A stretch of 64,000 nucleotides of DNA. It comes from an uncultured cyanobacterium (lineage in GTDB: Bacteria; Cyanobacteriota; Cyanobacteriia; PCC-9006; JAAUQQ01). This document shows, in pieces, positions 1-64,000 of this stretch. Each line of letters begins with the position of its first letter. Positions within the stretch are counted from its first letter, which is position 1. The notes beneath the pieces were generated by a model. The model was given only the letters and a program-made list of their open reading frames with translations, was not told the origin of the DNA and ran no database searches. The DNA is taken from the NCBI GenBank assembly GCA_963718615.1, contig OY970368.1, positions 384,001 through 448,000 of the forward strand, written 5' to 3'. The position numbers and the translations under genes are program-made.

Positions 1-324
1 CTCTTTACAGCAACATTCACGTCACCCAAGGGCAATGGTGTTCGGCAGCTTTGGGTCTGGGCGCTGTGTCTTTGGCTCATGAACTGCACGATCACCGTTG
101 GATACCACCTTCAGGTCGTGATCGCTTCATTCCAGGGCCAATACTCCCCTGAGGAGATGGTCGGCACAATCCAGATGTGGATTGGGCTTCACTGGGTCCG
201 AGTGGCGCTGGCCCTGGCGAGCTTTGCGTTCGCTATCATGGCGACCCTGCGCGCGGCAATAAAGAACACAGCCTGGCAGCGACGGACTGAACAGCCATCG
301 ATACAACGAGGAACTCAATTGTGA
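1..324 (+). CDS. DUF1772/anthrone oxygenase-like membrane protein, 5'-truncated by window edge
   Basis: Frame 1 is open from base 1 (LFTATFTSPKGNGVRQLWVWAL...). The C-terminal 'WIGLHWVRVALA' motif is shared with the paralog at 1714-2163. Confidence 0.6.
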   Translation, partial: LFTATFTSPKGNGVRQLWVWALCLWLMNCTITVGYHLQVVIASFQGQYSPEEMVGTIQMWIGLHWVRVALALASFAFAIMATLRAAIKNTAWQRRTEQPSIQRGTQL

Positions 325-410
325 CCTATCGTATCGGGCCTGCCATAACCGAGGTATCCCCTGCCTCTGACTGAGATAGCACCAGCAGACTACGTAAAAA
401 GGTATCGACA

Positions 411-818
411 ATGACACAAACAGTCAGATGGACCATCGCCTTATTGATGGCAGCAACGATTTTCCGGGTTCAAACAGTCCTTTTTCTTCCCACAGTGGAA
501 ATGTTCGGCGGTTCTGCTCCGGATGGTTGGTTTGGTCCGTGGCTGAGCGATGCCATCCTTGGCTTCCTCTTGCCGGTAATGCTCTTCCTGTTTTGGACGG
601 GGCACGGAATTCGGGTCTGGGGCGTGCTGGTGGGCTATAACGCTGTCGGAGCCTTTGACTATTCCCAAGGTCTGATCACGCAATATGTCAGCCCAATGCC
701 AGCAGAGATGGCTTCGCCCGCAACCGTCTATGGTGGCATCGGCATCTTTGTGGTGTTGCAGCTGATCGCGCTCTGGCTGCTGTTCCGCCACGATGTTGTC
801 GCCCATTTCAAAACGTGA
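411..818 (+). CDS. Hypothetical membrane protein
   Basis: 135-aa ORF with about 4 hydrophobic segments; AAAAGG SD-like sequence upstream. Confidence 0.6.
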   Translation: MTQTVRWTIALLMAATIFRVQTVLFLPTVEMFGGSAPDGWFGPWLSDAILGFLLPVMLFLFWTGHGIRVWGVLVGYNAVGAFDYSQGLITQYVSPMPAEMASPATVYGGIGIFVVLQLIALWLLFRHDVVAHFKT

Positions 819-960
819 GTTCAGAGGGCAGGCGGTGTCAACAATCGGTGCAATCATCGCGTTTTTTCTGATGAGAGCAGAAGATCAGTTGGCAATACTT
901 TTTAGCACAAGGGAATCTGAAAATTATTACGTCGATACCACAGGGAATTAATTCAAGACT

Positions 961-1653
961 ATGGATTTCAAAACCGCTTTAATTGTTGGTGCAGGCAATG
1001 GGCTCAGCGCATCGATAGCACGCCTTTTTTCTGAAAACGGTATGACGATAGGATTAGCCGCTCAAAATACTGAAAAGTTGACTTCTCTTTGCGATCAGAT
1101 CAAGGCACAGGCTTTTCAGTGCGATGCCTCGCAGCAAAATGAGGTTGAGCAGCTTTTTACTGACTTTGATCATCGCCTTGGCTCGCCTGATGTCGTGGTT
1201 TACAATCCTAGCTACCGCACCCAGGGAGCTCTGGTTGATTTGAAGCCTGCCGATGTTGAAAAAACATTGGCCGTCACAGCCTACGGCGGTTTTCTCGTCA
1301 GCCAGCAGGCCGTGAAGCGGATGCTAGAAAAGGGGCATGGGGCAATTTTGTTCACAGGTGCTTCTGCGAGTGTGAAAGGCTATGCGTTTTCTGCGCCTTT
1401 CGCGATGGGTAAGTTTGCCCTGCGCGGGCTGGCTCAAAGTATGGCCAGAGAGCTAGCGCCGAAGAATATTCATGTGGCTCATTTCATTATTGATGGGAGC
1501 ATTGCATCGCATCACCGACCGCAGCCTGAGGATAAGCCGGATAGTTTTTTAGAACCGGATGCGATCGCACAAACCTATCTAAACACCTTAATGCAGCACC
1601 GCAGCGCTTGGACATGGGAAGTAGAGCTACGTCCCTGGGGCGAACGGTTTTGA
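961..1653 (+). CDS. SDR family NAD(P)-dependent oxidoreductase
   Basis: N-terminal IVGAGNGLS Rossmann motif; 'FTGASAS', 'FAMGKFALRGLAQSMAREL' and 'WTWEVELRP' are typical of this SDR subfamily. Confidence 0.9.
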   Translation: MDFKTALIVGAGNGLSASIARLFSENGMTIGLAAQNTEKLTSLCDQIKAQAFQCDASQQNEVEQLFTDFDHRLGSPDVVVYNPSYRTQGALVDLKPADVEKTLAVTAYGGFLVSQQAVKRMLEKGHGAILFTGASASVKGYAFSAPFAMGKFALRGLAQSMARELAPKNIHVAHFIIDGSIASHHRPQPEDKPDSFLEPDAIAQTYLNTLMQHRSAWTWEVELRPWGERF

Positions 1654-1713
1654 GCCGAGTTATCTTGCTCCTGCCCTATATGAATCTTACGCTTAGTTTG
1701 GAAACTTTAAAAA

Positions 1714-2163
1714 ATGAAAAACATAGCGGAAATTATTGCCATCATTGCCACTGCTGCTTTTGCTGGAAACATGATTAATATCGGCATGAGTTATGCAAGC
1801 TATTGGCAATCCATTGATCCGATGGCCTTCATGGAAGATTTCAAGGTGAAATTTCCGCTGCTTTTAGCCCCCACCGCAGCGACTCTTTTACCCGCTCTGA
1901 TCGCAACATTCTTGTCTGTTGTTTTCAATTGGAATAACCCTGAAACTCGATCACTTTGGCTAATCGCTTTAGTGGGGTTGCTACTTACCATAGCGATTAC
2001 GCTGATTTACCATTTGCTAAATAATTTGGCTTTCATGGGCCTGAAGTATAGCGCGGCAAAGGCAACCAGCAGGTTGCAAATCTGGGTACTGCTGCATTGG
2101 GTGCGAGTAGTCGTGGCGATCGCAGCCGCAGTCTTTGCAATTTTAGGTTTCAAAAAGTCGTGA
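1714..2163 (+). CDS. DUF1772/anthrone oxygenase-like membrane protein
   Basis: Four hydrophobic helices and the C-terminal 'WVLLHWVR' motif. Confidence 0.65.
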   Translation: MKNIAEIIAIIATAAFAGNMINIGMSYASYWQSIDPMAFMEDFKVKFPLLLAPTAATLLPALIATFLSVVFNWNNPETRSLWLIALVGLLLTIAITLIYHLLNNLAFMGLKYSAAKATSRLQIWVLLHWVRVVVAIAAAVFAILGFKKS

Positions 2164-2196
2164 TGTAAATAGAGTTACATTCAAAGGTTATTTCCC

Positions 2197-3114
2197 ATGA
2201 AAAAGGTTGTCGTTTGCGGAGCCAGCGGCATGGTTGGCACTAGGCTGGTTCAGCTGCTCCACGAAAAAGATTGTCCCCTGGTGCTGGTCGGAAGAACCCC
2301 TCAGCGGCTTCAGCAAAAATTTCCCTTTGCAGCGGATTGCTGTTCCTGGGCGGAATTTTCTGCGTACCCGGCTGAGGAATTAGGCGTCATTATCAACATG
2401 TCGGGTGCTAATGTGAGTGACCAACCGTGGTCGGATGCCTACAAGCAAATCATGACCGATAGCCGTCTGGACACTACCAACACCTGCGTTGAGGTCTGCA
2501 AACAGAATCCCGATATTCGTCTGATTAACGCGTCAGCGGTCAGTGCCTACGGGTTTTATGACGATGACCACGAGGCGTTTTCAGAAGCAGATACTGATCG
2601 CAGAACAGGGACTTGCTTTTTGCAGGAGCTGATTGACCAATGGGAGCAAGCAACGAAGCCAGCCATGGAAGCGGGCAATCGGGTCGTACTACTGCGCATC
2701 GGGGTCGTATTCGATCGCAACGAGGGCGCACTGCCAACCATGGCAACTCCATTTCCCTATTTCCTGGGGGGCAAATCTGGCACGGGGAAGCAAATTATGT
2801 CCTGGGTCAGTTTGCGCGATTTAGTCGCCGCCATCGAGTTCATTTTTGACCATCCCGACCTCAACGGACCGATCAACATCGTTTCGCCGGGAGCCTGTAG
2901 CAATCAGGTTTTTGCCCAAAGTCTGGGCAAAGCGTTGGGCAGACCAAGTTTTGTCCCTGCCCCCGCTTTCTTGATCAAAGCGCTGATGGGACAACTGGGG
3001 CAAGAGCTGGTGCTGACGGGGCAGCGCGTCTCACCAGGCAAACTGCTAGAGGCAGGCTTTGTCTTCCAGGATCAAGACATCGAACAATGCCTGAGAGACA
3101 TTTACGGTCGTTAG
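2197..3114 (+). CDS. TIGR01777 family NAD-dependent epimerase/oxidoreductase (YfcH-like)
   Basis: GASGMVG Rossmann motif; 'LLRIGVV', 'GGKSGTGKQIMSWV', 'GQRVSPGKLLEAGFVF'. Confidence 0.9.
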   Translation: MKKVVVCGASGMVGTRLVQLLHEKDCPLVLVGRTPQRLQQKFPFAADCCSWAEFSAYPAEELGVIINMSGANVSDQPWSDAYKQIMTDSRLDTTNTCVEVCKQNPDIRLINASAVSAYGFYDDDHEAFSEADTDRRTGTCFLQELIDQWEQATKPAMEAGNRVVLLRIGVVFDRNEGALPTMATPFPYFLGGKSGTGKQIMSWVSLRDLVAAIEFIFDHPDLNGPINIVSPGACSNQVFAQSLGKALGRPSFVPAPAFLIKALMGQLGQELVLTGQRVSPGKLLEAGFVFQDQDIEQCLRDIYGR

Positions 3115-3156
3115 AGAGAGAATCTGGTAGGTATATTCCAGGAAATATGCTTATTT

Positions 3157-3795
3157 TCATTCCCCGGCAAATATACATTCGCCGCCGCCTGCACCCCCTG
3201 CTGCGCCCCTGCCATCTCTGACCCATGGCTTCACCCGATTCCCCTCATTCAGCGCCTCCGAGATATTCGCCCCAATCAAATTCGCCGTCGCCGACTGCAG
3301 CTGCAGCTGCATCAACTGCTCATAGCTGCCCGCCTCTAGCTGACTCTGATGGCTCACCATATCCGTCAAATTTTTCATCACGTCCTGGGTTACATCCAGT
3401 GACTGGGCTTCCTGAGACTTGTCAGCAATGGCACTCAATGCCTGCTCAGCGGCATCCATCTCCTGCTTCATCGCCGTCTGTCCTTCGCTTCCCAACACCG
3501 AAGTAGCTATACTGCGGGCACTTTCCCGATCCGAGGCATTGGCCAACGACTGCTGCAACACCACCGGGTTAGCGTTGAAATTATCCAGCCGCTGTGACTC
3601 TCCCGACGCCTGCCCCATCACATCCCCCAGTCCATCGCCCCCAATCACCTGGTTCAGTTCCTGCCAGTCTCCCGGCGGGTCAGGGATGCCTAGCTCTCCC
3701 GTGTTGCTGCTCAGAATATCGCCCAGCACGCTACCCAATACATCATTCACCGTACGGGTATAGTAGGCCTCAAAAACCTGGACGTACTGATCCAT
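3157..3795 (-). CDS. Hypothetical coiled-coil protein resembling cyanobacterial plasmid transfer-region proteins, probably truncated
   Basis: Q/S/A-rich helical ORF with 'GELGIPDP', 'SVLGSEGQ', 'TQDVMK', 'ANISEALNEGNR'. Family assignment is from memory only. Confidence 0.4.
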   Translation of the reverse strand: MDQYVQVFEAYYTRTVNDVLGSVLGDILSSNTGELGIPDPPGDWQELNQVIGGDGLGDVMGQASGESQRLDNFNANPVVLQQSLANASDRESARSIATSVLGSEGQTAMKQEMDAAEQALSAIADKSQEAQSLDVTQDVMKNLTDMVSHQSQLEAGSYEQLMQLQLQSATANLIGANISEALNEGNRVKPWVRDGRGAAGGAGGGECIFAGE

Positions 3796-3946
3796 GTTTT
3801 AGCGATTTTGTCAATGCGTAAGTCCTGATTTCCTGATTTAATTGCGCTAATTGCGCCTAGCTACTGAGTTTTTGGGAGTAATCGCGATCGCCAACTCACA
3901 AACAGCATATTGGGAACCATAAGCCCAGTGAACTCAGGTAACGCCC

Positions 3947-5461
3947 TTGACTCCATCTCAATCCAGCCCCCTCTCCAGCAAAGCGAGCCACGAAGCCGAA
4001 TCAAGCCCTTTAGCTCCGACCCAAGCTTCAGTGCAATCCCTACAAGTAGGACAGCGCTTGGCGCAGCGGTATCAACTGGCCGAATCCTTGGCCAAACATG
4101 ACAACCGGCACACCTGGATTGCCCTGGACAGGGAGCAATCTCCACCTCAGCCTGTGGTCATCAAGCTCTTAAGCGTCAGCAGTGCCGAACACTGGGAGTC
4201 GCTCAAGCTGTTTGAGCGGGAAAGCCAAGTCTTGCAATCACTGAATCACCCCCAGATTCCAGAGTATCTCGATTCCTTTGAGCTAGAGGAGGGTTTGGGC
4301 TTTGGACTCGTCCAGACGTACATTCCTGGAAAGTCGCTCAAGCAACGACTGAATGAGAGCGAGCACTTCTCCCCGGAATGGGTCAAAGCCATGGCGCGTT
4401 CGATGCTCAATATTCTGAGCTATCTGCACGAGCTGAGTCCGCCGGTTCTGCACCGTGATATCAAGCCCAGTAATATCATCTTGGGTGAAGATGGACAGAT
4501 TTATTTGGTCGATTTCGGTGCGGTTCAAAACCAAGCCGCTGTGGAGGGGCAGACCTTTACGGTGGTCGGCACCTACGGCTATGCCCCCATGGAGCAATAC
4601 GGCGGACGAGCGGTTGCGGCCTCGGATTTATATAGTTTGGGGACGACGCTGATTCATTTGTTGACCGGCGTCGCGCCGATGAACTTGCCCCAGGATGACA
4701 CCGGCATTCGATTTCAGGACTACACCAGCGCTGAACGTCCGTTTGTGAATTGGCTGGCTAAGTTGAGTGAGCCACAACTGCGCCAACGCTTTGGAACCGC
4801 TCGCGAAGCTCTAGCAACGTTAGAGCAAGGCATTCCTGACCAAATGACTCGGGGCGAAGCGTTGCTCGCCCGTCCCTACGGCAGTCGCATTCAGGTCGAA
4901 AGCGACGGGTATCGGCTCACGGTTGTCATTCCTGCCGCCGATGATTCGCTGTTTTCACTGCTGGGGGATCTGATCATGATGCCAATCCTCATGCTTATCT
5001 TTGTTGCTGTTCTGGGGGGATTGACGATGCTAATTCTCTCTATTGTCGTTCTAAGCATCATGGCGGTAGAGAGTGCTGCTGCCATGCCTTCGCTATATGT
5101 AGGCAGTGGCTTGATAACCATTGCCCTGCTTCGGCTGCTCGGCTATCCCCAATTTTGTGCCAGGTTTGAGCCCTACCGCAGCCTTAATCTGGAGTCTGAT
5201 GGTCAAATTCTCAAAATTCAACATCGGCTTGGAATTATTTCCTACTGGAAGAGCCAAGTCGCACTGAAGGAGATCAAGCAGGTGTACGCCCATGAAAACC
5301 ATATTCGTTTGGTGGTTGAGGGCAAACGAATCAAAATTGCTCAACGGGTCGCACTTTCGATTGAAGAACTACGCTGGCTCGGACAGGAGTTTGACCGGCA
5401 GTGGCGAATCGGTAAAAGCGTGCATAGCCATGAGAAGCAAACGGCAAGGGAAATAGGCTAA
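3947..5461 (+). CDS. Ser/Thr protein kinase with C-terminal transmembrane segments
   Basis: VIK, HRDIKPSN, DFG and GTYGYAPMEQ Hanks kinase motifs; hydrophobic helices downstream. Confidence 0.92.
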   Translation: MTPSQSSPLSSKASHEAESSPLAPTQASVQSLQVGQRLAQRYQLAESLAKHDNRHTWIALDREQSPPQPVVIKLLSVSSAEHWESLKLFERESQVLQSLNHPQIPEYLDSFELEEGLGFGLVQTYIPGKSLKQRLNESEHFSPEWVKAMARSMLNILSYLHELSPPVLHRDIKPSNIILGEDGQIYLVDFGAVQNQAAVEGQTFTVVGTYGYAPMEQYGGRAVAASDLYSLGTTLIHLLTGVAPMNLPQDDTGIRFQDYTSAERPFVNWLAKLSEPQLRQRFGTAREALATLEQGIPDQMTRGEALLARPYGSRIQVESDGYRLTVVIPAADDSLFSLLGDLIMMPILMLIFVAVLGGLTMLILSIVVLSIMAVESAAAMPSLYVGSGLITIALLRLLGYPQFCARFEPYRSLNLESDGQILKIQHRLGIISYWKSQVALKEIKQVYAHENHIRLVVEGKRIKIAQRVALSIEELRWLGQEFDRQWRIGKSVHSHEKQTAREIG

Positions 5462-5686
5462 GGCGACTTCAACGGCACAATAGAGAAGCCTTTTGAGCAA
5501 GACAAGAAAGACTTTAAAACTAAAGATTGAAAGGCAGTAGATAAGTCCAGCAATCTGCATGTGTATCTCGAACTCGCCAAACTCGGGGTTGTTCGCGATC
5601 GCAAAAGCTTCCTCTTCAGCACTCAAACCATAAAAATCCCAGAACAGAAGAACCTGCGAAAGATACATCAAAGGAACGGAAAACAA
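5369..5686 (-). CDS. Possible small membrane protein or gene remnant
   Basis: Hydrophobic ORF in an AT-rich stretch; overlaps the kinase 3' end; weak start. Confidence 0.25.
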   Translation of the reverse strand: MFSVPLMYLSQVLLFWDFYGLSAEEEAFAIANNPEFGEFEIHMQIAGLIYCLSIFSFKVFLVLLKRLLYCAVEVALAYFPCRLLLMAMHAFTDSPLPVKLLSEPA

Positions 5687-6338
5687 ACAGCCTAAGAACG
5701 TTCAACGCTAAATTAATAAAGCAGGGGCAAGTAGCCCTGTCAGACAGATTAATTTTATTAAAAATTCTATCACTTGCTATAAATATTCTCAGCAATTGTA
5801 TCCACAGCAATTTTATCTTAATGTTTCCTTAAATGTACGGCACCTCTGCCAAAATAGGCCAAACAGGGTATAACAGATTGACGCTCTCCCCCCAAGCCTA
5901 ACGGGTATGGTCGGAGATTCCTGTTTCACAGCCTCTTAACTAGATGCAGCGCTGTGACTACACCCCCGTCAGACCGACTCCGCAGGCAGTTTGGTTTTCA
6001 GTCCACGGTGCGCCCCACCGCAGACTTTGAACAAGTACAAATCGAGTTTGATATGTTCAACCCTTACGCACAAAGTTTTACCCAAGACACGATTCAGTCT
6101 TGGAACCCCATACTCTGTTATCTAGGTTCAGCTCATTGAGCGTGACGCATTACCGTGACTTCGCTCAGTACGATTGTACCGGAGAAGATTTTTTGTTGTT
6201 CGACTGGATATTCGCGATTTGCTCCCTATCGGTCGCGTGACCCTTCACCACCAACCCAGCCCGCGAGGCTATGGTTGGAGCACTGCGAAGATTTCTGGTA
6301 GATAATCAGGATTGTGCGATCGCCCCAGGAAGCAAACC

Positions 6339-7238
6339 ATGCGATTTATCAACCCCAAAACCGACTTCGCCTTTAAAAAAATCTTCGGCTCCGACCAAAG
6401 CCAGGAAGTTTTAATCAGCTTCCTCAATGCCCTGCTCTACGACGGCGAACCGAACATTGCATCCCTCGACATTCTCAACCCCTACCAAGCGCCTCGGGTG
6501 CGGGGGATGAAAGACACCTATCTCGACGTAAAAGCCCAACTGGCCAATGGCACCAGCGTCATCATCGAAATGCAAGTCCTCAACGTCGAAGGCTTTGAGA
6601 AACGCATTCTCTACAACGCCGCCAAACGCTACTCCACCCAGCTCAAAACCGGTGAGGGCTACACGCTGCTCAATCCCGTCATCGCCTTAACGATTACGGA
6701 TTTTGTGATGTTTGATGAAATTGAGAGCTATCGGTCGTGCTTTGTGCTCAAGGAGAAAGACTATTTAATTGATTATCCGGTCTATGATATCGAGCTAGTG
6801 TTTGTGGAATTGCCGAAGTTTGAGCGATCCCTCGATGACCTCCACAGTCTCATGGACCAGTGGCTATTCTTTCTCAAAAATGCCAGGGCGTTGCAGGCCA
6901 TCCCCGCCTCCATGGAGCAAATCCCAGCCCTGCGCCAAGCCTTCACCTTTGCCAATCAAGCGGCCTTGACCCCCGAAGAACTCGACGATCTGGAAAGCCG
7001 CGAAATGTTTATTCACGATCAGCGCAACGCGGTTCGACTGGCCGTTCGCCAAGGGATGCAACAGGGTCTTGAGCAGGGTCTTGAGCAGGGTCTTGAACGG
7101 GGCCTTGAACGGGGTCGGCGGCAGGAGCAGTTGGCGATCGCCCGTCAATCCCTCCTACTCCTCAACGACGAAGTCATCAGCCAGATCACGGGGCTCTCGC
7201 TAGAAGACGTGCAACAGCTCCGGGCTGAAGCCTCCTAG
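6339..7238 (+). CDS. Rpn family recombination-promoting nuclease / PD-(D/E)XK putative transposase
   Basis: 'MRFINPKTDFAFKKIFG', 'LDVKA', 'IIEMQV' and C-terminal (Q/R)GLE repeats. ATG at 6339 preferred over the TTG start at 6312. Confidence 0.9.
   Translation: MRFINPKTDFAFKKIFGSDQSQEVLISFLNALLYDGEPNIASLDILNPYQAPRVRGMKDTYLDVKAQLANGTSVIIEMQVLNVEGFEKRILYNAAKRYSTQLKTGEGYTLLNPVIALTITDFVMFDEIESYRSCFVLKEKDYLIDYPVYDIELVFVELPKFERSLDDLHSLMDQWLFFLKNARALQAIPASMEQIPALRQAFTFANQAALTPEELDDLESREMFIHDQRNAVRLAVRQGMQQGLEQGLEQGLERGLERGRRQEQLAIARQSLLLLNDEVISQITGLSLEDVQQLRAEAS
7061..7115 (+). repeat. 12-bp coding tandem repeat (QGLE/RGLE) in the Rpn C-terminus
   Basis: cagggtcttgag-like unit repeated about 4 times. 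Confidence 0.8.
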
Positions 7239-7343
7239 AGATTGCACGCGATCTGCATTTCCCTATATCCATCCCGAGTAAAAATTTTGTACTATAAGCC
7301 TAACCTCCTGCCTGTCTAAGGGCCTCTAAGGGCCATTAAACCC

Positions 7344-9071
7344 ATGTCTCCCTTTGATTCCTCGATCTCCGCCGTTGCCCCTCGGTCCTCTACCCATATC
7401 GTGGGCACTGTGAAGGGACCGGGCGAAAATGGTAACCAGTATGTGTTTATTACGGCAGATAAACGCCAGGTCAAAATTGGCGAGTATGTTTATTACATTC
7501 TCGAAGAAAGTTTTGGGCCAGGGCAGCCAGTGGAGCGGCGCAATATTTTGGGCAAAATCTCTGGAATTAGCCTGATTGATCATCTGCCCGATCGCATCTT
7601 TGCGGACACTGAAACCAGCCCTGAACTGATTGCCGCCCTCGTGGGCTTCACCCACGATAACCCCGAAATTTACGAAGTTTCTGTGGATGTAATTGGCTAT
7701 TTCCATCCAGCCTTAGGCTTTTTGAATTTGCGCAAGGCCCCCAATCCGGGAGCCAAGGTTCACATTGCTGAAGACCGCATGCTCCAGCGAATTCTCAACA
7801 AAAAGCAGCCCGGAGAATTGGGCTCAGCGCAGATTGGTTCGCTGCTCCTGCGAGAATTGGGCGCGGTACCCGTGACGCTGGATGTGAAGGAACTCGTAAG
7901 CACCCACATGGCGATTTTGGCGGGGACGGGCTCGGGCAAATCCTATACGGCTGGGGTCTTAATCGAAGAATTGCTCAGCCCTTACAACCGCGCAGCAGTC
8001 CTGATTTTCGACCCCCATGGTGAATACAGTACGCTAGAGGAGTTGCGGGGGCATCCGGCCTTTCAAGATCCTGATGGTTATGCTCCTAAGGTGCAGATTC
8101 TAACGCCAGATCAAATTCGGATTCGTATGTCGTCGCTGGATTATTACGACATTGTGACGCTGTTGCCTGCCATGAGCGATCGCCAGCAGGCCATTCTCAG
8201 CAAAGCCTTCGCCATCCTCAAAAAACACAAGCGTGGTGGTGGGGAATATCGTTGGGATATCCAGGATTTGATTGCGGCGGTTTATCAAGCAGATACCACT
8301 GTCGATGAAGAGGGTAATGAAAAACGGGGCTCTTCGGCAGAGGCTTTGGAATGGAAATTGGGGCAGATGGAGCGATCGCCCTATTTCCACGCCTACGAAC
8401 ACATGACACCCCCAAGTCTGCTGGAACCGGGCCAAGTCACGGTCCTGCAAATGAGCGAAATCAGCCAGGAAGAACAGCAGGTGATCTGCGCAGCGGTGTT
8501 GCGGCAAACCTACCACGCCCGACTGAATACCCAAAAGGAAAACATCGGCCCTGACGATGAAAACTATCTGCCCTATCCGGTGTTTATCCTCTTAGAAGAA
8601 TCTCACCGCTTCGCCCCGGCTCACGAGCCCTCCCGCTGTAAGCAGGTCCTGCGGACGATTTTAGGAGAAGGCCGTAAGTTCGGTATGGGGATTGGGTTGA
8701 TTACACAACGCCCAGGAAAGGTAGATTCCGATGTGTTATCCCAATGCATGAGCCAGTTTTTGATGCGCATTGTCAACCCGGTCGATCAGGAAAGTCTCAA
8801 GCATGGGGTCGAAGCCGCAGGGCGGGATTTGCTGATGGAATTGCCTGCGCTCACAAAGGGTCAAGTGATTGTTTCTGGGGCTTGCATCAATACACCGGTC
8901 CTGTGCCAAGTGCGTCAGCGACTCACCAAACATGGGGGCACGACGCTGAATGCCCCGGAAATGTGGATGAACCATTTTGAGCAGCATCAGGTTCGGGCAC
9001 GGCAGATCAAGGAAGCGCCGTTAGCAGGACGGAAACCGGCTAAAACCCGTCGAGGGGTGAGCATTGAGTAG
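7344..9071 (+). CDS. herA: HerA-like helicase/ATPase (DUF87) with N-terminal HAS-barrel
   Basis: 'HMAILAGTGSGKSYT' Walker A, 'IFDPHGEY', 'ILLEESHRFAP' Walker B, 'EGRKFG...ITQRP' arginine-finger/Q motif. Confidence 0.85.
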   Translation: MSPFDSSISAVAPRSSTHIVGTVKGPGENGNQYVFITADKRQVKIGEYVYYILEESFGPGQPVERRNILGKISGISLIDHLPDRIFADTETSPELIAALVGFTHDNPEIYEVSVDVIGYFHPALGFLNLRKAPNPGAKVHIAEDRMLQRILNKKQPGELGSAQIGSLLLRELGAVPVTLDVKELVSTHMAILAGTGSGKSYTAGVLIEELLSPYNRAAVLIFDPHGEYSTLEELRGHPAFQDPDGYAPKVQILTPDQIRIRMSSLDYYDIVTLLPAMSDRQQAILSKAFAILKKHKRGGGEYRWDIQDLIAAVYQADTTVDEEGNEKRGSSAEALEWKLGQMERSPYFHAYEHMTPPSLLEPGQVTVLQMSEISQEEQQVICAAVLRQTYHARLNTQKENIGPDDENYLPYPVFILLEESHRFAPAHEPSRCKQVLRTILGEGRKFGMGIGLITQRPGKVDSDVLSQCMSQFLMRIVNPVDQESLKHGVEAAGRDLLMELPALTKGQVIVSGACINTPVLCQVRQRLTKHGGTTLNAPEMWMNHFEQHQVRARQIKEAPLAGRKPAKTRRGVSIE

Positions 9072-9126
9072 GCAAGATGGGATTCAAGATGGGGTTAAGT
9101 AATTTACCCGATCGGTTTCCATGGTT

Positions 9127-9154
9127 GTAGGGACAGAGCAATTTCTGTCCCCAC
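9127..9154. repeat. GTAG-type REP-like hairpin, possible bidirectional terminator
   Basis: gtagggacaga-gcaatt-tctgtccccac lies between convergent genes and is related to 19775-19802. Confidence 0.6.
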
Positions 9155-9179
9155 GAAATCCTCACACCACCTTCGCGAT

Positions 9180-10349
9180 TTATTTCTGGGCCAGACGAGC
9201 TTGGGCTTCTTTGCTGCTGCTCAAGTCCTGTTGAACTTGGGCGATCGACCAACCATTCTTTTCCATCCGGCGCATGTAGGTCTTGAGGCCAGAATGATCG
9301 GCATCGCGACCCAGGACTTGGCGATAAACCCGGTTAATGGCAACGGTGCGGCCTTCCTGGCTATTGAGGAGGCGATCGCGCACCCAAGCCAAGGTCTTGC
9401 CTTTCTCTAGCTGACGGCTATAGGTCGCTAGCCCAGATGGATCTACGGTTCGTCCCAAAATGTCACTGTACAGTGCATTGAGGGCCTCATAGTGAGGATT
9501 TTTTTGCTCGGTGGCAGATACCGTTGCTGCCGGAGGCTTAGGTGTGGAAGCAACCGGCTTAGTGGGCTCGGTCACGGGTACGACTTCAATGATAATGGGT
9601 TTTTGTTCAACCGGTTTTTGGGCAACGGGCTTTTGGGCGACAGGCGGAGTGGGCAAGGGATTCCCCACTACCACGGGCGGTTGTGTGGGTTGGGGTGCGG
9701 GTGTTGCGGCAACCGGAGGCTTGGGCGCGGGCGCGGGCGCGGGTGTTGCGGCAACCGGAGGCTTAGGTGTAGGCTTCTGGGCAATCGTATTCGCCAAGGC
9801 CACCGGGCTCGTGAAATAAACATGTCCCAGGGGTTTGCCATCGTAGATCCGACGGCTCAATTCCCAACCCGGATTCAGTTGAACTGCCAAATAATCTTGA
9901 GCGATGCCCTTGGTGCGGCCAATTTCAAGCTCGGTTTGACGGCGGTTGCTGGGCGTACCGAGGAGTGCTACATAGGAACCCCGGTTTTCTAACCGCAAGC
10001 TATAGCTCAAGCCCAAATCCTCACCGGCCATGCGGATCGAGTAACCATTGCTATCGGTGCTGCGACCACAGATGCCGGAGAAGTCAAAGTTGAGCAGGAG
10101 GGGATCGACGGTTCCCGCAGCGGTGTTCTTCTCTTGCCAACAGGCGCGCTGATTGGGTTTCTGTTCAATCACGACCAAGTTATAGGCGTTATTGGCGCGG
10201 GGAGCGGCCATGACTAAAAAACTATCTTGCGGGACGGCTGCCTCGGTGAAGAGAGAGGCCGCTGCTTGAACAGGTGCAAGTCCAACTGTTGAAGAAAGCG
10301 CGGTGCCAAGGGCGAAAGCGGAGAGAGCGAAACGAGCAGGGAGGGTCAT
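9180..10349 (-). CDS. Secreted DUF3747 domain protein with Pro-rich linker and C-terminal DUF4214-like repeats
   Basis: Signal peptide; 'VDPLLLNFDFSGICGRSTDSNGYSIR' DUF3747 signature; two 'Y..(I/V)LGR..D.SGL' repeats. Confidence 0.85.
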   Translation of the reverse strand: MTLPARFALSAFALGTALSSTVGLAPVQAAASLFTEAAVPQDSFLVMAAPRANNAYNLVVIEQKPNQRACWQEKNTAAGTVDPLLLNFDFSGICGRSTDSNGYSIRMAGEDLGLSYSLRLENRGSYVALLGTPSNRRQTELEIGRTKGIAQDYLAVQLNPGWELSRRIYDGKPLGHVYFTSPVALANTIAQKPTPKPPVAATPAPAPAPKPPVAATPAPQPTQPPVVVGNPLPTPPVAQKPVAQKPVEQKPIIIEVVPVTEPTKPVASTPKPPAATVSATEQKNPHYEALNALYSDILGRTVDPSGLATYSRQLEKGKTLAWVRDRLLNSQEGRTVAINRVYRQVLGRDADHSGLKTYMRRMEKNGWSIAQVQQDLSSSKEAQARLAQK

Positions 10350-10539
10350 GGGGTAGGCTCCGGTAGAATTTCTGAGTATCAAAGTTTGCCTTTCTGGGTT
10401 CTATGACCGGGCGGGTTGCGGAGAAGATTCCAGGGCGGATCCGCTTCCTGAAGTGTCTATGGGAACTCCCGTTTGTCCGGATTGGGACGGGTCTGTCCTG
10501 AAGAAAACAAGTTGCCATTAGGACGTATAGTGGGAAAAC

Positions 10540-10695
10540 CAGGATGGTTTCTGGAGGGAACAGCTCCAGAAGGAAACGGGGAAAGCCAGTGTAAGTCTGG
10601 CGCTGTCCCGCAGCTGTAAGGTCGAGGATTGGTCTTTATGGGGTTTTGTGCCATGACCGCAGCCTTCACCAAGTCAGAATGCCCGCCATCAGGAC
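10540..10695 (+). ncRNA. Cobalamin riboswitch
   Basis: GGTTTCT...GGGGAAAGCCAGTGTAAGTCTGGCGCTGTCCCGCAGCTGTAA and the B12 box AAGTCAGAATGCCCGCC, upstream of hupE-cobW. Boundaries approximate. Confidence 0.9.
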
Positions 10696-10739
10696 TGTTC
10701 ACCGAATTAACATCTGCGCGGTACAGATGGGGAGACTTT

Positions 10740-11396
10740 ATGACGAGCAATGTGTTTGGGCGATTTTCGTCCATTGGGAAACTACTTTTTATCGTTGCAG
10801 GGGCGATCGCCACTCTCGGCCTTCTCCCCTCTACAGCTCTGGCTCACCATGCCCTCAGCGGTCGCCTTCCCAGTAATGGTTTAGAAGGATTCTACTCAGG
10901 ACTGGCCCATCCGATGATTGGCCTGGATCATTTTTGCTTTGTGCTGGCGATCGGGGTTTTGGCTGCAACCCAGGTGCGGGGGCTGTGGCTCCCGATTGTT
11001 TTTGTGCTGGCCGGCTTGGGGGGGACGCTGCTGCATCTCGCTGAATTTAATCTGCCCCTCGTCGAAGTGGGCGTTGCCGGTTCGCTGCTCCTGGCGGGTT
11101 GGTTCTTGGCGCGGCGACAGGGGTTACCGCTCGTGGCGCTGTTGGGATTGGGGGCGATCGCCGGTATTTTCCACGGCTATGCCTATGGAGAAAGCATTGT
11201 AGGGGCCGAAATGACGCCGTTGACTGCCTATTTGGCGGGTTTGACGCTGATTCAACTGGGGGTGGCGATCGCCGTCGCCCAGTTCTTCAAAACCGTCATC
11301 CAGCGGGCCACTCAGAACCCTGCGACGTTACTTCGCTATGCTGGGTTTACATTTTTTGGTGCGGGCATCGCATTTTTATCCACAGCTTTAGGGTGA
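10740..11396 (+). CDS. hupE: HupE/UreJ family cobalt/nickel transporter
   Basis: Signal peptide ending ALA-HH, 'SGLAHPMIGLDH', 'FHGYAYG'; GGAG SD before ATG 10740. Confidence 0.9.
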   Translation: MTSNVFGRFSSIGKLLFIVAGAIATLGLLPSTALAHHALSGRLPSNGLEGFYSGLAHPMIGLDHFCFVLAIGVLAATQVRGLWLPIVFVLAGLGGTLLHLAEFNLPLVEVGVAGSLLLAGWFLARRQGLPLVALLGLGAIAGIFHGYAYGESIVGAEMTPLTAYLAGLTLIQLGVAIAVAQFFKTVIQRATQNPATLLRYAGFTFFGAGIAFLSTALG

Positions 11397-11402
11397 TAGA
11401 AA

Positions 11403-12491
11403 ATGCATAAGATTCCGGTCACGATTATCACAGGATTTCTGGGTGCTGGCAAAACGACACTGGTTCGCAATCTTTTGCAAAATAACCAAGGCCGTCGCAT
11501 TGCGGTGTTGGTGAATGAGTTTGGCGAAGTCGGGATTGATGGGGATTTACTGCGCGGTTGTCAGGTTTGTGACGAGGAGGAGGTCCCAGGCTCCACCGAA
11601 GAATCCGCCGAATCCGCCGCTGCCAATAACACGGTCAATAACGCTGCCAATATTGTCGAACTGACCAACGGCTGTCTCTGCTGCACGGTCCAGGAGGAGT
11701 TTTTGCCCACGATGGAGGAACTGCTCAAGCGTCGCGATCAGATCGACTGCATGCTGATTGAAACCAGTGGATTGGCAATGCCGAAGCCCTTGGTTCAAGC
11801 CTTTCGCTGGCCGGAGGTACGCACCGGAGCAACGGTGGATGGTGTGGTCACAGTGGTAGATTGTGTGGCGGTGGCTGCGGGGCAATTTGCGTCGAATCTA
11901 GAAGCCCTAGAACAGCAGCGCCAGGCAGATGACAGTTTAGACCATGAAACGCCCCTGGAAGAGTTGTTTGAGGATCAGCTCAACTGTGCGGATTTGGTGC
12001 TGTTGACGAAAGTCGATCAGGTGGAGCCAGCCGTGCGGGAAACGGTGGAGCGGTGGTTGCGATCGCAACTCAAACCCCAAGTCAAAATTATCCCCTGCAC
12101 CCACGGAGAGATCAGCCCTGAGGTTCTGCTGGGGTTTAATGCCGCCGTTGAAGACGATCTAGAGAGTCGGCCCAGCCACCATGACCACGAGCATGAGCAT
12201 GAACACGACGAGCATCTCAATTCGGTGGTGTGGCTCAGTGACGCTGCTTTTGAGCCTCAAGCTCTGATTGCGAAGCTTCAGCAACTGGTAGAAACCCAGG
12301 AAATCTATCGCATTAAGGGGTTTGTCCAGGTGCCGAACAAGCCCATGCGGTTGGTTTTGCAAGGGGTGGGGTCGCGGTTTGATTCCTTTTTCGATCGCCC
12401 TTGGCAACCGGATGAACCGCGACAAACTCGGTTGGTGCTGATTGGGGATGAGCTGGATGGGGAGGCGATCGAGCGTCAGCTTAGCCTGTGA
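11403..12491 (+). CDS. cobW: Cobalamin biosynthesis GTPase CobW
   Basis: GFLGAGKTT, NEFGE, GCLCCTV, ETSGLA and a His-rich linker; riboswitch context. Confidence 0.95.
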   Translation: MHKIPVTIITGFLGAGKTTLVRNLLQNNQGRRIAVLVNEFGEVGIDGDLLRGCQVCDEEEVPGSTEESAESAAANNTVNNAANIVELTNGCLCCTVQEEFLPTMEELLKRRDQIDCMLIETSGLAMPKPLVQAFRWPEVRTGATVDGVVTVVDCVAVAAGQFASNLEALEQQRQADDSLDHETPLEELFEDQLNCADLVLLTKVDQVEPAVRETVERWLRSQLKPQVKIIPCTHGEISPEVLLGFNAAVEDDLESRPSHHDHEHEHEHDEHLNSVVWLSDAAFEPQALIAKLQQLVETQEIYRIKGFVQVPNKPMRLVLQGVGSRFDSFFDRPWQPDEPRQTRLVLIGDELDGEAIERQLSL

Positions 12492-12541
12492 AGCTTGAGC
12501 AGTAAAGGTTAAAATCTAAGGACTCGCGACGGAGCAGGCAC

Positions 12542-13198
12542 ATGTCCTTGGTCACCCTCCAACTTCGGCAACTCGACATCCCTCCGGGTCAAAGGCTTCT
12601 CATCCATGATGTTGACTGGTCTGAGTTTGAGCACATCTTAGAAGAGCTGGGGGAAAAACGAGCTGCCCGCATTGCCTATAGTGAGCGCATCTTGGAGATT
12701 AGAATGCCGCTGCCAAAGCACGAGCGCGAGAAATCGATCCTCGGTGATGTCGTCAAGATATTGCTGGAGGAGTTAGAGATAGATTGCGAATGCTTCGGTT
12801 CAGCGACGTTTAAGCGCCAAGAGATGGATTTTGGGATTGAGCCAGATGATTGTTTTTATATTCAAAATCACCGGGCTGTGATGGGTCGCGATCGCCTAGA
12901 TTTATCGGTTGACCCACCCCCGGATCTGGCGATCGAAGTAGATGTCACCTCCAAAACTCAAATCAACGCCTATCTCAGCTTGGGTGTGCCTGAGCTTTGG
13001 GTTTATGAGGGGCAGAAACTCAAAATTTACGGATTACAGGCTGGAGACTATCAATCCGTCGACGTTAGCCCAACATTTCCGACATTGCCGATTTTGACCT
13101 GGGTTACAGAGGTATTAGCACAAAGTCTAACCGAGGGCAGAAGTCCGGCTTTGCGAGCTTTGCGGCAAAAGGTTCGGCAAGCGCTTAACGGGCTTTAA
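12542..13198 (+). CDS. Uma2 family endonuclease (DUF820)
   Basis: 'EPDDCFYIQN', 'PPDLAIEVDVTS', 'LGVPELW'. Confidence 0.9.
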   Translation: MSLVTLQLRQLDIPPGQRLLIHDVDWSEFEHILEELGEKRAARIAYSERILEIRMPLPKHEREKSILGDVVKILLEELEIDCECFGSATFKRQEMDFGIEPDDCFYIQNHRAVMGRDRLDLSVDPPPDLAIEVDVTSKTQINAYLSLGVPELWVYEGQKLKIYGLQAGDYQSVDVSPTFPTLPILTWVTEVLAQSLTEGRSPALRALRQKVRQALNGL

Positions 13199-13210
13199 TG
13201 CGTTTCAAGG

Positions 13211-13840
13211 CTAGATCTCTGAGTGTTTGCCCCCATCCCAACGACGCAGGGGAACACAGTCCAACTCAAACTGATCCAACGCCCGCGCCACGACAAAATC
13301 GACCAGATCTTCGATCGTTTGAGGGTGGTGATACCAAGCTGGAATGGCTGGAACAATGCGCACGCCCGCTTCCGCCAGCGTCGTGAGATTGCGCAAATGG
13401 ATCAGGCTAAACGGCGTTTCCCGAGGCACGAGCACGAGCTTTCGACCTTCCTTGATCTGCACATCCGCTGCTCGCTCTAAGAGGGCAGGCGTAAGTCCCG
13501 AGGCTAATTTGCCAACCGTACTCATGGAGCAGGGCAAAATTAACATCCCCTGGGTGCGAAATGAGCCGCTGGCGATCGTTGCACCTACATTTCCCCAGGC
13601 ATGGCAAGTCAGCGTTCCCGCCTCCGGCACCCCGGCCAGCCCGCGCCAAAACTGACTCTGCTGCTCAGGCTCTAGGGGCATGCGAACGCCCTCCTCCGCT
13701 TGCCAGACGATCGCCACGGATTTAGACGCAACCAAATCAATCTGATGGCCCGCCGTGAGTAGATGTTTGACGGCACGCACGGCATAAATCAACCCGGAGG
13801 CTCCGGTCACCCCCAGGATCAAAGGACGGGACTGGCCCAT
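13211..13840 (-). CDS. ubiX: Flavin prenyltransferase UbiX
   Basis: 'GVTGASG', 'IASGS', 'PCSMST', 'RAADVQIKEGRKLVLVPRETP'. Confidence 0.95.
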   Translation of the reverse strand: MGQSRPLILGVTGASGLIYAVRAVKHLLTAGHQIDLVASKSVAIVWQAEEGVRMPLEPEQQSQFWRGLAGVPEAGTLTCHAWGNVGATIASGSFRTQGMLILPCSMSTVGKLASGLTPALLERAADVQIKEGRKLVLVPRETPFSLIHLRNLTTLAEAGVRIVPAIPAWYHHPQTIEDLVDFVVARALDQFELDCVPLRRWDGGKHSEI

Positions 13841-13849
13841 GAAGCTGGT

Positions 13850-16225
13850 TTACTCCTCTTCGTTGAAATCGAGCCCGGACAGATTCGTTGAGCCCGAGCC
13901 TAGATCATCCATTTCCCCATCGGGGTCTTCATCGCTCTCGCTACCGCCCCCAACCACCATGAGGTCAATTTGCTGACGGTAATAATCGACGCTCTTGACC
14001 TGGACTTCGACGCGATCGCCCAAACTATACTGCCGCCGATTTTTGCGACCCACTAACCGCTGCTGTCGAATGCGATGCTCATACCAGTCGTCCTTGAGCG
14101 AACTCACATGGACGAGCCCTTCCACGAGCCAATCTTCGATTTCCACAAAGAAGCCGTAATTTTGCACCCGCGTAATTAAACCGTTGAAGACCTCCCCGGT
14201 GTGGGCCTTCATAAACTCCGCTTTCTTAAGGCCAATCAAATCTTCTTCGGCATCCTGGGCACGGGTTTCGCGCTCGCTGAGCTGAACGACGATCGCCTGG
14301 TGCTGCATTTCCAGCTCTTGCTGAACATCGGGAGGCAAGACATTCCAGTTGACATTGCCATGGGCCTCGCTGCTGTGCAGATTGACCCGATCCTTCGAGC
14401 GCGTGGTGCGGCGATCGCGTCCCGTCTCAAACAAAGCATGGAGAACCCGCTGAATTTGCAGATCACAGTAGCGCCGAGCGGGGCAGGTAAAGTGGGTGTA
14501 CCCTTCCTCTGCGGCGATCGAGAGCCCAAAATGCTTACCAGGCGTAAGGCTATAGGAGGCGGGTTTCAGCGTTTGTTGCAACAGATAGGTGAGTACCCGC
14601 TCCGCCGAGGTTTCGCCAAACTGTTCCAAAAAGCGCTGATACACCTTGGAGTCAATATCCTCGTCGGATTCTTCCCAATCCAACTCAATTTCTAGATTGG
14701 CTGCGAGCTTAACCAGCTCCTGGACAGTGTTGCGATCGGGCGCACGATGGACCCGATAAAGCAGCGGTAGGCCCAAGGACTGAAGATGCATCGCCACCAG
14801 ATGATTGGCTAGCAGCATAATTTCGGCCAATTGACCTCGAATCGGCAATTCATCGGCGACGATCATCGCCCCCAAAATTCCCTCGTCGTTATAGGCAAAG
14901 CGGCTGTAGAGGGCAGGACTGACGTTATCCTTGGCCTCCGCTACCATGGGCAACCGCTCCGGCAGATTGAGCTCAAAGGCTCCCCGCTGGTAGCGCTGCT
15001 GGCGTAGCAGTTGACCGACTTCTGCTAACTGATCAATCAGTTCAAAGATTTCTTTATGCTTTTTAATGCCCTTGGTCTTAGCATCCCGATCCAAAATGGT
15101 CTGGGCCTGGTGATAGCTCAAAACCGCATTGGCCTGAATAATCGAGGGATACACCTCAAAGGCTTGCAGCTCTCCCTCCTCGCTGAGCAAAATTTCCAGA
15201 GAAATACTGAGGCGATCGCGCCCCTCCTGAAAACTGCAAAGACTCTTGGCCAATGGATCCGGCAACAGCGGAATCACCGTTTCACCCAGATAAATCGCCG
15301 TTCCACGCCGTCGGGCCTCTTGGTCGATGGCCGAATCCACCGGCACATAAAACGCCACATCCGCCGTATGCACCCAAAGCCGCCAGCCGTCTTCGAGCTT
15401 TTCTAAGGAAATGGCATTGTCGATCATGCCCGCTGCCGAATCCGCCTCTGCCCCATGGATGGCAACGGTCAGCGTATCCCGGAGCTCGATCCGATCCTTT
15501 AGATCCGCCTTGCGCACTCGGGTGGGCAAATCCTTCAAGACCTGCTGGAGCGACTCGGGAAACTCTCCCGGCAGACTGTGCTTGCAGCAAACGATATCAA
15601 TATCGGAAGCCGCCTCGGCATCGCTCCCCAAAACCTGGGTCAAACGGCCCACCGGAGCATGGCGACCAATGGGATAGCGCATGACCTCCACATTGACCAA
15701 ATGTTCAATCGCTTCATTCAGCGCCGCTTCATCCGCATCCAGCGCCAGTTCAAACAACAGGCGATCGTCCAGGGGAACCGCTCGAAAACGGCCCTGATCT
15801 CCCTTAATACGGGCTAAAACCGACGTATTGGCCCGCTCCATAATCAACTGAACTCGCCCTTCTGGACTGCGGCGGCGGCTAGCTTCCTTGGTAACGGTGA
15901 CTAAAACGCGATCGCCATTCCAGGCATGATTGAGGTCGCGATCGCGAATATAGATATCCTCCGCATCCTCCACATCCTGAATCGCAAAACAAAATCCCTT
16001 ACTGGAGCAGCGCAAGCGCCCTTCGATATAGCCCGTATCGGTCAACCGCCGATATTTTCCCCGCTCCTTCACCAAAATCCCAATTTTTTCGAGGGCATCT
16101 AGGGTAATTTGCAGCTCCCGCAGACTGGTTTCATCCTCACAACCCAACTTTTTTTCTAAAACCCGAGGTGCAACCAATTTGTCATCAGCAAAGGTAGCAA
16201 GCAGGGTGGCGACTGAAAATTTCAT
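13850..16225 (-). CDS. rnr: Ribonuclease R family protein (RNB + S1; cyanobacterial Zam-like)
   Basis: 'LRCSSKGFCFA' cold-shock domain, 'YTHFTCPARRY' RNB motif, C-terminal S1 domain. ATG 16225 (MKFSVATLL) preferred. Confidence 0.9.
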   Translation of the reverse strand: MKFSVATLLATFADDKLVAPRVLEKKLGCEDETSLRELQITLDALEKIGILVKERGKYRRLTDTGYIEGRLRCSSKGFCFAIQDVEDAEDIYIRDRDLNHAWNGDRVLVTVTKEASRRRSPEGRVQLIMERANTSVLARIKGDQGRFRAVPLDDRLLFELALDADEAALNEAIEHLVNVEVMRYPIGRHAPVGRLTQVLGSDAEAASDIDIVCCKHSLPGEFPESLQQVLKDLPTRVRKADLKDRIELRDTLTVAIHGAEADSAAGMIDNAISLEKLEDGWRLWVHTADVAFYVPVDSAIDQEARRRGTAIYLGETVIPLLPDPLAKSLCSFQEGRDRLSISLEILLSEEGELQAFEVYPSIIQANAVLSYHQAQTILDRDAKTKGIKKHKEIFELIDQLAEVGQLLRQQRYQRGAFELNLPERLPMVAEAKDNVSPALYSRFAYNDEGILGAMIVADELPIRGQLAEIMLLANHLVAMHLQSLGLPLLYRVHRAPDRNTVQELVKLAANLEIELDWEESDEDIDSKVYQRFLEQFGETSAERVLTYLLQQTLKPASYSLTPGKHFGLSIAAEEGYTHFTCPARRYCDLQIQRVLHALFETGRDRRTTRSKDRVNLHSSEAHGNVNWNVLPPDVQQELEMQHQAIVVQLSERETRAQDAEEDLIGLKKAEFMKAHTGEVFNGLITRVQNYGFFVEIEDWLVEGLVHVSSLKDDWYEHRIRQQRLVGRKNRRQYSLGDRVEVQVKSVDYYRQQIDLMVVGGGSESDEDPDGEMDDLGSGSTNLSGLDFNEEE

Positions 16226-16512
16226 GGATGCCTCGATCTGAATCTGCGGAGTGAAGGTGAAGATGGACCGAAAACCGCCCTCGAAACCCAGGACGCCAAT
16301 AGCCGAGGTTCCAAGACGCGAAGAGCACAAAACCTGAAACGCGATGAACCAACAGACTAGACAACGACCCCTGACTTCAAAGAACAGGGCGATGGACAGA
16401 TCTGAAATGCTACAGAAACTTTGCCGTGCGATCTCCGTTGCCCCAGCAAAATTTTGCGCAACGTGGCATAAGCACAATCCGTCGCACTACATTGTAGCGG
16501 TCTATGGATGCT

Positions 16513-17184
16513 TTATCGCTTTCCAGTCACGATATAAACCACTCGATTCCCAATATTCGTCGCGTGATCGGCCATCCGTTCCAAATATCGAATGACCAAG
16601 ACCAGCAGCACCACGGGCTCAACGCCCTGTTGCAGGTCGGGTTCTTGGACCAAGGCCCGATAGAGGCTTTCATAGTCCGAATCCACCACATCATCTTTAT
16701 GTTTGATGGCCTTGGCGGCTTCAACATCGAGGTTAGACAGCGCTTCTAAACTCAGGGCTAGCATGGCCCGACAGCGATCGAGCATCAGTCCAATCCGCCC
16801 CATCAGCGGCGACTCGGGGTAGGGAAAGAGCTTGACCGCTAGCTCGCTGATATCTTCGGCATAGTCCCCAATGCGCTCTAGGTCTCGAACCAGCTGCATC
16901 AGCGCACTGAGCAGCCGCAGATCGTGGCTGACAGGAGATTGCAACGCCATCAGATTGACGCAATCCAACTCAATTTGACGATAAAGCTGATCAATTTGCT
17001 TATCTTGATGGTCTAGGGCCGTGGCAGCGTCGAGGTCGCGGTCAATTAAGGACTGACGGGCTAGCCAACAGGAACTTTCAACCAGTGCCCCCATGCGCAG
17101 GACATCCTGCTGGACGCGCTTAATTTGACGCTCAAAATGGGTTCTAGTGGTACTCGGCGGACTATCAGAGAAAAGGCTCATCAT
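16513..17184 (-). CDS. phoU: Phosphate signalling protein PhoU
   Basis: Two 'LER(I/M)xD' repeats, 'QSPVSHDLR', 'YIVTG'. Confidence 0.95.
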   Translation of the reverse strand: MMSLFSDSPPSTTRTHFERQIKRVQQDVLRMGALVESSCWLARQSLIDRDLDAATALDHQDKQIDQLYRQIELDCVNLMALQSPVSHDLRLLSALMQLVRDLERIGDYAEDISELAVKLFPYPESPLMGRIGLMLDRCRAMLALSLEALSNLDVEAAKAIKHKDDVVDSDYESLYRALVQEPDLQQGVEPVVLLVLVIRYLERMADHATNIGNRVVYIVTGKR

Positions 17185-17436
17185 TATTTACTGACCCGAA
17201 TTTACAGACCCGACCCAAGTTTTTTATTTTTATTTTTGAGGGTGAACCCCAGGCAATGAGCGCGACATGACGCCCCCTAAGAAGATCCCATTCTAGCGGC
17301 TGTATTTGGGAGGCTCAAGTGTTCTAGGTAGCAGTTTTCTTGTTAAGTCATGTGACAGTCCCGTTCGATTTTGCAATTTATAACGGAATCTAAACAGAGA
17401 ATCTATGACATAACGTTTTAAGGAGATTCCAGAGCA

Positions 17437-17526
17437 ATGTCCCAAACCCAAATTATTGTCGCCCTTTTGCTTGCCCTAGTTCCTGGCTTTTTGGCCCTAC
17501 GTCTCGGAACCGAGCTTTATAAGTAA
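17437..17526 (+). CDS. psaM: Photosystem I subunit XII PsaM (below the ORF-track size cutoff)
   Basis: Translates to MSQTQIIVALLLALVPGFLALRLGTELYK*; AAGGAG SD upstream. Confidence 0.95.
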   Translation: MSQTQIIVALLLALVPGFLALRLGTELYK

Positions 17527-17558
17527 GCCCAGCAAGGAAGCCCAGCATCCACTCCAGT

Positions 17559-17596
17559 GAACGGGGGTAGAGTCTATCTGCCCCCGTTTGCTTTTT
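17559..17596 (+). terminator. Intrinsic terminator of psaM
   Basis: aacgggggtaga / tctgcccccgtt stem followed by tgcttttt. Confidence 0.7.
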
Positions 17597-17841
17597 GGGG
17601 TAACTAGACTAATGCGATCCATCTTGTGTAGGCCCTGGAGGGATATAGGGGCCTCTGCCCCTAGGGGGTGTTTTACCAAATCCCGCTTTGTCGTGTATCC
17701 TTAGACACTTCCGATAGTCAGGTATTAGGTTTAATGGACTCCATAGCCCAGGTTTGCGCTAGTTTCTCTTGACCTGAGAAAATCTGCTGCTAGACTGCTG
17801 GCTATCGAGCCCCCTCGCCTCTTGTTGATGGATGTTTTAAC

Positions 17842-18279
17842 GTGATGCAAGCGACCCGCACCAATTCCCGCCGAGCTCGGGGTCCCCAACCTGCCTCCAT
17901 TCGCACCCGTGCTTCCCATCTTCGTGCAGCTCCGGTCCGGCCCCTGGCCCGCAAGCAGCCCAAGCAGAGTGTTTTGGCACTCACCCGTGAGACGGTGGTT
18001 AAGCTTTCGATTAATGGGGTGCTGATTGGGATGTCTGCGATCGCCCTCGCCCGCTTAGTGCCAACCCACATGACCCAACAGGCCCAACTGCGGGAAGTTC
18101 AAGCAGAGCTAAGCTTTACCAAAGGGCGGGTGGATCAGCTCCGGTCGGAGTTTAACCGTTCCTTTGATCCGATGCAGGCCCAGGCGGTGATGCAGCAAGA
18201 AAGCTATCGGATTGACCCCAATCAGCGACCCGTGGTGTTTATTACGCCGACCACGACATTGGAAGATACACAGCCGTGA
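17842..18279 (+). CDS. Slr1601-like putative cell division / septum initiator protein
   Basis: Basic N-terminus, one TM segment, coiled coil, 'FDPMQAQAVMQQ'; psaM-adjacent as recalled for cyanobacteria. Confidence 0.7.
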   Translation: MMQATRTNSRRARGPQPASIRTRASHLRAAPVRPLARKQPKQSVLALTRETVVKLSINGVLIGMSAIALARLVPTHMTQQAQLREVQAELSFTKGRVDQLRSEFNRSFDPMQAQAVMQQESYRIDPNQRPVVFITPTTTLEDTQP

Positions 18280-18285
18280 GGGAGG

Positions 18286-19149
18286 TTAGCCCAAAGGTTG
18301 AACGAGGTCCTGGACAAATTTGGGCAGCATGGCGCTGGCTTGGTGGATGTCTGGGGTGTAGTACTTGCAGTTGAAGGGAGCTGCTTGGTAGCGATCGCGC
18401 ACCCGCGCCAAATCCGCCTGGAGCTCAACCTGGGACCCTAGGACATAGGACCACAGACCGGACGGATAGAAGGGAATAAATCCCACGTAAAACCGAACTT
18501 GGTCAAAGACTTGGCGCAGTTGCTGGCTCACGGAATGAATTTCGTTAGGATAATAGAGCGGTGTACCGCATTGGGTTACGTAAATCCCTTGGGTTTGGAG
18601 CGATCGCTGGCACATTTTAAAGAAAGGAGCCTCGAATAGCGGGACCGCTGGACCGATGGGGTCGGTTGAATCCACAATCAAAACATCAAAATGATGGTCA
18701 TACTGGGGCAAAATGTCTTCCCCCGGTGCGACTTGCAGCGACACCCTCGGATCGCTCAGGGCAATGTGGGAAACGCTAGGGAAAAATTCGCGGGAGGCAT
18801 CCACCACGGCTCCGTCGATTTCGACCCAGAGGACTTCTTCGACGCTGGGATGTTTGAGGATTTCTCGGACAGCTCCGCCGTCGCCGCCGCCAATCACCGC
18901 CACCCGCTTGGGGTCGGGGTGGGTGAGCATGGCCGGATGCACTAACATTTCATGATAAAAATACTCATCTCGCTCGGTCAGCATGACTTTATCGTCGAGC
19001 ATCATTAATTTGCCAAATTCGACGGTTTGATACACGTCAAGTTTTTGGTAAGGGGTTTGGGTTGAAAGCAGGGTTTCTGTAATGCGAAAGCCAAGCTGGA
19101 GATGATCGGTTTGTTGCTCAAAAACAACGGGATCAGAAAAGGGGGTCAT
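18286..19149 (-). CDS. speE: Spermidine synthase
   Basis: 'LDDKVMLTERDEYFYHEML', 'IGGGDGG', 'VEID', 'IVDSTDPIGPA'. Confidence 0.95.
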   Translation of the reverse strand: MTPFSDPVVFEQQTDHLQLGFRITETLLSTQTPYQKLDVYQTVEFGKLMMLDDKVMLTERDEYFYHEMLVHPAMLTHPDPKRVAVIGGGDGGAVREILKHPSVEEVLWVEIDGAVVDASREFFPSVSHIALSDPRVSLQVAPGEDILPQYDHHFDVLIVDSTDPIGPAVPLFEAPFFKMCQRSLQTQGIYVTQCGTPLYYPNEIHSVSQQLRQVFDQVRFYVGFIPFYPSGLWSYVLGSQVELQADLARVRDRYQAAPFNCKYYTPDIHQASAMLPKFVQDLVQPLG

Positions 19150-19285
19150 GGGGACTTGCCTTCACAAAATAGAACAGATGAAAACAAAAGTTTAGGAAGC
19201 GGGCGATCGCCTTCACCAGGCAATTTAGCCGTTTTCTATCATCGGTGAAGACCGGGTCGAAAATACAGCGGATTTAGGCCGCAGG

Positions 19286-19294
19286 TGGTATAAT
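19286..19294 (+). promoter_or_regulatory. Extended -10 promoter element of rbp
   Basis: TGGTATAAT about 130 bp upstream of the rbp start. Confidence 0.6.
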
Positions 19295-19310
19295 GAGTCC
19301 TGGGATTAAG

Positions 19311-19424
19311 TATTCGGTTGATGCGTTCGTTCCTTGATATTGGCGGATTTGTCAGGTTTTTCATAGGTAGCACCTCTCCGAAATCTCACCCGTTGCAGAC
19401 CTCATATGATTCTGGAGACGCTCC
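19311..19424 (+). promoter_or_regulatory. Conserved cyanobacterial rbp 5'-UTR boxes
   Basis: TTCGGT (19313), TCTCCGAA (19375) and TTCTGGAGA at the RBS resemble boxes described for cold-inducible rbp genes; TCTCC can pair with GGAGA. Confidence 0.6.
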
Positions 19425-19736
19425 ATGTCGATTTACGTTGGTAATCTTTCTTTTGACGCTACCGAGGCAGACCTGAACGACGTGTTTTCCGAATATGGAA
19501 CCGTAAAGCGCGTTCAACTGCCCACGGACCGCGAAACTGGACGGATGCGTGGCTTTGGATTTGTTGAAATGAGCTCGGACGCTGAAGAAGCCGCTGCCAT
19601 TGAAGCCCTGGATGGGGCGGAATGGATGGGTCGGGATCTGAAAGTGAACAAAGCTCGTCCTCGCGAGAACAACCGAGGGGGCGGCGGTGGCGGCTCCTTC
19701 GGGGGCGGCGGCGGTGGCGGTCGTCGTCGTTACTAA
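19425..19736 (+). CDS. rbp: RRM RNA-binding protein with Gly-rich tail
   Basis: IYVGNL (RNP2), RGFGFVEM (RNP1), Gly-rich C-terminus. Confidence 0.97.
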   Translation: MSIYVGNLSFDATEADLNDVFSEYGTVKRVQLPTDRETGRMRGFGFVEMSSDAEEAAAIEALDGAEWMGRDLKVNKARPRENNRGGGGGGSFGGGGGGGRRRY

Positions 19737-19774
19737 ACTTAACGAAGACGGATTCATTTCCAATTAGCTAACCT

Positions 19775-19802
19775 GTAGGGACATGGCATGCCATGTCCCT
19801 AC
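19775..19802. repeat. Perfect 28-bp palindrome, GTAG-type REP-like / terminator
   Basis: gtagggacatggcatgccatgtccctac followed by ttgcttttt, between convergent genes. Confidence 0.75.
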
Positions 19803-19809
19803 TTGCTTT

Positions 19810-20757
19810 TTAGGTGCGATCGATCTCATAGGTGGCATGGAGCCGATAGGTTTCACCGGCTGCTAAATCAATCACCTCTGTGGCGGCATTGGCTGTTTCT
19901 ACGCAAACAAACTGTCGATAATCGTCGTCGCCTAAATCGGCCATTTGGGCCGCAATCTCTGCCCCTGGATTCCAGACCACTGCGGTTTTGCTTCCGTGGG
20001 CGGAAATTTTGATGCGACGGCCTAAATAGGGGTCCTCAATGGCCAGTTCTGAAGGGACATCCAAATAGATACGATCGACCTCTTGCTCGATCGCCACCGG
20101 TCCCGTTTGAGTTTTTTCTGCACCGCCATCCACTTTGTCTAAATAGCGCTTGTTGTCTAACCCTAAAATCTTCACTTGACGGATATCGCCGACGGTGAAA
20201 TAGCTGTGCAGGGCTTGGGTGAGTTTGAAGGGTTGATCGTCGGTGTTGCGGGTGATCAGTTCGAGGGTGAGGGTTTGGCCGACGGTGATGGCGATCGCCA
20301 GCTCAAACCGATAGGGCCAAATTCCACGGGTCTCCTCGGTGTCGGTCAAGCTGAGAATGACTCGGGTTTCGCCGGTTTCAGTGGTTTCGGTTGTCCACAC
20401 ATTCCAGGGACGATTGCGCACAAAGCCATGGCTGGGGCGGCCTTGCCCGTCGGGATCGGGGCCAAACCAAGGCCAGCAAATGGGAGTGCCGCCTTTAATG
20501 GCTTTGCCAGTGGCGTAGTAAGCCTTATCGCTCACAAACATTAAATCGACGGGTTCGCTGGCGGGTTGGAAGGACAGGACTTGACCGCCGTAGAGGGAGA
20601 TGCGGGCCTGGGCAAAGCGATTGGCTATTGCAATAATCGGGAATTCGCCTGGACCGGAGACAAATTGCAGTTGGTCGGTAATGCCATAGTCTGCGTTGAG
20701 TTGTTCTGGAGTGAGGGATGGGGTGATGGGGTCGGGGGTGATGGGGTCAGGGGTCAT
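19810..20757 (-). CDS. D-hexose-6-phosphate mutarotase (aldose 1-epimerase family)
   Basis: 'AIKGGTPICWPWFG', 'HGFVRN', 'ALHSYF', 'VVWNPG', 'FVCVE'; N-terminal TPDPI repeats from a 15-bp tandem. Confidence 0.93.
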   Translation of the reverse strand: MTPDPITPDPITPSLTPEQLNADYGITDQLQFVSGPGEFPIIAIANRFAQARISLYGGQVLSFQPASEPVDLMFVSDKAYYATGKAIKGGTPICWPWFGPDPDGQGRPSHGFVRNRPWNVWTTETTETGETRVILSLTDTEETRGIWPYRFELAIAITVGQTLTLELITRNTDDQPFKLTQALHSYFTVGDIRQVKILGLDNKRYLDKVDGGAEKTQTGPVAIEQEVDRIYLDVPSELAIEDPYLGRRIKISAHGSKTAVVWNPGAEIAAQMADLGDDDYRQFVCVETANAATEVIDLAAGETYRLHATYEIDRT

Positions 20758-20841
20758 AGGGCAGAGGTGAAATTGTTTTGATCGGTGTTCTCAGTATGAT
20801 GGATGGCTGGGGAAGGCGCGTGTGATGGGGAGGCATTTTTT

Positions 20842-21606
20842 ATGCATTGGATACCCTTGGGGTTGGGGGGGCTGGGGGCGGGGTTGCTGGCTGGCATTTT
20901 GGGCATTGGCGGGGGGACGGTGTTGGTGCCGGTTTTGGTGGCGTTGGGGGTTTCGCCGATTCAGGCGATCGCCACCAGCTCCTGGGCGATCGTAATTACG
21001 TCTCTTTCGGGAACGGTACAAAACTGGCGCATGGGGCTGTTACGGGGCGAGGAGGTGGTTTATATTGGCCTACCCGCATTGGTGGCGACGCAACTGGGGG
21101 TGGTTTTAGCGACGATTTTGCCGAGTCAGGTTTTGCTGATTGCGTTTGGTCTGTTGATGCTGCTGAATATCTATTTGATGTCGTTGCGGCAGGAATTGCA
21201 GGCAGGAGAGCCTCAGCCCACAAGCGCTCGAACGGTCAGAGTTCAGCGGTTGGTTCAGGGGGGAACGGGGATGATCGCTGGGGCGATCGCGGGTCTATTG
21301 GGGGTGGGGGGCGGGGCGATTATGGTGCCGTTGCAGATGTTGTTGTTGGGGGTGCCGATTAAGCGGGCGATTCAGACGAGTTTGGGGGTGGTGGTGTTAA
21401 CGGCGATCGCTTCAACGGTTGGGCATGGGGTCCAGGGCAATGTGTTGTGGGGGCCGGGGCTAGTTTTGGGGTTGGGAGGATTGCTTGGGGCTCAGTTGAG
21501 TACGCGGCTATTGCCGAAGTTGCCGAGTGGGGGGGTGAGTCTTTTGTTTCGGCTGTTTCTGTTGCTGTCGGCGGCCTATAGTTTTTGGCAGGCGGCGGGC
21601 GGTTAG
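20842..21606 (+). CDS. Sulfite exporter TauE/SafE family protein
   Basis: Duplicated G(I/V)GGG motifs and multiple TM helices. Confidence 0.9.
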   Translation: MHWIPLGLGGLGAGLLAGILGIGGGTVLVPVLVALGVSPIQAIATSSWAIVITSLSGTVQNWRMGLLRGEEVVYIGLPALVATQLGVVLATILPSQVLLIAFGLLMLLNIYLMSLRQELQAGEPQPTSARTVRVQRLVQGGTGMIAGAIAGLLGVGGGAIMVPLQMLLLGVPIKRAIQTSLGVVVLTAIASTVGHGVQGNVLWGPGLVLGLGGLLGAQLSTRLLPKLPSGGVSLLFRLFLLLSAAYSFWQAAGG

Positions 21607-22126
21607 GGCTGGGGTTGCGAAAAAGATGCTGATTGTGCGGGGAGTGGGGTGGGTTGTGGGCTTGGGATTGCGGAGGGGCGATCGGTAAGTTCTATTTTTC
21701 TTTCATGAAATTTACTGAGCTGGGGTTGGAAAATTTGCGTGAAATTGGGGAGCAGCAGTTGCGGGAATGGGGCGAAAGGTGGAGAGAGGGGGCTAAAAGG
21801 GGAGTTTTTGGGTGAGTATTTAGGGTTTTAGTTGATTTTGTCTCGGTGTTCTTAGGGATTGCCTAAGTTTGCAATTTGCTGATTTCTTCGAATAAGAACC
21901 TTAGGTTGATTTGGGCAGTTTAAATTTATAAAAGATGGCTTTTAGCACTGAGTGCTTTAAAGAGGATTGAGTCAATAATTAAGACAAGCGAATCGAAACG
22001 TTGTTTCACCCGGTTGCGATTCTCTTTCAACTTTAGAAAAGCTTGATTAATAAAGCTTTGCTGTCTGGGTTGAGTGTGGGTTTTATTCTCGTTTTCTTTT
22101 TTGATTACTCAGGAGTCTGACAAGAC

Positions 22127-22639
22127 ATGCGTACTTTTAATCGTTTGGCGATCGCTGCTGGTGTTATCCTCGGTTCTTCGGTGCTCTATGCTTCGTCTGC
22201 CATGGCAGCAGATGTGACAATTAGCGGATCTGTTACTTCTCAAGCTAGCGTTACACTAACCAATGGTAATCAAGCCTTAGTTTTGGGAGGCACAGGTACA
22301 GGTACGGGATTAACTGACCATATCGAAAAAGCCGCTGATGTATCGCTGTTCACTAACAATACTGGTGGATTAGAGTTAACAATTACCTCTGGTAACTTAA
22401 CTAATGGTACTCCTGGTAGTAGCACAATTGCCTATCAGGTCGTAACTACCGCCGATACTTTGACACCTGCATCTGGCGACTTTACCCAGGCTTCTAGCAC
22501 AGACAAAAAAGAGAGCATTACTACAGGTTTTACCAATGGTGCATTGGAGCGTGATTTGCATGTAATGTATACAACTCCTGAGTTGTTAGATCCAGGCATA
22601 TATACTGCAACTATCACTGTAACTGTCGCAGATCTGTAG
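22127..22639 (+). CDS. Chaperone-usher fimbrial major subunit (putative)
   Basis: AGGAG SD; signal peptide ending AMA; Thr/Gly-rich beta protein with C-terminal 'PGIYTATITVTV'; first gene before chaperone and usher. Confidence 0.75.
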   Translation: MRTFNRLAIAAGVILGSSVLYASSAMAADVTISGSVTSQASVTLTNGNQALVLGGTGTGTGLTDHIEKAADVSLFTNNTGGLELTITSGNLTNGTPGSSTIAYQVVTTADTLTPASGDFTQASSTDKKESITTGFTNGALERDLHVMYTTPELLDPGIYTATITVTVADL

Positions 22640-22713
22640 TTGCGCATTGTCAGCATCGAAAGTCTGCTAAGCCTAGAGCCCGTTTCATAGGGCTTAAGTA
22701 AGGCAGCTCTCTA

Positions 22714-22749
22714 TTCTACGGTGGGATACAGATAGAACTCACCGTAGAA
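22714..22749 (+). promoter_or_regulatory. Intergenic stem-loop after the major pilin gene
   Basis: ttctacggtg...caccgtagaa 10-bp inverted repeat. Confidence 0.55.
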
Positions 22750-22787
22750 AGCTTACATATTATGTGAATTCATACTGGAGAGAAAGG

Positions 22788-23240
22788 ATGAGAAAAAGCC
22801 TTGTTCTTATAGGATCACTTATTTCTCTGTTCGTAGAAATAAGTGTCTCTGCTCAGCCAGTCTTGAATGTTAATCCTAGTACAGATCGAAATTCATTGAC
22901 TCTAGATGGAACAGGGACATCTTCAACGCATATAGCTAAAATTGCCGACCTTACTGTTTCTAGTGTGGCTCAAAATGGATACACTCTGGTGATCACTTCA
23001 GGCAATATAAGCAAATCTGATGGCCAGGATATTCCCTATCAGGTTACCGCAGTAAATACTGGAACAAACCCAACTTCTGGGAGCTTTACAGTTCCTGCCG
23101 GAAGTTCTTATATCTTGTGTAGCACTACCACTCAATCGTTGGATGTATATATTCGTTATACACCAGCAAGTTTACAGGATCCAGGGCTGTACAGTAGCGT
23201 CGTCAGCGTCACGGCGGAAGACAATGTAAATGCTTGTTGA
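22788..23240 (+). CDS. Second fimbrial subunit, paralog of 22127-22639
   Basis: Shares 'H..K.AD', 'L.ITSGN', 'I.YQV', 'YT.....DPG.Y' with the upstream pilin; signal peptide. Confidence 0.7.
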   Translation: MRKSLVLIGSLISLFVEISVSAQPVLNVNPSTDRNSLTLDGTGTSSTHIAKIADLTVSSVAQNGYTLVITSGNISKSDGQDIPYQVTAVNTGTNPTSGSFTVPAGSSYILCSTTTQSLDVYIRYTPASLQDPGLYSSVVSVTAEDNVNAC

Positions 23241-23267
23241 TTAAAACTATTGTTTTCTAGAATTGAT

Positions 23268-24026
23268 ATGAAGGCAAGATTATACGGATTAGGATTAGGC
23301 ATTGCTGCTTGCGTAATTACTTTTGCACGCTCAGCGCTTTGTTTCCAGATTCTTCCTATGTCGCAAACGTTTAGTCCATCAGGATCTGGTTCAACGCAAT
23401 CTTATGAAATATCTAACTCTAAAGATGAACCTATTGCGATCGAGGTTTCTGTTGTAAAAAGATTAGTGGATGCTAATGGAGAAGAAACTCAAATACCAGC
23501 AGAAGAAGATTTTGTAATTTATCCACCACAAGTTTTATTAGGACCTCAATCGAAACAAACAGTTAGAGTAACTTGGGTTGGAGATCAAGATCCTAGTCAA
23601 GAACTATCTTTCCGTTTGGTCGTGGAGCAATTACCAGTACCGCTTGAAGTCAAGAAGGAAGGCTCACTACCTCCTAGTCGGGCAGTGGCAGCATTTCAAG
23701 TTATGCTTCGCTATGCTAACTCTCTGTATATTCGTCCTTCTCATGCAAAATCAGATGTTTTGCTTCAGAGTGTAAGTATGGAACGGGATAACGCTGGAAA
23801 GTGGTTACAGGTCCATATTAAAAATCAAGGTACTGCACATCAGACCTTAGAACTCCCGAAAATTCAGCTAACCTCTTCCAATCGCTCGATTATTTTGGAA
23901 GGTGAAGTTTTGGAACCCATTAATAGACGGACGATTTTAGCGGGGGGTGAGCGTCGCTTCCGCATTCCCTGGCCCACCGAACTCCCCGAAGGCGAAGTCA
24001 CCGGACAACTTATCCTGCAAAAATAA
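23268..24026 (+). CDS. Fimbrial periplasmic chaperone (PapD-like fold)
   Basis: Signal peptide; 'VIYPPQVLLGPQSKQTVRV', 'ELSFRLVVEQLP', 'IKNQGTAH', 'ILAGGER'. Confidence 0.85.
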   Translation: MKARLYGLGLGIAACVITFARSALCFQILPMSQTFSPSGSGSTQSYEISNSKDEPIAIEVSVVKRLVDANGEETQIPAEEDFVIYPPQVLLGPQSKQTVRVTWVGDQDPSQELSFRLVVEQLPVPLEVKKEGSLPPSRAVAAFQVMLRYANSLYIRPSHAKSDVLLQSVSMERDNAGKWLQVHIKNQGTAHQTLELPKIQLTSSNRSIILEGEVLEPINRRTILAGGERRFRIPWPTELPEGEVTGQLILQK

Positions 24027-24031
24027 GTCCC

Positions 24032-26767
24032 ATGGAACAACCCCCTACTCCCCATAGGGCAACGCATCTACACCACCTAAAACGCCTGAGAACCCTTTCC
24101 CTCAGCCTCATCAGCCAACTCAGCTATCCAATCTGGGCCACAGTTCACTGTCCCCTCCTAGCAGAAGTTCCCCCTCCCCCAAGCCTTCACCCCCCCGAAA
24201 CCCCTTCGCCTCTACCCAGCCCGCTTTCTGCTGTTTCTACCGAACCCCTGGCCCCTGAAGCTTTTGCCCCTGAAACTTCAGCCCCTGAGCCACCCGCCCC
24301 TGAGCCACCCGTAGAAACCGACGAAACCGAGCTAGTTCCTGCTGCAACGCCCGATCGCCAAACCCTCTTCGAGCAAGTCTTCGGCAAACCCAAACCGGGC
24401 CAAGCCCAAAACGTCATCATCCCCTGGAGCATCAACCAAAACCGCCAGGGCGAAATGGGCATCAACATTGGCGCAGACCCCAACACCATTAGCTGGAACG
24501 CCACCAGCTTCCTCGAAACCCTCGGCGCAACCGTCAAACCCGAGCTGCAAGCCCAGCTCAAAATTCTCAGCACCCAGGGACCCTTTTCCCCGGAAACGCT
24601 GAAAACCCTGAACATCGAAACCCAATTTAATCCCCAAGACCTCACCCTCAATATCGTTCTTACCCCCGCTCAACTGCGCACCAACGTCGTCACCACCAAA
24701 AGCAACCGCAACAACCTCGACAGTTCGCCCACGGTGAATCCCGCAAAGATTAGTGGCTACGTCAACATGCGCGGCAACCTCGGCTGGAACTGGATTTCCG
24801 AGCGCGACGAAACCGGCAGACAGCCCCTCGCCCTCAGCTGGGACGGCGTAATGAACCTCAACGGCTGGGTTCTCGAAGGTCGCGCTGACTTTACCGAAGA
24901 CGGAACCCCCCGCTGGCGACGGGGAGATTTGCGGCTGACCCATGATTGGCCCACCCTGGCCATGCGCGCCAGCGCCGGAGAAATCTCCACACCCACCACC
25001 GGCTACCAGCGCGGCCAAGCGATTTTAGGCCTTTCTGCGGCACGACAGTTTGGCATTCAACCCGACCGCATCACCCGCCCCATCAGCACCTACGAATTTT
25101 TTCTCGAAGCCCCCTCCGAAGTCGAAATCTACATCAACGGCGACAAAGACCGTACCCTCGACCTGCCCGCCGGAACCCAAGATTTACGAGATCTCTCCCT
25201 CGGCGCAGGCGTCAACGATATTGAACTCGTCATTACAGATCCCGTCGGTCGAGTCCAACGGCTGCAGTTTTTTGCCCCCACCGCCTCACAACTTTTGGCT
25301 CCAGGGCTGCAACAGTTTGCCTATAGTTTTGGCGTGCCCGTGACCAAAGACGGCGAAACCCGCATCTACAACTGGGACGACCCCTTGCTAACCGCTTCCC
25401 ATCGCTGGGGCCTGAGCAATACGCTCACCAGCGGAGCCTATCTGCAAGCGCGCTTAAACCAACAACTCCTCGGTTGGGATGGGGCCTGGGCGACAACCTT
25501 GGGGAGCTTTGATTGGGATCTGGCCCTCAGCCGCGATCCATCCCTTGGTCTCGGCTACGCTGGGAAATTGAACTACAACTATCGCCGAGCCGGGGATACC
25601 CACAATCGAGCCTTAGGGCTGGGTTTGGAATATCGCAGTCCAGACTTTCTCAGCGTTGGAGAAGCAGAGGCCAACAACGACACGGCTTTAGAAGCTCGGC
25701 TCACCTATAGCCAGACCCTGTTTGAGAAAATTCGAGCCAATTTGGGGGCGCGGTACCAGTGGGGACGGGGCGATCGCAATGGCGATCGCAACAATGCCTA
25801 CCGCCTCAACCTCGGCCTCTCCCGCCCCATCGGCCCAGGCCGCAACCTGGGCATCACCCTCAGCCACGAACAGCGGGAAGACGGTTCCACCGACAACCAA
25901 GCCAAAGTTAATTTTTCCATGTCCTTTTCGCCTCGCCAGGGACAAACAATGCGACTGTCCACCGACGCGGATCTCGGCGGCTTTAGCAAACAGCAAATCA
26001 ATTGGAACTACAATCCTCGGGCTGCGTTCAACAGCATCAAAACCGGCGCAACCTTGAACTACACTCCAGAGGATTGGGATGTGAACCAACGCATGTCTTG
26101 GCAGGGGCATCGGGCTCAATTGGAGTTGCAAAACAAAGTTGAAGGGAATACGGGGTCTTGGCTGGATCCGGCATCGATGGAAAGTAATCTGACGTTTGGG
26201 TCGGCGATCGCCTTCGCCGATGGTCACTGGGGCTTCTCCCGTCCCATTAACGGCAGCTTTGCCCTGCTGGTGCCCCATCCCACACTCAAGGATATCGACG
26301 TCGAAATCAACCCCAGCCGCTCCGGTGCCGCCGCAACCATTGACACCTGGGGAGCCGCAATTTTGCCGGGACTGTCGGAATATCGTCTCAACACCGTCAA
26401 TCTAGATGCCCCAGAACTCCCCCTAGGCTATTCCCTCGGTCGCTCCAGCCATCGTCTCCGCCCCAGCTATCGCCGGGGTACGCTGATCACCGTCGGGAAT
26501 GATGCCACGGTCTTCCTACGCGGCATCTTGCAAACTGCCGAAGGGACACCCCTCGAACTGGCCACCGGCGAAGTCATTGCCCTGAATGATCCCCATTGGA
26601 AACCCATCACCCTCTTCACCAACCGCGTCGGCAAGTTTGCCCTCGAAGGCTTTAAGCCCGGTCGCTATACCATTCGGTTGACCAGCGGTGAGCAGCTAGA
26701 GTTTACAATTCCAGAAACAGCCACAGGGGTTTATAACCTCGATATTTTGAAGGTTCCAGCGACCTAA
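24032..26767 (+). CDS. Fimbrial outer-membrane usher protein
   Basis: 911 aa; plug-like 'PSEVEIYING...LPAG...GVNDIELVITDPVGR'; beta-barrel pattern; C-terminal 'FTNRVGKF...PGRYTI'. Confidence 0.88.
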   Translation: MEQPPTPHRATHLHHLKRLRTLSLSLISQLSYPIWATVHCPLLAEVPPPPSLHPPETPSPLPSPLSAVSTEPLAPEAFAPETSAPEPPAPEPPVETDETELVPAATPDRQTLFEQVFGKPKPGQAQNVIIPWSINQNRQGEMGINIGADPNTISWNATSFLETLGATVKPELQAQLKILSTQGPFSPETLKTLNIETQFNPQDLTLNIVLTPAQLRTNVVTTKSNRNNLDSSPTVNPAKISGYVNMRGNLGWNWISERDETGRQPLALSWDGVMNLNGWVLEGRADFTEDGTPRWRRGDLRLTHDWPTLAMRASAGEISTPTTGYQRGQAILGLSAARQFGIQPDRITRPISTYEFFLEAPSEVEIYINGDKDRTLDLPAGTQDLRDLSLGAGVNDIELVITDPVGRVQRLQFFAPTASQLLAPGLQQFAYSFGVPVTKDGETRIYNWDDPLLTASHRWGLSNTLTSGAYLQARLNQQLLGWDGAWATTLGSFDWDLALSRDPSLGLGYAGKLNYNYRRAGDTHNRALGLGLEYRSPDFLSVGEAEANNDTALEARLTYSQTLFEKIRANLGARYQWGRGDRNGDRNNAYRLNLGLSRPIGPGRNLGITLSHEQREDGSTDNQAKVNFSMSFSPRQGQTMRLSTDADLGGFSKQQINWNYNPRAAFNSIKTGATLNYTPEDWDVNQRMSWQGHRAQLELQNKVEGNTGSWLDPASMESNLTFGSAIAFADGHWGFSRPINGSFALLVPHPTLKDIDVEINPSRSGAAATIDTWGAAILPGLSEYRLNTVNLDAPELPLGYSLGRSSHRLRPSYRRGTLITVGNDATVFLRGILQTAEGTPLELATGEVIALNDPHWKPITLFTNRVGKFALEGFKPGRYTIRLTSGEQLEFTIPETATGVYNLDILKVPAT

Positions 26768-26780
26768 GGTACCGTTGCCC

Positions 26781-27938
26781 ATGCATCGCCCCATTTATCT
26801 CGACAACCATGCCACAACGCCCCTAGATCCGAGGGTGCTGGAAGCCATGCTGCCCTACTTCACCGAAGCCTTTGGCAATCCCGCCAGCACCACCCACAGC
26901 TATGGCTGGGAAGCCCAGGCCGCCGTTCAACAAGCCCGTGAGATCCTCGCGGCTAGCATCAACGCCGAACCCACCGAAATCGTATTCACCAGCGGTGCAA
27001 CGGAAGCCAACAACCTCGCGATCAAAGGGGTCGCCGAAGCCTCTTTCAGCCAGGGTAAACACATCGTCACCGTCGCCACCGAACATTCTGCGGTCCTCGA
27101 TCCCTGTCGCTATCTTGCAACCCTCGGGTTTGAACTAACAATTTTGCCGGTACAACCGGATGGTTTGCTAGACCTTGACCTGTTCAAAGCTGCCCTGCGG
27201 GACGATACGATTTTGGTCTCAGTCATGGCTGCAAATAATGAAATTGGCGTGCTCCAGCCGATTCAAGCGATCGCCGCCCTCTGCCGCGATCGCAATATCC
27301 TTTTCCACACCGACGCCGCCCAAGCCCTCGGCAAAATTCCCCTAGATGTCCAGGCGATGCAAATCGATCTGATGTCGATGACGGCCCACAAACTCTATGG
27401 ACCAAAGGGCATTGGCGCGCTTTATGTGCGTCGTAAAAATCCTCGGGTGCAGTTAGCCCCTCAACTCCATGGGGGGGGCCATGAGCGGGGCCTGCGATCG
27501 GGAACGTTGTACACACCGCAGATTGTGGGGTTTGGAAAGGCGGTGGCATTGGCGCAACAAGAGTCTTTAGGTCAAACCGAGCAAACGGTGAGAGAATTGC
27601 GCGATCGCCTCCATAACGCCCTCAAAGCCCTCGGCGGTGTGCATCTCAACGGTCATCCCACCCAGAGATTACCGGGAAACTTGAATCTCAGTTTTGAGGG
27701 GGTGGCGGGTCCGGCCTTGCTTTTGAAATTGCAGCCGGTGGTGGCGGTTTCGTCGGGTTCGGCTTGTACCTCGGTCAACTCAGACCCTTCCCCTGTGTTG
27801 CTGGCCTTGGGGCGATCGGCTCCGCTCGCCCAGGCTTCGATTCGATTTGGCTTAGGACGATTTACAACGATGGCGGAGGTTGATCGGGTGGCGGCGCATG
27901 TGCGGGAAACGGTGGTGGCGTTGCGGAACGGACGGTAA
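26781..27938 (+). CDS. iscS: Cysteine desulfurase (IscS subfamily)
   Basis: 'IYLDNHATTP', 'FTSGATEANN', 'HTDAAQ', 'TAHKLYGPKG', 'SSGSACTS'. Confidence 0.95.
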   Translation: MHRPIYLDNHATTPLDPRVLEAMLPYFTEAFGNPASTTHSYGWEAQAAVQQAREILAASINAEPTEIVFTSGATEANNLAIKGVAEASFSQGKHIVTVATEHSAVLDPCRYLATLGFELTILPVQPDGLLDLDLFKAALRDDTILVSVMAANNEIGVLQPIQAIAALCRDRNILFHTDAAQALGKIPLDVQAMQIDLMSMTAHKLYGPKGIGALYVRRKNPRVQLAPQLHGGGHERGLRSGTLYTPQIVGFGKAVALAQQESLGQTEQTVRELRDRLHNALKALGGVHLNGHPTQRLPGNLNLSFEGVAGPALLLKLQPVVAVSSGSACTSVNSDPSPVLLALGRSAPLAQASIRFGLGRFTTMAEVDRVAAHVRETVVALRNGR

Positions 27939-28064
27939 TGTCATCATTCGCGATCCGTTCATGATCCGTTCTCAATTTTTCCGCAAACGGTTTGTGGAGA
28001 ACCACAGAGTAGATCGTTTAAGATCAGGATCAAGCTGTAGTCAAACGCCATTGGAGGTTATGGG

Positions 28065-31000
28065 ATGGATAGTCGTGTGTCTGGAGCAACTCCATCCACC
28101 TCGTCGGTTTACGAGGATCAAACCCAGGCGATCGCCCGCCAACTCCTCTCTGAGAGCCGGGAGAAGCGATCGCTCTTCTCCAAAATGCGGGATCAACTGC
28201 GATGGGACGACAAGCTCCTGGCCTGGACCATGGAGAATCCTGGCCTACGGGTGCAAATGTTTCGATTGATCGATGCCTTGCCAGCCTTGCGCTCTAAGGC
28301 CGAAATTGCCCGACATTTACAGGAGTATCTCGACGACGCCAGCGTTGAACTGCCCCAGGCGCTCAAGGGCCTACTCAACTTTGCCGATGCAACCTCGATG
28401 CCGGGGCAAGTGGCAGCGACGACGCTGTCAACGGCAGTAGAAACCCTCGCACGCAAGTACATCGCCGGGGAAACCCTCAACCAAGCCCTCAAAACCATCG
28501 AGCAACTGCGCAAGCAATCCATGACCTTTACGATGGATTTGCTGGGGGAAGCGGTGATTACAGAGCCGGAAGCTGAGTCCTATCTGAACCAGTATTTGGA
28601 GTTGATGACCCAACTCAGCGAAGCGACAAAGCGTTGGAATTCCGTTCAGCAGATCGATCAAGCAGATGGCGTAGCGTTGCCCAAAGTCCAGGTTTCGGTG
28701 AAGCTGACGGCGTTTTATTCGCAATTCGACCCGCTGGATGTGGAAGGTAGTCGGGCTAAGGTGAGCGATCGCATCCGTATCCTCCTGCGCAGGGCCAAGG
28801 AACTGGGTGCAGCGGTTCACTTTGACATGGAACAGTATCGCTATAAGGACGCGACGCTAGAAACCCTGAAACAGTTGCTGATGGAACCGGAATTTCGCGA
28901 TCGCACCGATCTCGGCATCACCTTCCAAGCCTATCTGCGGGACAGCTACAAAGACTTAAAAGACTGGATCGAGTGGGTAAAACAACGGGGCAATCCCCTG
29001 ACGGTCCGCTTGGTGAAAGGCGCTTACTGGGATCAGGAAACGATTTTGTCGCGCCAAAACCATTGGCCCACACCGGTTTATAACCACAAGTCTTCCACCG
29101 ATGCCAACTTTGAGCGGATGACACAGTTGCTATTAGAACATCACGAGTATTTGTACGCAGCCATTGGCAGCCACAACGTCCGCTCCCAAGCCCATGCCCT
29201 GGCGATCGCCCAAACCCTCAACATCCCCCCCCGCAACATCGAATTCCAAGTCCTCTACGGCATGGCCGACAACCTCGCCACCGCCCTCGTCAAACAGGGC
29301 CACCGCGTCCGCGTCTACTGCCCCTACGGCGACCTCATCCCCGGCATGGCCTACCTGATCCGGCGACTGCTGGAAAACACCGCCAACAGCTCCTTCCTGC
29401 GCCAGAACCTAGAGGAACGCCCCGTAGAAGAATTGCTCGTGATCCCCGCTTGGGGAGAGGGCGATGGCGATACGGATACTGTTCGACCGACTGCGATCGC
29501 CTCTACAACTGATCCGGTGATCCGGATTAATCCGGCGGCAGATACCGATTATGCGATCGCCCCTCTCCGCGACACAGCCCTAGCCGCACTGACCAAGGTG
29601 CGTCAGCAACTTGGCAAAACCTACTGGCCCATCGTCAATGGTGAAGCCATCCAAACAGACGCTAAGGTTGAATCGGTTAACCCGTCTAACCCCTCCGAAA
29701 TTGTGGGAACCGTGGGGCAGATCAGCATTGAGCAGGCAGATGGGGCGATCGCCGCTGCCAAAGTTGCCTTTGAAACCTGGAAACGCACCCCAGCCCAGGA
29801 ACGAGCCGCGATCATTCGCAAGGCCGGAGACTTGCTGGAGCAACGCCGCCATGAGCTGAATGCTTGGATGGTGTTGGAAGGCGGGAAGCCGTTGCACCAA
29901 GCCGATGCGGAGGTGTCAGAGGCGGCGGATTTCTGTCGGTATTATGCGGCGGAGATGGAGCGGCTCGATCAGGACATTAATTATGATGTGGCGGGGGAGC
30001 GCGATCGCTACCACTACCGGCCCAAGGGCATTGTCCTGGTGATTTCCCCCTGGAATTTCCCCCTCGCCATCCCCACGGGCATGACCGTCGCAGCCCTCGT
30101 AACTGGCAACTGTGCCCTGCTCAAACCCGCAGCGGTGACCTCGGTGATTGCGGCAAAGCTGAGCGAGATTTTGCTAGAGGCGGGCCTTCCTCGGGGAGTA
30201 TTCCAATACGTGCCCGGTCGCGGTTCGACGGTGGGCAATCACTTGGTTAAGCATCCCGACACCCACATGATTGTCTTTACCGGCTCCCAGGAAGTCGGCT
30301 GTCAAATCTATGCCGATGCCGCGATTTTGCAACCGGGGCAAAAGCATCTCAAGCGTGTGGTGGCGGAAATGGGCGGCAAGAATGCCATCATCGTCGATGA
30401 AAGTGCCGACCTGGATCAAGCGGTCCAAGGGGTTGTCTATTCTGCCTTCGGCTACAGTGGCCAGAAGTGCTCCGCCTGTTCCCGCGTGGTGGTGATGGCT
30501 TCGATTTACGAGACTTTTGTAGCACGTCTTGTAGAAGCAACCCAGTCCCTTAATGTTGGCGACGCATCCAAGCCTAGCACTAAGGTCGGCCCGGTGATCG
30601 ACGCAGCGGCCCAGGCCAAGATCCGCGAGTACATCGCCAAGGGCAAGGCGGAAGCGACGCTGGCGGTGGAGTTGCCCTCGCCGGAGCCGGGATATTTTGT
30701 CGGCCCTGTGGTGTTTACGGATGTCGATCCCCAGGCGGCGATCGCCCAGGAGGAAATCTTTGGGCCGGTGTTGGCGGTGATCAAGGCGGGGGATTTTGAC
30801 CAGGCTTTGGCGATCGCCAACGGCACCCACTACGCCCTCACCGGCGGTCTCTACTCCCGCACGCCGTCCCACATTGCCCAGGCGGAGGCGGAGTTTGAGG
30901 TAGGGAATTTGTATATTAATCGCAGCATTACGGGGGCGATCGTGGCACGGCAACCGTTCGGCGGCTTTAAGCTCTCGGGGGTGGGCTCGAAGGCGGGGGG

Positions 31001-31091
31001 ACCGGACTATTTGTTGCAGTTCCTGGATCCGCGCACGGTGACGGAAAATGTGCAGCGTCAGGGCTTTGCGCCGATTGAGGGGGTGGATTGA
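28065..31091 (+). CDS. putA: Bifunctional proline dehydrogenase / glutamate semialdehyde dehydrogenase
   Basis: 'RLVKGAYWD', 'YLIRRLLENTAN', 'SPWNFPLAI', 'AEMGGKN', 'GQKCSA', 'EEIFGP'. Confidence 0.97.
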   Translation: MDSRVSGATPSTSSVYEDQTQAIARQLLSESREKRSLFSKMRDQLRWDDKLLAWTMENPGLRVQMFRLIDALPALRSKAEIARHLQEYLDDASVELPQALKGLLNFADATSMPGQVAATTLSTAVETLARKYIAGETLNQALKTIEQLRKQSMTFTMDLLGEAVITEPEAESYLNQYLELMTQLSEATKRWNSVQQIDQADGVALPKVQVSVKLTAFYSQFDPLDVEGSRAKVSDRIRILLRRAKELGAAVHFDMEQYRYKDATLETLKQLLMEPEFRDRTDLGITFQAYLRDSYKDLKDWIEWVKQRGNPLTVRLVKGAYWDQETILSRQNHWPTPVYNHKSSTDANFERMTQLLLEHHEYLYAAIGSHNVRSQAHALAIAQTLNIPPRNIEFQVLYGMADNLATALVKQGHRVRVYCPYGDLIPGMAYLIRRLLENTANSSFLRQNLEERPVEELLVIPAWGEGDGDTDTVRPTAIASTTDPVIRINPAADTDYAIAPLRDTALAALTKVRQQLGKTYWPIVNGEAIQTDAKVESVNPSNPSEIVGTVGQISIEQADGAIAAAKVAFETWKRTPAQERAAIIRKAGDLLEQRRHELNAWMVLEGGKPLHQADAEVSEAADFCRYYAAEMERLDQDINYDVAGERDRYHYRPKGIVLVISPWNFPLAIPTGMTVAALVTGNCALLKPAAVTSVIAAKLSEILLEAGLPRGVFQYVPGRGSTVGNHLVKHPDTHMIVFTGSQEVGCQIYADAAILQPGQKHLKRVVAEMGGKNAIIVDESADLDQAVQGVVYSAFGYSGQKCSACSRVVVMASIYETFVARLVEATQSLNVGDASKPSTKVGPVIDAAAQAKIREYIAKGKAEATLAVELPSPEPGYFVGPVVFTDVDPQAAIAQEEIFGPVLAVIKAGDFDQALAIANGTHYALTGGLYSRTPSHIAQAEAEFEVGNLYINRSITGAIVARQPFGGFKLSGVGSKAGGPDYLLQFLDPRTVTENVQRQGFAPIEGVD

Positions 31092-31169
31092 GTTTAGGCT
31101 TAAGACACCGGGTGTGTGCAAGGCTCTTTGAGCAGGCAGCGAAGATGCGGGAAAACACCTGGTGTTTAG

Positions 31170-31424
31170 CTACAGATTATAGAGGTAGTTGACAATGCCC
31201 TCCTCTGCTTTAATGACAGGCAAAAACAACTGATACTCCCATCCTTCTCCAGCAGGACGATCCTTTTTAGCGATGTAGTCTTGCCTTGGCCCCCCTTTTC
31301 CTTCCACGCCTGCATAACGTTCAACTGTGTGAAAAATGAATACTCTGGCGTAAGCGTAGCTGAGTAAGTATATGCACAGCATACCCAATAGAATCGGGAG
31401 TAATTTACTGTTTTTCTGCATCAT
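31170..31424 (-). CDS. Small hypothetical protein with N-terminal TM helix (probable second cassette of array A)
   Basis: MMQKNSKLLPILLGMLCIYLLSYAYAR...; lies directly downstream of attC-A. Confidence 0.55.
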   Translation of the reverse strand: MMQKNSKLLPILLGMLCIYLLSYAYARVFIFHTVERYAGVEGKGGPRQDYIAKKDRPAGEGWEYQLFLPVIKAEEGIVNYLYNL

Positions 31425-31572
31425 TGATCGAGTGAGTTGTGAAAATAGCGATCCTGTACTATACAAGATTTCACAGTTTGAGGCTCTAAAACAGGAACAC
31501 TGCAAGCTTAGAGAGGAGAATGAGGGTCTGAGGCGAGAGACTGAGGGGATGCCCAAACTGGGGAATTAAGCC

Positions 31573-31660
31573 GTCCAACGACCCCGTTCACCCGCCGCTG
31601 GCAATCTTTCGGACTCACCAACCAACTTGATTCGGTCGGTGTGCAACGGGATTGTTATAC
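31573..31660 (-). other. attC-like recombination site (attC-A, 88 bp)
   Basis: Minus strand: GTATAAC (R'') AAT CCCGTTGCAC ... GTGAACGGG GTC GTTGGAC (R'). The arms pair with one unpaired G; starts 11 bp after the stop of 31672-32547. Confidence 0.85.
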
Positions 31661-31671
31661 TGCGACCGCGA

Positions 31672-32547
31672 TCAGAATGGCTTGGAACGCCGTAAAAAAT
31701 TCTCTGCGAAAACTTCCGGTTGCCCTACTAACTCGCTATCGGGATCTTGGTTACGAAAGAGTAGCCCAATACCGAAGTCTTCATTTCCAAATTTTCGTTG
31801 CAGATACCTCCAATTTTCAATAAGGTAGCGCGAACTTCCAAGCGTTGCACTTGAACCAAGTCCGGCGCAAATAAAGACGCTGATCTTCTTGTCTACATCA
31901 TAAAATCTATGAATGAATGCAGGTTCTACACGCTGGTCACGACCTTCCCCGGTAATTGAATCTGCTAAACCATCTTGGCGAACACCCATCACTCGTTGAC
32001 CTTTATTGTCTTTAGTATGATAAAAATAAAAGCGATAAATTTCATCATACTTTGGAAAATAATCGTTTAAATAATAGTGCGATAAGCTGTTATATATGCC
32101 AGTACCTAAGATGATCAGGTTGCTACTGAATGCTGAGTTTCTGTTGCTAACAATTTGTTTTGTTGGGCTAATTCTAATAGGAGCATCAATGGCTCTTAGC
32201 TCTAAATTTTCTTGACCCAACCAGTCCTGTAGCTTTTTAGAAAACAGAGCAAGTGGTTTATCTTTCAGTTCATGCTGTATAAGTAGCGCACCATCATACT
32301 CTAGTTTAGTAATGGCAGAGCCAACATAACCCTTGTCAATCTTTTCAATGCCTGATGTACCTCCAGGTTGAATATTCAAATTAGAAACGTAGATGCAAAC
32401 ATTTGGATTAGAACTGGTGATTCCGAAGAAGCGTAAAATTCTATTTCTATTTCTCAAATATAAAAAGGCGTAGACAATAAAGCCTATTAATGCAAAGATC
32501 AAGGCTGCAATTAGATTTGCTACGACATTAATTAATATTTCGTTCAT
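31672..32547 (-). CDS. Hypothetical protein, N-terminal TM helix plus alpha/beta domain (cassette gene)
   Basis: 291 aa, AT-rich; motifs 'NLIILGTGIYN' and 'VFICAGLGSSATLG'; family not recognised. Confidence 0.75.
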   Translation of the reverse strand: MNEILINVVANLIAALIFALIGFIVYAFLYLRNRNRILRFFGITSSNPNVCIYVSNLNIQPGGTSGIEKIDKGYVGSAITKLEYDGALLIQHELKDKPLALFSKKLQDWLGQENLELRAIDAPIRISPTKQIVSNRNSAFSSNLIILGTGIYNSLSHYYLNDYFPKYDEIYRFYFYHTKDNKGQRVMGVRQDGLADSITGEGRDQRVEPAFIHRFYDVDKKISVFICAGLGSSATLGSSRYLIENWRYLQRKFGNEDFGIGLLFRNQDPDSELVGQPEVFAENFLRRSKPF

Positions 32548-32595
32548 ACAGCTACTTCACATCATTTTTATTTAAGTCGTTTTACTCATCTAGCT

Positions 32596-33387
32596 TTACG
32601 TTGAGCCAAGACAAGATTGTTGCCATTTGTATAGGAAATTAATTAGCTCTTCAGGTGGTTTTATCCACATATCTGCATGAGTCAAACGTAACTGTTCACG
32701 CACTAAGACATTTAACCCTCTTTGACTAAGAACTTTGAACGCATCTTCATCGGTATAGTCATCTCCCAAATAAGCAATTGGAACATTCTCTTCTAAATCC
32801 TTGATAATAGAATTTACTGCTGTCCCTTTATCTTTTCCATTTACGCGAATTTCTATTCCACCATCAAAATCATGAACTTTTAGGTTTGATGACTTTTCTA
32901 AATCTTGCCAATAATTTAAAACTTGCGCCTGAATAGAATCAGCTATATCTGATGACAGACCTCGCCAATGAAGAGCTAAGCTGACAGGTTTCTGCTCACA
33001 ATATTTTGTGAGTTTTAGCGATTTAATATGCTCTTTGGCTTGGGAAAGTGCTTGTCTTGTATGCTCATCAAGAGAAGCAATTACATAATTTCCATCAGCA
33101 AGATGTTCCCATCCATGAGATCCCCAAATCTCTGGCAGGGGATCTATATGAAGCAAGGGAACCAAATCTTGTACTGCCCGCCCGCTGATAATTACAACTC
33201 GCGATAGCTGATTGCGACAAATTTCACCTAACAACTCAGGAACACCCGTATATGGAAATGCTTGATCTCGCTCTACACGAAAAGGGGCAAGCGTACCATC
33301 GTAATCCAGCAATAAGAGGCGTCTCCTTGCCGTTGTGACTTTTCTAAAAAATGCCTCTATATCAAGACCTTTCGATAGGATCTCCAT
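32596..33387 (-). CDS. otsB: Trehalose-6-phosphate phosphatase-like HAD hydrolase (cassette gene)
   Basis: 'LLLDYDGTLAP', 'ISGR', 'GSHGWE', 'DKGTAV', 'YLGDDYTDEDAF'. Confidence 0.85.
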   Translation of the reverse strand: MEILSKGLDIEAFFRKVTTARRRLLLLDYDGTLAPFRVERDQAFPYTGVPELLGEICRNQLSRVVIISGRAVQDLVPLLHIDPLPEIWGSHGWEHLADGNYVIASLDEHTRQALSQAKEHIKSLKLTKYCEQKPVSLALHWRGLSSDIADSIQAQVLNYWQDLEKSSNLKVHDFDGGIEIRVNGKDKGTAVNSIIKDLEENVPIAYLGDDYTDEDAFKVLSQRGLNVLVREQLRLTHADMWIKPPEELINFLYKWQQSCLGST

Positions 33388-33512
33388 CCATTTACGCCTT
33401 GCTTTAGATAACTTAGTTTTTCTCTTGTGAAATCTAACAGATTTTTGATGGGGTGGCTACAGCATTACAGATGGCTTCTCAGTTAAGCCTTAGCTGACCA
33501 TCAGAGCCGTAT

Positions 33513-33813
33513 AACAACTTATTCTCATGCACAATGCCTGATAACTCCCCCCTGCCGGTATTTTCAAGCGCCAACGCCGTATAATCCCCAGTCTCAGCCA
33601 GTTATCCAGGCAATCATGCTGGATAACACCCCCTGTTGGGTATTATCAGGCAAAGCTGCATGATAACAACCCGTTTCCAGGTATTATCCCAGCAGCGACG
33701 CCCGATAACACCCCTGTTCAGGTATTATCAGGCATGTCTCAGTATAATATTATTCTCTTCAACCCAGCGTAGAAAATGACAAAATCTTCACCAACAGCTC
33801 AGCACTCTAGACC
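33513..33813 (-). repeat. 301-bp attI-like platform, copy A
   Basis: Colinear with 43904-44204 (offset 10391 at both ends). Homology stops at minus-strand ...GAGAATAAGTTGTT|ATAC; contains ~41-bp periodic GATAAC...TATTATC units. Confidence 0.8.
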
Positions 33814-33921
33814 AGACCTCTTGCATGAATGCTAAACGACATTTTGGTCGAGTTCCAAGTTGTATAGGGAAGCAATCAGGTTGAAGCGCAAACCAAACCG
33901 CTTGCGACGATTGCGATAGCG
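33814..33921 (-). mobile_element. 3' end of IS702-like (IS5/ISL2 group) element
   Basis: Terminal IR agacctcttgcatgaat (33814-33830); transposase C-terminus RYRNRRKRFGLRFNLIASLYNLEL (33921-33832). Confidence 0.85.
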
Positions 33922-34080
33922 CTAAGAAACTGGTGAAATTGATGCTGGAAGAGAGTTTTAGCCATCCTTACCTTTGGAGCACTACCAAATAGCGAAAAAT
34001 GCTTGAAACCCTTATTTGGGGGCACGTATAAAGAATCTGGCGATCCTTATTTCAGTGGCATTGAGCTTTAGTTTATTTCG

Positions 34081-34800
34081 CTACAGCAAATTCGCGGGGG
34101 GATTTTCAGGCACAACCCAGTAGTAGATCGTTCTGCCATCTATTTCTACGGTCTGATCGGGCTTCCACTCTCCCATATCAAACGCATGAGAAACAATGCG
34201 TGTACCTGGTTTTAATTCGCGCAGGAGTTTGGGACGCAGCTTCACGTTGAGTTCTGGCAACAAGTACAGTGTAACAACAGTGGCATCGCTGAAGTCAGCC
34301 TGAAACAAATCTTGCTGACGGAACTCAACAAGGTCACTCACACCAGCTGTTTGAGCCTTCTCATTCGCCTCTCGAATGCGTTCGGGGCTAATATCAATCC
34401 CAATTCCGCGTGCGCCGCGCTGTTGAGCTGCTGTAATCACAATTCGCCCATCGCCGCTCCCCAAATCGTAAACCAGATCATTAGATTGCACATTTACCAA
34501 CCGTAGCATTTCATTCACAACCGTCATGGGCGTTGGAACGTATATCACATCAGGTTTGCGGGTGGGAGATTCTGTTGTGGGGGTAGGAACGACTTGAGCC
34601 TGATCGGAAGAAGGAGCAGTTTGGACGTTAGCATCTGGACCTTGGGCCTCTGCTTCAAAGTTACGGAGTTGGGTACAGCCAACTCCCGCAAGACTAAAAA
34701 CGCCAATTCCCGCAAGACTAAGAGCGCTAATGCCAACCCGTAGCGATCGCAGCGTGGATTGAAGCACAGTGGATTTGAACAGCGTAGATTGAAGTTTCAT
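34081..34800 (-). CDS. Class I SAM-dependent methyltransferase with signal/lipoprotein-like N-terminus
   Basis: 'PDVIYVPTP', 'YDLGSGDGRIV', 'ATVVTLYLLPELN', 'PGTRIVSH'. Confidence 0.9.
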   Translation of the reverse strand: MKLQSTLFKSTVLQSTLRSLRVGISALSLAGIGVFSLAGVGCTQLRNFEAEAQGPDANVQTAPSSDQAQVVPTPTTESPTRKPDVIYVPTPMTVVNEMLRLVNVQSNDLVYDLGSGDGRIVITAAQQRGARGIGIDISPERIREANEKAQTAGVSDLVEFRQQDLFQADFSDATVVTLYLLPELNVKLRPKLLRELKPGTRIVSHAFDMGEWKPDQTVEIDGRTIYYWVVPENPPANLL

Positions 34801-34831
34801 GATTTTGATCTCCTAAAAAAAGAGGACTGAA

Positions 34832-36190
34832 TTATTCGGTACGACGGATAAAGGGAAGACCCAGTAATACGACGATGACTCCTGCGATTGCGCCGATGCC
34901 GGTATAAACCAGACTAGAGTAGAGTAAATAACCACAGATGGCGCAGAATAGGGTGGGAACAATCGGATAAAGCGGTACACGAAACGGACGGGAGCGATTA
35001 GGTTCCCGAATTCGAAAAACGATCAATGACAGGGTGCTGAGCAAAAAGAAAAACCAGAAGATGGGGGCAGTATAGTCCACCATTGTCTCGAACCCTTGAC
35101 GGGTCAAACTTCCCAGCCCAAGCAGGGTGAGTGCGATCGCCCCTTGCAACAAATAAGCGGTTGTGGGTGAACTGGGTTTCGGGTGCCATTGTCCTAGCCA
35201 GTGGAATGAAGACACATCCTGCCCCAGAGCAAAGCTAGTGCGGGCACCTGTCAAGAGGGTTGCATTGATTGACCCTAGCGTTGCAATCACAACCAGCCAA
35301 CTCACAAATGCAGCTCCCGGTTCACCCAAAGTCTGCCGCACTAAATCTGCTGCAACCGCTTGGGAGTCCGCCATACCTGCCACACCCAATCCCCGTAGGT
35401 ATGCTAGGTTAATCAACAGATAAATCCCCGTGATGATGCCAATGCTCCAGAGAAGAGATCGCCCGATATTCCGCTGAGGATTTTGGATTTCCGCAGAAAT
35501 GTAAGCCGCTTCATTCCACCCCCCATAGGACAGCAGCACAAAGACTAAAGCTAAACCCCAGGAGGGCGGAGAGGCAGAAGGAGCATTGGGAGCAACAGAA
35601 GCAGAGGTGGAAAAGCCAAGCCCCAAGAGGATAACCAGCAGTAATCCTAACAGGAGAAACACGGCTAACCAGTTCTGAAGTCCTTTGCTTTGGCGCAGTC
35701 CAATGATGTTAAGCGCAGTCAGCAGCGAGATCGTCCCCGCCGCATAAATGGAAGGCGAGTAGCCCCCTAGCGGCAATAGCTGCGAAGCATAATCGCCAAA
35801 GATAAATGCTAACAGTGCGATCGATCCAGGTTGAATCACAGTCATGCGTGCCCAGGCAAACAGAACTGCGATCGGTTGTCCAAAGGCTCGCTTCAGATAG
35901 TAGTAATTGCCACCGACATGGGGGTAGGCAGTCGCGAGTTCCGCATAGCACAATGCCCCCAACAGGGACACAATACCCCCTATTAGCCAGACTCCAATAA
36001 CACCGCCAACCGTTCCAGTATTGGCAGCGACTAGAGCTGGCGTTTCAAAAATACCTGCGCCGATCACCAATCCTACGATTAAGGTGATCGCATCAACCGA
36101 AGTAAGAGAAGGACGTGGAACTGTATTACCAGGTTGATTGCGCTCCAGTAGTGCAGAGTTTTCTAATCTAGTCACAGTTCTCCTTATCAA
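34832..36190 (-). CDS. APC family amino-acid permease
   Basis: 'IGAGIF', 'GALCYAELA', 'SYGGWNE', 'RPFRVPLYP'; many TM helices. Confidence 0.92.
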   Translation of the reverse strand: MIRRTVTRLENSALLERNQPGNTVPRPSLTSVDAITLIVGLVIGAGIFETPALVAANTGTVGGVIGVWLIGGIVSLLGALCYAELATAYPHVGGNYYYLKRAFGQPIAVLFAWARMTVIQPGSIALLAFIFGDYASQLLPLGGYSPSIYAAGTISLLTALNIIGLRQSKGLQNWLAVFLLLGLLLVILLGLGFSTSASVAPNAPSASPPSWGLALVFVLLSYGGWNEAAYISAEIQNPQRNIGRSLLWSIGIITGIYLLINLAYLRGLGVAGMADSQAVAADLVRQTLGEPGAAFVSWLVVIATLGSINATLLTGARTSFALGQDVSSFHWLGQWHPKPSSPTTAYLLQGAIALTLLGLGSLTRQGFETMVDYTAPIFWFFFLLSTLSLIVFRIREPNRSRPFRVPLYPIVPTLFCAICGYLLYSSLVYTGIGAIAGVIVVLLGLPFIRRTE

Positions 36191-36619
36191 TGACTAAAAG
36201 TTATGTCCAATGCCCAGCCGTAAGCCAACTTATGGTTTCCCCAAAAATCCAACATTGACCCCCGCATTGGCTGTGGGCTGAACCGTTAGAGGAACATGGA
36301 CACCGCCTTTCACCAATACGTACACAGTGCTTCTCTGCCAGTCGAAATGAAGGTTTCCCCGCCAGCGCAAGGCGTTAGGCTGATCCACTCATTGGCATTC
36401 AGACATTGGGATGACAGACTCAGACATCAAAGGCTTAATTTGCAAACTAATGCCTGAAGCATCAGCCATACCGAGTGCAGCCGATTGCCTGCTAAGTAAC
36501 GAGCAACATTTCTGCTAGACCCGAAATAACAAAGAATCGCTTGAAGCGTAGAGCATTCATCACAAAAATTTGTCAATGACAATAGCAAGATTTAAGTCTT
36601 ACTCTTATGGTCAACAATA

Positions 36620-36641
36620 AATGTGACTTAAAAGTGACAGG
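36620..36641 (-). promoter_or_regulatory. OmpR/PhoB-type direct-repeat box (putative)
   Basis: Minus strand CTGTCAC-tttt-AAGTCAC with 11-bp period, upstream of the permease-methyltransferase unit. Confidence 0.4.
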
Positions 36642-36694
36642 ATTTAGGGATGAAGCATGATTTTGAACTTTTCTCAAATTCAAACCACAGTTCA

Positions 36695-37611
36695 GAGGAT
36701 ATTTGGAAAGTAAGAAAAAGCTCATGCAAGTCTACGTAGCATAAGTCTGATCATGGCAATGTGTATGAAAGCCTCAGAGGATTCGGACAAGCATTCATAA
36801 TCGACGTTGAGCCGACGACACCAACAAAGCCAGCCATAGGTTCGTTCGACCATCCAGCGCTTTGGCAGCAGCACAAAACCCTTGGCATGATCGGGACGAA
36901 GCACCCCTTCTAAAATCCAGCAAAAGTTATCGATAACCCAGCAGAGACAGTCTTTGCCTGAGAATCCACCATCGACTCAAATTCTAGCTAACCGTGGAAC
37001 GCGTTCTCTTTCGTCATCAAGCTTATGGAGCAATTGCTTGGCCCCTTCTCGCTCTGGAACATTGGCAGCGACCCCGTGGACCATAATCAATAATCCTAGG
37101 GTGTCGACGAGGGTAAAGCGCTTGCGTCCTTTGGTTTTCTTGCCTGCGTCATAGCCTACCTGATGGCGAACCATCACGGCAGTGGGAACAGTTTGAGAAT
37201 CCAGACTGCCAGCACTGGGACTGGGGTGTCGGTCTTGGTCAACGCGGCGGCACCAAGTAACGAGCTTGTCATGCACCCGTTTCCAAGTGCCATCATCGCG
37301 CCACTGACTGAAGGAGTAGTAGACAGTGGAATAGGGAGGATAGTCCTTGGGCAACAATCGCTAAGCACAACCACTGACCAGAATATAGAGGATGCCTTGT
37401 ATGACCCACTTCAGGTTGACTTGCCTGGGACGTCCCCCTGGCTTACTCGCCGCAAGCAGGCTCAATAGCAGCTCCCACTGGTCAGAGGTCAGTTCACTAG
37501 AGTAGGCTGCTGTCATGGCTTTTCGGGGGGGTGAGGTTGGGTTATTTCAACCTAATACCCAAGAAGCTTTTCTTCTACACTGGTGCTCAACGCTACTTTC
37601 TAAATATCCTC
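36695..37611 (-). mobile_element. IS5 family (IS1031 group) insertion sequence, 917 bp
   Basis: IRs gaggatatttggaaagta / tactttctaaatatcctc (17/18 match), flanked by a TCA target duplication. Confidence 0.92.
36722..37516 (-). pseudogene. IS5 transposase pseudogene
   Basis: Single frame from MTAAYSSELTSDQW to RRLA with two in-frame stops at usual Trp positions (GCA*R, RI*VDGG); DSQTV, GYDAGKK and KRWMVERT motifs. Confidence 0.9.
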
Positions 37612-37631
37612 TCAAGCTACAGTGATTCAAC

Positions 37632-38909
37632 TTACAGACGGTGTTCCACCGACAGTTGTAAGGAAAATTCAATTTGAAACAGTGAACCCTTTCCAACTTG
37701 GCTGCTCACCGTTAACCGTCCACCATGCGCTTCCACAATTTGCTGCGCGATCGCCAATCCCAGTCCAGCACCACCTTTCTCTCGTGTTCGTTCCTCATCA
37801 ACCCGGTAAAATCGATCAAAAATACGCAATAAATCTAGTTCTGAAATACCAACTCCCGTATCTTCTACCTGAATTAAAATGCAATGATATTGATTCACTA
37901 GCCGTAACCATACCGCTCCATTAGGTAAGGTATATTTACAAGCATTGATCAATAGATTGGTGATAGCTTGTTTTAGCAACTCAGGGTTGCCTTGGATAAT
38001 ACTATTCTCTTTAGGCAGTTCTAAATGAATGATTAGATGTTGGGCAGCAAATTGTATCGCTGAAGTGATGATCGTCTCTTCCAATAAGTTATTTAAGTTA
38101 ATTAATTGAACCGAGTTTGAGTCTAACTGCCCTGGCTGTCGTGCCAAAAATAGGAGATCGGTCACGAGCCGATTCATTAGCTTGGTCGCTTCAGCAATCT
38201 TTTCTAACCGAGTGTGTTTAGGCTTACCTGCATCAACTGGACTTAGTAAGCCAACTTGAGCATTACTGAGAATTGTGGCAAGGGGTGCTCTTAGTTCATG
38301 GGATGCATCAGACGTAAACCGTTCTAGTTGAGCGTAAGCGTCCCGAATCGGATACATCGCCAAACCACTTAGTACCCAACCGGTGAGGCTGATTGCTCCT
38401 AACGTCAGAGGGACTGCCAGCATCATCATGATGAGTAGGTCTCTGAGTGTATCTTGAGCTTCAGTTAGCGGAAGAGCAATCTGAAGGTAGCCTATTGTGC
38501 GTCCGTCGTAGTCAACCGGGAGCGTTAATTGGCGCAGCCATTCGGAATCTGATTGAATCGTTTCAAAAGCCGCGCTCGTCTGAATTTGATCGAGGGGCTG
38601 CACTCCATAAAACTGCCGTATTTTTCCGACCTTTGAGTACCAACGAGCGTAAACAATCTCACTATCTGAGGGAGGAAAATAATTTCCTAAGATCGGAACG
38701 TTACTGAGATCAAGGTGTTCTTTTCCCTGCTGCCGCTGGTAGCTGATATTAGCTGCCATGATTCTTGCTTTTTTGTAGAGTAGGCGATCAATCTCTTCCA
38801 GACGCTCGATTGATCGCTGGTAATAAAAAATGCTGGCAAACAAAATTAAAATGCTACCCATCGATAGCGTAAACCAATGGGCAAGATTACGGCGACTACG
38901 ATTGAACAT
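37632..38909 (-). CDS. Sensor histidine kinase (RppB/NrsS-like)
   Basis: Two TM helices; 'DASHELRAP' H-box; N, G1 (DTGVG) and G2 (GAGLGL) boxes. Confidence 0.93.
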   Translation of the reverse strand: MFNRSRRNLAHWFTLSMGSILILFASIFYYQRSIERLEEIDRLLYKKARIMAANISYQRQQGKEHLDLSNVPILGNYFPPSDSEIVYARWYSKVGKIRQFYGVQPLDQIQTSAAFETIQSDSEWLRQLTLPVDYDGRTIGYLQIALPLTEAQDTLRDLLIMMMLAVPLTLGAISLTGWVLSGLAMYPIRDAYAQLERFTSDASHELRAPLATILSNAQVGLLSPVDAGKPKHTRLEKIAEATKLMNRLVTDLLFLARQPGQLDSNSVQLINLNNLLEETIITSAIQFAAQHLIIHLELPKENSIIQGNPELLKQAITNLLINACKYTLPNGAVWLRLVNQYHCILIQVEDTGVGISELDLLRIFDRFYRVDEERTREKGGAGLGLAIAQQIVEAHGGRLTVSSQVGKGSLFQIEFSLQLSVEHRL

Positions 38910-39576
38910 TTGGATTTAATCGATAACCCATGCCATATATTGTTTCCAGCCAATCAACAGCGCCTATGGCCCGCAATCGTTGTCGCAGCCGATACACTAA
39001 TGCAGTAATAGCATTACTCTCTGGCTCGCTGCCCCATTCCCACAAGGCTTGTTCAATCTGGTCGCGGGAAAGTACCTGCCGAGGATGACGCATGAGATAC
39101 TCTAGAAACTGAAATTCGCGAGTAGACAGTTGAAGACTCTGCTCACCCCGTTCTACTGTCAATGTCGATAAGTGCAGGGTTAGATCTTCAATGTGCAGCA
39201 TATCCCCTTCCCAGAGAGGTGATCGTCGTCCTAATGCCCGCACCCGTGCCAGCAATTCAAACACATCAGCAGGTTTGACGAGATAATCATCTGCTCCAGC
39301 ATCCAAACCGCTAATTTTGTCTGGAGTGGCATCTTTTGCGGTCAGCAGTAGCACTGGAGAAGTTTTTCCTAGTTGGCGATAGTGTTGACATAGGCTAAAG
39401 CCACTGACGTGAGGTAATAACCAATCTAGAATTAATAGATCGTACTCCCGCTTCGATAAGATCCACTGAGCGATCTCACCATCCTCCACACCATCCACAA
39501 TATGCCCTGCTTGAGAGAGGGCAGCCTGAAGCGGCTCCAGTTGACTCGCATCATCTTCTACTAGCAGGATTCGCAT
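38896..39576 (-). CDS. OmpR family response regulator (RppA-like)
   Basis: 'MRILLVEDD', 'LDWLLP', 'GADDYLVKP', winged helix 'ETIYGMGYR'; overlaps the kinase start. Confidence 0.95.
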   Translation of the reverse strand: MRILLVEDDASQLEPLQAALSQAGHIVDGVEDGEIAQWILSKREYDLLILDWLLPHVSGFSLCQHYRQLGKTSPVLLLTAKDATPDKISGLDAGADDYLVKPADVFELLARVRALGRRSPLWEGDMLHIEDLTLHLSTLTVERGEQSLQLSTREFQFLEYLMRHPRQVLSRDQIEQALWEWGSEPESNAITALVYRLRQRLRAIGAVDWLETIYGMGYRLNPNVQS

Positions 39577-39723
39577 TAGTCCAACTATAGTTCTGCACAA
39601 TGCATCATAGATGAAACGATTGAAGGGCAGCGTCCCCCAGAGGTGCGATTTAACTTACTGTATTGCTGAATAAAATTTATTTATTCAGTTTCCACCTCAC
39701 TCCTCCGATTCTCTTAAAATCCC

Positions 39724-40113
39724 ATGTTTGTTCCGCGCATACTACGGCTTCTCCATTGCACTGGCTGGGAATTCTGGCTGCCTCTGCCCTTTATTTCGGC
39801 ATTATTTTGGTTTACAGGTAACTTTGCAGTTGCAGAGATACTAAACCGCTCTTATGGATCTGTCATCAAACTCCAGGCAGATATGCAAATGGATGTAAGG
39901 CCTTCCCGGACAATCCTATCTATGAATGCAGAAATTGATCGCAGCCGAGGTGTGAGCACGATTTTTGTCAGAATCACCGATTTAACGTTGGGGGAATTAA
40001 AATATGAGTTCCCAGTTACCCAAGCTAGTGAAATAGAGACAGCGATCGCTCAGAAACTAGAACTATCTACTGAAAACATCCGCAAGCTGCTCAGGTATCG
40101 ACTTGTAGACTGA
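39724..40113 (+). CDS. Hypothetical cyanobacterial protein with N-terminal TM
   Basis: 'EFWLPLP...FW' N-terminal segment; divergent from the two-component pair. Confidence 0.6.
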   Translation: MFVPRILRLLHCTGWEFWLPLPFISALFWFTGNFAVAEILNRSYGSVIKLQADMQMDVRPSRTILSMNAEIDRSRGVSTIFVRITDLTLGELKYEFPVTQASEIETAIAQKLELSTENIRKLLRYRLVD

Positions 40114-40260
40114 GTGGACTCAGTAAACGCATTCGGAACGGGCTAAGGTCGTTTCAGCCCATCAATGCCCAGTCTGTTCAGTCGTGGGGCGCATTTCGGT
40201 TTCGGTTTTGTGACACCGTGGGCATTCTCGACCCCCTGATATCAAATGTCAATTACTTTG

Positions 40261-40931
40261 AGTTCTTGGCAGCTTTGGGTGATCCTTTATAGAAAGCACA
40301 GTTGCATTTCCCCTCTAGCTCAACTGGAGAACAAGAAGCGTTTGCTCAACAAATCTAGACCAGCTCGACCATACATTTGTCGTTTGAGCATTTTTAACTG
40401 ATTGACCAGTCCTTCCACTGGCCCATTGCTCGTTTCCAAAGTCATGCTTGCTTTGACGGCTTCATAGTCCTCAAATAGCCTCTCGGCAAACCTTTGAAGC
40501 AGGTGTGCATCTTCTGGGTATCGATTTTCTTCCTTTTGCATGGTCAGATAGGTTACGCGTCGTGGGGTCAGTGGTGGATTTTGAGGGTCAATGACGTTCG
40601 GTAGCCCTTCAGTGGAAACTGAGCGCCTTGAACCAAGACTTTGAGCTTGGCGGATTCGAGGCAGGTAGCGTGTTAATGTTCGAGCACCTCCTGAATATCC
40701 CTTCTGTTAGAGGAGCTTCAATAACACTTGAGGACGGGTGATTCCGTCGTTCCACAATTGCAGCAAATAGTCTTTATAGGGATTGAGAAGGCTCAATCCG
40801 AAGGTATTCCGCCTTTTAGGTTCCGGTGTCTGAGGTTTTTGCGGATAACGTTGAACACTTTTTATACTCACTCCGACCCGTTGAGCAATCTCAGTGAGTG
40901 GTAAGTTTTGCTGATGCAGCTTCCAGATCTG
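40261..40931 (-). mobile_element. ISL3 family transposase remnant (3' part, internally deleted)
   Basis: 'SNGPVEGLVNQLKMLKRQMYGRAGLDLL'; upstream 'EIAQRVGVSIKSVQRY' and 'LLNPYKDYLLQLWNDG' with a stop; terminal gttcttggcagctttgggtga. Confidence 0.85.
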
Positions 40932-41248
40932 TCACATGCTCGATCTTGACCCGTAGCTTCCCTAACTCTCGGTTGTAAACTTTCTGCGTCTCACTCAGCT
41001 TACCCCCCCTGGGTTTCTTCACCGGGGTGAAGCCCGGTTGCCCACTCCGCTGACCCGCTTTGGGCAGGTGCGGGCGTAAGTCATTGGCTAGACGTTCAAA
41101 CGTCTCTGGCTTGATTCCGCTGTAACGACGAAACTCTCCAGGTTTGAGGGGTTTGAGTTGGCTGTAGTGCATGGCGATCGCAAGGTCACTTTCTTACTCT
41201 TCAACCCCAATTTCTCTCTCTCGCTCCGGCTATTCGTGCAAGAGGTCT
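40932..41248 (-). mobile_element. 5' end of IS702-like element, internally deleted
   Basis: IR attcgtgcaagaggtct (41232-41248); ORF MHYSQLKPLKPGEFRRYSGIK... jumps to 'PVKKPRGGKLSETQKVYNRELGKLRVKIEHV'. Confidence 0.85.
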
Positions 41249-41461
41249 AATAGTGTCTTTTGATAGTGTTAAACCAGTTTTTTCCTATCCATATTGAAAT
41301 AGATGGTTGTGCTTAGTCCACACAACTAAAGCTAGATAACGACAAAGTTGAGCAGAAATGAGAGAACTCGAAGGTAGACGAGAAGATTGTGGATTGCCGC
41401 TCCAAAAACTGGTTCACTAGCAGCCCTTACCGAGATCTCCAACGTATAAATCATCGTGATT

Positions 41462-42895
41462 TTAGGGTTGGTAGCCGAGTTTTGTGAGGGCTGCTGCTGC
41501 ACTCGACCGCACTTCTTTATCCGGATCTTTGAGTGCAACAATGAGTGCTGGAACTGCTTCTTGAGCAGATTCCCCTATTTGACCTAATGCAATTGCTACA
41601 CTCAAACGTACCTCCTTATCTGGATCTTTGAGTGCAATGATGAGTGCCGGAACCGCAGGTTTCGCAGATCCTACAATCCCAAATGATTCAAATTTAAGCG
41701 ATTCGAAATCAACTAAGTATTCCGAGTCTTCGGGTAGAACTATAGGGTCAGGCACCTCCCTGGTGACTCCTGTTATATCATCTAATGCCGATTGTGCTTC
41801 AAATTGCACGAGGCTATCTGCGTCTTTGAGTACAGCAATAAGTGCCGGAACTGCTGCTTTGGCAGATTCTCCGATTCGGCCTAATGCCCATGCTGCACTC
41901 GAGCGCACGTCCAGATCTGGGTCTTTGAGTGCGGTAATGAGTGCCGGAACTGCTGCTTTTGATGATTCTCCGATTTGGCTTAATGCCCATGCTGCACTCG
42001 AGCGCACTTCCTTATCTGAGTCTTGGAGAGCCGTGGCGAGTCCCGGAACCGCCACTTTGGAAGATTCTCCGATTCGGCCTAATGCCCATGCTGCACTCGA
42101 GCGCACATCCAGATCTGGGTCTTTGAGTGCGGTAATGAGTGCCGGAACTGCTGCTTTTGATGATTCTCCGATTTGGCCTAATGCCCATGCTGCACTCGAG
42201 CGCCCTTGTGCCTCGGAGTCTTTGAGCGCAATGATGAGTGCCGCTTTGCCCGATTCTCCGATTCGGCCTAATGCTTCTGCTGCACTCGAGCGCACTTGTG
42301 CGTCAGGGTCTTTGAGCGCGATAATGAGCTTAGGAACTGCTTCCTTGGCTGGTTCTCCTATTCGTCCTAAAGCAATTGCTACGCTCGAGCGCACTTGTGC
42401 CTCGGGGTCTTTGAGCGCGATAATGAGCTCAGGAATTGCTTCCTTAGCTGGTTCTCCTATTTGTCCTAAAGCAATCGCTACGCTCGAGCGCATCTGTGGA
42501 GATGAATCTTTGATCGCTGTGATGAGTTCAGGAATCGCTGTTTTTGCAGACTCTCCGATCTCACCCAATACTTCTGCTGCATTTTGTCGAACACAGTTAT
42601 CTAGTAAAAATGAAATGTATTCGCATTGCTCTGGGTGTCTGAGTGCAAAGATAAGTTTAGGAACCGCTGTTTTTGCAGATTCTCCAATGTCGCCTAGCCC
42701 CTTGGCTCCACTCGATCTCACTTTTGAATCGGTTGAGGCCAAGTCTTGGATTAATTGCTTGATTTTCTGAGGAGCAATAATTTCTGATGACAAGGGTCGA
42801 AAAGGATCTGCTCGGACCACTGAAATCGGAACTACAATTTGAACCATAGTTACAAATACGATGGAGAGAAGTTTGTAGCGCAATCGCATCTTCAT
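41462..42895 (-). CDS. HEAT-repeat (PBS lyase-like) protein with signal peptide
   Basis: Many 33-aa 'ALKD....VRSSAA.ALG.IGE..K.AVP.L' repeats. Confidence 0.92.
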   Translation of the reverse strand: MKMRLRYKLLSIVFVTMVQIVVPISVVRADPFRPLSSEIIAPQKIKQLIQDLASTDSKVRSSGAKGLGDIGESAKTAVPKLIFALRHPEQCEYISFLLDNCVRQNAAEVLGEIGESAKTAIPELITAIKDSSPQMRSSVAIALGQIGEPAKEAIPELIIALKDPEAQVRSSVAIALGRIGEPAKEAVPKLIIALKDPDAQVRSSAAEALGRIGESGKAALIIALKDSEAQGRSSAAWALGQIGESSKAAVPALITALKDPDLDVRSSAAWALGRIGESSKVAVPGLATALQDSDKEVRSSAAWALSQIGESSKAAVPALITALKDPDLDVRSSAAWALGRIGESAKAAVPALIAVLKDADSLVQFEAQSALDDITGVTREVPDPIVLPEDSEYLVDFESLKFESFGIVGSAKPAVPALIIALKDPDKEVRLSVAIALGQIGESAQEAVPALIVALKDPDKEVRSSAAAALTKLGYQP

Positions 42896-42971
42896 TGCAA
42901 ACCTACCTAAATCAAAAATTTTGAGTTGCCTAAATACAATCAGTTAAAGTTGCCAAATCGCTTTTACTAAT

Positions 42972-43053
42972 TAGACTTCCTGCATGAACCGAAAACCAGC
43001 GACGTAGTCATAAGGATTTTAGCCTGCAAACATGGGTCTGTACAAAAGGTCTA
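42972..43053. mobile_element. 82-bp MITE-like element with IS702-like ends
   Basis: tagacttcctgca ... tgtacaaaaggtcta imperfect IRs resembling agacctcttgca. Confidence 0.55.
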
Positions 43054-43139
43054 TTGAATAAGCTATAGATCAAAAAAACCATGACAATCAACGTAAAAAT
43101 ACTTGTTCAATGACTGCTCCAATCTAAACGACAATTTCA

Positions 43140-43227
43140 AGCTAACGTTGCCCATCACCCGCTGTAGTCGACCTGAAATACAAACAACTAACCTTTGGAC
43201 GGTCGATGTGCATGGGCATTGTTCGGC
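43140..43227 (-). other. attC-like recombination site (attC-B, 88 bp)
   Basis: Minus strand: GCCGAAC (R'') AAT GCCCATGCAC ... GTGATGGGC AAC GTTAGCT (R'). The arms pair with one unpaired G; starts 14 bp after the stop of 43242-43787. Confidence 0.85.
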
Positions 43228-43241
43228 TGCGTGTGTTAGTT

Positions 43242-43787
43242 TTATGCTTCATGATTTTCGGGAGGCTTACAGAAACGCAGTATTATATTCAAAGCAAGAG
43301 CTGGTAGAAGAGGTAGCTTTAAGAACCGACTTCCTCCTTTAACCTCACTTTCCCAAAATTTACCATTATCGTATCGCAACCGTAATGATTCCCCCTGAAG
43401 CAATAGTCCAGGCATCGAAGGATTGTACATTGCTGGCAAACTTGTACCTTTTGGAAAAATTCTGAGAAGATCCTCCGAGCTATTTACTTCTGCTTTCGAC
43501 TTTAAAGGAGGAATCAAGCGTTCTTTATGTCCGTCCACAGTACCAATTAGCCAATAACTCGCCAAACTATCCGAGCTAGAATCATACGTTCCATCTATCA
43601 CCATAAAAGAAACCGGACGATAACCTGCTGAATTCATATACAGCATTATTCGGTTACAGCTAGAAGGTAGACAGAGAATCGCCCACCACATCGCAAAACT
43701 TGTGGTTTTCTTTGCAAGACTGTAGATCCGCAATGGCGGACTTCTTAAAGCTGGACTCATAGGCTTTACAACTAAATCTTTTTGCAC
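43242..43787 (-). CDS. Hypothetical protein (cassette gene of array B)
   Basis: 181-aa ORF with hydrophobic segments near both ends, filling the interval between platform B and attC-B. Confidence 0.6.
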   Translation of the reverse strand: MQKDLVVKPMSPALRSPPLRIYSLAKKTTSFAMWWAILCLPSSCNRIMLYMNSAGYRPVSFMVIDGTYDSSSDSLASYWLIGTVDGHKERLIPPLKSKAEVNSSEDLLRIFPKGTSLPAMYNPSMPGLLLQGESLRLRYDNGKFWESEVKGGSRFLKLPLLPALALNIILRFCKPPENHEA

Positions 43788-43903
43788 TGCATGTATGTCT
43801 ATAGACGACGATAAGACTTATGCAGAAATTTACGTTTTTTTACAAATCAGTAAGTACTTGCCATCGTTCTGGCTGCTTATAATGACGCTAAATTGAGTGG
43901 TCG

Positions 43904-44204
43904 AACAACTTATTCTCATGCACAATGCTTGATAACTCCCCCCTCTCGTCATTCTCAACCACCAGCGCCCCATAATCCCCAGCAATGGTACATTATCCAC
44001 GCAATCATGCTGGATAACACCCCCGTACAGGTATTGCCAGGCAAAACTGCACGACAACAACCCATTTCCAGACATTATCCCAGCATAGCCGCCGGATAAA
44101 ATCCCTATACAGGTATTATTAAGTATGTCTCAGTATAAGCTTACCCTCTTCGACCCAGCGTAGAAAATTACAAAACCTTCACCAACAGCTCAGCACTTTA
44201 GACC
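43904..44204 (-). repeat. 301-bp attI-like platform, copy B
   Basis: Diverged colinear copy of 33513-33813; homology stops at minus-strand ...GAGAATAAGTTGTT|CGAC. Confidence 0.8.
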
Positions 44205-44295
44205 GTGAAAAAACGCTAACAACTCGCTGGCTCTCGCGATCGCCCAAACTCCAACCAACTCCCCAACCACCCCCAACCCAATCCCCGCCATCATA

Positions 44296-44898
44296 TTAGC
44301 CAGCATTACCCGCAGCAGATGAGGATGACAGCTCAAACACAACTTCCTCATAAAATTGCTCAATCGGCACCACTAAGCTAATGCTTTTCAACTCAACGCG
44401 ATCGCCCTCCCGATAACTCAAAATCACCCATTCCCCCCCATCGTTTTTGTGATAAATATCGATCGCCATCTCATCAGAACTGACCAACACATAATCCACC
44501 AAATTCGGATTACGACGATACTTCTCAAACTTCTTACCTCGATCATAAGCTTCGGTGCTACTAGACAAAACCTCCACAATCAAACAAGGATAGGTAATAT
44601 AAAACGCATTCTCTCGATCCCGCTCATCACAGGTAACACTCAAATCGGGATAGGTATAGTTAGAAGTATTGAGAATGTTAACTTTTAAATCCGAATTGAA
44701 AACACGACACTGACCACCCCGTAAATGTGCCTTGAGCAAAGCACCAATATTTAATTGGATCGCACTATGATTTTGCGTGCCACCGCTCATCGCATAAACC
44801 CGACCCTCGATTAGCTCATGCCTTTCTAACTGCCCTTTCTCCCAAGCAAAATACGCTTCAGGCGTAAAGTACCGCTCGTTATCTCGTGCTGCAATCAT
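44296..44898 (-). CDS. Uma2 family endonuclease (DUF820)
   Basis: 'AMSGGTQNH', 'YPDLSVTCD', 'PCLIVEVLSSSTEAYDRGKKF'. Confidence 0.92.
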   Translation of the reverse strand: MIAARDNERYFTPEAYFAWEKGQLERHELIEGRVYAMSGGTQNHSAIQLNIGALLKAHLRGGQCRVFNSDLKVNILNTSNYTYPDLSVTCDERDRENAFYITYPCLIVEVLSSSTEAYDRGKKFEKYRRNPNLVDYVLVSSDEMAIDIYHKNDGGEWVILSYREGDRVELKSISLVVPIEQFYEEVVFELSSSSAAGNAG

Positions 44899-44940
44899 CT
44901 CCCTACTCCCTTCATACATAATCTCTGGATATCTAACACC

Positions 44941-46308
44941 TTACCCCGCTAAAATCTCCTTCGCCGCCCGCAAGCCAGACAGATAAGCCCCATGGGCCGT
45001 ACTGAAATAATCCCTTTCTGACGCCTCACCCGCAAAAAACAACCGCTTCCCCACAGGTTTAGCCAGTTCCTGACGCATCGCAGGCATCGCCCCCACCGGA
45101 TTAAACGAATAAGAGCCTCGTGCAAACGGGTCCGAAGCCCAGCGCGTGATTTGGAAATCAAGCGGTTCAGGGATATTCTCTCCAAAGATCGTCCGCAAGG
45201 TTTGCATCGCGCTCGCCACAATGTCTTGATCCGACCAAGACTCAATCTCACGACCGCGATCGCCCGCATTAAACCCCAACAAAACAGGCAGATTTGCCAC
45301 CCGCATCAAACTCACCCACTCCGTCCATGCACCATGCTGCTCCGGAATGTATTCCAGCCAATCCACATCCGTCGACCAGAATGCCTGGGGAAAACGCAGG
45401 TAGCACTTGTTCAGAACTCCCATGCCTAGCTTGGCGATCGCCCCCCGTTTCGCAGCAGGAAGTTCCGGCACAAAACGCAGACTGCCCGCCTGCAAAACCC
45501 CGAGGGGGGCTGTGATTAACACCTGGTCCGCCAGAAACTCCGTTTTGTCAGTCACCACACGCACGGGGGATTGATTCCAATCAATTTGCTGCACCACCTG
45601 CTCCAATTCAACCGATAGATCGCGGGCCAAATACTCCGTAATCACCCGAAACCCATCCATAAACAGCGCATCATCTCCTTGAAAGGCTTTACTGTCATCG
45701 TACCAATGGGCAGACAATTCATTGGCACTGCCCGCGTACTCCTGCTCAAACTCACCACTCAAAATAAAGTTGAGAAACCGTTGATTTTCTGGAGAAGCAT
45801 TTGCCTTAAACGTCGCCGTCAAAACTTGCCGAATCGAAGCATCATTCTCCCGCTCCTGAGCTTTTTCCAGTGCCTTAAATACTGTATTTCGCAATGTTTC
45901 GAGACGATTCTCTTCGGCTTCAGATAGGGGATTTCCTGATGTGTTGTAGGTCATGCTGCTGTCATAGCTCATTAACCCTTGTTCGGCTTGGATCGCCTGG
46001 GCCAATTCCGTTAAGGGATTGCCCTGGACCCCATGGATCCAACTCGCTCCCAAATCCAAAGGCATATCCGGCCATTTTGTGCTAGTCCAAATTCGCCCAC
46101 CGATGCGATCGCGCCCTTCCAGCACCACCACCTCATGCCCTTGGGCCTGGAGCTCCCTCGCCGCCGCCAGCCCCGCCAACCCCGCACCAATCACTAGGAT
46201 CCGTTTCTTGCCCAACATAACCGCCCCTTCCCCATCAGGAATGGCCTGGGTCGCTGTACAACTGGTTAACAGTAAACCCAGGAATTTCAAAAGCGCGCGT
46301 CTATTCAT
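44941..46308 (-). CDS. Flavin-containing amine oxidase with Tat/lipoprotein-like signal
   Basis: 'MNRRALLK...LTSC', 'GAGLAGLAAA', 'RIGGR', 'LGASWIHG', 'FAGEA...TAHGAYLSG'. Confidence 0.92.
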   Translation of the reverse strand: MNRRALLKFLGLLLTSCTATQAIPDGEGAVMLGKKRILVIGAGLAGLAAARELQAQGHEVVVLEGRDRIGGRIWTSTKWPDMPLDLGASWIHGVQGNPLTELAQAIQAEQGLMSYDSSMTYNTSGNPLSEAEENRLETLRNTVFKALEKAQERENDASIRQVLTATFKANASPENQRFLNFILSGEFEQEYAGSANELSAHWYDDSKAFQGDDALFMDGFRVITEYLARDLSVELEQVVQQIDWNQSPVRVVTDKTEFLADQVLITAPLGVLQAGSLRFVPELPAAKRGAIAKLGMGVLNKCYLRFPQAFWSTDVDWLEYIPEQHGAWTEWVSLMRVANLPVLLGFNAGDRGREIESWSDQDIVASAMQTLRTIFGENIPEPLDFQITRWASDPFARGSYSFNPVGAMPAMRQELAKPVGKRLFFAGEASERDYFSTAHGAYLSGLRAAKEILAG

Positions 46309-46317
46309 AACTGTGGT

Positions 46318-46830
46318 TTATGCCTGTCTAACAAATGGTACTAAATGCATCATGTAATCTCGTTTTCCAATGGGAACACCAGCCATACGCAGAATGTCAT
46401 AAGCTGTGACCATATGAAAATAGAAATTTGGCATCAGAAAATCGTCCACATAGGCACGACCAGACAGCTCTGCATAGAGATTTTGGCCTAAGTCAATGCG
46501 CTGAACCTCTGCTAGCTTTGCATCTTCGGCAGTGATGCCTGAGAGGCGTTCCTTGGTATTCGCAATGTGCTCGTATGCCTGCGTTAGAGATTGGACTTCC
46601 GGATCCAGGTTATTCATGGGTTTGTCGTCACACCACAGAGCAAAGTTGCGGGGTTGATTGCAGGTGAACACGATCTGGGTGCCAAAGGGAAGCATGTCCG
46701 CCGCAATACGCTTCTGAAGGAACGCCTCGCTCCCCCTGAAATGAGTCTGAGCTGACGTTAAGAGGTGCTCAAGCGTGGTCAAACGGCTTTGGAAGAGGGT
46801 TTGGATAGAATCAATAGTTCGACTTGACAT
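46318..46830 (-). CDS. DUF1993 family protein
   Basis: 'DMLPF..Q', 'PNFYFHMVTAYDILR..GVPIGKRDY'. Confidence 0.9.
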   Translation of the reverse strand: MSSRTIDSIQTLFQSRLTTLEHLLTSAQTHFRGSEAFLQKRIAADMLPFGTQIVFTCNQPRNFALWCDDKPMNNLDPEVQSLTQAYEHIANTKERLSGITAEDAKLAEVQRIDLGQNLYAELSGRAYVDDFLMPNFYFHMVTAYDILRMAGVPIGKRDYMMHLVPFVRQA

Positions 46831-47040
46831 TTCGTGACCTCCTAAAACTTAATCCGATCTTTTTGATCTTCATCTAATAAAGCATGACAGTTTACTAATG
46901 AAATCAAGTCTACCGAATATCTGCATGAGGCTGTGAAGTCCTTCTCCGCCAATTTTGCCATGCAGGCTCCAGTAACAATCCTCTCCATCTATGGTTGAAT
47001 AACAGCAGTAGAGCACTTGTTCTTCACTGCGCCAACCCCT

Positions 47041-48168
47041 ATGCCCACGCGACCCGCTGATATCCTTGCCCTGCTCCAAACCAAGCAAGCCGACTTCGCC
47101 AACTTTGATCAGACGACCCTAGGACTGCTGCAAAAGTATCGGCAGGGCCTGCGGCAACTGGTTGACCTAGAACAGGCAGGCGACAGCGCGGTTTTGGAAC
47201 CCCTGGCTTTGGCCCATCGAGGCATTATTCCCTTTGGTCACCACTGGAACAATCGCGAAGAAAGTCATGCCTGGGTGCGACAGCAACTGATGGGGATCGC
47301 GACATTCGCTGTGGATGGTTCCCAAATCTATCCCAGCAAAGATATCTCCATCCCTGTGGCTCTTGTCCAGGTGGGTTGGTTTGAAAACTTTCATCGTCCT
47401 GAGGGGTCCTATGAAAAAAACATTCGAGTCGATTTGATGACCCCAGCAGACCTTAAGGATTTTAAGGGAGATCTGGCCGATCGCCAGGTCAATATGCGCC
47501 GGTTTCAGATGGAGACAGAGCGCCTTGTGGAATACATCGAAGATCATTCTGGCGATCAAGAATGCCTAGTGTTTCTCGATGGCTCGTTAGTGGCCACATT
47601 CGCCGATGTTTTTGATCAGGATACGCAACAGTTTTATGTGGATTGTCTGCTGCGATTGCTTCAGGCGAGTGAAGATTGCCGCGTCCCGCTAGTGGCCTAT
47701 ATCGACACTTCCTACGCCCAGGATTTGGTAACCGTTTTACGGCGGGGATTTGGGTTGCCTGAGGTGAATTCGATTCATGATGCTCAGGTTGTGCGATCGG
47801 AGATGGATTGGGGCGATCGCACCCCCCTCTTCCGCTGCCAGCGCGATGTGCTCACAAAGTTTTACGGTCCCCACAAACAGCGCATCGCCTACACCTATCT
47901 CAAAACCAACGATGGCTATCCCGCGCGACTAGAACTTCCCCTGTGGATTTATGAGGACGGACGTCTAGAGCAGGTGCTCAACTGGGTGCGTGGGGAGGTG
48001 GTGATTGGTGGGGGGTATCCCTATGGAATCGAGACGGCAGATCAAGTGGCTGTATTAAAAATGGAAGATCGGAATGCTTTTTATCGGCTATTACAGGATT
48101 GGTCGGAGCAGCAAGGATTAAAGCTCAGGCTCTCGCGCAAGATGGTGAGTAAAGTGCGGCGACGTTAG
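47041..48168 (+). CDS. nurA: DNA double-strand break repair nuclease NurA
   Basis: 'AVDGSQI', 'FLDGSL', 'ARLELP', 'GYPY.IE.AD' RNase H-fold NurA motifs. Confidence 0.88.
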   Translation: MPTRPADILALLQTKQADFANFDQTTLGLLQKYRQGLRQLVDLEQAGDSAVLEPLALAHRGIIPFGHHWNNREESHAWVRQQLMGIATFAVDGSQIYPSKDISIPVALVQVGWFENFHRPEGSYEKNIRVDLMTPADLKDFKGDLADRQVNMRRFQMETERLVEYIEDHSGDQECLVFLDGSLVATFADVFDQDTQQFYVDCLLRLLQASEDCRVPLVAYIDTSYAQDLVTVLRRGFGLPEVNSIHDAQVVRSEMDWGDRTPLFRCQRDVLTKFYGPHKQRIAYTYLKTNDGYPARLELPLWIYEDGRLEQVLNWVRGEVVIGGGYPYGIETADQVAVLKMEDRNAFYRLLQDWSEQQGLKLRLSRKMVSKVRRR

Positions 48169-48238
48169 GGAGGAGAGCACAGGCTAATTGACTGGAACAA
48201 ATTAGATAGTTGCGGAAGCATAAAAGCTTGAGCCTGGT

Positions 48239-48643
48239 CTACAAGACGGGTATTAGACGCTCATGTTTTATCTCTGCCTCTACTTCATCCCAAAACGGAC
48301 TATGGCTGAGAATAATTGCAGAGCGGCTCAATATACCCAACTCTCGATATCGCTGTAAGTAATCATCTATCTCTATTTTATTATCTAAATAGAAGCCCAG
48401 CGCATCAAATACCTGAGCCGCCGAGACCTGATTGTATAGCATAGCCGGGATGTCTTCTGGTCGAACGTTATCCTGCCAGAGCGCAACTATGTCACGGATC
48501 GGAACCTTCGTGCCCATAATAATGGGTTCACCCTCTAGGACTGGCAGATTGGTTTGACTAAGTTCTGAGGACACACGAGTTACATATCGAGTCGTCGAGG
48601 GCGTTTTAACCATAATCGAATAAGACATGAAAGATGGAGTCAC
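48239..48643 (-). CDS. DUF433 domain protein
   Basis: 'GEPIIMGTKVPIRDIV', 'VFDALGFYLDNKIEID'. Confidence 0.8.
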   Translation of the reverse strand: MTPSFMSYSIMVKTPSTTRYVTRVSSELSQTNLPVLEGEPIIMGTKVPIRDIVALWQDNVRPEDIPAMLYNQVSAAQVFDALGFYLDNKIEIDDYLQRYRELGILSRSAIILSHSPFWDEVEAEIKHERLIPVL

Positions 48644-48715
48644 TACGATTCTAGCTTTTCAGAGAAAGCTCCTCGGGGAAAAAGTCTTCCACGCGTCGTA
48701 TTTTTCTCATTGGCT

Positions 48716-49696
48716 TTATCGCGTTTGAAAGATATTCTGCACCATGGTCTTGCCCACCGAAGCTGCGGCCTTGTCGAGCTCAATCACTTCCCCCTCGCTC
48801 AACCGCCAACCCAAGGCACCGACGTTTTGCTGCGCCTGGTTGAGAGTCTTGGCCCCTGGAATGGGAATCGTCCCCTTGCAAATACACCAATTTAAGGCCG
48901 TTTGCGCCATGGTTTTGTCGTGGGCTTCGGCGATCACTTGGATTGTGGCGAGTAGCGATCGCGCCCCCGGCAGCAGTTGCTTAAACAAGCGCTTACGCAG
49001 TAGCCCTGTCGGTTTGGGGCCATCCGCAGAATATCGGCCTGTCAAGAGTCCCAAGCACAGCGGACTATAGGCAATCAGTTGAATTCCCAACTCATCACAG
49101 AGATCTTTGACCCCCAACTCCGTCACCGGATAGGTCGAAAGCAGCGAGTACTGAACCTGAAGCGTCCGAATCGGGATATTTCGTTCTTTGAACCGAGGAT
49201 AAATTTGTTTGAGGCGTTTAGTCCCGAAGTTAGACAATCCCACCCCCTGCACCATCCCTTGCTCATAAAGCTCCGCTAGACCATCCAGCAATGCTCCCTC
49301 CTGCCAAGGGGCATAATTGGCCGTCGACCAATGCAACTGCACCAAGTCCACCCGACCCAGCCGCGCCGCCGAAGCCCGAAAGGCAGATTGAATCGAGCCC
49401 TTCGACAGTCGCCAGGGATAGGGGGCAAGCTTCGTGGCCAGACAAATCTGGTTTTGATAGGGTCCTTGGTAAGCCTGGGAAAACTCGCCCAGGAGCGCTT
49501 CGCTGCGGCCCTTGAGCTGACCCGTGCCGTAGGAGTCGCCGGTATCAAACAGCGTAACGCCCTGGGCAACGCAGTAGTCAAAGACCCGCTTGAGCTCCGG
49601 GTCCATGGTCTCGTCATAGCCCCACAGCAGGCGATTGCCCCAGGCCCAGGTGCCGCAGCCCAGGGTGGGTAAAGAAAGATGATGTTGCCCGGTCAT
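48716..49696 (-). CDS. Aldo/keto reductase (pyridoxal reductase-like)
   Basis: 'GTWAWG', 'FDTGDSYG', 'VGLSNFG', 'AYSPL', 'PIPGAK'. Confidence 0.93.
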   Translation of the reverse strand: MTGQHHLSLPTLGCGTWAWGNRLLWGYDETMDPELKRVFDYCVAQGVTLFDTGDSYGTGQLKGRSEALLGEFSQAYQGPYQNQICLATKLAPYPWRLSKGSIQSAFRASAARLGRVDLVQLHWSTANYAPWQEGALLDGLAELYEQGMVQGVGLSNFGTKRLKQIYPRFKERNIPIRTLQVQYSLLSTYPVTELGVKDLCDELGIQLIAYSPLCLGLLTGRYSADGPKPTGLLRKRLFKQLLPGARSLLATIQVIAEAHDKTMAQTALNWCICKGTIPIPGAKTLNQAQQNVGALGWRLSEGEVIELDKAAASVGKTMVQNIFQTR

Positions 49697-49762
49697 GCTG
49701 TCATCGCGATCGCGTTACCAGGCATACTGTAGCGTGAGAAGTGGGTTTCGGGGTTGGGAATC

Positions 49763-50569
49763 ATGGCGGGAGCCTTAAGTTTGTCCGGTCTTTACATTTA
49801 CCCAGTGAAATCGGCGGCGGGGATAGCGCTGCAAACGGCTGAGGTGGTGCAACGGGGATTGGGGGGCGATCGCCGCTACATGGTTACCGATCTCCAGGGC
49901 AAGTTTATGACCCAGCGCCAATATCCTCGGATGGCATTGATTCGGGTCGCCTTAGCCGCCAACCTCTGTCTGGATGCCCCTGGTATGCCGAGGCTTGTGT
50001 TATCAACCGATGCTCTGCCTTTGCCGGAACTGGAGGTTGAGGTTTGGGGCGATCGCACCTCTGCCCTCTCCGGTGGCGCAGAAGCCCAGGCTTGGCTGAG
50101 CGAGTTTCTTCAGGTGCCTTGCCAACTGGTCTACATGCCTGATACGGCCCAACGCCCCACAGCCCATGGCAAGTTAGGCGCGGATCAGCTGGTGAGTTTT
50201 GCCGATGCCTATCCTTTTTTGTTGATTTCGGAAGCCTCGTTGGCGGATTTGAATGGACGACTGGAGCAGGCGGTGCCGATGGATCGGTTTCGACCGAATT
50301 TAGTAGTGCGGGGGTGTGAAGCGTTTGCGGAGGATGGTTGGCAGCGACTGCGGATTGGAACGGTGGAGTTTGAGGGGGTGAAGGGATGCGATCGCTGTTC
50401 CGTTCCTGGGGTTGATCAAGCAACAGGAATGCAGTCTAAAGAACCGTTGTTGACGTTGGCTCAGTATCGACGGTGGCAGGGAAAGATTTGGTTTGGGCAG
50501 AATTTGGTGCAGCGCAATCTGGGGCAACTCCAGGTGGGGGATAGCATCGAGATTCTGGGATACAAGTAG
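49763..50569 (+). CDS. MOSC domain protein
   Basis: 'IYPVKS', 'DRRYM', 'FADAYP', 'RFRPNLVV', 'CDRC'. Confidence 0.93.
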   Translation: MAGALSLSGLYIYPVKSAAGIALQTAEVVQRGLGGDRRYMVTDLQGKFMTQRQYPRMALIRVALAANLCLDAPGMPRLVLSTDALPLPELEVEVWGDRTSALSGGAEAQAWLSEFLQVPCQLVYMPDTAQRPTAHGKLGADQLVSFADAYPFLLISEASLADLNGRLEQAVPMDRFRPNLVVRGCEAFAEDGWQRLRIGTVEFEGVKGCDRCSVPGVDQATGMQSKEPLLTLAQYRRWQGKIWFGQNLVQRNLGQLQVGDSIEILGYK

Positions 50570-50607
50570 GCTGGGGATTGAGCCACTTGAGGATTGAGCC
50601 ATTTGAG

Positions 50608-51198
50608 TCACTCCCCTGTGTCGATCTTCCCGCCCACAAACGGCGTCCCCCAAAATGTCCAGTTTTCTTTGTTGAAGGGCGATCGCCACTTGCGAATCAA
50701 CGCCGCCTCCAACCGCTGCCGCGCCCGCGTCGCCTGCGGCGCATGGGGCCAAAAGGCAATGCCCAGCTGCGTTGTCAGCCCATGGACATAGTGAATCTGG
50801 CGATAATTGGCCAAATAGCGCTTGCAGTCATGGACACCCTTCCAGCGCTGGTTGGACTTCACCGTTTCACCCACGTAGAGGAGGAGCGATCGCTCATAGT
50901 CGATGACAAAATACAGCGCTGCCACCCCGGCCTCATGAATCGGCGATTGCCAAAAGTTAATATTTTGTTGCGGTAACCCATAGGGGTCGAGCCGTTCCCC
51001 CTCCGTCACCGCATCCGCAAACAGCGAGCCCTGCTCCGCCTGGGGCAAAAACCTCACCTGGCGCTGATAATCTCCAATGCGCTCCTGCCAAAGTTCTAGC
51101 GCCGTCTGGCTCATGTTCGGCGAGAGCCCTTCCAGGGTTCGGCCCTGAACTTGCCACTGCTCTGTCGCAGAAAAAAGAGAAAGCTGACTAACAACCAT
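50608..51198 (-). CDS. GIY-YIG nuclease family protein (cyanobacterial)
   Basis: 'LYFVID...LLYVGET...RWKG.HDCKRY', 'LE..LIRKWRSPFNKE'. Confidence 0.8.
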   Translation of the reverse strand: MVVSQLSLFSATEQWQVQGRTLEGLSPNMSQTALELWQERIGDYQRQVRFLPQAEQGSLFADAVTEGERLDPYGLPQQNINFWQSPIHEAGVAALYFVIDYERSLLLYVGETVKSNQRWKGVHDCKRYLANYRQIHYVHGLTTQLGIAFWPHAPQATRARQRLEAALIRKWRSPFNKENWTFWGTPFVGGKIDTGE

Positions 51199-51280
51199 GA
51201 AGATCTTCCGGAAATTTGCTTTTCCTAGTGGCAAATCCAATATACCGTGAAGCCATAATGTTTTTGGCGATACAGCCAGA

Positions 51281-52258
51281 TTGACTGTGTTTGTCTTCTC
51301 TTTTCCCGCTAAATTGTTGAAATCCTGGGCGATCGCCGGACGCCAAATTAGCCTCAGTGCGTTATTTGGCCTGAGTCTCAGCGGCTGTCAAACGCTGCCA
51401 AGCGCCTTCGTCGCCAGGGATGGCCTCGCCTGGGCTGGAGTCCGTGATTTTGCCCCTATGCAACTGGAATATCAGGTTCATCAGCTACCCACGAGTACGG
51501 TTTATACCCTGCGGATTCCCCTGGGATCGCGGTTTGAGCTGCGGGTTGAGGCGGACCCCGGCTTGGCTGCGGTGGAAGTGTTAGCACAGCGGGGGGGAGG
51601 GGCGATCGCAGGCATCAACGCCGGTTTCTTTGACCCCGCCAATGGCCAAACCACTGCCTACATCATTCAGGAGGGTATCCTCACGGGCGATCCCCAGCAA
51701 AATCAGCAGCTCATGACCAATGCTGGGATTCAGACTTATCTCCCCCAGGTCCTCAATCGCAGCGAATTCCGGCGCTATCGCTGTGGTGAAACCACTCGCT
51801 ATGCCATTACGTCCCATGACACAGAGGTTCCGTCCGACTGCCTGCTCACCGATGCCGTGGGGGCCGGTCCCCAGCTTTTGCCCCGGTTGAATGCTGAGGA
51901 AGAGGCTTTTTGGCATGAAGTAGAGGGCAAAATCAAGCGGGATCCCATTGGACTGTATCGACCCAATGCCCGTAGTGCGATCGCCCTCACGGCCAACGGC
52001 GATGTCATCCTAGCCATGGCGGCCCAAATTCCCGGCTCCGGCTCGGGTTTAACGCTGCCCGAGTTGGCGGATTTTTTGCAGACCCAGGGAGCCATCAGCG
52101 CGCTCAATCTGGATGGGGGCAGTTCTAGCGCACTCTACTATTCCCCCACAACTCACTACGGCAAATTCGATACCGAAGGACAAGCGGTGCGTCGGGCAGT
52201 CAAGTCTGCCCTGATTGTTCGACCCCCTCAAGATCCTCCTCAAGATCCTGCGCCATGA
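51281..52258 (+). CDS. Phosphodiester glycosidase (NAGPA/DUF2233) family protein
   Basis: 'INAGFFD', 'GAGPQL', 'ARSAI', 'ALNLDGGSS'. Confidence 0.88.
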   Translation: MTVFVFSFPAKLLKSWAIAGRQISLSALFGLSLSGCQTLPSAFVARDGLAWAGVRDFAPMQLEYQVHQLPTSTVYTLRIPLGSRFELRVEADPGLAAVEVLAQRGGGAIAGINAGFFDPANGQTTAYIIQEGILTGDPQQNQQLMTNAGIQTYLPQVLNRSEFRRYRCGETTRYAITSHDTEVPSDCLLTDAVGAGPQLLPRLNAEEEAFWHEVEGKIKRDPIGLYRPNARSAIALTANGDVILAMAAQIPGSGSGLTLPELADFLQTQGAISALNLDGGSSSALYYSPTTHYGKFDTEGQAVRRAVKSALIVRPPQDPPQDPAP

Positions 52259-54267
52259 TTCCCAACACCATTCCCCTCCGCCTGTGTTTGATTGTGCCCT
52301 TCGTGATTCAGACCATTGGCACTGTGGGATTGGTGGGGTATCTGTCGTTTCGCAATGGTGAATCGGCGGTTCAGCAGATGGCCAGCGAACTGCGTCAGGC
52401 GACGACGCAACGGGTTGAGCAACATTTGGAGGGCTTTTTGCAAGCCTCGGTCTCGACGGTGGAAACCAATGCGATCGCCGCCACCCTCGGTCAATTGCAG
52501 ATGGAAGACTGGGACCGCAGTCGACGCTATTTCCTCAAACAGCTTCAGGTCTTGCCGAATATTGATGGTCTTTACATTGGCAACGAACAGGGACAATTTC
52601 TCTGTGCCTGTGGCAGTGAAGAATTCGGCGTCGTCGAAAAAACCGTGGTGGAATCGCCCCAGCGGGAGCTTTATCGGCTAAACCCTGAGGGCGATCGCCA
52701 AGCCCTGCTCAAACTCGATACCTATGATCCCCGTCTGCGCCCTTGGTATCTCAGTACGCAACGCTATCAGGCAACGAACTGGAGCGATATTTATGCCTTC
52801 ACCGATGGCTCCCTAGGGATTACCGCTGCCGCCCCGATTTATGATCCGACCCACCAAACCTTTTTGGGGGTGGCCGGGGCCGATGTCCGACTCCAACAAA
52901 TCGGTGAATTTCTCCAGGCCCTGCCGCTCAGCGCCCAAAGCGAAATTTTTATTGTGGAGCGATCGGGGCTGTTGGTGGCTTCATCGGAGGAGCGGGGTCT
53001 GGAGCCTGCGGTTGCTTCCCCTGAAAACCCTGAAAGTCAGCGGATTGAGGCGATCGCCAGCCACGATCCTCGGGTCCAAGCCACTGCCCGGTATGTCCAA
53101 GACCATCTGCAAGGCTTTGGGGCGATTCGACAGCCCCAGTCGTTTGACTTTAATTGGGAGGGAGATATCCGTCATCCAGAGGCAACCGATCACCAGGGCG
53201 ATCGCCAGTTTGTCCAAATTTTGCCCTATCAGCATCAGCGGGGTCTTGACTGGTTGATTGTAGTGGTGGTCCCCGAACAGGATTTCATGGGACAAATTCA
53301 GGCCAATACGCGCACCACGCTCCAGCTCTGCGGTGCTGCCTTGGGGGTTTCGATTTTGTCCGGAATGATATTGGCTCGGTTGTTAAGTGCACCGATTCAG
53401 CGGTTCAGTCGCGCTGCCTACGCCATCAGTGCGGGGAACCTCGCGCCGGTCGAACAACGCAGCCGTATTCGAGAGGTGGAAATTTTGACCCGATCCTTTA
53501 ACCGGATGACGCGCAATCTCCAAGCCTCCTTTCAGGCCCTAGAAGAAGCCAATAGCCATCTTGAAGAGCGGGTGGTTCAACGGACGGCTGAGTTGCAAAG
53601 CGAAAAGGAAAAGTCGGAGCAACTGTTGCTCAATATCTTGCCGCGCAAAATCGCGGAACAGCTCAAAAATAGTCAGGAGCCCATTGCCAAAAGCTTTGAA
53701 GAAGTCAGCATTCTCTTTGCCGATATTGTTGGCTTTACACCCCTTGCTTCGGAATATTCCGCTACCAAAATTGTTCAGTTGCTTAATGAACTGTTCTGTC
53801 GATTTGATGCCCTAGCTGAACGGCATGGCTTGGAAAAAATCAAGACCATTGGGGATGCCTATATGGTCGCTGCCGGGTTACCCGAGGAGCGGGTGGACCA
53901 TGCAGAGGCGATCGCCACCATGGCCCTCGATATGCGGACAGCGGTCCAGGATTTTTCCCGGCAGGTGGGGTTAGACCTCGCGCTACGCATTGGCATCAAT
54001 TCCGGGATGGTGGTCGGTGGCGTGATTGGCAAGAAAAAGTTTATTTATGACCTCTGGGGCGATACTGTGAATATCGCTTCCCGCATGGAATCCAGCGGTG
54101 AGGCCCACTGCATTCAGCTCAGCGAAGCCACCTACGCCCGTCTGCGGCCCGATACGTTTCGCTGTGAGGCTCGGGGGGAGATCACGGTTAAAGGAAAAGG
54201 ACGGATGAATACCTATTGGCTCTTGGATCAGCCCTCGGTACCGGAGGCTCTTTTAGCGAGGGTTTAG
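52255..54267 (+). CDS. Membrane adenylate/guanylate cyclase (Cache-HAMP-cyclase)
   Basis: 'YDPRLRPWY' Cache, HAMP, 'FADIVGFT', 'KIKTIGDAYM', 'YDLWGDTVNIASRMES'. Confidence 0.94.
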   Translation: MIPNTIPLRLCLIVPFVIQTIGTVGLVGYLSFRNGESAVQQMASELRQATTQRVEQHLEGFLQASVSTVETNAIAATLGQLQMEDWDRSRRYFLKQLQVLPNIDGLYIGNEQGQFLCACGSEEFGVVEKTVVESPQRELYRLNPEGDRQALLKLDTYDPRLRPWYLSTQRYQATNWSDIYAFTDGSLGITAAAPIYDPTHQTFLGVAGADVRLQQIGEFLQALPLSAQSEIFIVERSGLLVASSEERGLEPAVASPENPESQRIEAIASHDPRVQATARYVQDHLQGFGAIRQPQSFDFNWEGDIRHPEATDHQGDRQFVQILPYQHQRGLDWLIVVVVPEQDFMGQIQANTRTTLQLCGAALGVSILSGMILARLLSAPIQRFSRAAYAISAGNLAPVEQRSRIREVEILTRSFNRMTRNLQASFQALEEANSHLEERVVQRTAELQSEKEKSEQLLLNILPRKIAEQLKNSQEPIAKSFEEVSILFADIVGFTPLASEYSATKIVQLLNELFCRFDALAERHGLEKIKTIGDAYMVAAGLPEERVDHAEAIATMALDMRTAVQDFSRQVGLDLALRIGINSGMVVGGVIGKKKFIYDLWGDTVNIASRMESSGEAHCIQLSEATYARLRPDTFRCEARGEITVKGKGRMNTYWLLDQPSVPEALLARV

Positions 54268-54318
54268 GGCTCGGGGATTAGGGTTCGGGGATTAGGGCTT
54301 GGGGATTAGGAATTAGAG
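54265..54318 (+). repeat. Short tandem repeats (STRR-like, 14-bp period)
   Basis: tagggctcggggat / tagggttcggggat / tagggcttggggat between convergent genes. Confidence 0.7.
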
Positions 54319-54319
54319 G

Positions 54320-55042
54320 TTATTCGGCGATGGGGGCAGGGCGCGATCGCAGGATTTGTTGCTCTACCCCCACAATTTCATCAATTCGCGTTTGCAACTC
54401 CTGAATTTTTTGCTTGTAGGGATATTTGCGAGCCAAGGCCGCTCGGGCCAAGTCTTCCCGATTTTGTTGGAGGGCGGCTCGGGCGGTGCGATCCCAGGCT
54501 TCGGCTTCGTGGCGGGCCTGGTCAAGTTCCGCCTGTTGTTCTTGGTGGGCGGTTTGAATTTGGGCGATCGCCGCCTGCCAATAGTGACTCGCCAGGGTCG
54601 GATCCGCAGCGCTCTTGGCCTGCTCCATCAGTTTAGAGACGCCGTAGACCCCGGCAGCGGCGATCGCCGGAGCCGCAAACACGCCCCCCAGCAACATTCC
54701 CCCCAAAACACCCCCTGCTGCCGCCGCTGCCACCACCGTATCCACCTGTTCGCTGCGATGTTTCCCGGTTTTGCACCAGTAGGCAAAATGCTCACAGTTA
54801 TTAAAGACAATGTGATAATCCCGTTCCCCTACCCGGCTCATGGCACGCTGGACCACCACTTCCGGTGGATCAGACAAGGGGTAGGGTTTGACCCAAATCT
54901 CTTGACCCAGGGCAAAAAAGGGACGTGAACTGCGGGTAATCGCTTCCCCCTCGCGATAGTGAATTACCGTGCCATCACCACAGTCGATGCCGTGGTGGGT
55001 ATAGGCTCCCCGCGACACATAAAGATGATCGCCTTTGGCCAT
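54320..55042 (-). CDS. LRAT (permuted NlpC/P60) domain fused to a PspA/IM30-like helical segment
   Basis: 'YTHHGI', 'VIHY', 'NNCEHF..WCKTG'; C-terminal 'WDRTARAALQQNREDLARAALARK'. Confidence 0.85.
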   Translation of the reverse strand: MAKGDHLYVSRGAYTHHGIDCGDGTVIHYREGEAITRSSRPFFALGQEIWVKPYPLSDPPEVVVQRAMSRVGERDYHIVFNNCEHFAYWCKTGKHRSEQVDTVVAAAAAGGVLGGMLLGGVFAAPAIAAAGVYGVSKLMEQAKSAADPTLASHYWQAAIAQIQTAHQEQQAELDQARHEAEAWDRTARAALQQNREDLARAALARKYPYKQKIQELQTRIDEIVGVEQQILRSRPAPIAE

Positions 55043-55114
55043 GGCTGAAGGTCCTTAAGGAATGACAAAAATGGTTCACCCGGCTGGGCTTGACTGACCC
55101 TAGATGGTTGTAGC

Positions 55115-56044
55115 TTAGCTTGCGAGAGACTGCTCTTCCGGGGCGTTAGCCGTACGGTTGAAGTGTAAATCTCCGTCATTGCGGCCTAAAAACTGATCCA
55201 CACAGCGTTGATAGGCGATCGGATCTTCCAGCATCGGGAAATGGGCTGTGCCTGCTAACACTTCGTATTGGATCCGTTGGGGATTGACTTGGGCCGCATT
55301 GGCTCCCAGTTCAGGGGGAATGATAATGTCATGCTCGCCGGACAGCAGCAATGTCGGCACATCGATCGCCCGAAACCGACTGGGCATTTCTTCAGCAGCC
55401 TGCTGGCTCACCACAGAGTAAAGCGTTCCCAGGGCAGCGGCCTGATCGGCCATTAGATAATCTTCCAAAAAGGCTTGACTTTCTCCATCGGGCAAAGCCT
55501 GGTGCAGAAACCGCGCCATAAACATGCGATTGGCAAAGGGGATTTTGCTCAGCCAAGCGGGGCGCAGCTTGACGACATACCCACCAAACCGATGAAACGC
55601 TGCAAACGCCAGTTTTTCGTACTTAAAAATTCCACCACAGGTCAAAATCGCCTGCTCCACCCGTGCAGAATGCTGGGCTAAGAACACCGTGGCGATCGAG
55701 GTTCCCATAGAATGGGCATGAAGCCACACCCGATCTAGGTGCAACACCTCAAACAGAGCTAATAGATCTGCCGCATAGCTATCCACGCTGTAGTCTTTGG
55801 GATAGTTGGCAAAGGGAAAATCGGGCGTGGCGGCGGGCTTGCTATGGGAGCGACCAAAGCCCCGCAGGTCGTAGAGCAGGCAATCAAAGCGATCGCTCAT
55901 CCGTCTAGCGGTGGCCTCCCAGTATCGAGCCGATCCCCCCCAACCATGGACAAAGACCATCACCGGCTTGCCGGTCGGTGTTTCTCCCCGGCTGGTGATC
56001 CACTCATAATAGTGGGCAACATTGCGAACTGCGACGAAGGGCAT
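55115..56044 (-). CDS. Alpha/beta fold hydrolase
   Basis: 'HGWGGS', 'DLRGFGRS', 'AHSMG', 'AHFPMLE'. Confidence 0.92.
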   Translation of the reverse strand: MPFVAVRNVAHYYEWITSRGETPTGKPVMVFVHGWGGSARYWEATARRMSDRFDCLLYDLRGFGRSHSKPAATPDFPFANYPKDYSVDSYAADLLALFEVLHLDRVWLHAHSMGTSIATVFLAQHSARVEQAILTCGGIFKYEKLAFAAFHRFGGYVVKLRPAWLSKIPFANRMFMARFLHQALPDGESQAFLEDYLMADQAAALGTLYSVVSQQAAEEMPSRFRAIDVPTLLLSGEHDIIIPPELGANAAQVNPQRIQYEVLAGTAHFPMLEDPIAYQRCVDQFLGRNDGDLHFNRTANAPEEQSLAS

Positions 56045-56061
56045 GTCTAGATCCTCTTAAC

Positions 56062-57408
56062 CTAAGCCGACTCTGGCTTAGGCATGGATGAAGGATGCAC
56101 AATCAACTCTGCCGTCGATCGCTTCTCGACCATCTCCCTGGTAATCATGCAGTGATTGACATCCTTTCGAGAGGGGAGCTCGTACATGACATCGAGCATG
56201 ATCTCTTCGACAATACCCCGGAGTGCACGGGCACCGGTTTTGCGACGATAGGCTTCGCGGGCGATCGCCCGCAGGGCATCCGCCCGAAATTCCAAATGTA
56301 CATTGTCCATGCGCATCAGCTCACAATATTGCTTCACCAACGCGTCCTTGGGCTCAGTCAAAATCGCCGTGAGGGCGTCCTCGTCTAGCGGCGCAAGGGC
56401 TGCCGTCACCGGCAAGCGGCCAATGAATTCCGGAATCATGCCAAATTTGACAATATCCTCCGGCTCCAAATACCGGAGCAAGTCTGCCGAACGTCGATCA
56501 CGGGTCTGACCATCCCCTTGAATAAAGCCGATCGACTTCTTACCCATGCGTTGCTCGATCACCTTATCGAGGCCAACAAAGGCCCCACCGCAGACAAAGA
56601 GAATGTTGCTGGTATCAATTTGGATGCAGTCTTGGTAGGGGTGCTTCCGGCCCCCCTGAGGCGGCACATTGGCAATGGTTCCCTCCAGCATCTTCAATAG
56701 AGCTTGCTGCACGCCTTCGCCAGAGACATCGCGCGTAATCGATGGATTCTCACTCTTCCGAGCAATCTTGTCGATTTCGTCAATGTAAATAATGCCGCGC
56801 TGGGCTTCTTCCACATCCAGATCAGCAACCTGTAGAAGCCGTAGCAAAATGTTTTCGACATCTTCCCCTACGTACCCCGCTTCCGTCAGGGTCGTGGCAT
56901 CAGCCACCGCAAAAGGCACATCAAGCAATCGGGCCAAGGTTTGAGCTAACAGCGTCTTGCCGCTGCCGGTCGGCCCAATCAAGAGAATGTTTGACTTTTG
57001 GAGTTGAATCGGATCACTGTCAGTATTGGTACCCGCAGCGACCCCTTGATGGAAGCTCAGCCGCTTGTAGTGGTTATAAACCGCAACGGACAGAACTTTT
57101 TTGGCTTCATGTTGGCCAATGACATGCTGGTCGAGGTACTTCTTAATCTCCCGAGGTTTCGGGACTTGACTCATGGAGAGAGGGGTCGATCGCGTCTTCC
57201 GCTTTTCAGGCGGAGTTTCTCGACGGGGCGTTGGCGCAGGCTGCGAGGGCATCGTCCCCGAGTCAAACAGCTCTTCGTCGAGAATTTCATTGCAAAGGTC
57301 AACACACTCATCGCAAATATAGACTCCCGGCCCTGCGATTAGCTTCCGAACTTGCTCCTGCGACTTACCGCAGAACGAACATTTGAGGTGGGAGTCATAC
57401 TTGGACAT
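56062..57408 (-). CDS. clpX: ATP-dependent Clp protease ATP-binding subunit
   Basis: CSFCGK zinc finger, GPTGSGKT, '[14 protein letters not shown]', IGF loop. Confidence 0.98.
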
Positions 57409-57416
57409 GAGACCTT

Positions 57417-58157
57417 TTACTCCACGGGTGCGACGGCAACAACAGGCTTCGACAAGACACGGTCAATTAAGCCATATTCGCGAGACTCATCAGCGGACAT
57501 GAAGAAGTCCCTCTCCGTATCTTCTTCAATCCGACTGAGGGGCTGTCCGGTATGGCACGCCAGTAACTCATTCAACACACGCTTATGATAAAGAATTTCG
57601 CGGGCCTGAATCTCAATATCAACCGCTTGTCCCTGAGCACCGCCTAGGGGTTGGTGAATCATAATGCGGGAGTTCGGCAACGACAAACGTTTGCCCTTTG
57701 CCCCACCCGACAGTAAAAAGGCTCCCATACTAGCTGCCAATCCAAAGCAAATGGTTACCACATCAGGAGCCACCTGCTGCATGGTGTCATAAATCGCCAT
57801 CCCCGCCGTCACGGAACCGCCGGGACTGTTGATGTAGAGCTGAATATCCTTTTCGGAATCCTCCGCTTCGAGGAAGAGCAACTGAGCCACAATCGAGTCA
57901 GCCACGTTGTCGTCTACGGGCGTCCCCAGAAATACGATGCGCTCCCGCAGCAGACGCGAATAAATATCAAAGGCTCGCTCGCCCCGACCGGATTGCTCAA
58001 CCACCATTGGAACAATTGCCAAGGGCTGAACGAGTCGAGCGGGAGGCTGGACACTAGAAAACATGGAATAGGTCTGCAAGCCTCGCTGGTTCTCAGAAGA
58101 GAGACTCAAACTTGAAGCCTGGGAATAGAGGGGATCGGGAAACTGAGAAGACAGCAT
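57417..58157 (-). CDS. clpP: Clp protease proteolytic subunit
   Basis: '[11 protein letters not shown]', 'YINSPGGSV', 'AASMG', 'MIHQP'; start uncertain. Confidence 0.97.
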
Positions 58158-58342
58158 AGAGACGTGAAAAATGGACCGTTATAGCACCCAGCAAACTGGA
58201 ACCAGGGTTGGGCAATGCCAGCCCTGGACTTCATTATGCCTTAACTCACTCAGCACCGGTTGAACCGGGCGAATCTCTTATAACACCTCCCTGAGTCAAA
58301 TGCCCAGCGGTTAAACGACAACCTTGAGAGCACGCTAGGGTG

Positions 58343-59770
58343 CTAGGTCTCGTCATCCGCCACTTCTACGTCGACAGCCACCGCTTCTTCGTCATCCTCC
58401 TCGTCCTCGTCGTCCTCAGCGGCTGGAGGGGTAAGGGTACCTTCCGGAACCAGTTCGACGGTTGAATGCTCTTCTAGCCAAGCCATAATCTTGTCTTTGA
58501 GCAGATCTTCTTCAACGACGGCACGGAGACGAGACATATCCAGCTTGCCAGTGTCTTCCTGGGTGTTCTCCAAAACCTCGGCGACTTTGGCGTCGATTTC
58601 TTCAGCGTCGACTTGAATCGATTCTTGCTTGGCGATTTCTCCGAGGGAGAGGGTTCGCTTGAGGCGATCGATCGCATCCGGACGAGCCTGTTCACGGAAC
58701 TTTTCAACTAACTCCGCATTGAGCATCCGATTCACATCGATGCCCTGCTCACTCAAACTCATCATCGTTTGCCGCAGAATAAAATCGCTCTCCCGAGCAA
58801 TCAACGTTTCAGGCAGCTCGACCTCAATCTGTTCCGTCAAAGCGGTGTAGAACGCTTCTTCCTTATTGCGCTTGGTCCGTTGATCTGCCTCATTTTGATA
58901 ACGCTGTTCGAGGCTTTCCTGCAGCTCAGCTAAGGTCTCAAAATCACTCACCTCTTGGGCAAAGTCATCATTGAGCTCCGGCAGCTCCCGCATTTTGAGC
59001 TCCTTGAGCGTGACATCAAAGGTGGCGGCCCTGCCTGCGACTTCGGCTTGGGGATAGTCTGCTGGGAAGGTTGCTTGAATTTGCTTGTTCTCGCCCGGCT
59101 CCATACCCACGATGCCGTCGATAAACCCTGGAATAAACCGGCCCTCTGACAGCTCTACCTGGAAGTCTTCCCCCTTGCCGCCTGGAATCTCCTCAGGCTC
59201 TGCATCCTCAGGCGCATCTTCTGGGAGATCTAAGTGACCCACAAAGTCGATAATGGCAACATCGTCCAGTTGGGCCGCTCGCTCTTCAACGGGCACTAGC
59301 GTGGCCATCTGTTTGCGGTAATCTTCGAGGACTTTGTCTGCCTTGCCGGCTTCGGGCTGAATCTCTTCTGCTTGAATGGAGAGGCCCTTGTAGGTCTTTA
59401 GGGTGGGGGTGGGGGCTACATCGACTGAGGCGGAGAACGTCATGCTCTCACCGGGCTTAAAGGCTTCAATTAGCTCCTCAAAGGAAGAGCGCAGTTTGTA
59501 GTTGCCCAGGGCTTGAATTTCCTCTTGTTCGATCGCCTGATCAACCCCCTTCTGCACCAACTCTTCGATGGCGGAGGCTTTGACGCGAGCACTTCCCAGT
59601 CGCTGCACTAAGATATGGCGAGGGACTTTGCCTTTACGAAACCCAGGAAGGCTGACCTGACGAGCGAGTTTGGTCAGCGTCTGTTCGTATACTTGCTTGG
59701 AGAGGTCGCCAGGAACTTCTATCTCAAGTCCAAGCTGGCTATCTGGCAGTTTTTCCTGGGTGACTTTCAT
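58343..59770 (-). CDS. tig: Trigger factor
   Basis: 'PGFRKGKVP' ribosome-binding motif; FKBP-like 'FIPGF'. Confidence 0.97.
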   Translation of the reverse strand: MKVTQEKLPDSQLGLEIEVPGDLSKQVYEQTLTKLARQVSLPGFRKGKVPRHILVQRLGSARVKASAIEELVQKGVDQAIEQEEIQALGNYKLRSSFEELIEAFKPGESMTFSASVDVAPTPTLKTYKGLSIQAEEIQPEAGKADKVLEDYRKQMATLVPVEERAAQLDDVAIIDFVGHLDLPEDAPEDAEPEEIPGGKGEDFQVELSEGRFIPGFIDGIVGMEPGENKQIQATFPADYPQAEVAGRAATFDVTLKELKMRELPELNDDFAQEVSDFETLAELQESLEQRYQNEADQRTKRNKEEAFYTALTEQIEVELPETLIARESDFILRQTMMSLSEQGIDVNRMLNAELVEKFREQARPDAIDRLKRTLSLGEIAKQESIQVDAEEIDAKVAEVLENTQEDTGKLDMSRLRAVVEEDLLKDKIMAWLEEHSTVELVPEGTLTPPAAEDDEDEEDDEEAVAVDVEVADDET

Positions 59771-59995
59771 TCAATCTAGACTCTAGCAATGGGCAACGAT
59801 TTAATCCAACCATATATATTAGCCGAAGGCGTGAGAACTGTACGCCGAGAACTGATATAAATGGTTGCAAGTCCTGCAAGCACCGTGCCTGAATACGGTA
59901 GCATTTACAGGAAGTCAAAGTCGCCTCAGTTGTTTCTCTGAAATTTCAGCATTTTGAGATAAAGATTTGTAACGCAGTTGTCAGTCTTGCCATGG

Positions 59996-60044
59996 TTTGA
60001 AAGCCGTTGTTTGGAAGCCGTTGTTTGAAAAAGTGTTTGAAAAG
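59996..60044 (+). repeat. Short tandem duplication upstream of asd
   Basis: aagccgttgtttg repeated twice (14-bp period) plus degenerate gtttgaaaa copies. Confidence 0.6.
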
Positions 60045-60061
60045 GTGAGGAGGCTATTCAC

Positions 60062-61099
60062 TTGTCGCAGTCCTATCGAGTCGCAGTTCTAGGCGCAACG
60101 GGTGCCGTCGGCACTGAATTGTTGGAACTACTGGAAAGTCGTCAATTTCCCCTGTCGCATTTGAAGCTGTTGGCTTCGCCTCGGTCCGCCGGGAGTGAGC
60201 TGCGTTTTGCTGGGGAGAGGCTAAAAATTGAAGCCGTGACAGAGATGTCGTTCAAAGATATTGATCTCGTTCTGGCTTCTGCGGGGGGGAGTACTTCAAA
60301 GCAGTGGGCTCCCGTCGCGGTCAAGGCCGGTGCGGTCATGATTGATAACTCCAGCGCGTTTCGGATGCAGCCAGAGGTGCCATTAGTGGTTCCGGAAGTG
60401 AATCCTGAGGCGGCCAAGGGACATGCTGGCATTATTGCCAATCCTAACTGCACGACGATTTTGATGGCTGTAGCGCTCTGGCCCCTGCACCAACAGATTC
60501 CCATTCGGCGACTGATTGTCTCAACCTATCAGTCTGCGAGTGGTGCGGGGGCAAGGGCCATGGAAGAGCTAAAAACCCAGAGTCAGGCGGTGTTAAACGG
60601 CGAAACGCCGCAACCGGAGATTCTGCCCTATCCCCTGGCCTTCAATTTGTTTCCCCATAATTCGCCCTTGAACGAGGCCGGATATTGCGAGGAAGAGATG
60701 AAGATGGTTAACGAGACCCGCAAGATCTTTGGCAATTCCACGATGCAGATTTCGGCGACCTGTGTACGGGTTCCCGTACTCCGTGCCCATTCTGAAGCCA
60801 TCAACATTGAGTTTGAGCAGCCTTTCTCAGTGGCTAAAGCCCGTGAACTGATCAACCAAGCACCCGGTGTCAAGCTGGTGGAAGACTGGCAGGCCAACTA
60901 TTTTCCGATGCCCATGGAGGCCAGTGGCCAAGATGATGTGCTGGTGGGGCGAATTCGTCAGGATCTGTCCTGCGATCGCGGTCTAGAGCTATGGATTTGT
61001 GGGGACCAGATCCGTAAAGGGGCGGCGCTCAATGCCATCCAGATTGCGGAACTTTTGGCCCAGCGACAATGGTTGACAGTCCCTGCGGCGATCGCCTAG
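60062..61099 (+). CDS. asd: Aspartate-semialdehyde dehydrogenase
   Basis: 'GATGAVG', 'DNSSAFR', 'ANPNCTT', 'TYQSASGAG'; GAGGAGG SD before TTG. Confidence 0.97.
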   Translation: MSQSYRVAVLGATGAVGTELLELLESRQFPLSHLKLLASPRSAGSELRFAGERLKIEAVTEMSFKDIDLVLASAGGSTSKQWAPVAVKAGAVMIDNSSAFRMQPEVPLVVPEVNPEAAKGHAGIIANPNCTTILMAVALWPLHQQIPIRRLIVSTYQSASGAGARAMEELKTQSQAVLNGETPQPEILPYPLAFNLFPHNSPLNEAGYCEEEMKMVNETRKIFGNSTMQISATCVRVPVLRAHSEAINIEFEQPFSVAKARELINQAPGVKLVEDWQANYFPMPMEASGQDDVLVGRIRQDLSCDRGLELWICGDQIRKGAALNAIQIAELLAQRQWLTVPAAIA

Positions 61100-61187
61100 C
61101 CCAGTCCCCGCTCTCCATCCGTTTGCAGCCTTTCAGGTCTTTTCAGGGCTTTTCAGGTATTGTATAGACGTTTTAGTGAGGCAGTGA

Positions 61188-62081
61188 GTGAGTAACTTCG
61201 GACGTGTTCTCACAGCAATGGTCACTCCCTTCAATGGGGAGGGAGCCGTCAATTACGCAGTGGCTGAGGCGCTGGCCGATTATTTGGCTAACCATGGCAC
61301 TGATACGCTTGTGATTTGTGGGACGACGGGGGAGTCGCCCACCCTCTCCTGGGATGAGGAATATGAACTCTTCAAGGTGGTGAAAGCGACCGTGGCGGGG
61401 AAGGCTAAGGTGATGGCGGGCACTGGCTCCAACTCCACCCGTGAGGCGATCGCCGCCACCCGCAAGGCCCAGGATCTGGGGCTTGACGGTACGTTGCAAG
61501 TGGTGCCGTACTACAACAAGCCGCCCCAGGAAGGGCTATATCGCCATTTTCGGGCGATCGCCGAGGCCTGTCCTGACATCCCCATGATGATCTACAACAT
61601 CCCTGGACGAACCGGCCAAAATCTCCACCCTGAAACCACTGTGCGTCTGGCAGAAGTCCCGAGCATTGTTGCGATCAAGGAAGCGAGTGGTAGTCTAGAG
61701 CAAGCGACGCAAATCAGAAGACTGGCACCTTCTGAGTTTGCGATCTATGCTGGAGATGACGCGTTGACATTACCGATGCTCTCCGTGGGCAGTCAAGGTA
61801 TCGTTAGTGTTGCCAGCCATTTGGTGGGTAACCTAATCCAAGAGATGGTTCAGGCCTTTGAAACGGGTCACAATGCGACAGCGATCGCCATCCATCTCAA
61901 ACTCCAACCTCTCTACAAGTCTCTATTCCTTATGACCAACCCGATTCCAATCAAAACTGCGCTTCGATTGCAGGGCTGGGATGTGGGAACGGTTCGCCCG
62001 CCGCTATGGGACGACTCCGAAGACTTAGCGCAAACCTTAAGGGCGGTTTTGGAGCAATTAGGCATTGCCAGTAGGGTGTAA
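61188..62081 (+). CDS. dapA: 4-hydroxy-tetrahydrodipicolinate synthase
   Basis: 'TAMVTPF', 'GTTGESPTL', 'PYYNKP', 'YNIPGRT', 'IKEASG'. Confidence 0.97.
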
Positions 62082-62566
62082 ATGCATCAGGTTTTTCATC
62101 CAAGTTTTTTTCAGCCGATTGGTTTGGGCAAATCTGCTTTCTCATGGCCCAAGCCTTACCTGTATGGGGTGTCAGAGTCCGTCCAGCAGGGAATCAACTG
62201 CGGGGAAATTGCAGAAACTGCGAAGAATTGAACGTTTATCACGATGCCATCGCCCAGTTCAGTCTTAGTCCCGCTTTAGCCCCACCTTCTAGCTTCTCGA
62301 CCAGCGCAAACAACGCTCTAGAAAGATCCAGACCCTAGTCAAACTTTATAAAAACAACCCTAGATTGATACCCATGACTTAAATCTAAATTGAACGATTT
62401 CCCTTAAAAATATCGAGCGTGTCGGAGTCCCAGAAGGGCCTCCACAAGCGACCTTGCCCCAGGTTTGGATGAGCGATCGCTCATCCCCACGGCGTCGCTT
62501 CCTCTTCATCCACGCCTACACAAGTTTCGTTTCCCATTGTTTGAGTTGAAAAAGCTAAGGAGATTT

Positions 62567-64000
62567 ATGGTTAAAAACGGTTCAACCCCCGCACTCAAAG
62601 TCATTCCGCTAGGTGGACTGCATGAGATTGGCAAAAACACCTGTGTTTTTGAGTACGGCGATGAAATCGTGCTGCTAGATGCTGGATTGGCCTTCCCAAC
62701 CGACGGGATGCATGGCGTCAATCTGGTTTTGCCCGACATGACCTATTTGCGGGAGAATCAGCACCGCATTAAGGGCATGATTGTGACCCATGGTCATGAA
62801 GACCATATTGGTGGGATCCCGTTCCACCTGAAGCAAATCGATATTCCGATTATTTACGGCCCTCGGTTGGCCATGGCTCTCCTGGCAGGCAAGCTGGAAG
62901 AGGCGGGCGTGGCCGATCGCACAGAACTGCGGACGGTGGGTCCCCGCGACACCATTCGTCTCGGCAAAAACTTCCTCGTGGAATTCATCCGCAATACCCA
63001 TTCCATGGCGGACAGCTTCACAGTTGCCATCCGTACGCCAGTTGGGGTTGCCATCCATACGGGGGATTTCAAGATTGACCATACGCCGGTCGATGGCGAA
63101 CATTTTGACCTGCAAAAGCTGGCAGAATACGGTGAGCAAGGCGTTCTTTGTCTCATCAGTGATTCAACCAATTCTGAGGTCCCTGGTTTTACGCCCTCCG
63201 AGCGGGCCGTATTTCCCAATCTGGATCGGGAGTTTTTCCGGGCAGAGGGTCGCATTCTCGTCACGACGTTTGCCTCCTCGGTTCATCGGGTCAATATGAT
63301 TCTGGAGCTCGCCGCCAAACACAAGCGCAAAGTGGCAGTTTTAGGACGCTCGATGCTCAATGTCATTGAGAAAGCCCGGAACCTGGGTTATGTCCGCTGC
63401 AAGGATGACCTGTTTGTGCCGCTTAAAACTATTCGCAATATGGAGGACAAGGATGTCCTGATCCTCACGACGGGATCCCAGGGCGAGCCCTTAGCGGCCA
63501 TGACCCGGATTGCCCGAGGCGAGCATCAGCAGATTCAAGTTCGGCAAGGGGATACGGTTATCTTTTCGGCCAACCCGATTCCTGGCAATACGATCTCTGT
63601 GGTCAATACCATCGATAGCCTGATGCAAAAGGGCGCGAAGGTCATCTATGGCAAAGACAAGGGGATTCACGTTTCAGGCCATGGCTGTCAAGAAGATCAA
63701 AAGCTCATGATCGCCCTGACCCGACCGAAGTTCTTCCTGCCCGTGCATGGTGAGCATCGGATGCTGGTGAAGCACTCGGAAACCGCTCAGAGTATGGGCA
63801 TTCCTGCGGAAAACATGGTCGTGATTGACAACGGCGATGTGGTTGAGCTCACCCCCAACTCGATTGGTGTGATTGGCCAGGTGCCTTCGGGGATTGAGCT
63901 GGTTGACGGTTCTCGCCAGGGTATGGTGGACGATCGCGCGCTCAAAGAGCGTCAGCAGTTGGCAGAAGACGGGATTGTGACGGCTGCGGCCCTGATCAAT
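62567..64000 (+). CDS. rnj: Ribonuclease J, 3'-truncated by window edge
   Basis: AAGGAG SD; MVKNGSTPALKVIPLGGLHEIGKN, THGHEDHIG, HTGDFK, HVSGH, PVHGE. Confidence 0.96.
   Translation, partial: MVKNGSTPALKVIPLGGLHEIGKNTCVFEYGDEIVLLDAGLAFPTDGMHGVNLVLPDMTYLRENQHRIKGMIVTHGHEDHIGGIPFHLKQIDIPIIYGPRLAMALLAGKLEEAGVADRTELRTVGPRDTIRLGKNFLVEFIRNTHSMADSFTVAIRTPVGVAIHTGDFKIDHTPVDGEHFDLQKLAEYGEQGVLCLISDSTNSEVPGFTPSERAVFPNLDREFFRAEGRILVTTFASSVHRVNMILELAAKHKRKVAVLGRSMLNVIEKARNLGYVRCKDDLFVPLKTIRNMEDKDVLILTTGSQGEPLAAMTRIARGEHQQIQVRQGDTVIFSANPIPGNTISVVNTIDSLMQKGAKVIYGKDKGIHVSGHGCQEDQKLMIALTRPKFFLPVHGEHRMLVKHSETAQSMGIPAENMVVIDNGDVVELTPNSIGVIGQVPSGIELVDGSRQGMVDDRALKERQQLAEDGIVTAAALIN

Follow-up and report, generated by a model that had tools for sequence, protein, structure and literature searches.

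Two repeats in a 64,000-nucleotide stretch of cyanobacterial DNA (the window, positions 384001-448000 of the 6.1-Mb chromosome of genome G000) are very probably genuine attI platforms, which have lost their integrase gene (intI) yet keep captured cassettes and belong to a family of 11 members. Homology to platform copies adjoining intI remnants, a common breakpoint, a family of attC sites and an insertion footprint were all observed; insertion was presumably performed by an integron integrase. The 11 copies in G000 were designated A to K, A and B being those of the window. They were compared with genomes G001, G003, G004 and G035, of which G003 (assembly only 88% complete) is the one that, besides G000, contains the platform in full length, and with contigs of a related organism (run X4).

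Platforms, attC sites and cassettes in the window

Copy A (33512-33812) and copy B (43904-44204), on the minus strand like the cassettes, genes and sites described below, were 82.4% identical over 301 nt (E 6.9e-83) and scored 314.7 and 276 bits, respectively, in nhmmer. The initial annotation had claimed that their similarity ends exactly at a GTT, and re-reading of the sequence confirmed this for both copies (GTT/ATAC at 33515-33509 and GTT/CGAC at 43906-43900). Past this common GTT, unrelated genes ending in attC sites stand behind each platform. Both copies had also been called non-coding, which held for copy A, where no ORF of at least 50 aa lies inside, and needed qualification for copy B, which holds an 81-aa ORF (43830-44075); as copy A has no such ORF, that of copy B is unlikely to be coding. 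Next to copy A lies a dispersed repeat of another kind, about 85 bp long.

The attC site of cassette A (31573-31660; R'' GTATAAC at 31660-31654, R' GTTGGAC at 31579-31573) and that of cassette B (43140-43227; R'' GCCGAAC at 43227-43221, R' GTTAGCT at 43146-43140) scored 89.6 and 90.7 bits with the attC model R1, which was built from nine sites of G000 itself, both window sites included. The two are members of one family, in which the stem is conserved, the bulges are of one base and substitutions compensate each other within pairs; the alignment of the nine sites comprises 16 pairs, 4 of which show compensatory double changes, and three single-base bulges. This family structure upholds the claim that attC-like sites end both window cassettes. 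Across G000, model R1 detected 22 sites (E ≤3e-4), 13 of them outside the training set, including those behind platforms D, G and J and one behind an intI remnant at 1.907 Mb. An attC site lies within about 4 kb of 7 of the 11 platforms, and the other four have no good site in reach (E weak, F and K none, H partial only). Furthermore, attC A was the only part common to many different metagenome contigs that were otherwise unlike. Folding of the bottom-strand DNA of the single sequences gave weak z values (-0.84 for attC A and -1.99 for attC B), so that the support for attC comes from family conservation, not from thermodynamics.

Cassette A (31579-33514) has the attI GTT as one limit and the G of its attC R' box as the other, and the bounds of cassette B (43146-43905) were read in sequence, which reproduced the proposed lengths of 1936 and 760 bp. 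The further claim that the 5' core of a cassette reads as its own R'' box in reverse complement also proved right, with 7 of 7 positions matching in cassette A (GTTATAC/GTATAAC) and 6 of 7 in cassette B (GTTCGAC/GCCGAAC). The same footprint was found at platforms C (8/9), D (6/7), G (5/7) and I (11/11), that is, at all six platforms scored; platform E, the attC of which is weak, gave about 6/7. In complete integrons, cassettes end in attC sites, which are imperfect palindromes laid out as R''-L''...L'-R', with extrahelical bases and an R' box GTTRRRY. Two traits of a complete integron, the attC structure and the R''-complementary 5' end, were present in the window cassettes. An integron integrase adjacent to the array was absent at both loci, as searches with PF00589 and TIGR02249 gave zero matches within the window, in agreement with the initial finding that it holds no tyrosine recombinase.

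The first gene of cassette A (32596-33387; 263 aa) encodes a trehalose-phosphatase-like HAD-IIB hydrolase (PF02358, 81.3 bits; TIGR00685, 102.8 bits versus a cut-off of 68.05). Its second gene (31672-32547; 291 aa) and the gene of cassette B (43242-43787; 181 aa) had zero matches in Pfam, PADLOC, NCBIfam and PDB sequences. Behind attC A, the ORF list contains a 128-aa ORF (31170-31556) without an attC of its own and without a family match in Pfam, PADLOC and NCBIfam; it is doubtful both as a gene and as a member of the system. Most arrays of the platform family consist of a single cassette. Those at sibling platforms encode HEC-01 A+B, CARF_HEPN_mCpol, a Schlafen/AlbA_2 protein, PDC-S45, and an IetA-like ATPase with AbiEi_2 and PDC-M21B. 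The sibling cassettes thus resemble the defence cassettes reported in integrons (bioRxiv 10.1101/2024.07.02.601719; PMC12614218), whereas the window cassettes differ, with no defence match in PADLOC and one trehalose-phosphatase-like enzyme.

The platform family and its intI remnants

The 11 platform copies detected by nhmmer are dispersed over the G000 chromosome, and their orientation relative to the downstream genes is constant. All seven full-length copies, the window pair among them, end at the same GTT, or GTTA in most cases, with variable sequence downstream, and four copies in G003 end at this very point. Likewise, X4 contigs (records 26-28) carry the platform and break at the equivalent of position 33512 into differing sequence; the four loose ends past this breakpoint agreed at only 0.57. 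In a tree, the platforms of G003 interleave with those of G000. Identity between platforms of the two genomes reaches 93%, compared with 77% for putA, the single gene used as baseline, so that the non-coding platform is better conserved between genera than putA.

As for whether any copy abuts intI, platforms D, E and J stand head to head with decayed integron-integrase genes, recognized as TIGR02249 matches on the strand opposite to the platform (3859666-3860405, 4713688-4713822 and 4646232-4646402, respectively). Beside copy D, the intI ATG lies 40 bp past the platform. At F, G, I and K, intI is reduced to approximately its first 7-8 codons, and at three platforms, the window pair included, it is entirely gone. 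The remnant at 1.907 Mb is a fourth one. Judged by sequence, the window repeats would correspond to an attI, that is, a site next to intI with its crossover at G/TT, given the common GTT breakpoint and their homology to the stretch that separates intI from the first cassette at platforms D, E and J.

Several parts can be told apart within the platform. A box at the integrase-proximal end (33763-33792) is nearly invariant across all aligned copies and may be a promoter or operator region. The -10-like hexamer TATACT (33741-33746), invariant in 10 of the 11 copies holding that part, points to the cassettes; its opposite strand reads TATAAT and points to the intI position of the sibling copies. 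Motif positions, pairing statistics and the inverted repeat I2 define five imperfect inverted-repeat units with arms resembling R boxes (33531-33733), in which GATAA recurs every 41 nt and GTTAT every 40-42 nt or so, the motif background being 0.6-0.9 per kb; TRF called no array in this region. The attI core (33512-33530), identical or nearly so in A to G and in G003, ends in the crossover GTT (G at 33515, TT at 33514-33513), at which all platform homology stops. In attI1 of class 1 integrons, crossover takes place at the G/TT of a GTT-R box, and the accessory integrase-binding direct repeats DR1 and DR2 lie within about 65 bp. The platform is similar in having the G/TT crossover at its cassette-proximal end and R-box-like motifs upstream towards intI. 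Unlike the two direct repeats of attI1, however, it has five units that follow one another at a strict spacing of 41 nt across some 200 bp, and each unit has two inverted arms. By analogy, these units probably represent extra integrase-binding sites. The attI regions beside intact or nearly intact intI in G000 (there of another type, type A), G001, G004 and G035 are likewise built of tandem units with inverted arms, 4-7 in number and about 37-41 bp long, and end in ...G/TTAG.

These data would fit the following history. Each platform would once have been part of a complete integron of one paralogous type (type B), in which it formed the intergenic stretch between intI and the first cassette and ended at the crossover ...AAGTTG/TT. 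Subsequently, intI would have decayed (D, E, J and K) or been deleted (F, G, I, H, A, B and C), whereas platform and cassettes were kept. The cassettes would have come as circles, with attC recombining with attI between G and TT, and because the circle recombined via attC at this point, each cassette would start with the complement of its own R''. The platform may have been retained as a driver of cassette expression, as a landing site, or as both. This history leaves the presence of intI-less platforms at 11 places unaccounted for.

Alternative readings of the platforms

A possible but doubtful alternative is an active distributed integron, in which the platforms still receive cassettes through the action in trans of the single intact integrase, encoded 531 kb away, and capture is thus spread over many short arrays. 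Such a gene is present in G000 (948656-949594; 443.8 bits versus a cut-off of 265), and its product covers the integron-integrase model in full, with both the IntI-specific insertion and the tyrosine motif at the C-terminal end. Its own array is nearly empty (one weak attC-like match, E 0.58), with cassettes standing at type B platforms instead. Near the crossover, the attI cores of both types are similar, A/T-rich and then G/TTAG. Furthermore, platforms A and C, both intI-less, are 96.8% identical and carry unrelated cassettes, although this similarity could also stem from gene conversion between repeats. The conservation of the non-coding platform, higher between genera than that of putA, also speaks for this reading. 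Against in-trans service, the intact IntI shares only 65% protein identity over 171 residues with the remnant beside D and is a different paralogue (type A). Its own attI region is unrelated to the platform, as nhmmer detected no platform near 948 kb, and no alignment was possible between the accessory units of type A and type B attI. G003 keeps platforms, but an integrase above the cut-off was not found in this 88% complete assembly. Since neither G000 nor G003 yielded an intact cognate (type B) integrase, we make no claim of present activity. The distributed integron proposed in the initial annotation therefore stands as regards attI platforms, attC cassettes inserted at G/TT and an intI encoded elsewhere; its in-trans use is doubtful, given the remnant identity of 65% and the different attI of the intact intI. 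Because the sibling copies reveal descent from complete integrons by intI loss, relic integrons are at least as well supported as an integron distributed by design.

Tentatively, the attI platform might also be regarded as a self-standing selected module, the intI-less copies of which multiply and persist across genera, served by one diverged integrase encoded elsewhere, with the 41-nt units acting as a multi-integrase scaffold. Platforms of this kind would both receive and express cassettes, in most cases a single one of defence type, and the integron would be divided between one locus for the enzyme and many loci for capture.

Another explanation of the conservation of the platform, which we consider unlikely, takes the hairpin array chiefly for an RNA element. 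It would act as a structured leader at the 5' end of cassette mRNAs, stabilizing or regulating them, and this function would account for the conservation in place of recombination. Consistent with a leader, the alignment folds better on the cassette-direction strand (-61.3 versus -41.8 kcal/mol), on which G.T is the majority state at eight pair positions and A.C at none; Watson-Crick-to-G.T variants occur at 17 positions versus 10 for A.C, double compensatory changes at 5, and the -10-like TATACT lies just upstream. However, this strand asymmetry is modest, reflecting mostly one fixed T.G per unit, and protein contact would explain it equally well; the strict 41-nt GATAA spacing fits sites that share one face of the DNA duplex. 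With regard to Pc, the cassette promoter that a complete integron has in or near attI, no -35 accompanies TATACT, and the promoter scan was no better than shuffles (7 and 2 sites versus 6.0 and 3.0 expected), so that no sigma-70-type promoter stood out above shuffle level. Neither platform matched any of the Rfam 15 covariance models at E up to 1; the only Rfam match in the window at the gathering threshold, a cobalamin riboswitch, lies outside the platforms. As a leader explains neither the intI remnants nor the GTT footprint, it would be an added function at most.

It is highly improbable that the platform is a small non-autonomous transposable element or dispersed repeat that stands before cassettes by chance or insertion preference. 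The 11 dispersed copies with sharp ends, and the other dispersed repeat that does adjoin copy A, would agree with such an element. Terminal inverted repeats are absent, however, the left side runs into intI at D, E and J, the right end is the cassette-junction GTT with R'' complementarity, and the orientation to downstream genes never varies; intI adjacency and the R'' footprint largely refute this reading. Cassette insertion at secondary genomic sites instead of attI has scarcely any probability, because, although integrase-mediated insertion outside att sites has been reported (bioRxiv 10.1101/2022.09.11.507474), the target here is always the same conserved 280-300 bp element that adjoins intI.

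Relation to known integron classes and significance

The preferred reading, relic type B integrons, resembles chromosomal integrons with decayed intI ("pseudo-integrons"), in which an intI pseudogene likewise stands head to head with attI, followed by attC cassettes. Approximately one third of surveyed intI are pseudogenes, and more than one intI occurs in about 20% of integron-bearing genomes (PMC2426708; PMC4889954). Compared with pseudo-integrons and multiple integrons, however, G000 holds 11 platforms of one attI type in one genome, intI is deleted at 7 of the 11 with the non-coding attI kept at high identity, the arrays are mostly of a single cassette, and the one intI still intact belongs to another type.

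CALINs, defined as at least two clustered attC (4 kb threshold) with no intI nearby, also consist of attC cassettes without a neighbouring integrase; the origins proposed for them include intI loss and service by an integrase from another locus (PMC4889954). The window loci differ in having one attC each, 11.6 kb apart, and in retaining attI. The 948-kb locus comes close to an In0 (intI without attC), whereas the window loci are the opposite, with attC and without intI. By the definitions given in PMC4889954, the window loci are therefore neither complete integrons, nor In0, nor CALINs.

Surveys class integrons by intI and attC and omit attI, the sequence of which is described as unknown for most integrons (PMC4889954). 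A concrete attI is now given for a cyanobacterial integrase clade. It indicates that attI can persist after its integrase is lost and that many orphan platforms can coexist, here 11 in a chromosome of 6.1 Mb, with one or a few cassettes apiece and several anti-phage systems among these. Because single-cassette, integrase-less loci fall outside the three classes, the cassette content of such genomes would be undercounted. The window cassettes offer three proteins of unknown function, for which accessory or defence roles are predicted from the context. Should in-trans use of the platforms continue today, a dispersed variant would have to be added to the textbook scheme, in which one integrase goes with one attI and one array.

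Repeat family and its integrase remnants

The pair of non-coding repeats described in the initial annotation of the window proved real, with 33512-33812(-) matching 43904-44204(-) at 82.4% identity over 301 nt (E 6.9e-83), and its breakpoints held base by base (GTT|ATAC at 33515-33509 and GTT|CGAC at 43906-43900). The cassette lengths of 1936 and 760 bp that it gave were reproduced from the positions of junctions and attC sites, and profile searches upheld the absence of a tyrosine recombinase from the window. On the 3′ side of the first copy, platform A, a trehalose-phosphatase-like gene (263 aa; Pfam PF02358; TIGR00685 102.8 bits versus a cut-off of 68.05) and a 291-aa ORF of no family were found on the same strand, and a 181-aa ORF of no family was found 3′ of the second copy, platform B; the 291-aa and 181-aa proteins had no matches in Pfam, PADLOC, NCBIfam, or PDB sequences. 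The attC sites of the two cassettes are imperfect palindromes of approximately 88 nt, at 31573-31660 for cassette A (R'' GTATAAC, R' GTTGGAC) and at 43140-43227 for cassette B (R'' GCCGAAC, R' GTTAGCT). Just behind cassette B, a 477-aa HEAT/PBS-lyase repeat protein without an attC of its own is encoded at 41462-42895 (-) by 99-bp tandem units in 7-10 copies. The only Rfam match of the window at the gathering threshold was a cobalamin riboswitch at 10528-10704 (+) (59.8 bits versus a gathering score of 31.5).

BLAST and profile searches of the whole genome (6,095,823 bases) then located 11 platforms, named A to K. Seven were full length, at 417.5 (A), 427.9 (B), 3906.9 (C), 3859.3 (D), 4713.9 (E), 1015.3 (F), and 4096.9 kb (G, counted here despite the deletion of one unit), and four were degraded (I, J, K, and H, the last being a 3′ part only, 2.7 kb behind K). 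All full-length copies share the end ...AAGTTGTT(A) and break at the same GTT, a point that the genome-wide BLAST proposed initially was to test, and all 11 platforms are followed by co-oriented genes that are unrelated between copies. Along the chromosome, there may be a tendency to loose pairing of the platforms (H/K at 292-295, A/B at 417-428, D/C at 3859-3907, and J/E at 4646-4714 kb).

Searching the genome with TIGR02249 detected a single intact intI, at 948656-949594 (443.8 bits, cut-off 265), and decayed intI fragments on the opposite strand directly beside three platforms: D (3859666-3860405), E (4713688-4713822 with 4712672-4712758), and J (4646232-4646402). The initial proposals that an IntI is encoded elsewhere and that some copy might abut intI were thus both borne out, and the arrangement at D, E, and J is the divergent layout of an integron. 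At D, 40 bp separate the platform end from the intI ATG, and the gene is frameshifted and has lost the IntI-specific insertion. At F, G, I, and K, intI is reduced to about its first 7-8 codons, although K may retain more of it in heavily decayed form, and no intI sequence is left at A, B, and C. Platforms B and C align approximately 43 bp further left than A, roughly to the expected intI start codon, and the left side of A is taken by a different dispersed repeat of approximately 85 bp. When a recombination-type left boundary was sought for the intI-less copies, the B-C homology crossed a nearby GTTAGCG-like motif without stopping. Because intI remnants adjoin D, E, and J, the 301-bp element is the attI region, the stretch that separates intI from the first cassette, and the reading of the window repeats as attI with cassettes is supported.

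The dispersed repeat (approximately 85-98 bp) adjoins the left end of platform A at window 33814-33911 (-) and recurs in the genome at 306571-306668 and 3909500-3909583; one copy is inverted and lies approximately 2.3 kb behind platform C. In one contig of run X4, a contig set from a related organism, an attC end (31577) is joined to this repeat in the opposite orientation. Just upstream, a second repeat of 64 bp (about 33923-33986) has at least five other copies in the genome.

attC sites and the footprint of insertion

An attC covariance model, R1, was built from nine sites of the genome that had been collected by a loose motif search and that included the two of the window. The nine aligned sites have invariant cores, a 16-pair stem, of which 4 pairs show compensatory double changes, and three single-base bulges in the R''-L'' arm. 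R1 matched 22 sites at E <= 3e-4, the nine training sites and 13 others. Platforms A, B, C, G, I, and J are followed by such sites, and D by three of them; 7 of the 11 platforms therefore have a good attC within approximately 4 kb. Another four sites follow an additional intI remnant, at 1.907 Mb, and eight are located elsewhere. With filters off, R1 additionally found a weak attC behind E and a partial match behind H, and nothing behind F and K. Single-sequence DNA folding of the window sites was unexceptional (bottom-strand z of -0.84 and -1.99); as sequence features, the candidate attC sites of the window are supported by their family and not by lone fold energies.

When a circular cassette enters attI by recombination between G and TT, its first bases must be the complement of its own R''. 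This footprint was scored on the six platforms having a clear junction and an attC, and the 5′ end of the cassette matched its own R'' at 7/7 positions for A, 6/7 for B, 8/9 for C, 6/7 for D, 5/7 for G, and 11/11 for I, confirming the complementarity initially noted for A and B. Platform E gave approximately 6/7 against its weak attC. The matches past the fixed GTT are far above chance.

Sequences from other samples lend supporting evidence only; they are contigs, and the matches make up small shares of the runs. Three records of run X4 contain the platform, and in all of them the match ends at 33512; four loose ends in that run show a mutual agreement of only 0.57. Many contigs in three metagenome runs from a single study are alike only in attC and differ in the flanks on both sides. 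Pieces of cassette A in these runs have 3-13 differing letters per 175-482 aligned bases, and in one of them the match stops at 33515 and the contig continues for 29 letters. Two exact-pattern scans of metagenome contigs for the platform returned no matches, and one of genome contigs was positive only for a single MAG, in two of its contigs; diverged copies escape exact patterns.

Unit structure of the platforms

From the integrase side, the platform begins with a box of approximately 30 nt (33792-33763) with almost no variation across all copies, followed by TATACT (TATAAT on the other strand; 33746-33741). Next, towards the cassettes, come five units, each an inverted repeat, and then the core GCATGAGAATAAGTTG|TT. 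GATAA occurs four times in copy A, at exactly 41-nt intervals, and GTTAT five times, the last being the crossover itself, against a background of 0.6-0.9 per kb per strand. The unit arms are similar to the R'' and R' boxes of attC. Tandem Repeats Finder reported no array in either platform A or the intact integron's attI; the periodicity was derived from motif positions and offset-82 self-matches. Scans for promoters and terminators did not rise above shuffled sequences, no RNA dataset was listed as covering window 31100-34300, and Rfam gave no match on the platforms, either on both platform regions at E up to 1 or in the whole window at the gathering threshold. From the anatomy, a type III toxin-antitoxin repeat RNA, an omega-RNA-like guide-RNA scaffold, a riboswitch or attenuator leader, and a MITE were also considered, and all were dropped because intI remnants lie beside sibling copies.

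The units may act as folded single strands or as duplex protein sites, a question on which the data are modest. In the aligned platforms, the cassette-direction strand folds better (-61.3 versus -41.8 kcal/mol). G.T predominates at 8 of the paired positions and A.C at none; there are 17 positions with variants to G.T versus 10 with variants to A.C, and 5 with double compensation. Much of this asymmetry comes from one fixed T.G per unit.

The attI region of the intact integron, like those at the intI loci of three further genomes (G001, G004, and G035), is likewise filled by tandem units of approximately 37-41 bp with inverted arms and ends in ...G|TTAG. Judged from these sequences, a unit-array design of attI is general for this clade, the unit sequences themselves differing. 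Where the cassette starts with TTAG, namely at C, D, F, G, and the copies of G003, a genome of another genus, the core (for its position, e.g., window 33527-33510 (-)) forms a five-codon mini-ORF (ATG AGA ATA AGT TGT TAG) whose stop is completed by the cassette; no convincing ribosome-binding site precedes its start, and it may be due to chance.

Integrases, possible turnover, and comparison with known integrons

The intact IntI aligns with the full length of the model, with both the IntI-specific insertion and the C-terminal tyrosine motif present, and is only 65% identical to the remnant beside D over 171 residues. Its attI falls outside the platform family by nhmmer, and an nhmmer profile search of the genome found no platform beside the intact intI or the remnant at 1.907 Mb. 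Its array is nearly empty, with one weak attC-like match (E 0.58) followed by an 874-aa gene. Within this locus, L030, the gene lies at 11358-13982 (-), after attI and the weak ORF-less attC-like element, and intI lies at 14636-15607 (+). Within the HSFA-x-HLL stretch, which is conserved, the intact IntI carries proline in place of the threonine of the G001 orthologue and the D remnant. No intact integrase of type B, the integron type to which the platforms once belonged, was found in this genome or in G003, whose best integrase match is partial (103.6 bits) in an assembly 88% complete. With only a diverged paralogue present, insertion of the cassettes is therefore due either to type B integrases since lost or to the surviving paralogue; both fit the data. 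The platforms might be served in trans, as inferred initially.

Of 8 genomes of the order, 3 contained platform DNA, as did 4 of the 41 relatives searched; both counts include the present genome. In a tree, the G003 copies interleave with those of this genome, and platform identity to the copy G003a reaches 93% for D and 87% for A, compared with 77% between the two genomes for putA, a single-gene baseline. Conservation of the platform above putA would be a sign of selection on it; horizontal exchange could yield the same interleaving and identity. Platforms A and C share 96.8% identity and the absence of intI, and their cassettes are unrelated, which fits cassette turnover after integrase loss and also gene conversion between repeats.

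Defense genes were identified behind several platforms: HEC-01 A and B behind K, a CARF_HEPN_mCpol gene split by IS1 behind E, a Schlafen/AlbA_2 protein behind D, PDC-S45 with a STAND-type ATPase behind F, and an IetA-like ATPase with AbiEi_2 and PDC-M21B behind G. PADLOC returned no defense-system match for window cassettes A and B. At the E locus (L015, genome 4709882-4718168), an IS1-type insertion carrying InsA and DDE_Tnp_IS1 ORFs divides CARF_HEPN_mCpol into parts of 129 and 348 aa. At L018 (288652-299531), decayed platform K is followed by HEC-01 A and B, and platform H by a GNAT acetyltransferase gene, a partial attC remnant, and gcvP.

In earlier work, defense cassettes in integrons have been reported (bioRxiv 10.1101/2024.07.02.601719, PMC12614218), and genomes with several integrons, intI pseudogenes, and attC clusters lacking an integrase (CALIN) have been described (PMC4889954, PMC2426708). 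A limited search of the open-access literature returned no account of integrase-less attI copies or of attI structure in cyanobacteria. As far as the definitions in PMC4889954 go, the present loci fit none of the three IntegronFinder classes because they mostly hold one cassette each. The present loci further differ from these described cases in that the attI region itself survives, recognizable in 11 copies, and that intI has been completely lost in most of them.

Follow-up and report, generated by a model that had tools for sequence, protein, structure and literature searches.

Two probable integron cassettes, each next to an attI-like platform, in the genome of an uncultured cyanobacterium

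A single integron has one attI site, and attI1 of class 1 integrons carries several integrase-binding repeats. For attC sites, the rules outlined in PMC5027507 are that they are bounded by RYYYAAC and GTTRRRY boxes, and that two or three extrahelical bases, the first and last of them 6 bp apart, lie on the arm of the top-strand AAC. A Cyanobacteria-specific attC model has already been published (PMC8352920). At least two attC sites within 4 kb and no integrase make up a CALIN (PMC4889954). A single attC without an integrase is a SALIN, and insertion at attG sites is its proposed origin as presented in bioRxiv 10.1101/2022.09.11.507474. The two sites reported here resemble CALINs and SALINs, as those two sources describe them, in being attC sites without a neighbouring integrase. 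In IntegronFinder nomenclature each would score as a single attC lacking an integrase. They differ from the SALINs proposed to come from attG in that their cassettes start at an attI-like platform. Both were found in a 64,000-nucleotide stretch of contig OY970368.1, hereafter the window.

Anatomy of the two attC sites

Site 1 (31573..31660) and site 2 (43140..43227) are both on the minus strand and both 88 nt long, as originally predicted. Model R1 scored them at 84.1 and 77.3 bits, respectively. Model R2 was built from 34 sites, all from other genomes, and the window was scanned with filters off. It returned exactly these two intervals, with 78.8 bits (E 8e-20) for site 1 and 63.6 bits (E 1.8e-15) for site 2; the sole further match at E ≤ 1 was the reverse strand of site 1 (18.9 bits). 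The shared motif reads ...AAC-AAT...TGCAC-A-nCGACCG...GCGGGTGA...GTT on the minus strand. Among 21 window matches to the core TGCACNNCGACCG, only the two at sites 1 and 2 had no mismatch.

The 5' and 3' boxes (R'' and R') are GTATAAC and GTTGGAC in site 1, and GCCGAAC and GTTAGCT in site 2. R'' of both sites matches the consensus at no fewer than six of seven positions. The compensatory changes noted earlier were confirmed; the arms are CCCGTT/AACGGG in one site and GCCCAT/ATGGGC in the other, with three pairs altered on both sides and a bulged G beside them. A single extrahelical base had been proposed, and two or three bulged bases were found instead. In the consensus register the whole stem of both sites has three, G, A and A on the minus strand, and the bulge-bearing arm reads G-CAC-A-CCG-A on that (top) strand. 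The unpaired spacer sets AAT against GTC in site 1 and against AAC in site 2. In site 2 the innermost stem pairs are weakened or partly broken, and the inner stem could alternatively pair as TCGACC/GGTCGA. The strand called from the bulge positions is the one called from the ORF direction, and for site 1 the recombining bottom strand is the plus strand of the window.

Compared with the usual attC as outlined in PMC5027507, the spacer is 3 nt per arm rather than 5–6 nt, and the first extrahelical base of the bottom strand would be C rather than G. The closest parallel in the same source is Vibrio cholerae VCR2. It and the present family both consist of homogeneous attC sites with three bulges at 3-bp intervals on the arm facing the AAC of the bottom strand, the furthest being T; VCR2 is 133 nt long as given there, whereas the family sites are 85–93 nt. 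The attC identity put forward in the original prediction was upheld by anatomy, position at ORF ends and bulge conservation alike. Sites 1 and 2 have the end boxes, an inverted repeat kept in structure, the bulges, an unpaired central spacer, a position at the 3' end of a cassette ORF, and box complementarity at the cassette boundary.

When the plus (bottom) strand is single-stranded, it would fold into a hairpin with the AAC and GTT boxes paired at its base, then a short unpaired spacer, then a 15-bp stem whose arm facing the AAC triplet bears two or three bulged bases. The shape of this hairpin would be recognised by a tyrosine recombinase, the integron integrase, which would cut in the AAC triplet, between G and TT of the top strand. 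Each cassette would have been inserted in this way at the GTT closing a conserved attI-type platform of ~300 nt. We consider it highly probable that both sites are attC, each forming the 3' end of one cassette inserted at the GTT that ends such a platform.

Covariation and distribution of the attC family

Covariation of the stem was analyzed in two sets of sites. For 18 sites of the source genome, 91.5% of inner-stem positions were paired, against 34–44% in slid controls; 10 of the 15 inner-stem pairs had changed on both sides, and none of 500 shuffles equalled the score. For the 34 sites of other genomes the values were 96.7% and 12 of 15 pairs. Slid controls gave 31–44% pairing overall. Alignment A3 is a sample of the top-scoring hits that was fitted to the model. 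For the sites of the source genome, RNAalifold independently predicted the same 15-bp stem. The stability of the two window hairpins was unremarkable and not above that of shuffled sequence (z −0.95 to +0.10). The bulges were conserved among the 34 sites, as expected of an extrahelical base: the first was G in all 34 and the last A in 32, with the middle one A in 15 and missing in 18. The end triplets were conserved as well (AAC in 32, GTT in 34).

These data show that the hairpin is under selection. The earlier proposal of selection on a single-stranded DNA hairpin thus stands for the hairpin, through its covariation. The hairpin probably acts as DNA and not RNA; this part follows from the integron context and not from covariation. 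That context is borrowed from other loci, because the window has no integrase gene or integrase fragment.

The source genome (6.1 Mb) has 25 sites of this family, scattered as singles and short runs. It has one TIGR02249 integrase gene above the cut-off (443.8 bits; cut-off 265) and TIGR02249 fragments at four further loci. At all four, family attC sites lie on the opposite strand, on the 5' side, 1.1–3.7 kb from the 5' end of the fragment. The same opposite-strand layout was seen on ten contigs of nine other genomes. A model scan of cyanobacterial genomes found the family in 36 of 40 sampled relatives, which is 26 of 27 families of the class; no genome of the same genus was among the 40. Since the family occurs at 25 sites of the genome and in 36 of 40 relatives, often near integrase genes, it is a class-wide cyanobacterial attC type. 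The predicted lineage-specific family, like those of sedentary integrons, was therefore borne out as a cyanobacterial type, although not a narrow one.

The chromosomal sites of the Cyanobacteria attC class, as presented in PMC8352920, are alike enough for one covariance model, and R1 and R2 behaved like that model across 26 of the 27 sampled families. The family here is probably that class. The comparison with sedentary integrons did not hold for the window. Such an integron has a large array beside a functional integrase and is conserved within its species, whereas the family sites are scattered singles or short runs rather than one long array, and the window has two single-cassette modules 11.6 kb apart, without an array or an integrase. 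A sedentary chromosomal integron was accordingly rejected as a class for the locus. CALIN was rejected too; the two sites are 11.6 kb apart, beyond the 4-kb rule, and the unfiltered scan of the window found no other site.

Cassettes, junctions and ORF ends

Cassette 1 (31579..33514, minus strand, 1,936 bp) begins with the TT that follows the junction G at 33515 and ends with the R' G at 31579. Cassette 2 (43146..43905, minus strand, 760 bp) is delimited in the same way, by the TT that follows the junction G at 43906 and by the R' G at 43146. Cassette 1 has two ORFs on the minus strand. The one at 32596..33387 (263 aa) encodes a HAD-IIB trehalose-phosphatase-like protein, with matches to PF02358 (81.3 bits) and TIGR00685 (102.8 bits; cut-off 68.05). 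The other, at 31672..32547 (291 aa), is hypothetical; it had no sequence match in Pfam, NCBIfam, PADLOC or PDB, and its closest Atlas clusters are labelled 'hypothetical protein'. The ORF of cassette 2 (43242..43787, minus strand) encodes 181 aa if translation starts at a GTG and 172 aa if it starts at the ATG at position 43760. It also had no sequence match in Pfam, NCBIfam, PADLOC or PDB, and Atlas gave only unnamed clusters or weak DUF3592 leads. GC content was 34–39% over 31.8–33.2 kb, versus 56–64% in the 29.0–31.0 kb windows over putA.

The junction of cassette 1, GTTATAC (33515-33509), agrees with the reverse complement of the site 1 R'' at all seven positions (7/7). That of cassette 2, GTTCGAC (43906-43900), matches the reverse complement of its R'', GTTCGGC, at six of seven positions. 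All ten adjacent pairs of cassette start and attC less than 2.5 kb apart were then compared at the four variable positions of the boxes. The cassette-start boxes complemented the 5' box of their own attC at 31 of 40 variable positions. Non-cognate box pairs averaged 1.72 of 4, and the observed sum was reached by 1 of 50,000 permutations. Two of the ten pairs were not complementary (2/4 and 1/4). One cognate pair in the relative G003 matched at 7/7.

Assembled metagenome contigs with a likeness of at least 88% mark the same boundary. Contigs from two studies that carry the 5' part of cassette 1 ceased to match at 33515 and 33517 and continued for 29 and 87 letters beyond the end of the match, and contigs of a related organism, which include the platform, depart from the window sequence at 33512. 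These break points are within 3 nt of the junction of platform and cassette. The junctions were presumably made by an integrase.

The ORF stops are 11 nt (site 1) and 14 nt (site 2) upstream of the attC. A position just after stop codons, which had been predicted, was general in the source genome: 14 of 25 sites were within 30 nt of a same-strand ORF end, compared with 3 of 25 after strand flipping and 723 of 5000 (14.5%) random positions. In the relatives' loci the counts were 14 of 34 and 5 of 34, respectively. Five of the 25 genome sites had no ORF of at least 60 aa ending within 100 nt.

A position after ORF ends would also suit repeats that have nothing to do with integrons, either REP- or MITE-like hairpins or RNA elements that terminate transcription or stabilise the 3' UTR of the preceding genes. 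The 25 copies are spread across 6.1 Mb instead of forming an array, and covariation alone does not separate DNA from RNA. Such an origin is nevertheless extremely improbable. Rfam gave no match for the 88-nt sites, and no terminator-like site was found in 31400-34100, where 2.4 were expected. Wobble pairs, counted by eye, had no strand bias (10 G-U-type versus 9 A-C-type cells). The end boxes obey the integron AAC/GTT rule, and sites lie opposite intI genes or fragments in the source genome and nine others. The complementarity of cognate boxes would also be left without an explanation.

The attI-like platforms and the decay of their integrases

The window has two independent modules of platform, one cassette and attC, in the same orientation and 11.6 kb apart, with ordinary chromosomal genes and IS debris between them. 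The attC sites themselves are ordinary; the unusual part is the docking element without an integrase. Platform 1 (33512..33813, minus strand) is a non-coding element of ~300 nt that ends ...GAGAATAAGTT, followed by the GTT crossover point. It is built from ~41-nt units in tandem, all of them imperfect palindromes (GTTATC...GATAAC), with direct repeats at 40–42 nt spacing plus inverted ones, and the hairpins of its units had z scores of −3.0, −2.8 and −1.6. Platform 2 (43904..44204, minus strand) is 82% identical to it. The scan for a cassette promoter in the platform gave 7 hits against 6.6 expected and thus lends no support to one.

The element has some five palindromic units in tandem, and the genome contains about ten copies, most of them without an integrase. 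Full-length copies ending ...AATAA(G/A/C)TT-GTT numbered eight in the source genome and three in G003. Conservation extends to the GTT, and the four bases beyond it differ from copy to copy. At BLAST sensitivity, the platform was detected in 2 of 7 members of the genome's own family and in none of 33 other relatives. The two window copies have no adjoining intI. Three other copies (genome 3859327-605, 4646430-642 and 4713882-4714168) are 34–40 nt from intI remnants. Because the same element adjoins these decayed integrase genes, we read it as a putative attI region, whose tandem palindromes may bind the integrase. Like characterised attI sites (e.g. attI1 of class 1), it has a GTT crossover with repeats upstream of it, and the three copies near intI remnants are also located as an attI would be, between the 5' end of the integrase and its first cassette and on the strand that diverges from the integrase. 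It is unlike them in its length of ~300 nt, its approximately five palindromic units and its ten or so copies per genome.

These copies bear on a SALIN reading, in which isolated cassettes were inserted at a genomic secondary site (attG, GWT consensus) and not at attI. Each window site is indeed a single attC without a nearby integrase. Yet the two cassettes begin at one and the same kind of conserved ~300-nt element and not at arbitrary DNA, about ten copies of this element end at an identical GTT, and three copies lie 34–40 nt from intI remnants. This reading, already disfavoured, is very improbable.

There is also a slim chance that the two modules are pieces of one former integron split by IS activity and rearrangement. 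The modules share one orientation and are separated by 11.6 kb within a stretch of lower GC. An IS-like repeat fragment (33814..33923, no strand assigned) abuts the distal end of platform 1, and its other part is at 40934-41252; the two parts are contiguous at genome 306290-306668, and X5 record 28 joins 33923 to 40934. A DDE transposase fragment is at 40891-41172. Against a split, each module has a complete platform where a single integron has one attI, and the two platforms are only 82% identical to each other, whereas platform 1 shares 95.7% identity with a copy 3.5 Mb away. In a contig of a related organism, a platform is joined to the Uma2-side flank that module 2 also has, and the module 2 locus is therefore older than a recent split.

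The sole intact integrase of the genome is 50–64% identical to the platform-linked remnants and differs from them in its upstream region, and no attC of this family was convincingly identified beside it. The integrase lineage belonging to the platform is left in the genome as pseudogenes only. Since it is, and since the window has none, the window modules are probably frozen at present unless an integrase acts in trans. Platform 2 and the copy at genome 3906889-3907233 have a further ~40 nt of distal flank in common, to 44246. The window platforms and this copy at 3.906 Mb share a distal flank without intI and have three different cassettes at the identical GTT. This hints at a tentative and rather unlikely extension, that the platform is a free-standing, multi-copy attI whose dispersed, integrase-less copies capture cassettes with an integrase supplied in trans. 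A single integrase would then suffice for numerous small 'satellite' integrons.

Calling the attC sites is in itself routine annotation; it locates two small islands of captured genes, one trehalose-phosphatase-like and two hypotheticals, in a genome whose integron system is decaying. Of greater use is a candidate attI, now defined, for a cyanobacterial integron lineage. To our knowledge, very few integron classes have a known attI site, and such sites are beyond the reach of annotation tools. Some attC sites scored as single and lacking an integrase would sit on an attI-type platform, while the origin recently proposed for such elements, as put forward in bioRxiv 10.1101/2022.09.11.507474, is genomic secondary sites. 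Should platforms without an integrase still be taking up cassettes, the view that one integrase goes with one array would have to be broadened.

Structure and strand of the two attC sites

The minus strand of the window carries two attC sites of 88 nt each. Site 1 (31573-31660) starts GTATAAC-AAT and ends GTTGGAC; site 2 (43140-43227) starts GCCGAAC-AAT and ends GTTAGCT. After the 5' box and AAT, both have a 6-nt arm, a bulged G and CAC-A-(C/T)CG-A-CCG, and a centre of ~43 nt is followed by GCGGGTGA, the complementary 6-nt arm, a 3-nt spacer and the 3' box. The exact core is present in the window solely at these two sites. The original prediction had described this content at both intervals, and the sequence confirmed it. 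The equal lengths and the compensatory arm changes also held, as three pairs of the 6-nt arm differ between the sites on both sides.

Both strands of each site were folded as single sequences. Either strand formed an imperfect hairpin, with all bulges on one arm. Compared with shuffled sequences, the hairpins of the two sites showed no excess stability (z -0.95 to +0.10); therefore, their stability is not the evidence. RNAalifold was then applied to an alignment of 18 sites from this genome and returned a 15-bp stem with three single-base bulges, identical to the stem written by hand. The single extrahelical base that had been proposed is thus present as a bulge on the arm, but it is not the only one.

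The pertinent passages of PMC5027507 describe attC sites as bounded by the boxes RYYYAAC and GTTRRRY and having a central spacer that is unpaired and two or three extrahelical bases near L'', with 6 bp separating the first one from the last; these bases lie on the AAC arm in the top strand and on the other arm in the bottom strand. Sites of this family conformed to these rules. Two features differed from canonical attC as given in the same passages: the spacer is 3 nt per arm instead of the usual 5-6, and the first extrahelical base of the bottom strand would be C instead of the usual G. By the bulge rule, the bottom (recombining) strand is the plus strand of the window, and the top strand is the minus. 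The strand taken from ORF direction agreed independently: the ORFs at 31672-32547 and 43242-43787, both on the minus strand, stop 11 and 14 nt before sites 1 and 2, respectively.

Positions relative to ORF ends were analyzed genome-wide. A same-strand open frame of at least 60 aa ended within 30 nt upstream of 14/25 sites, compared with 3/25 strand-flipped sites and 723/5000 random positions; within 50 nt, the count was 17/25 against 19.6%. In loci from relatives, 14/34 sites passed the same test, against 5/34. Part of this signal comes from the TAA within the ...TAAC box acting as a stop codon. The expected location just downstream of stop codons was borne out in both sets, and anatomy, covariation and ORF ends together support the attC interpretation.

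The site family in this genome and its relatives

The genome is one 6.10-Mb contig with 52% GC. A nhmmer search followed by R1, a covariance model, found 23 family sites of 85-93 nt, and unfiltered scans of selected regions added two. Among the 18 aligned sites, the stem was 91.5% paired versus 34-44% with partner columns slid, and 10 of its 15 pairs had changed on both sides. For neither pairing nor covariation did any of 500 column shuffles reach the observed score. Paired changes also retained the stem in a second sub-type (CAC-CGGA-A-CG with CG-TCCG-GTG).

A covariance-model scan of cyanobacterial genomes, which the original prediction had suggested, found family sites in 36 of 40 relatives from 27 families of the class, with a maximum of 74 in one genome. 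The family is shared across the class, so the proposed lineage-specific attC family is not narrow. In 34 sites from other genomes, the stem was 96.7% paired and 12/15 pairs had changed on both sides, although these sites were the top-scoring matches aligned to the model, which favours the structure. Their first bulge was G in all 34 and their last was A in 32; the middle A was present in 15 and absent in 18, and GTT was invariant.

R2, a model built only from these 34 sites, provided a less circular check, as it holds foreign sites only. Its unfiltered scan of the window returned exactly 31573-31660 (78.8 bits) and 43140-43227 (63.6 bits), both on the minus strand. The only further match at E<=1 was the reverse strand of site 1 (18.9 bits). 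Unfiltered scans with the two models yielded only sites 1 and 2, ruling out a larger attC array in the window.

Two other repeated sequences were observed next to family sites. A ~465-nt body ending ...CCCCCATAA occurs in five genome copies that are 72-98% identical (2245208-2245672, 3853016-3853480, 3845783-3846246, 4717185-4717576 and 1919236-1919930), each immediately preceding a family site with an atypical 5' box; judged by sequence, it is a multi-copy paralogous cassette. The bases just past the 3' GTT box are alike at five sites (GGCTTAAT, GGCTTCGT, GGCTTCGG, AGCTTCGT and TGCTTCAA, at window 31561-31572 and at genome sites 1908630, 3845696, 3858284 and 744910), a hint that whatever comes next begins with a common sequence. 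The genome has three identical 16S copies (3.876, 4.890 and 5.594 Mb) and a fourth 16S-like gene at the very start of the contig (70-1612), which is only 77.8% identical to them. A chimera from assembly at the contig end or an rRNA gene of foreign origin could account for it.

Cassettes, platforms and junctions

Both sites belong to modules in which a cassette begins at a platform, a non-coding element of ~300 nt upstream of the cassette's ORF(s). The two platforms (33512-33813 and 43904-44204, minus strand) are 82% identical. Both end ...GCATTGTGCATGAGAATAAGTT, followed directly by GTTATAC in module 1 and GTTCGAC in module 2. GTTATAC is the exact reverse complement of the 5' box of site 1, and GTTCGAC matches the complement of the 5' box of site 2 at 6/7 positions. 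A cassette-start box complementary to the cassette's own 5' box is the signature of a cassette opened at G|TT. The junction complementarity therefore places the cassette units at 31579-33514 (1,936 bp, two ORFs) and 43146-43905 (760 bp, one ORF), both on the minus strand.

Cassette 1 has 34-39% GC over 31.8-33.2 kb, and one of its ORFs is trehalose-phosphatase-like (TIGR00685, 102.8 bits versus a cut-off of 68). The other two cassette ORFs (291 and 181 aa) had no sequence match in Pfam, NCBIfam, PADLOC or PDB, and ESM Atlas was uninformative. In 31400-34100, predicted promoters were at chance level and the terminator scan found none. No Rfam family matched sites 1 and 2 or the platform at the gathering threshold; the only Rfam match in the scan was a cobalamin riboswitch (RF00174, 10528-10704, plus strand, 59.8 bits), located upstream of ORFs at 10629-12491.

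Between the sites lie genes for a methyltransferase, an amino-acid permease, a histidine kinase with its response regulator and a HEAT-repeat protein, as well as a transposase fragment. Sites 1 and 2 are not neighbours in one array, and a TIGR02249 search of the window found no integrase gene or fragment, so the window contains no sedentary-integron array. The region also contains repeats. Two parts of an IS-like repeat (33814-33923 and 40934-41252) lie ~7 kb apart in the window, with the methyltransferase, the permease and the two-component pair between them; at genome 306290-306668 and in a related organism's contig, the two parts adjoin. A 64-nt repeat at 33923-33986 has 88-94% identical copies at genome 840683, 1471466, 2801138 and 5622231. 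The HEAT-repeat gene (41462-42895, minus strand) has internal DNA repeats in register at ~99-nt multiples that are 67-80% identical.

About ten platform copies were found in the genome. In every full-length copy, conservation extends as far as GTT, and the sequences diverge immediately beyond. Three copies occupy the stretch that separates an integron integrase (intI) remnant from the first site, 34-40 nt from the remnant's start. This position between the integrase start and the first site is where an attI with its promoters sits. A relative, G003, has three platform copies with the same ending; one of them allowed a check of the next downstream site, whose 5' box is complementary to the cassette start at 7/7 positions. 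In 33 genomes outside this genome's own family, the platform had no match at BLAST sensitivity. One full copy (genome 1015304-1015582) ends ...AATAAATT-GTTAGGT, and the 1.5 kb fetched on either side held no family site; it may be an empty platform.

The complementarity was tested on all neighbouring pairs, platform with first site or site with next site, that lie less than 2.5 kb from each other; there are ten. At the four variable positions, cognate pairs matched 31/40, compared with 1.72/4 in non-cognate pairings, and when partners were permuted 50,000 times, the observed sum was reached once. Two of the ten pairs failed, and in both an atypical or degenerate 5' box was involved. Pairs separated by over 2.5 kb were omitted, as undetected sites may intervene. 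These were three from platforms (4096k to 4100519, 4646k to 4649905 and 4713k to 4717576) and six between sites (1908630 to 1916858, 1916858 to 1919945, 3858284 to 3852927, 3852927 to 3845696, 5022914 to 5014241 and 4649905 to 4668886). By eye, 5022914 to 5014241 matched at 7/7, and omitted pairs ending in a 'CCCCATAA'-type site did not match.

Public runs gave further context; the matches are assembled metagenome contigs at a likeness of at least 88% and are to be weighed accordingly. Cassette 1 is present in short stromatolite-metagenome contigs, with a likeness of roughly 97%. One 175-nt contig from a stromatolite run (X2) matches the 5' end of cassette 1 up to 33515, with 29 letters beyond, and a 377-nt contig from a hot-spring run (X4) matches it up to 33517, with 87 letters beyond. 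In contigs of a related organism (X5), the platform is present and similarity ends at 33512, towards the cassette; in one of these contigs, a platform adjoins the same Uma2-side flank as in module 2. The same cassette thus occurs with other upstream DNA and the same platform with other downstream DNA, with breaks at most 3 nt from the predicted crossover.

Inside, the platform consists of consecutive ~41-nt units, and every unit is an imperfect palindrome GTTATC...GATAAC with a one-base bulge. Its distal end, inspected by eye, had no convincing target-site duplication or second recombination site.

Integrases and the origin of the modules

The genome has one full-length integron integrase gene (948656-949594, 443.8 bits versus a cut-off of 265, NCBIfam TIGR02249) and TIGR02249 fragments at four other loci. 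At these four loci, family sites are on the opposite strand, on the 5' side, 1.1-3.7 kb from the 5' end of the fragment; at one locus, three sites are closely clustered, with spacings of 1.0 and 1.4 kb. Opposite-strand placement on the 5' side is the classical divergent integron arrangement. Along most of their length, the fragments share 50-64% identity with the intact integrase protein, which means that two or more integron lineages exist in the genome. An integrase scored above the cut-off in 17/41 genomes and matched at E<=1e-8 in 32/41, this genome included. Ten contigs of nine relatives have a site within a few kb of an opposite-strand integrase gene or fragment, and several genomes, such as G015, G029 and G031, have sites without any integrase match.

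The sequence upstream of the intact integrase is unrelated to the platform. It contains four tandem repeats 33-40 nt apart and then a GTTAGCG (GTT) junction. These repeats and the platform units are putative integrase-binding sites. R1 yielded only a 13.8-bit match of 113 nt next to this gene (948282-948394), which R2 did not reproduce; by eye, it looks like a divergent attC after the GTTAGCG junction. The locus (948282-949603) looks like an integrase with almost no cassettes.

The standard integron mechanism most likely applies to these sites. The bottom strand would fold, the integrase would recognise its shape and bulges and cut in AAC, and the cassette would be exchanged with an attI. The unusual feature is that the platform is present many times, mostly without an integrase. 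Insertion at genomic attG sites has been proposed as the origin of single attC sites lacking an integrase, in the part of bioRxiv 10.1101/2022.09.11.507474 that deals with them; this does not fit the window cassettes because both begin at an attI-type platform.

The two window platforms and a copy at 3.906 Mb share a common distal flank, unlike the integrase-linked copies, and carry three different cassettes at the same GTT. Three small integrons may each have lost their integrase in a similar way; an IS-like fragment does adjoin platform 1 at 33814. Alternatively, an integrase-less platform may have been copied and later loaded in trans. The only intact integrase is of another lineage, with a different upstream region, and attI is recognised only by its cognate integrase, attC being widely shared, according to PMC2095811. 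For these reasons, the window modules are probably inert today.

Under current nomenclature, each window site would be a single attC without integrase. Integrons in Cyanobacteria have already been recorded (PMC4889954, PMC2426708) and PMC8352920 gives an attC covariance model specific to Cyanobacteria; the window sites thus belong to a known kind, and they are ordinary attC sites for cyanobacteria. A limited literature search found neither a cyanobacterial attI nor multi-copy attI platforms without an integrase described, a result that does not prove such descriptions to be absent. It is the platform that merits follow-up.
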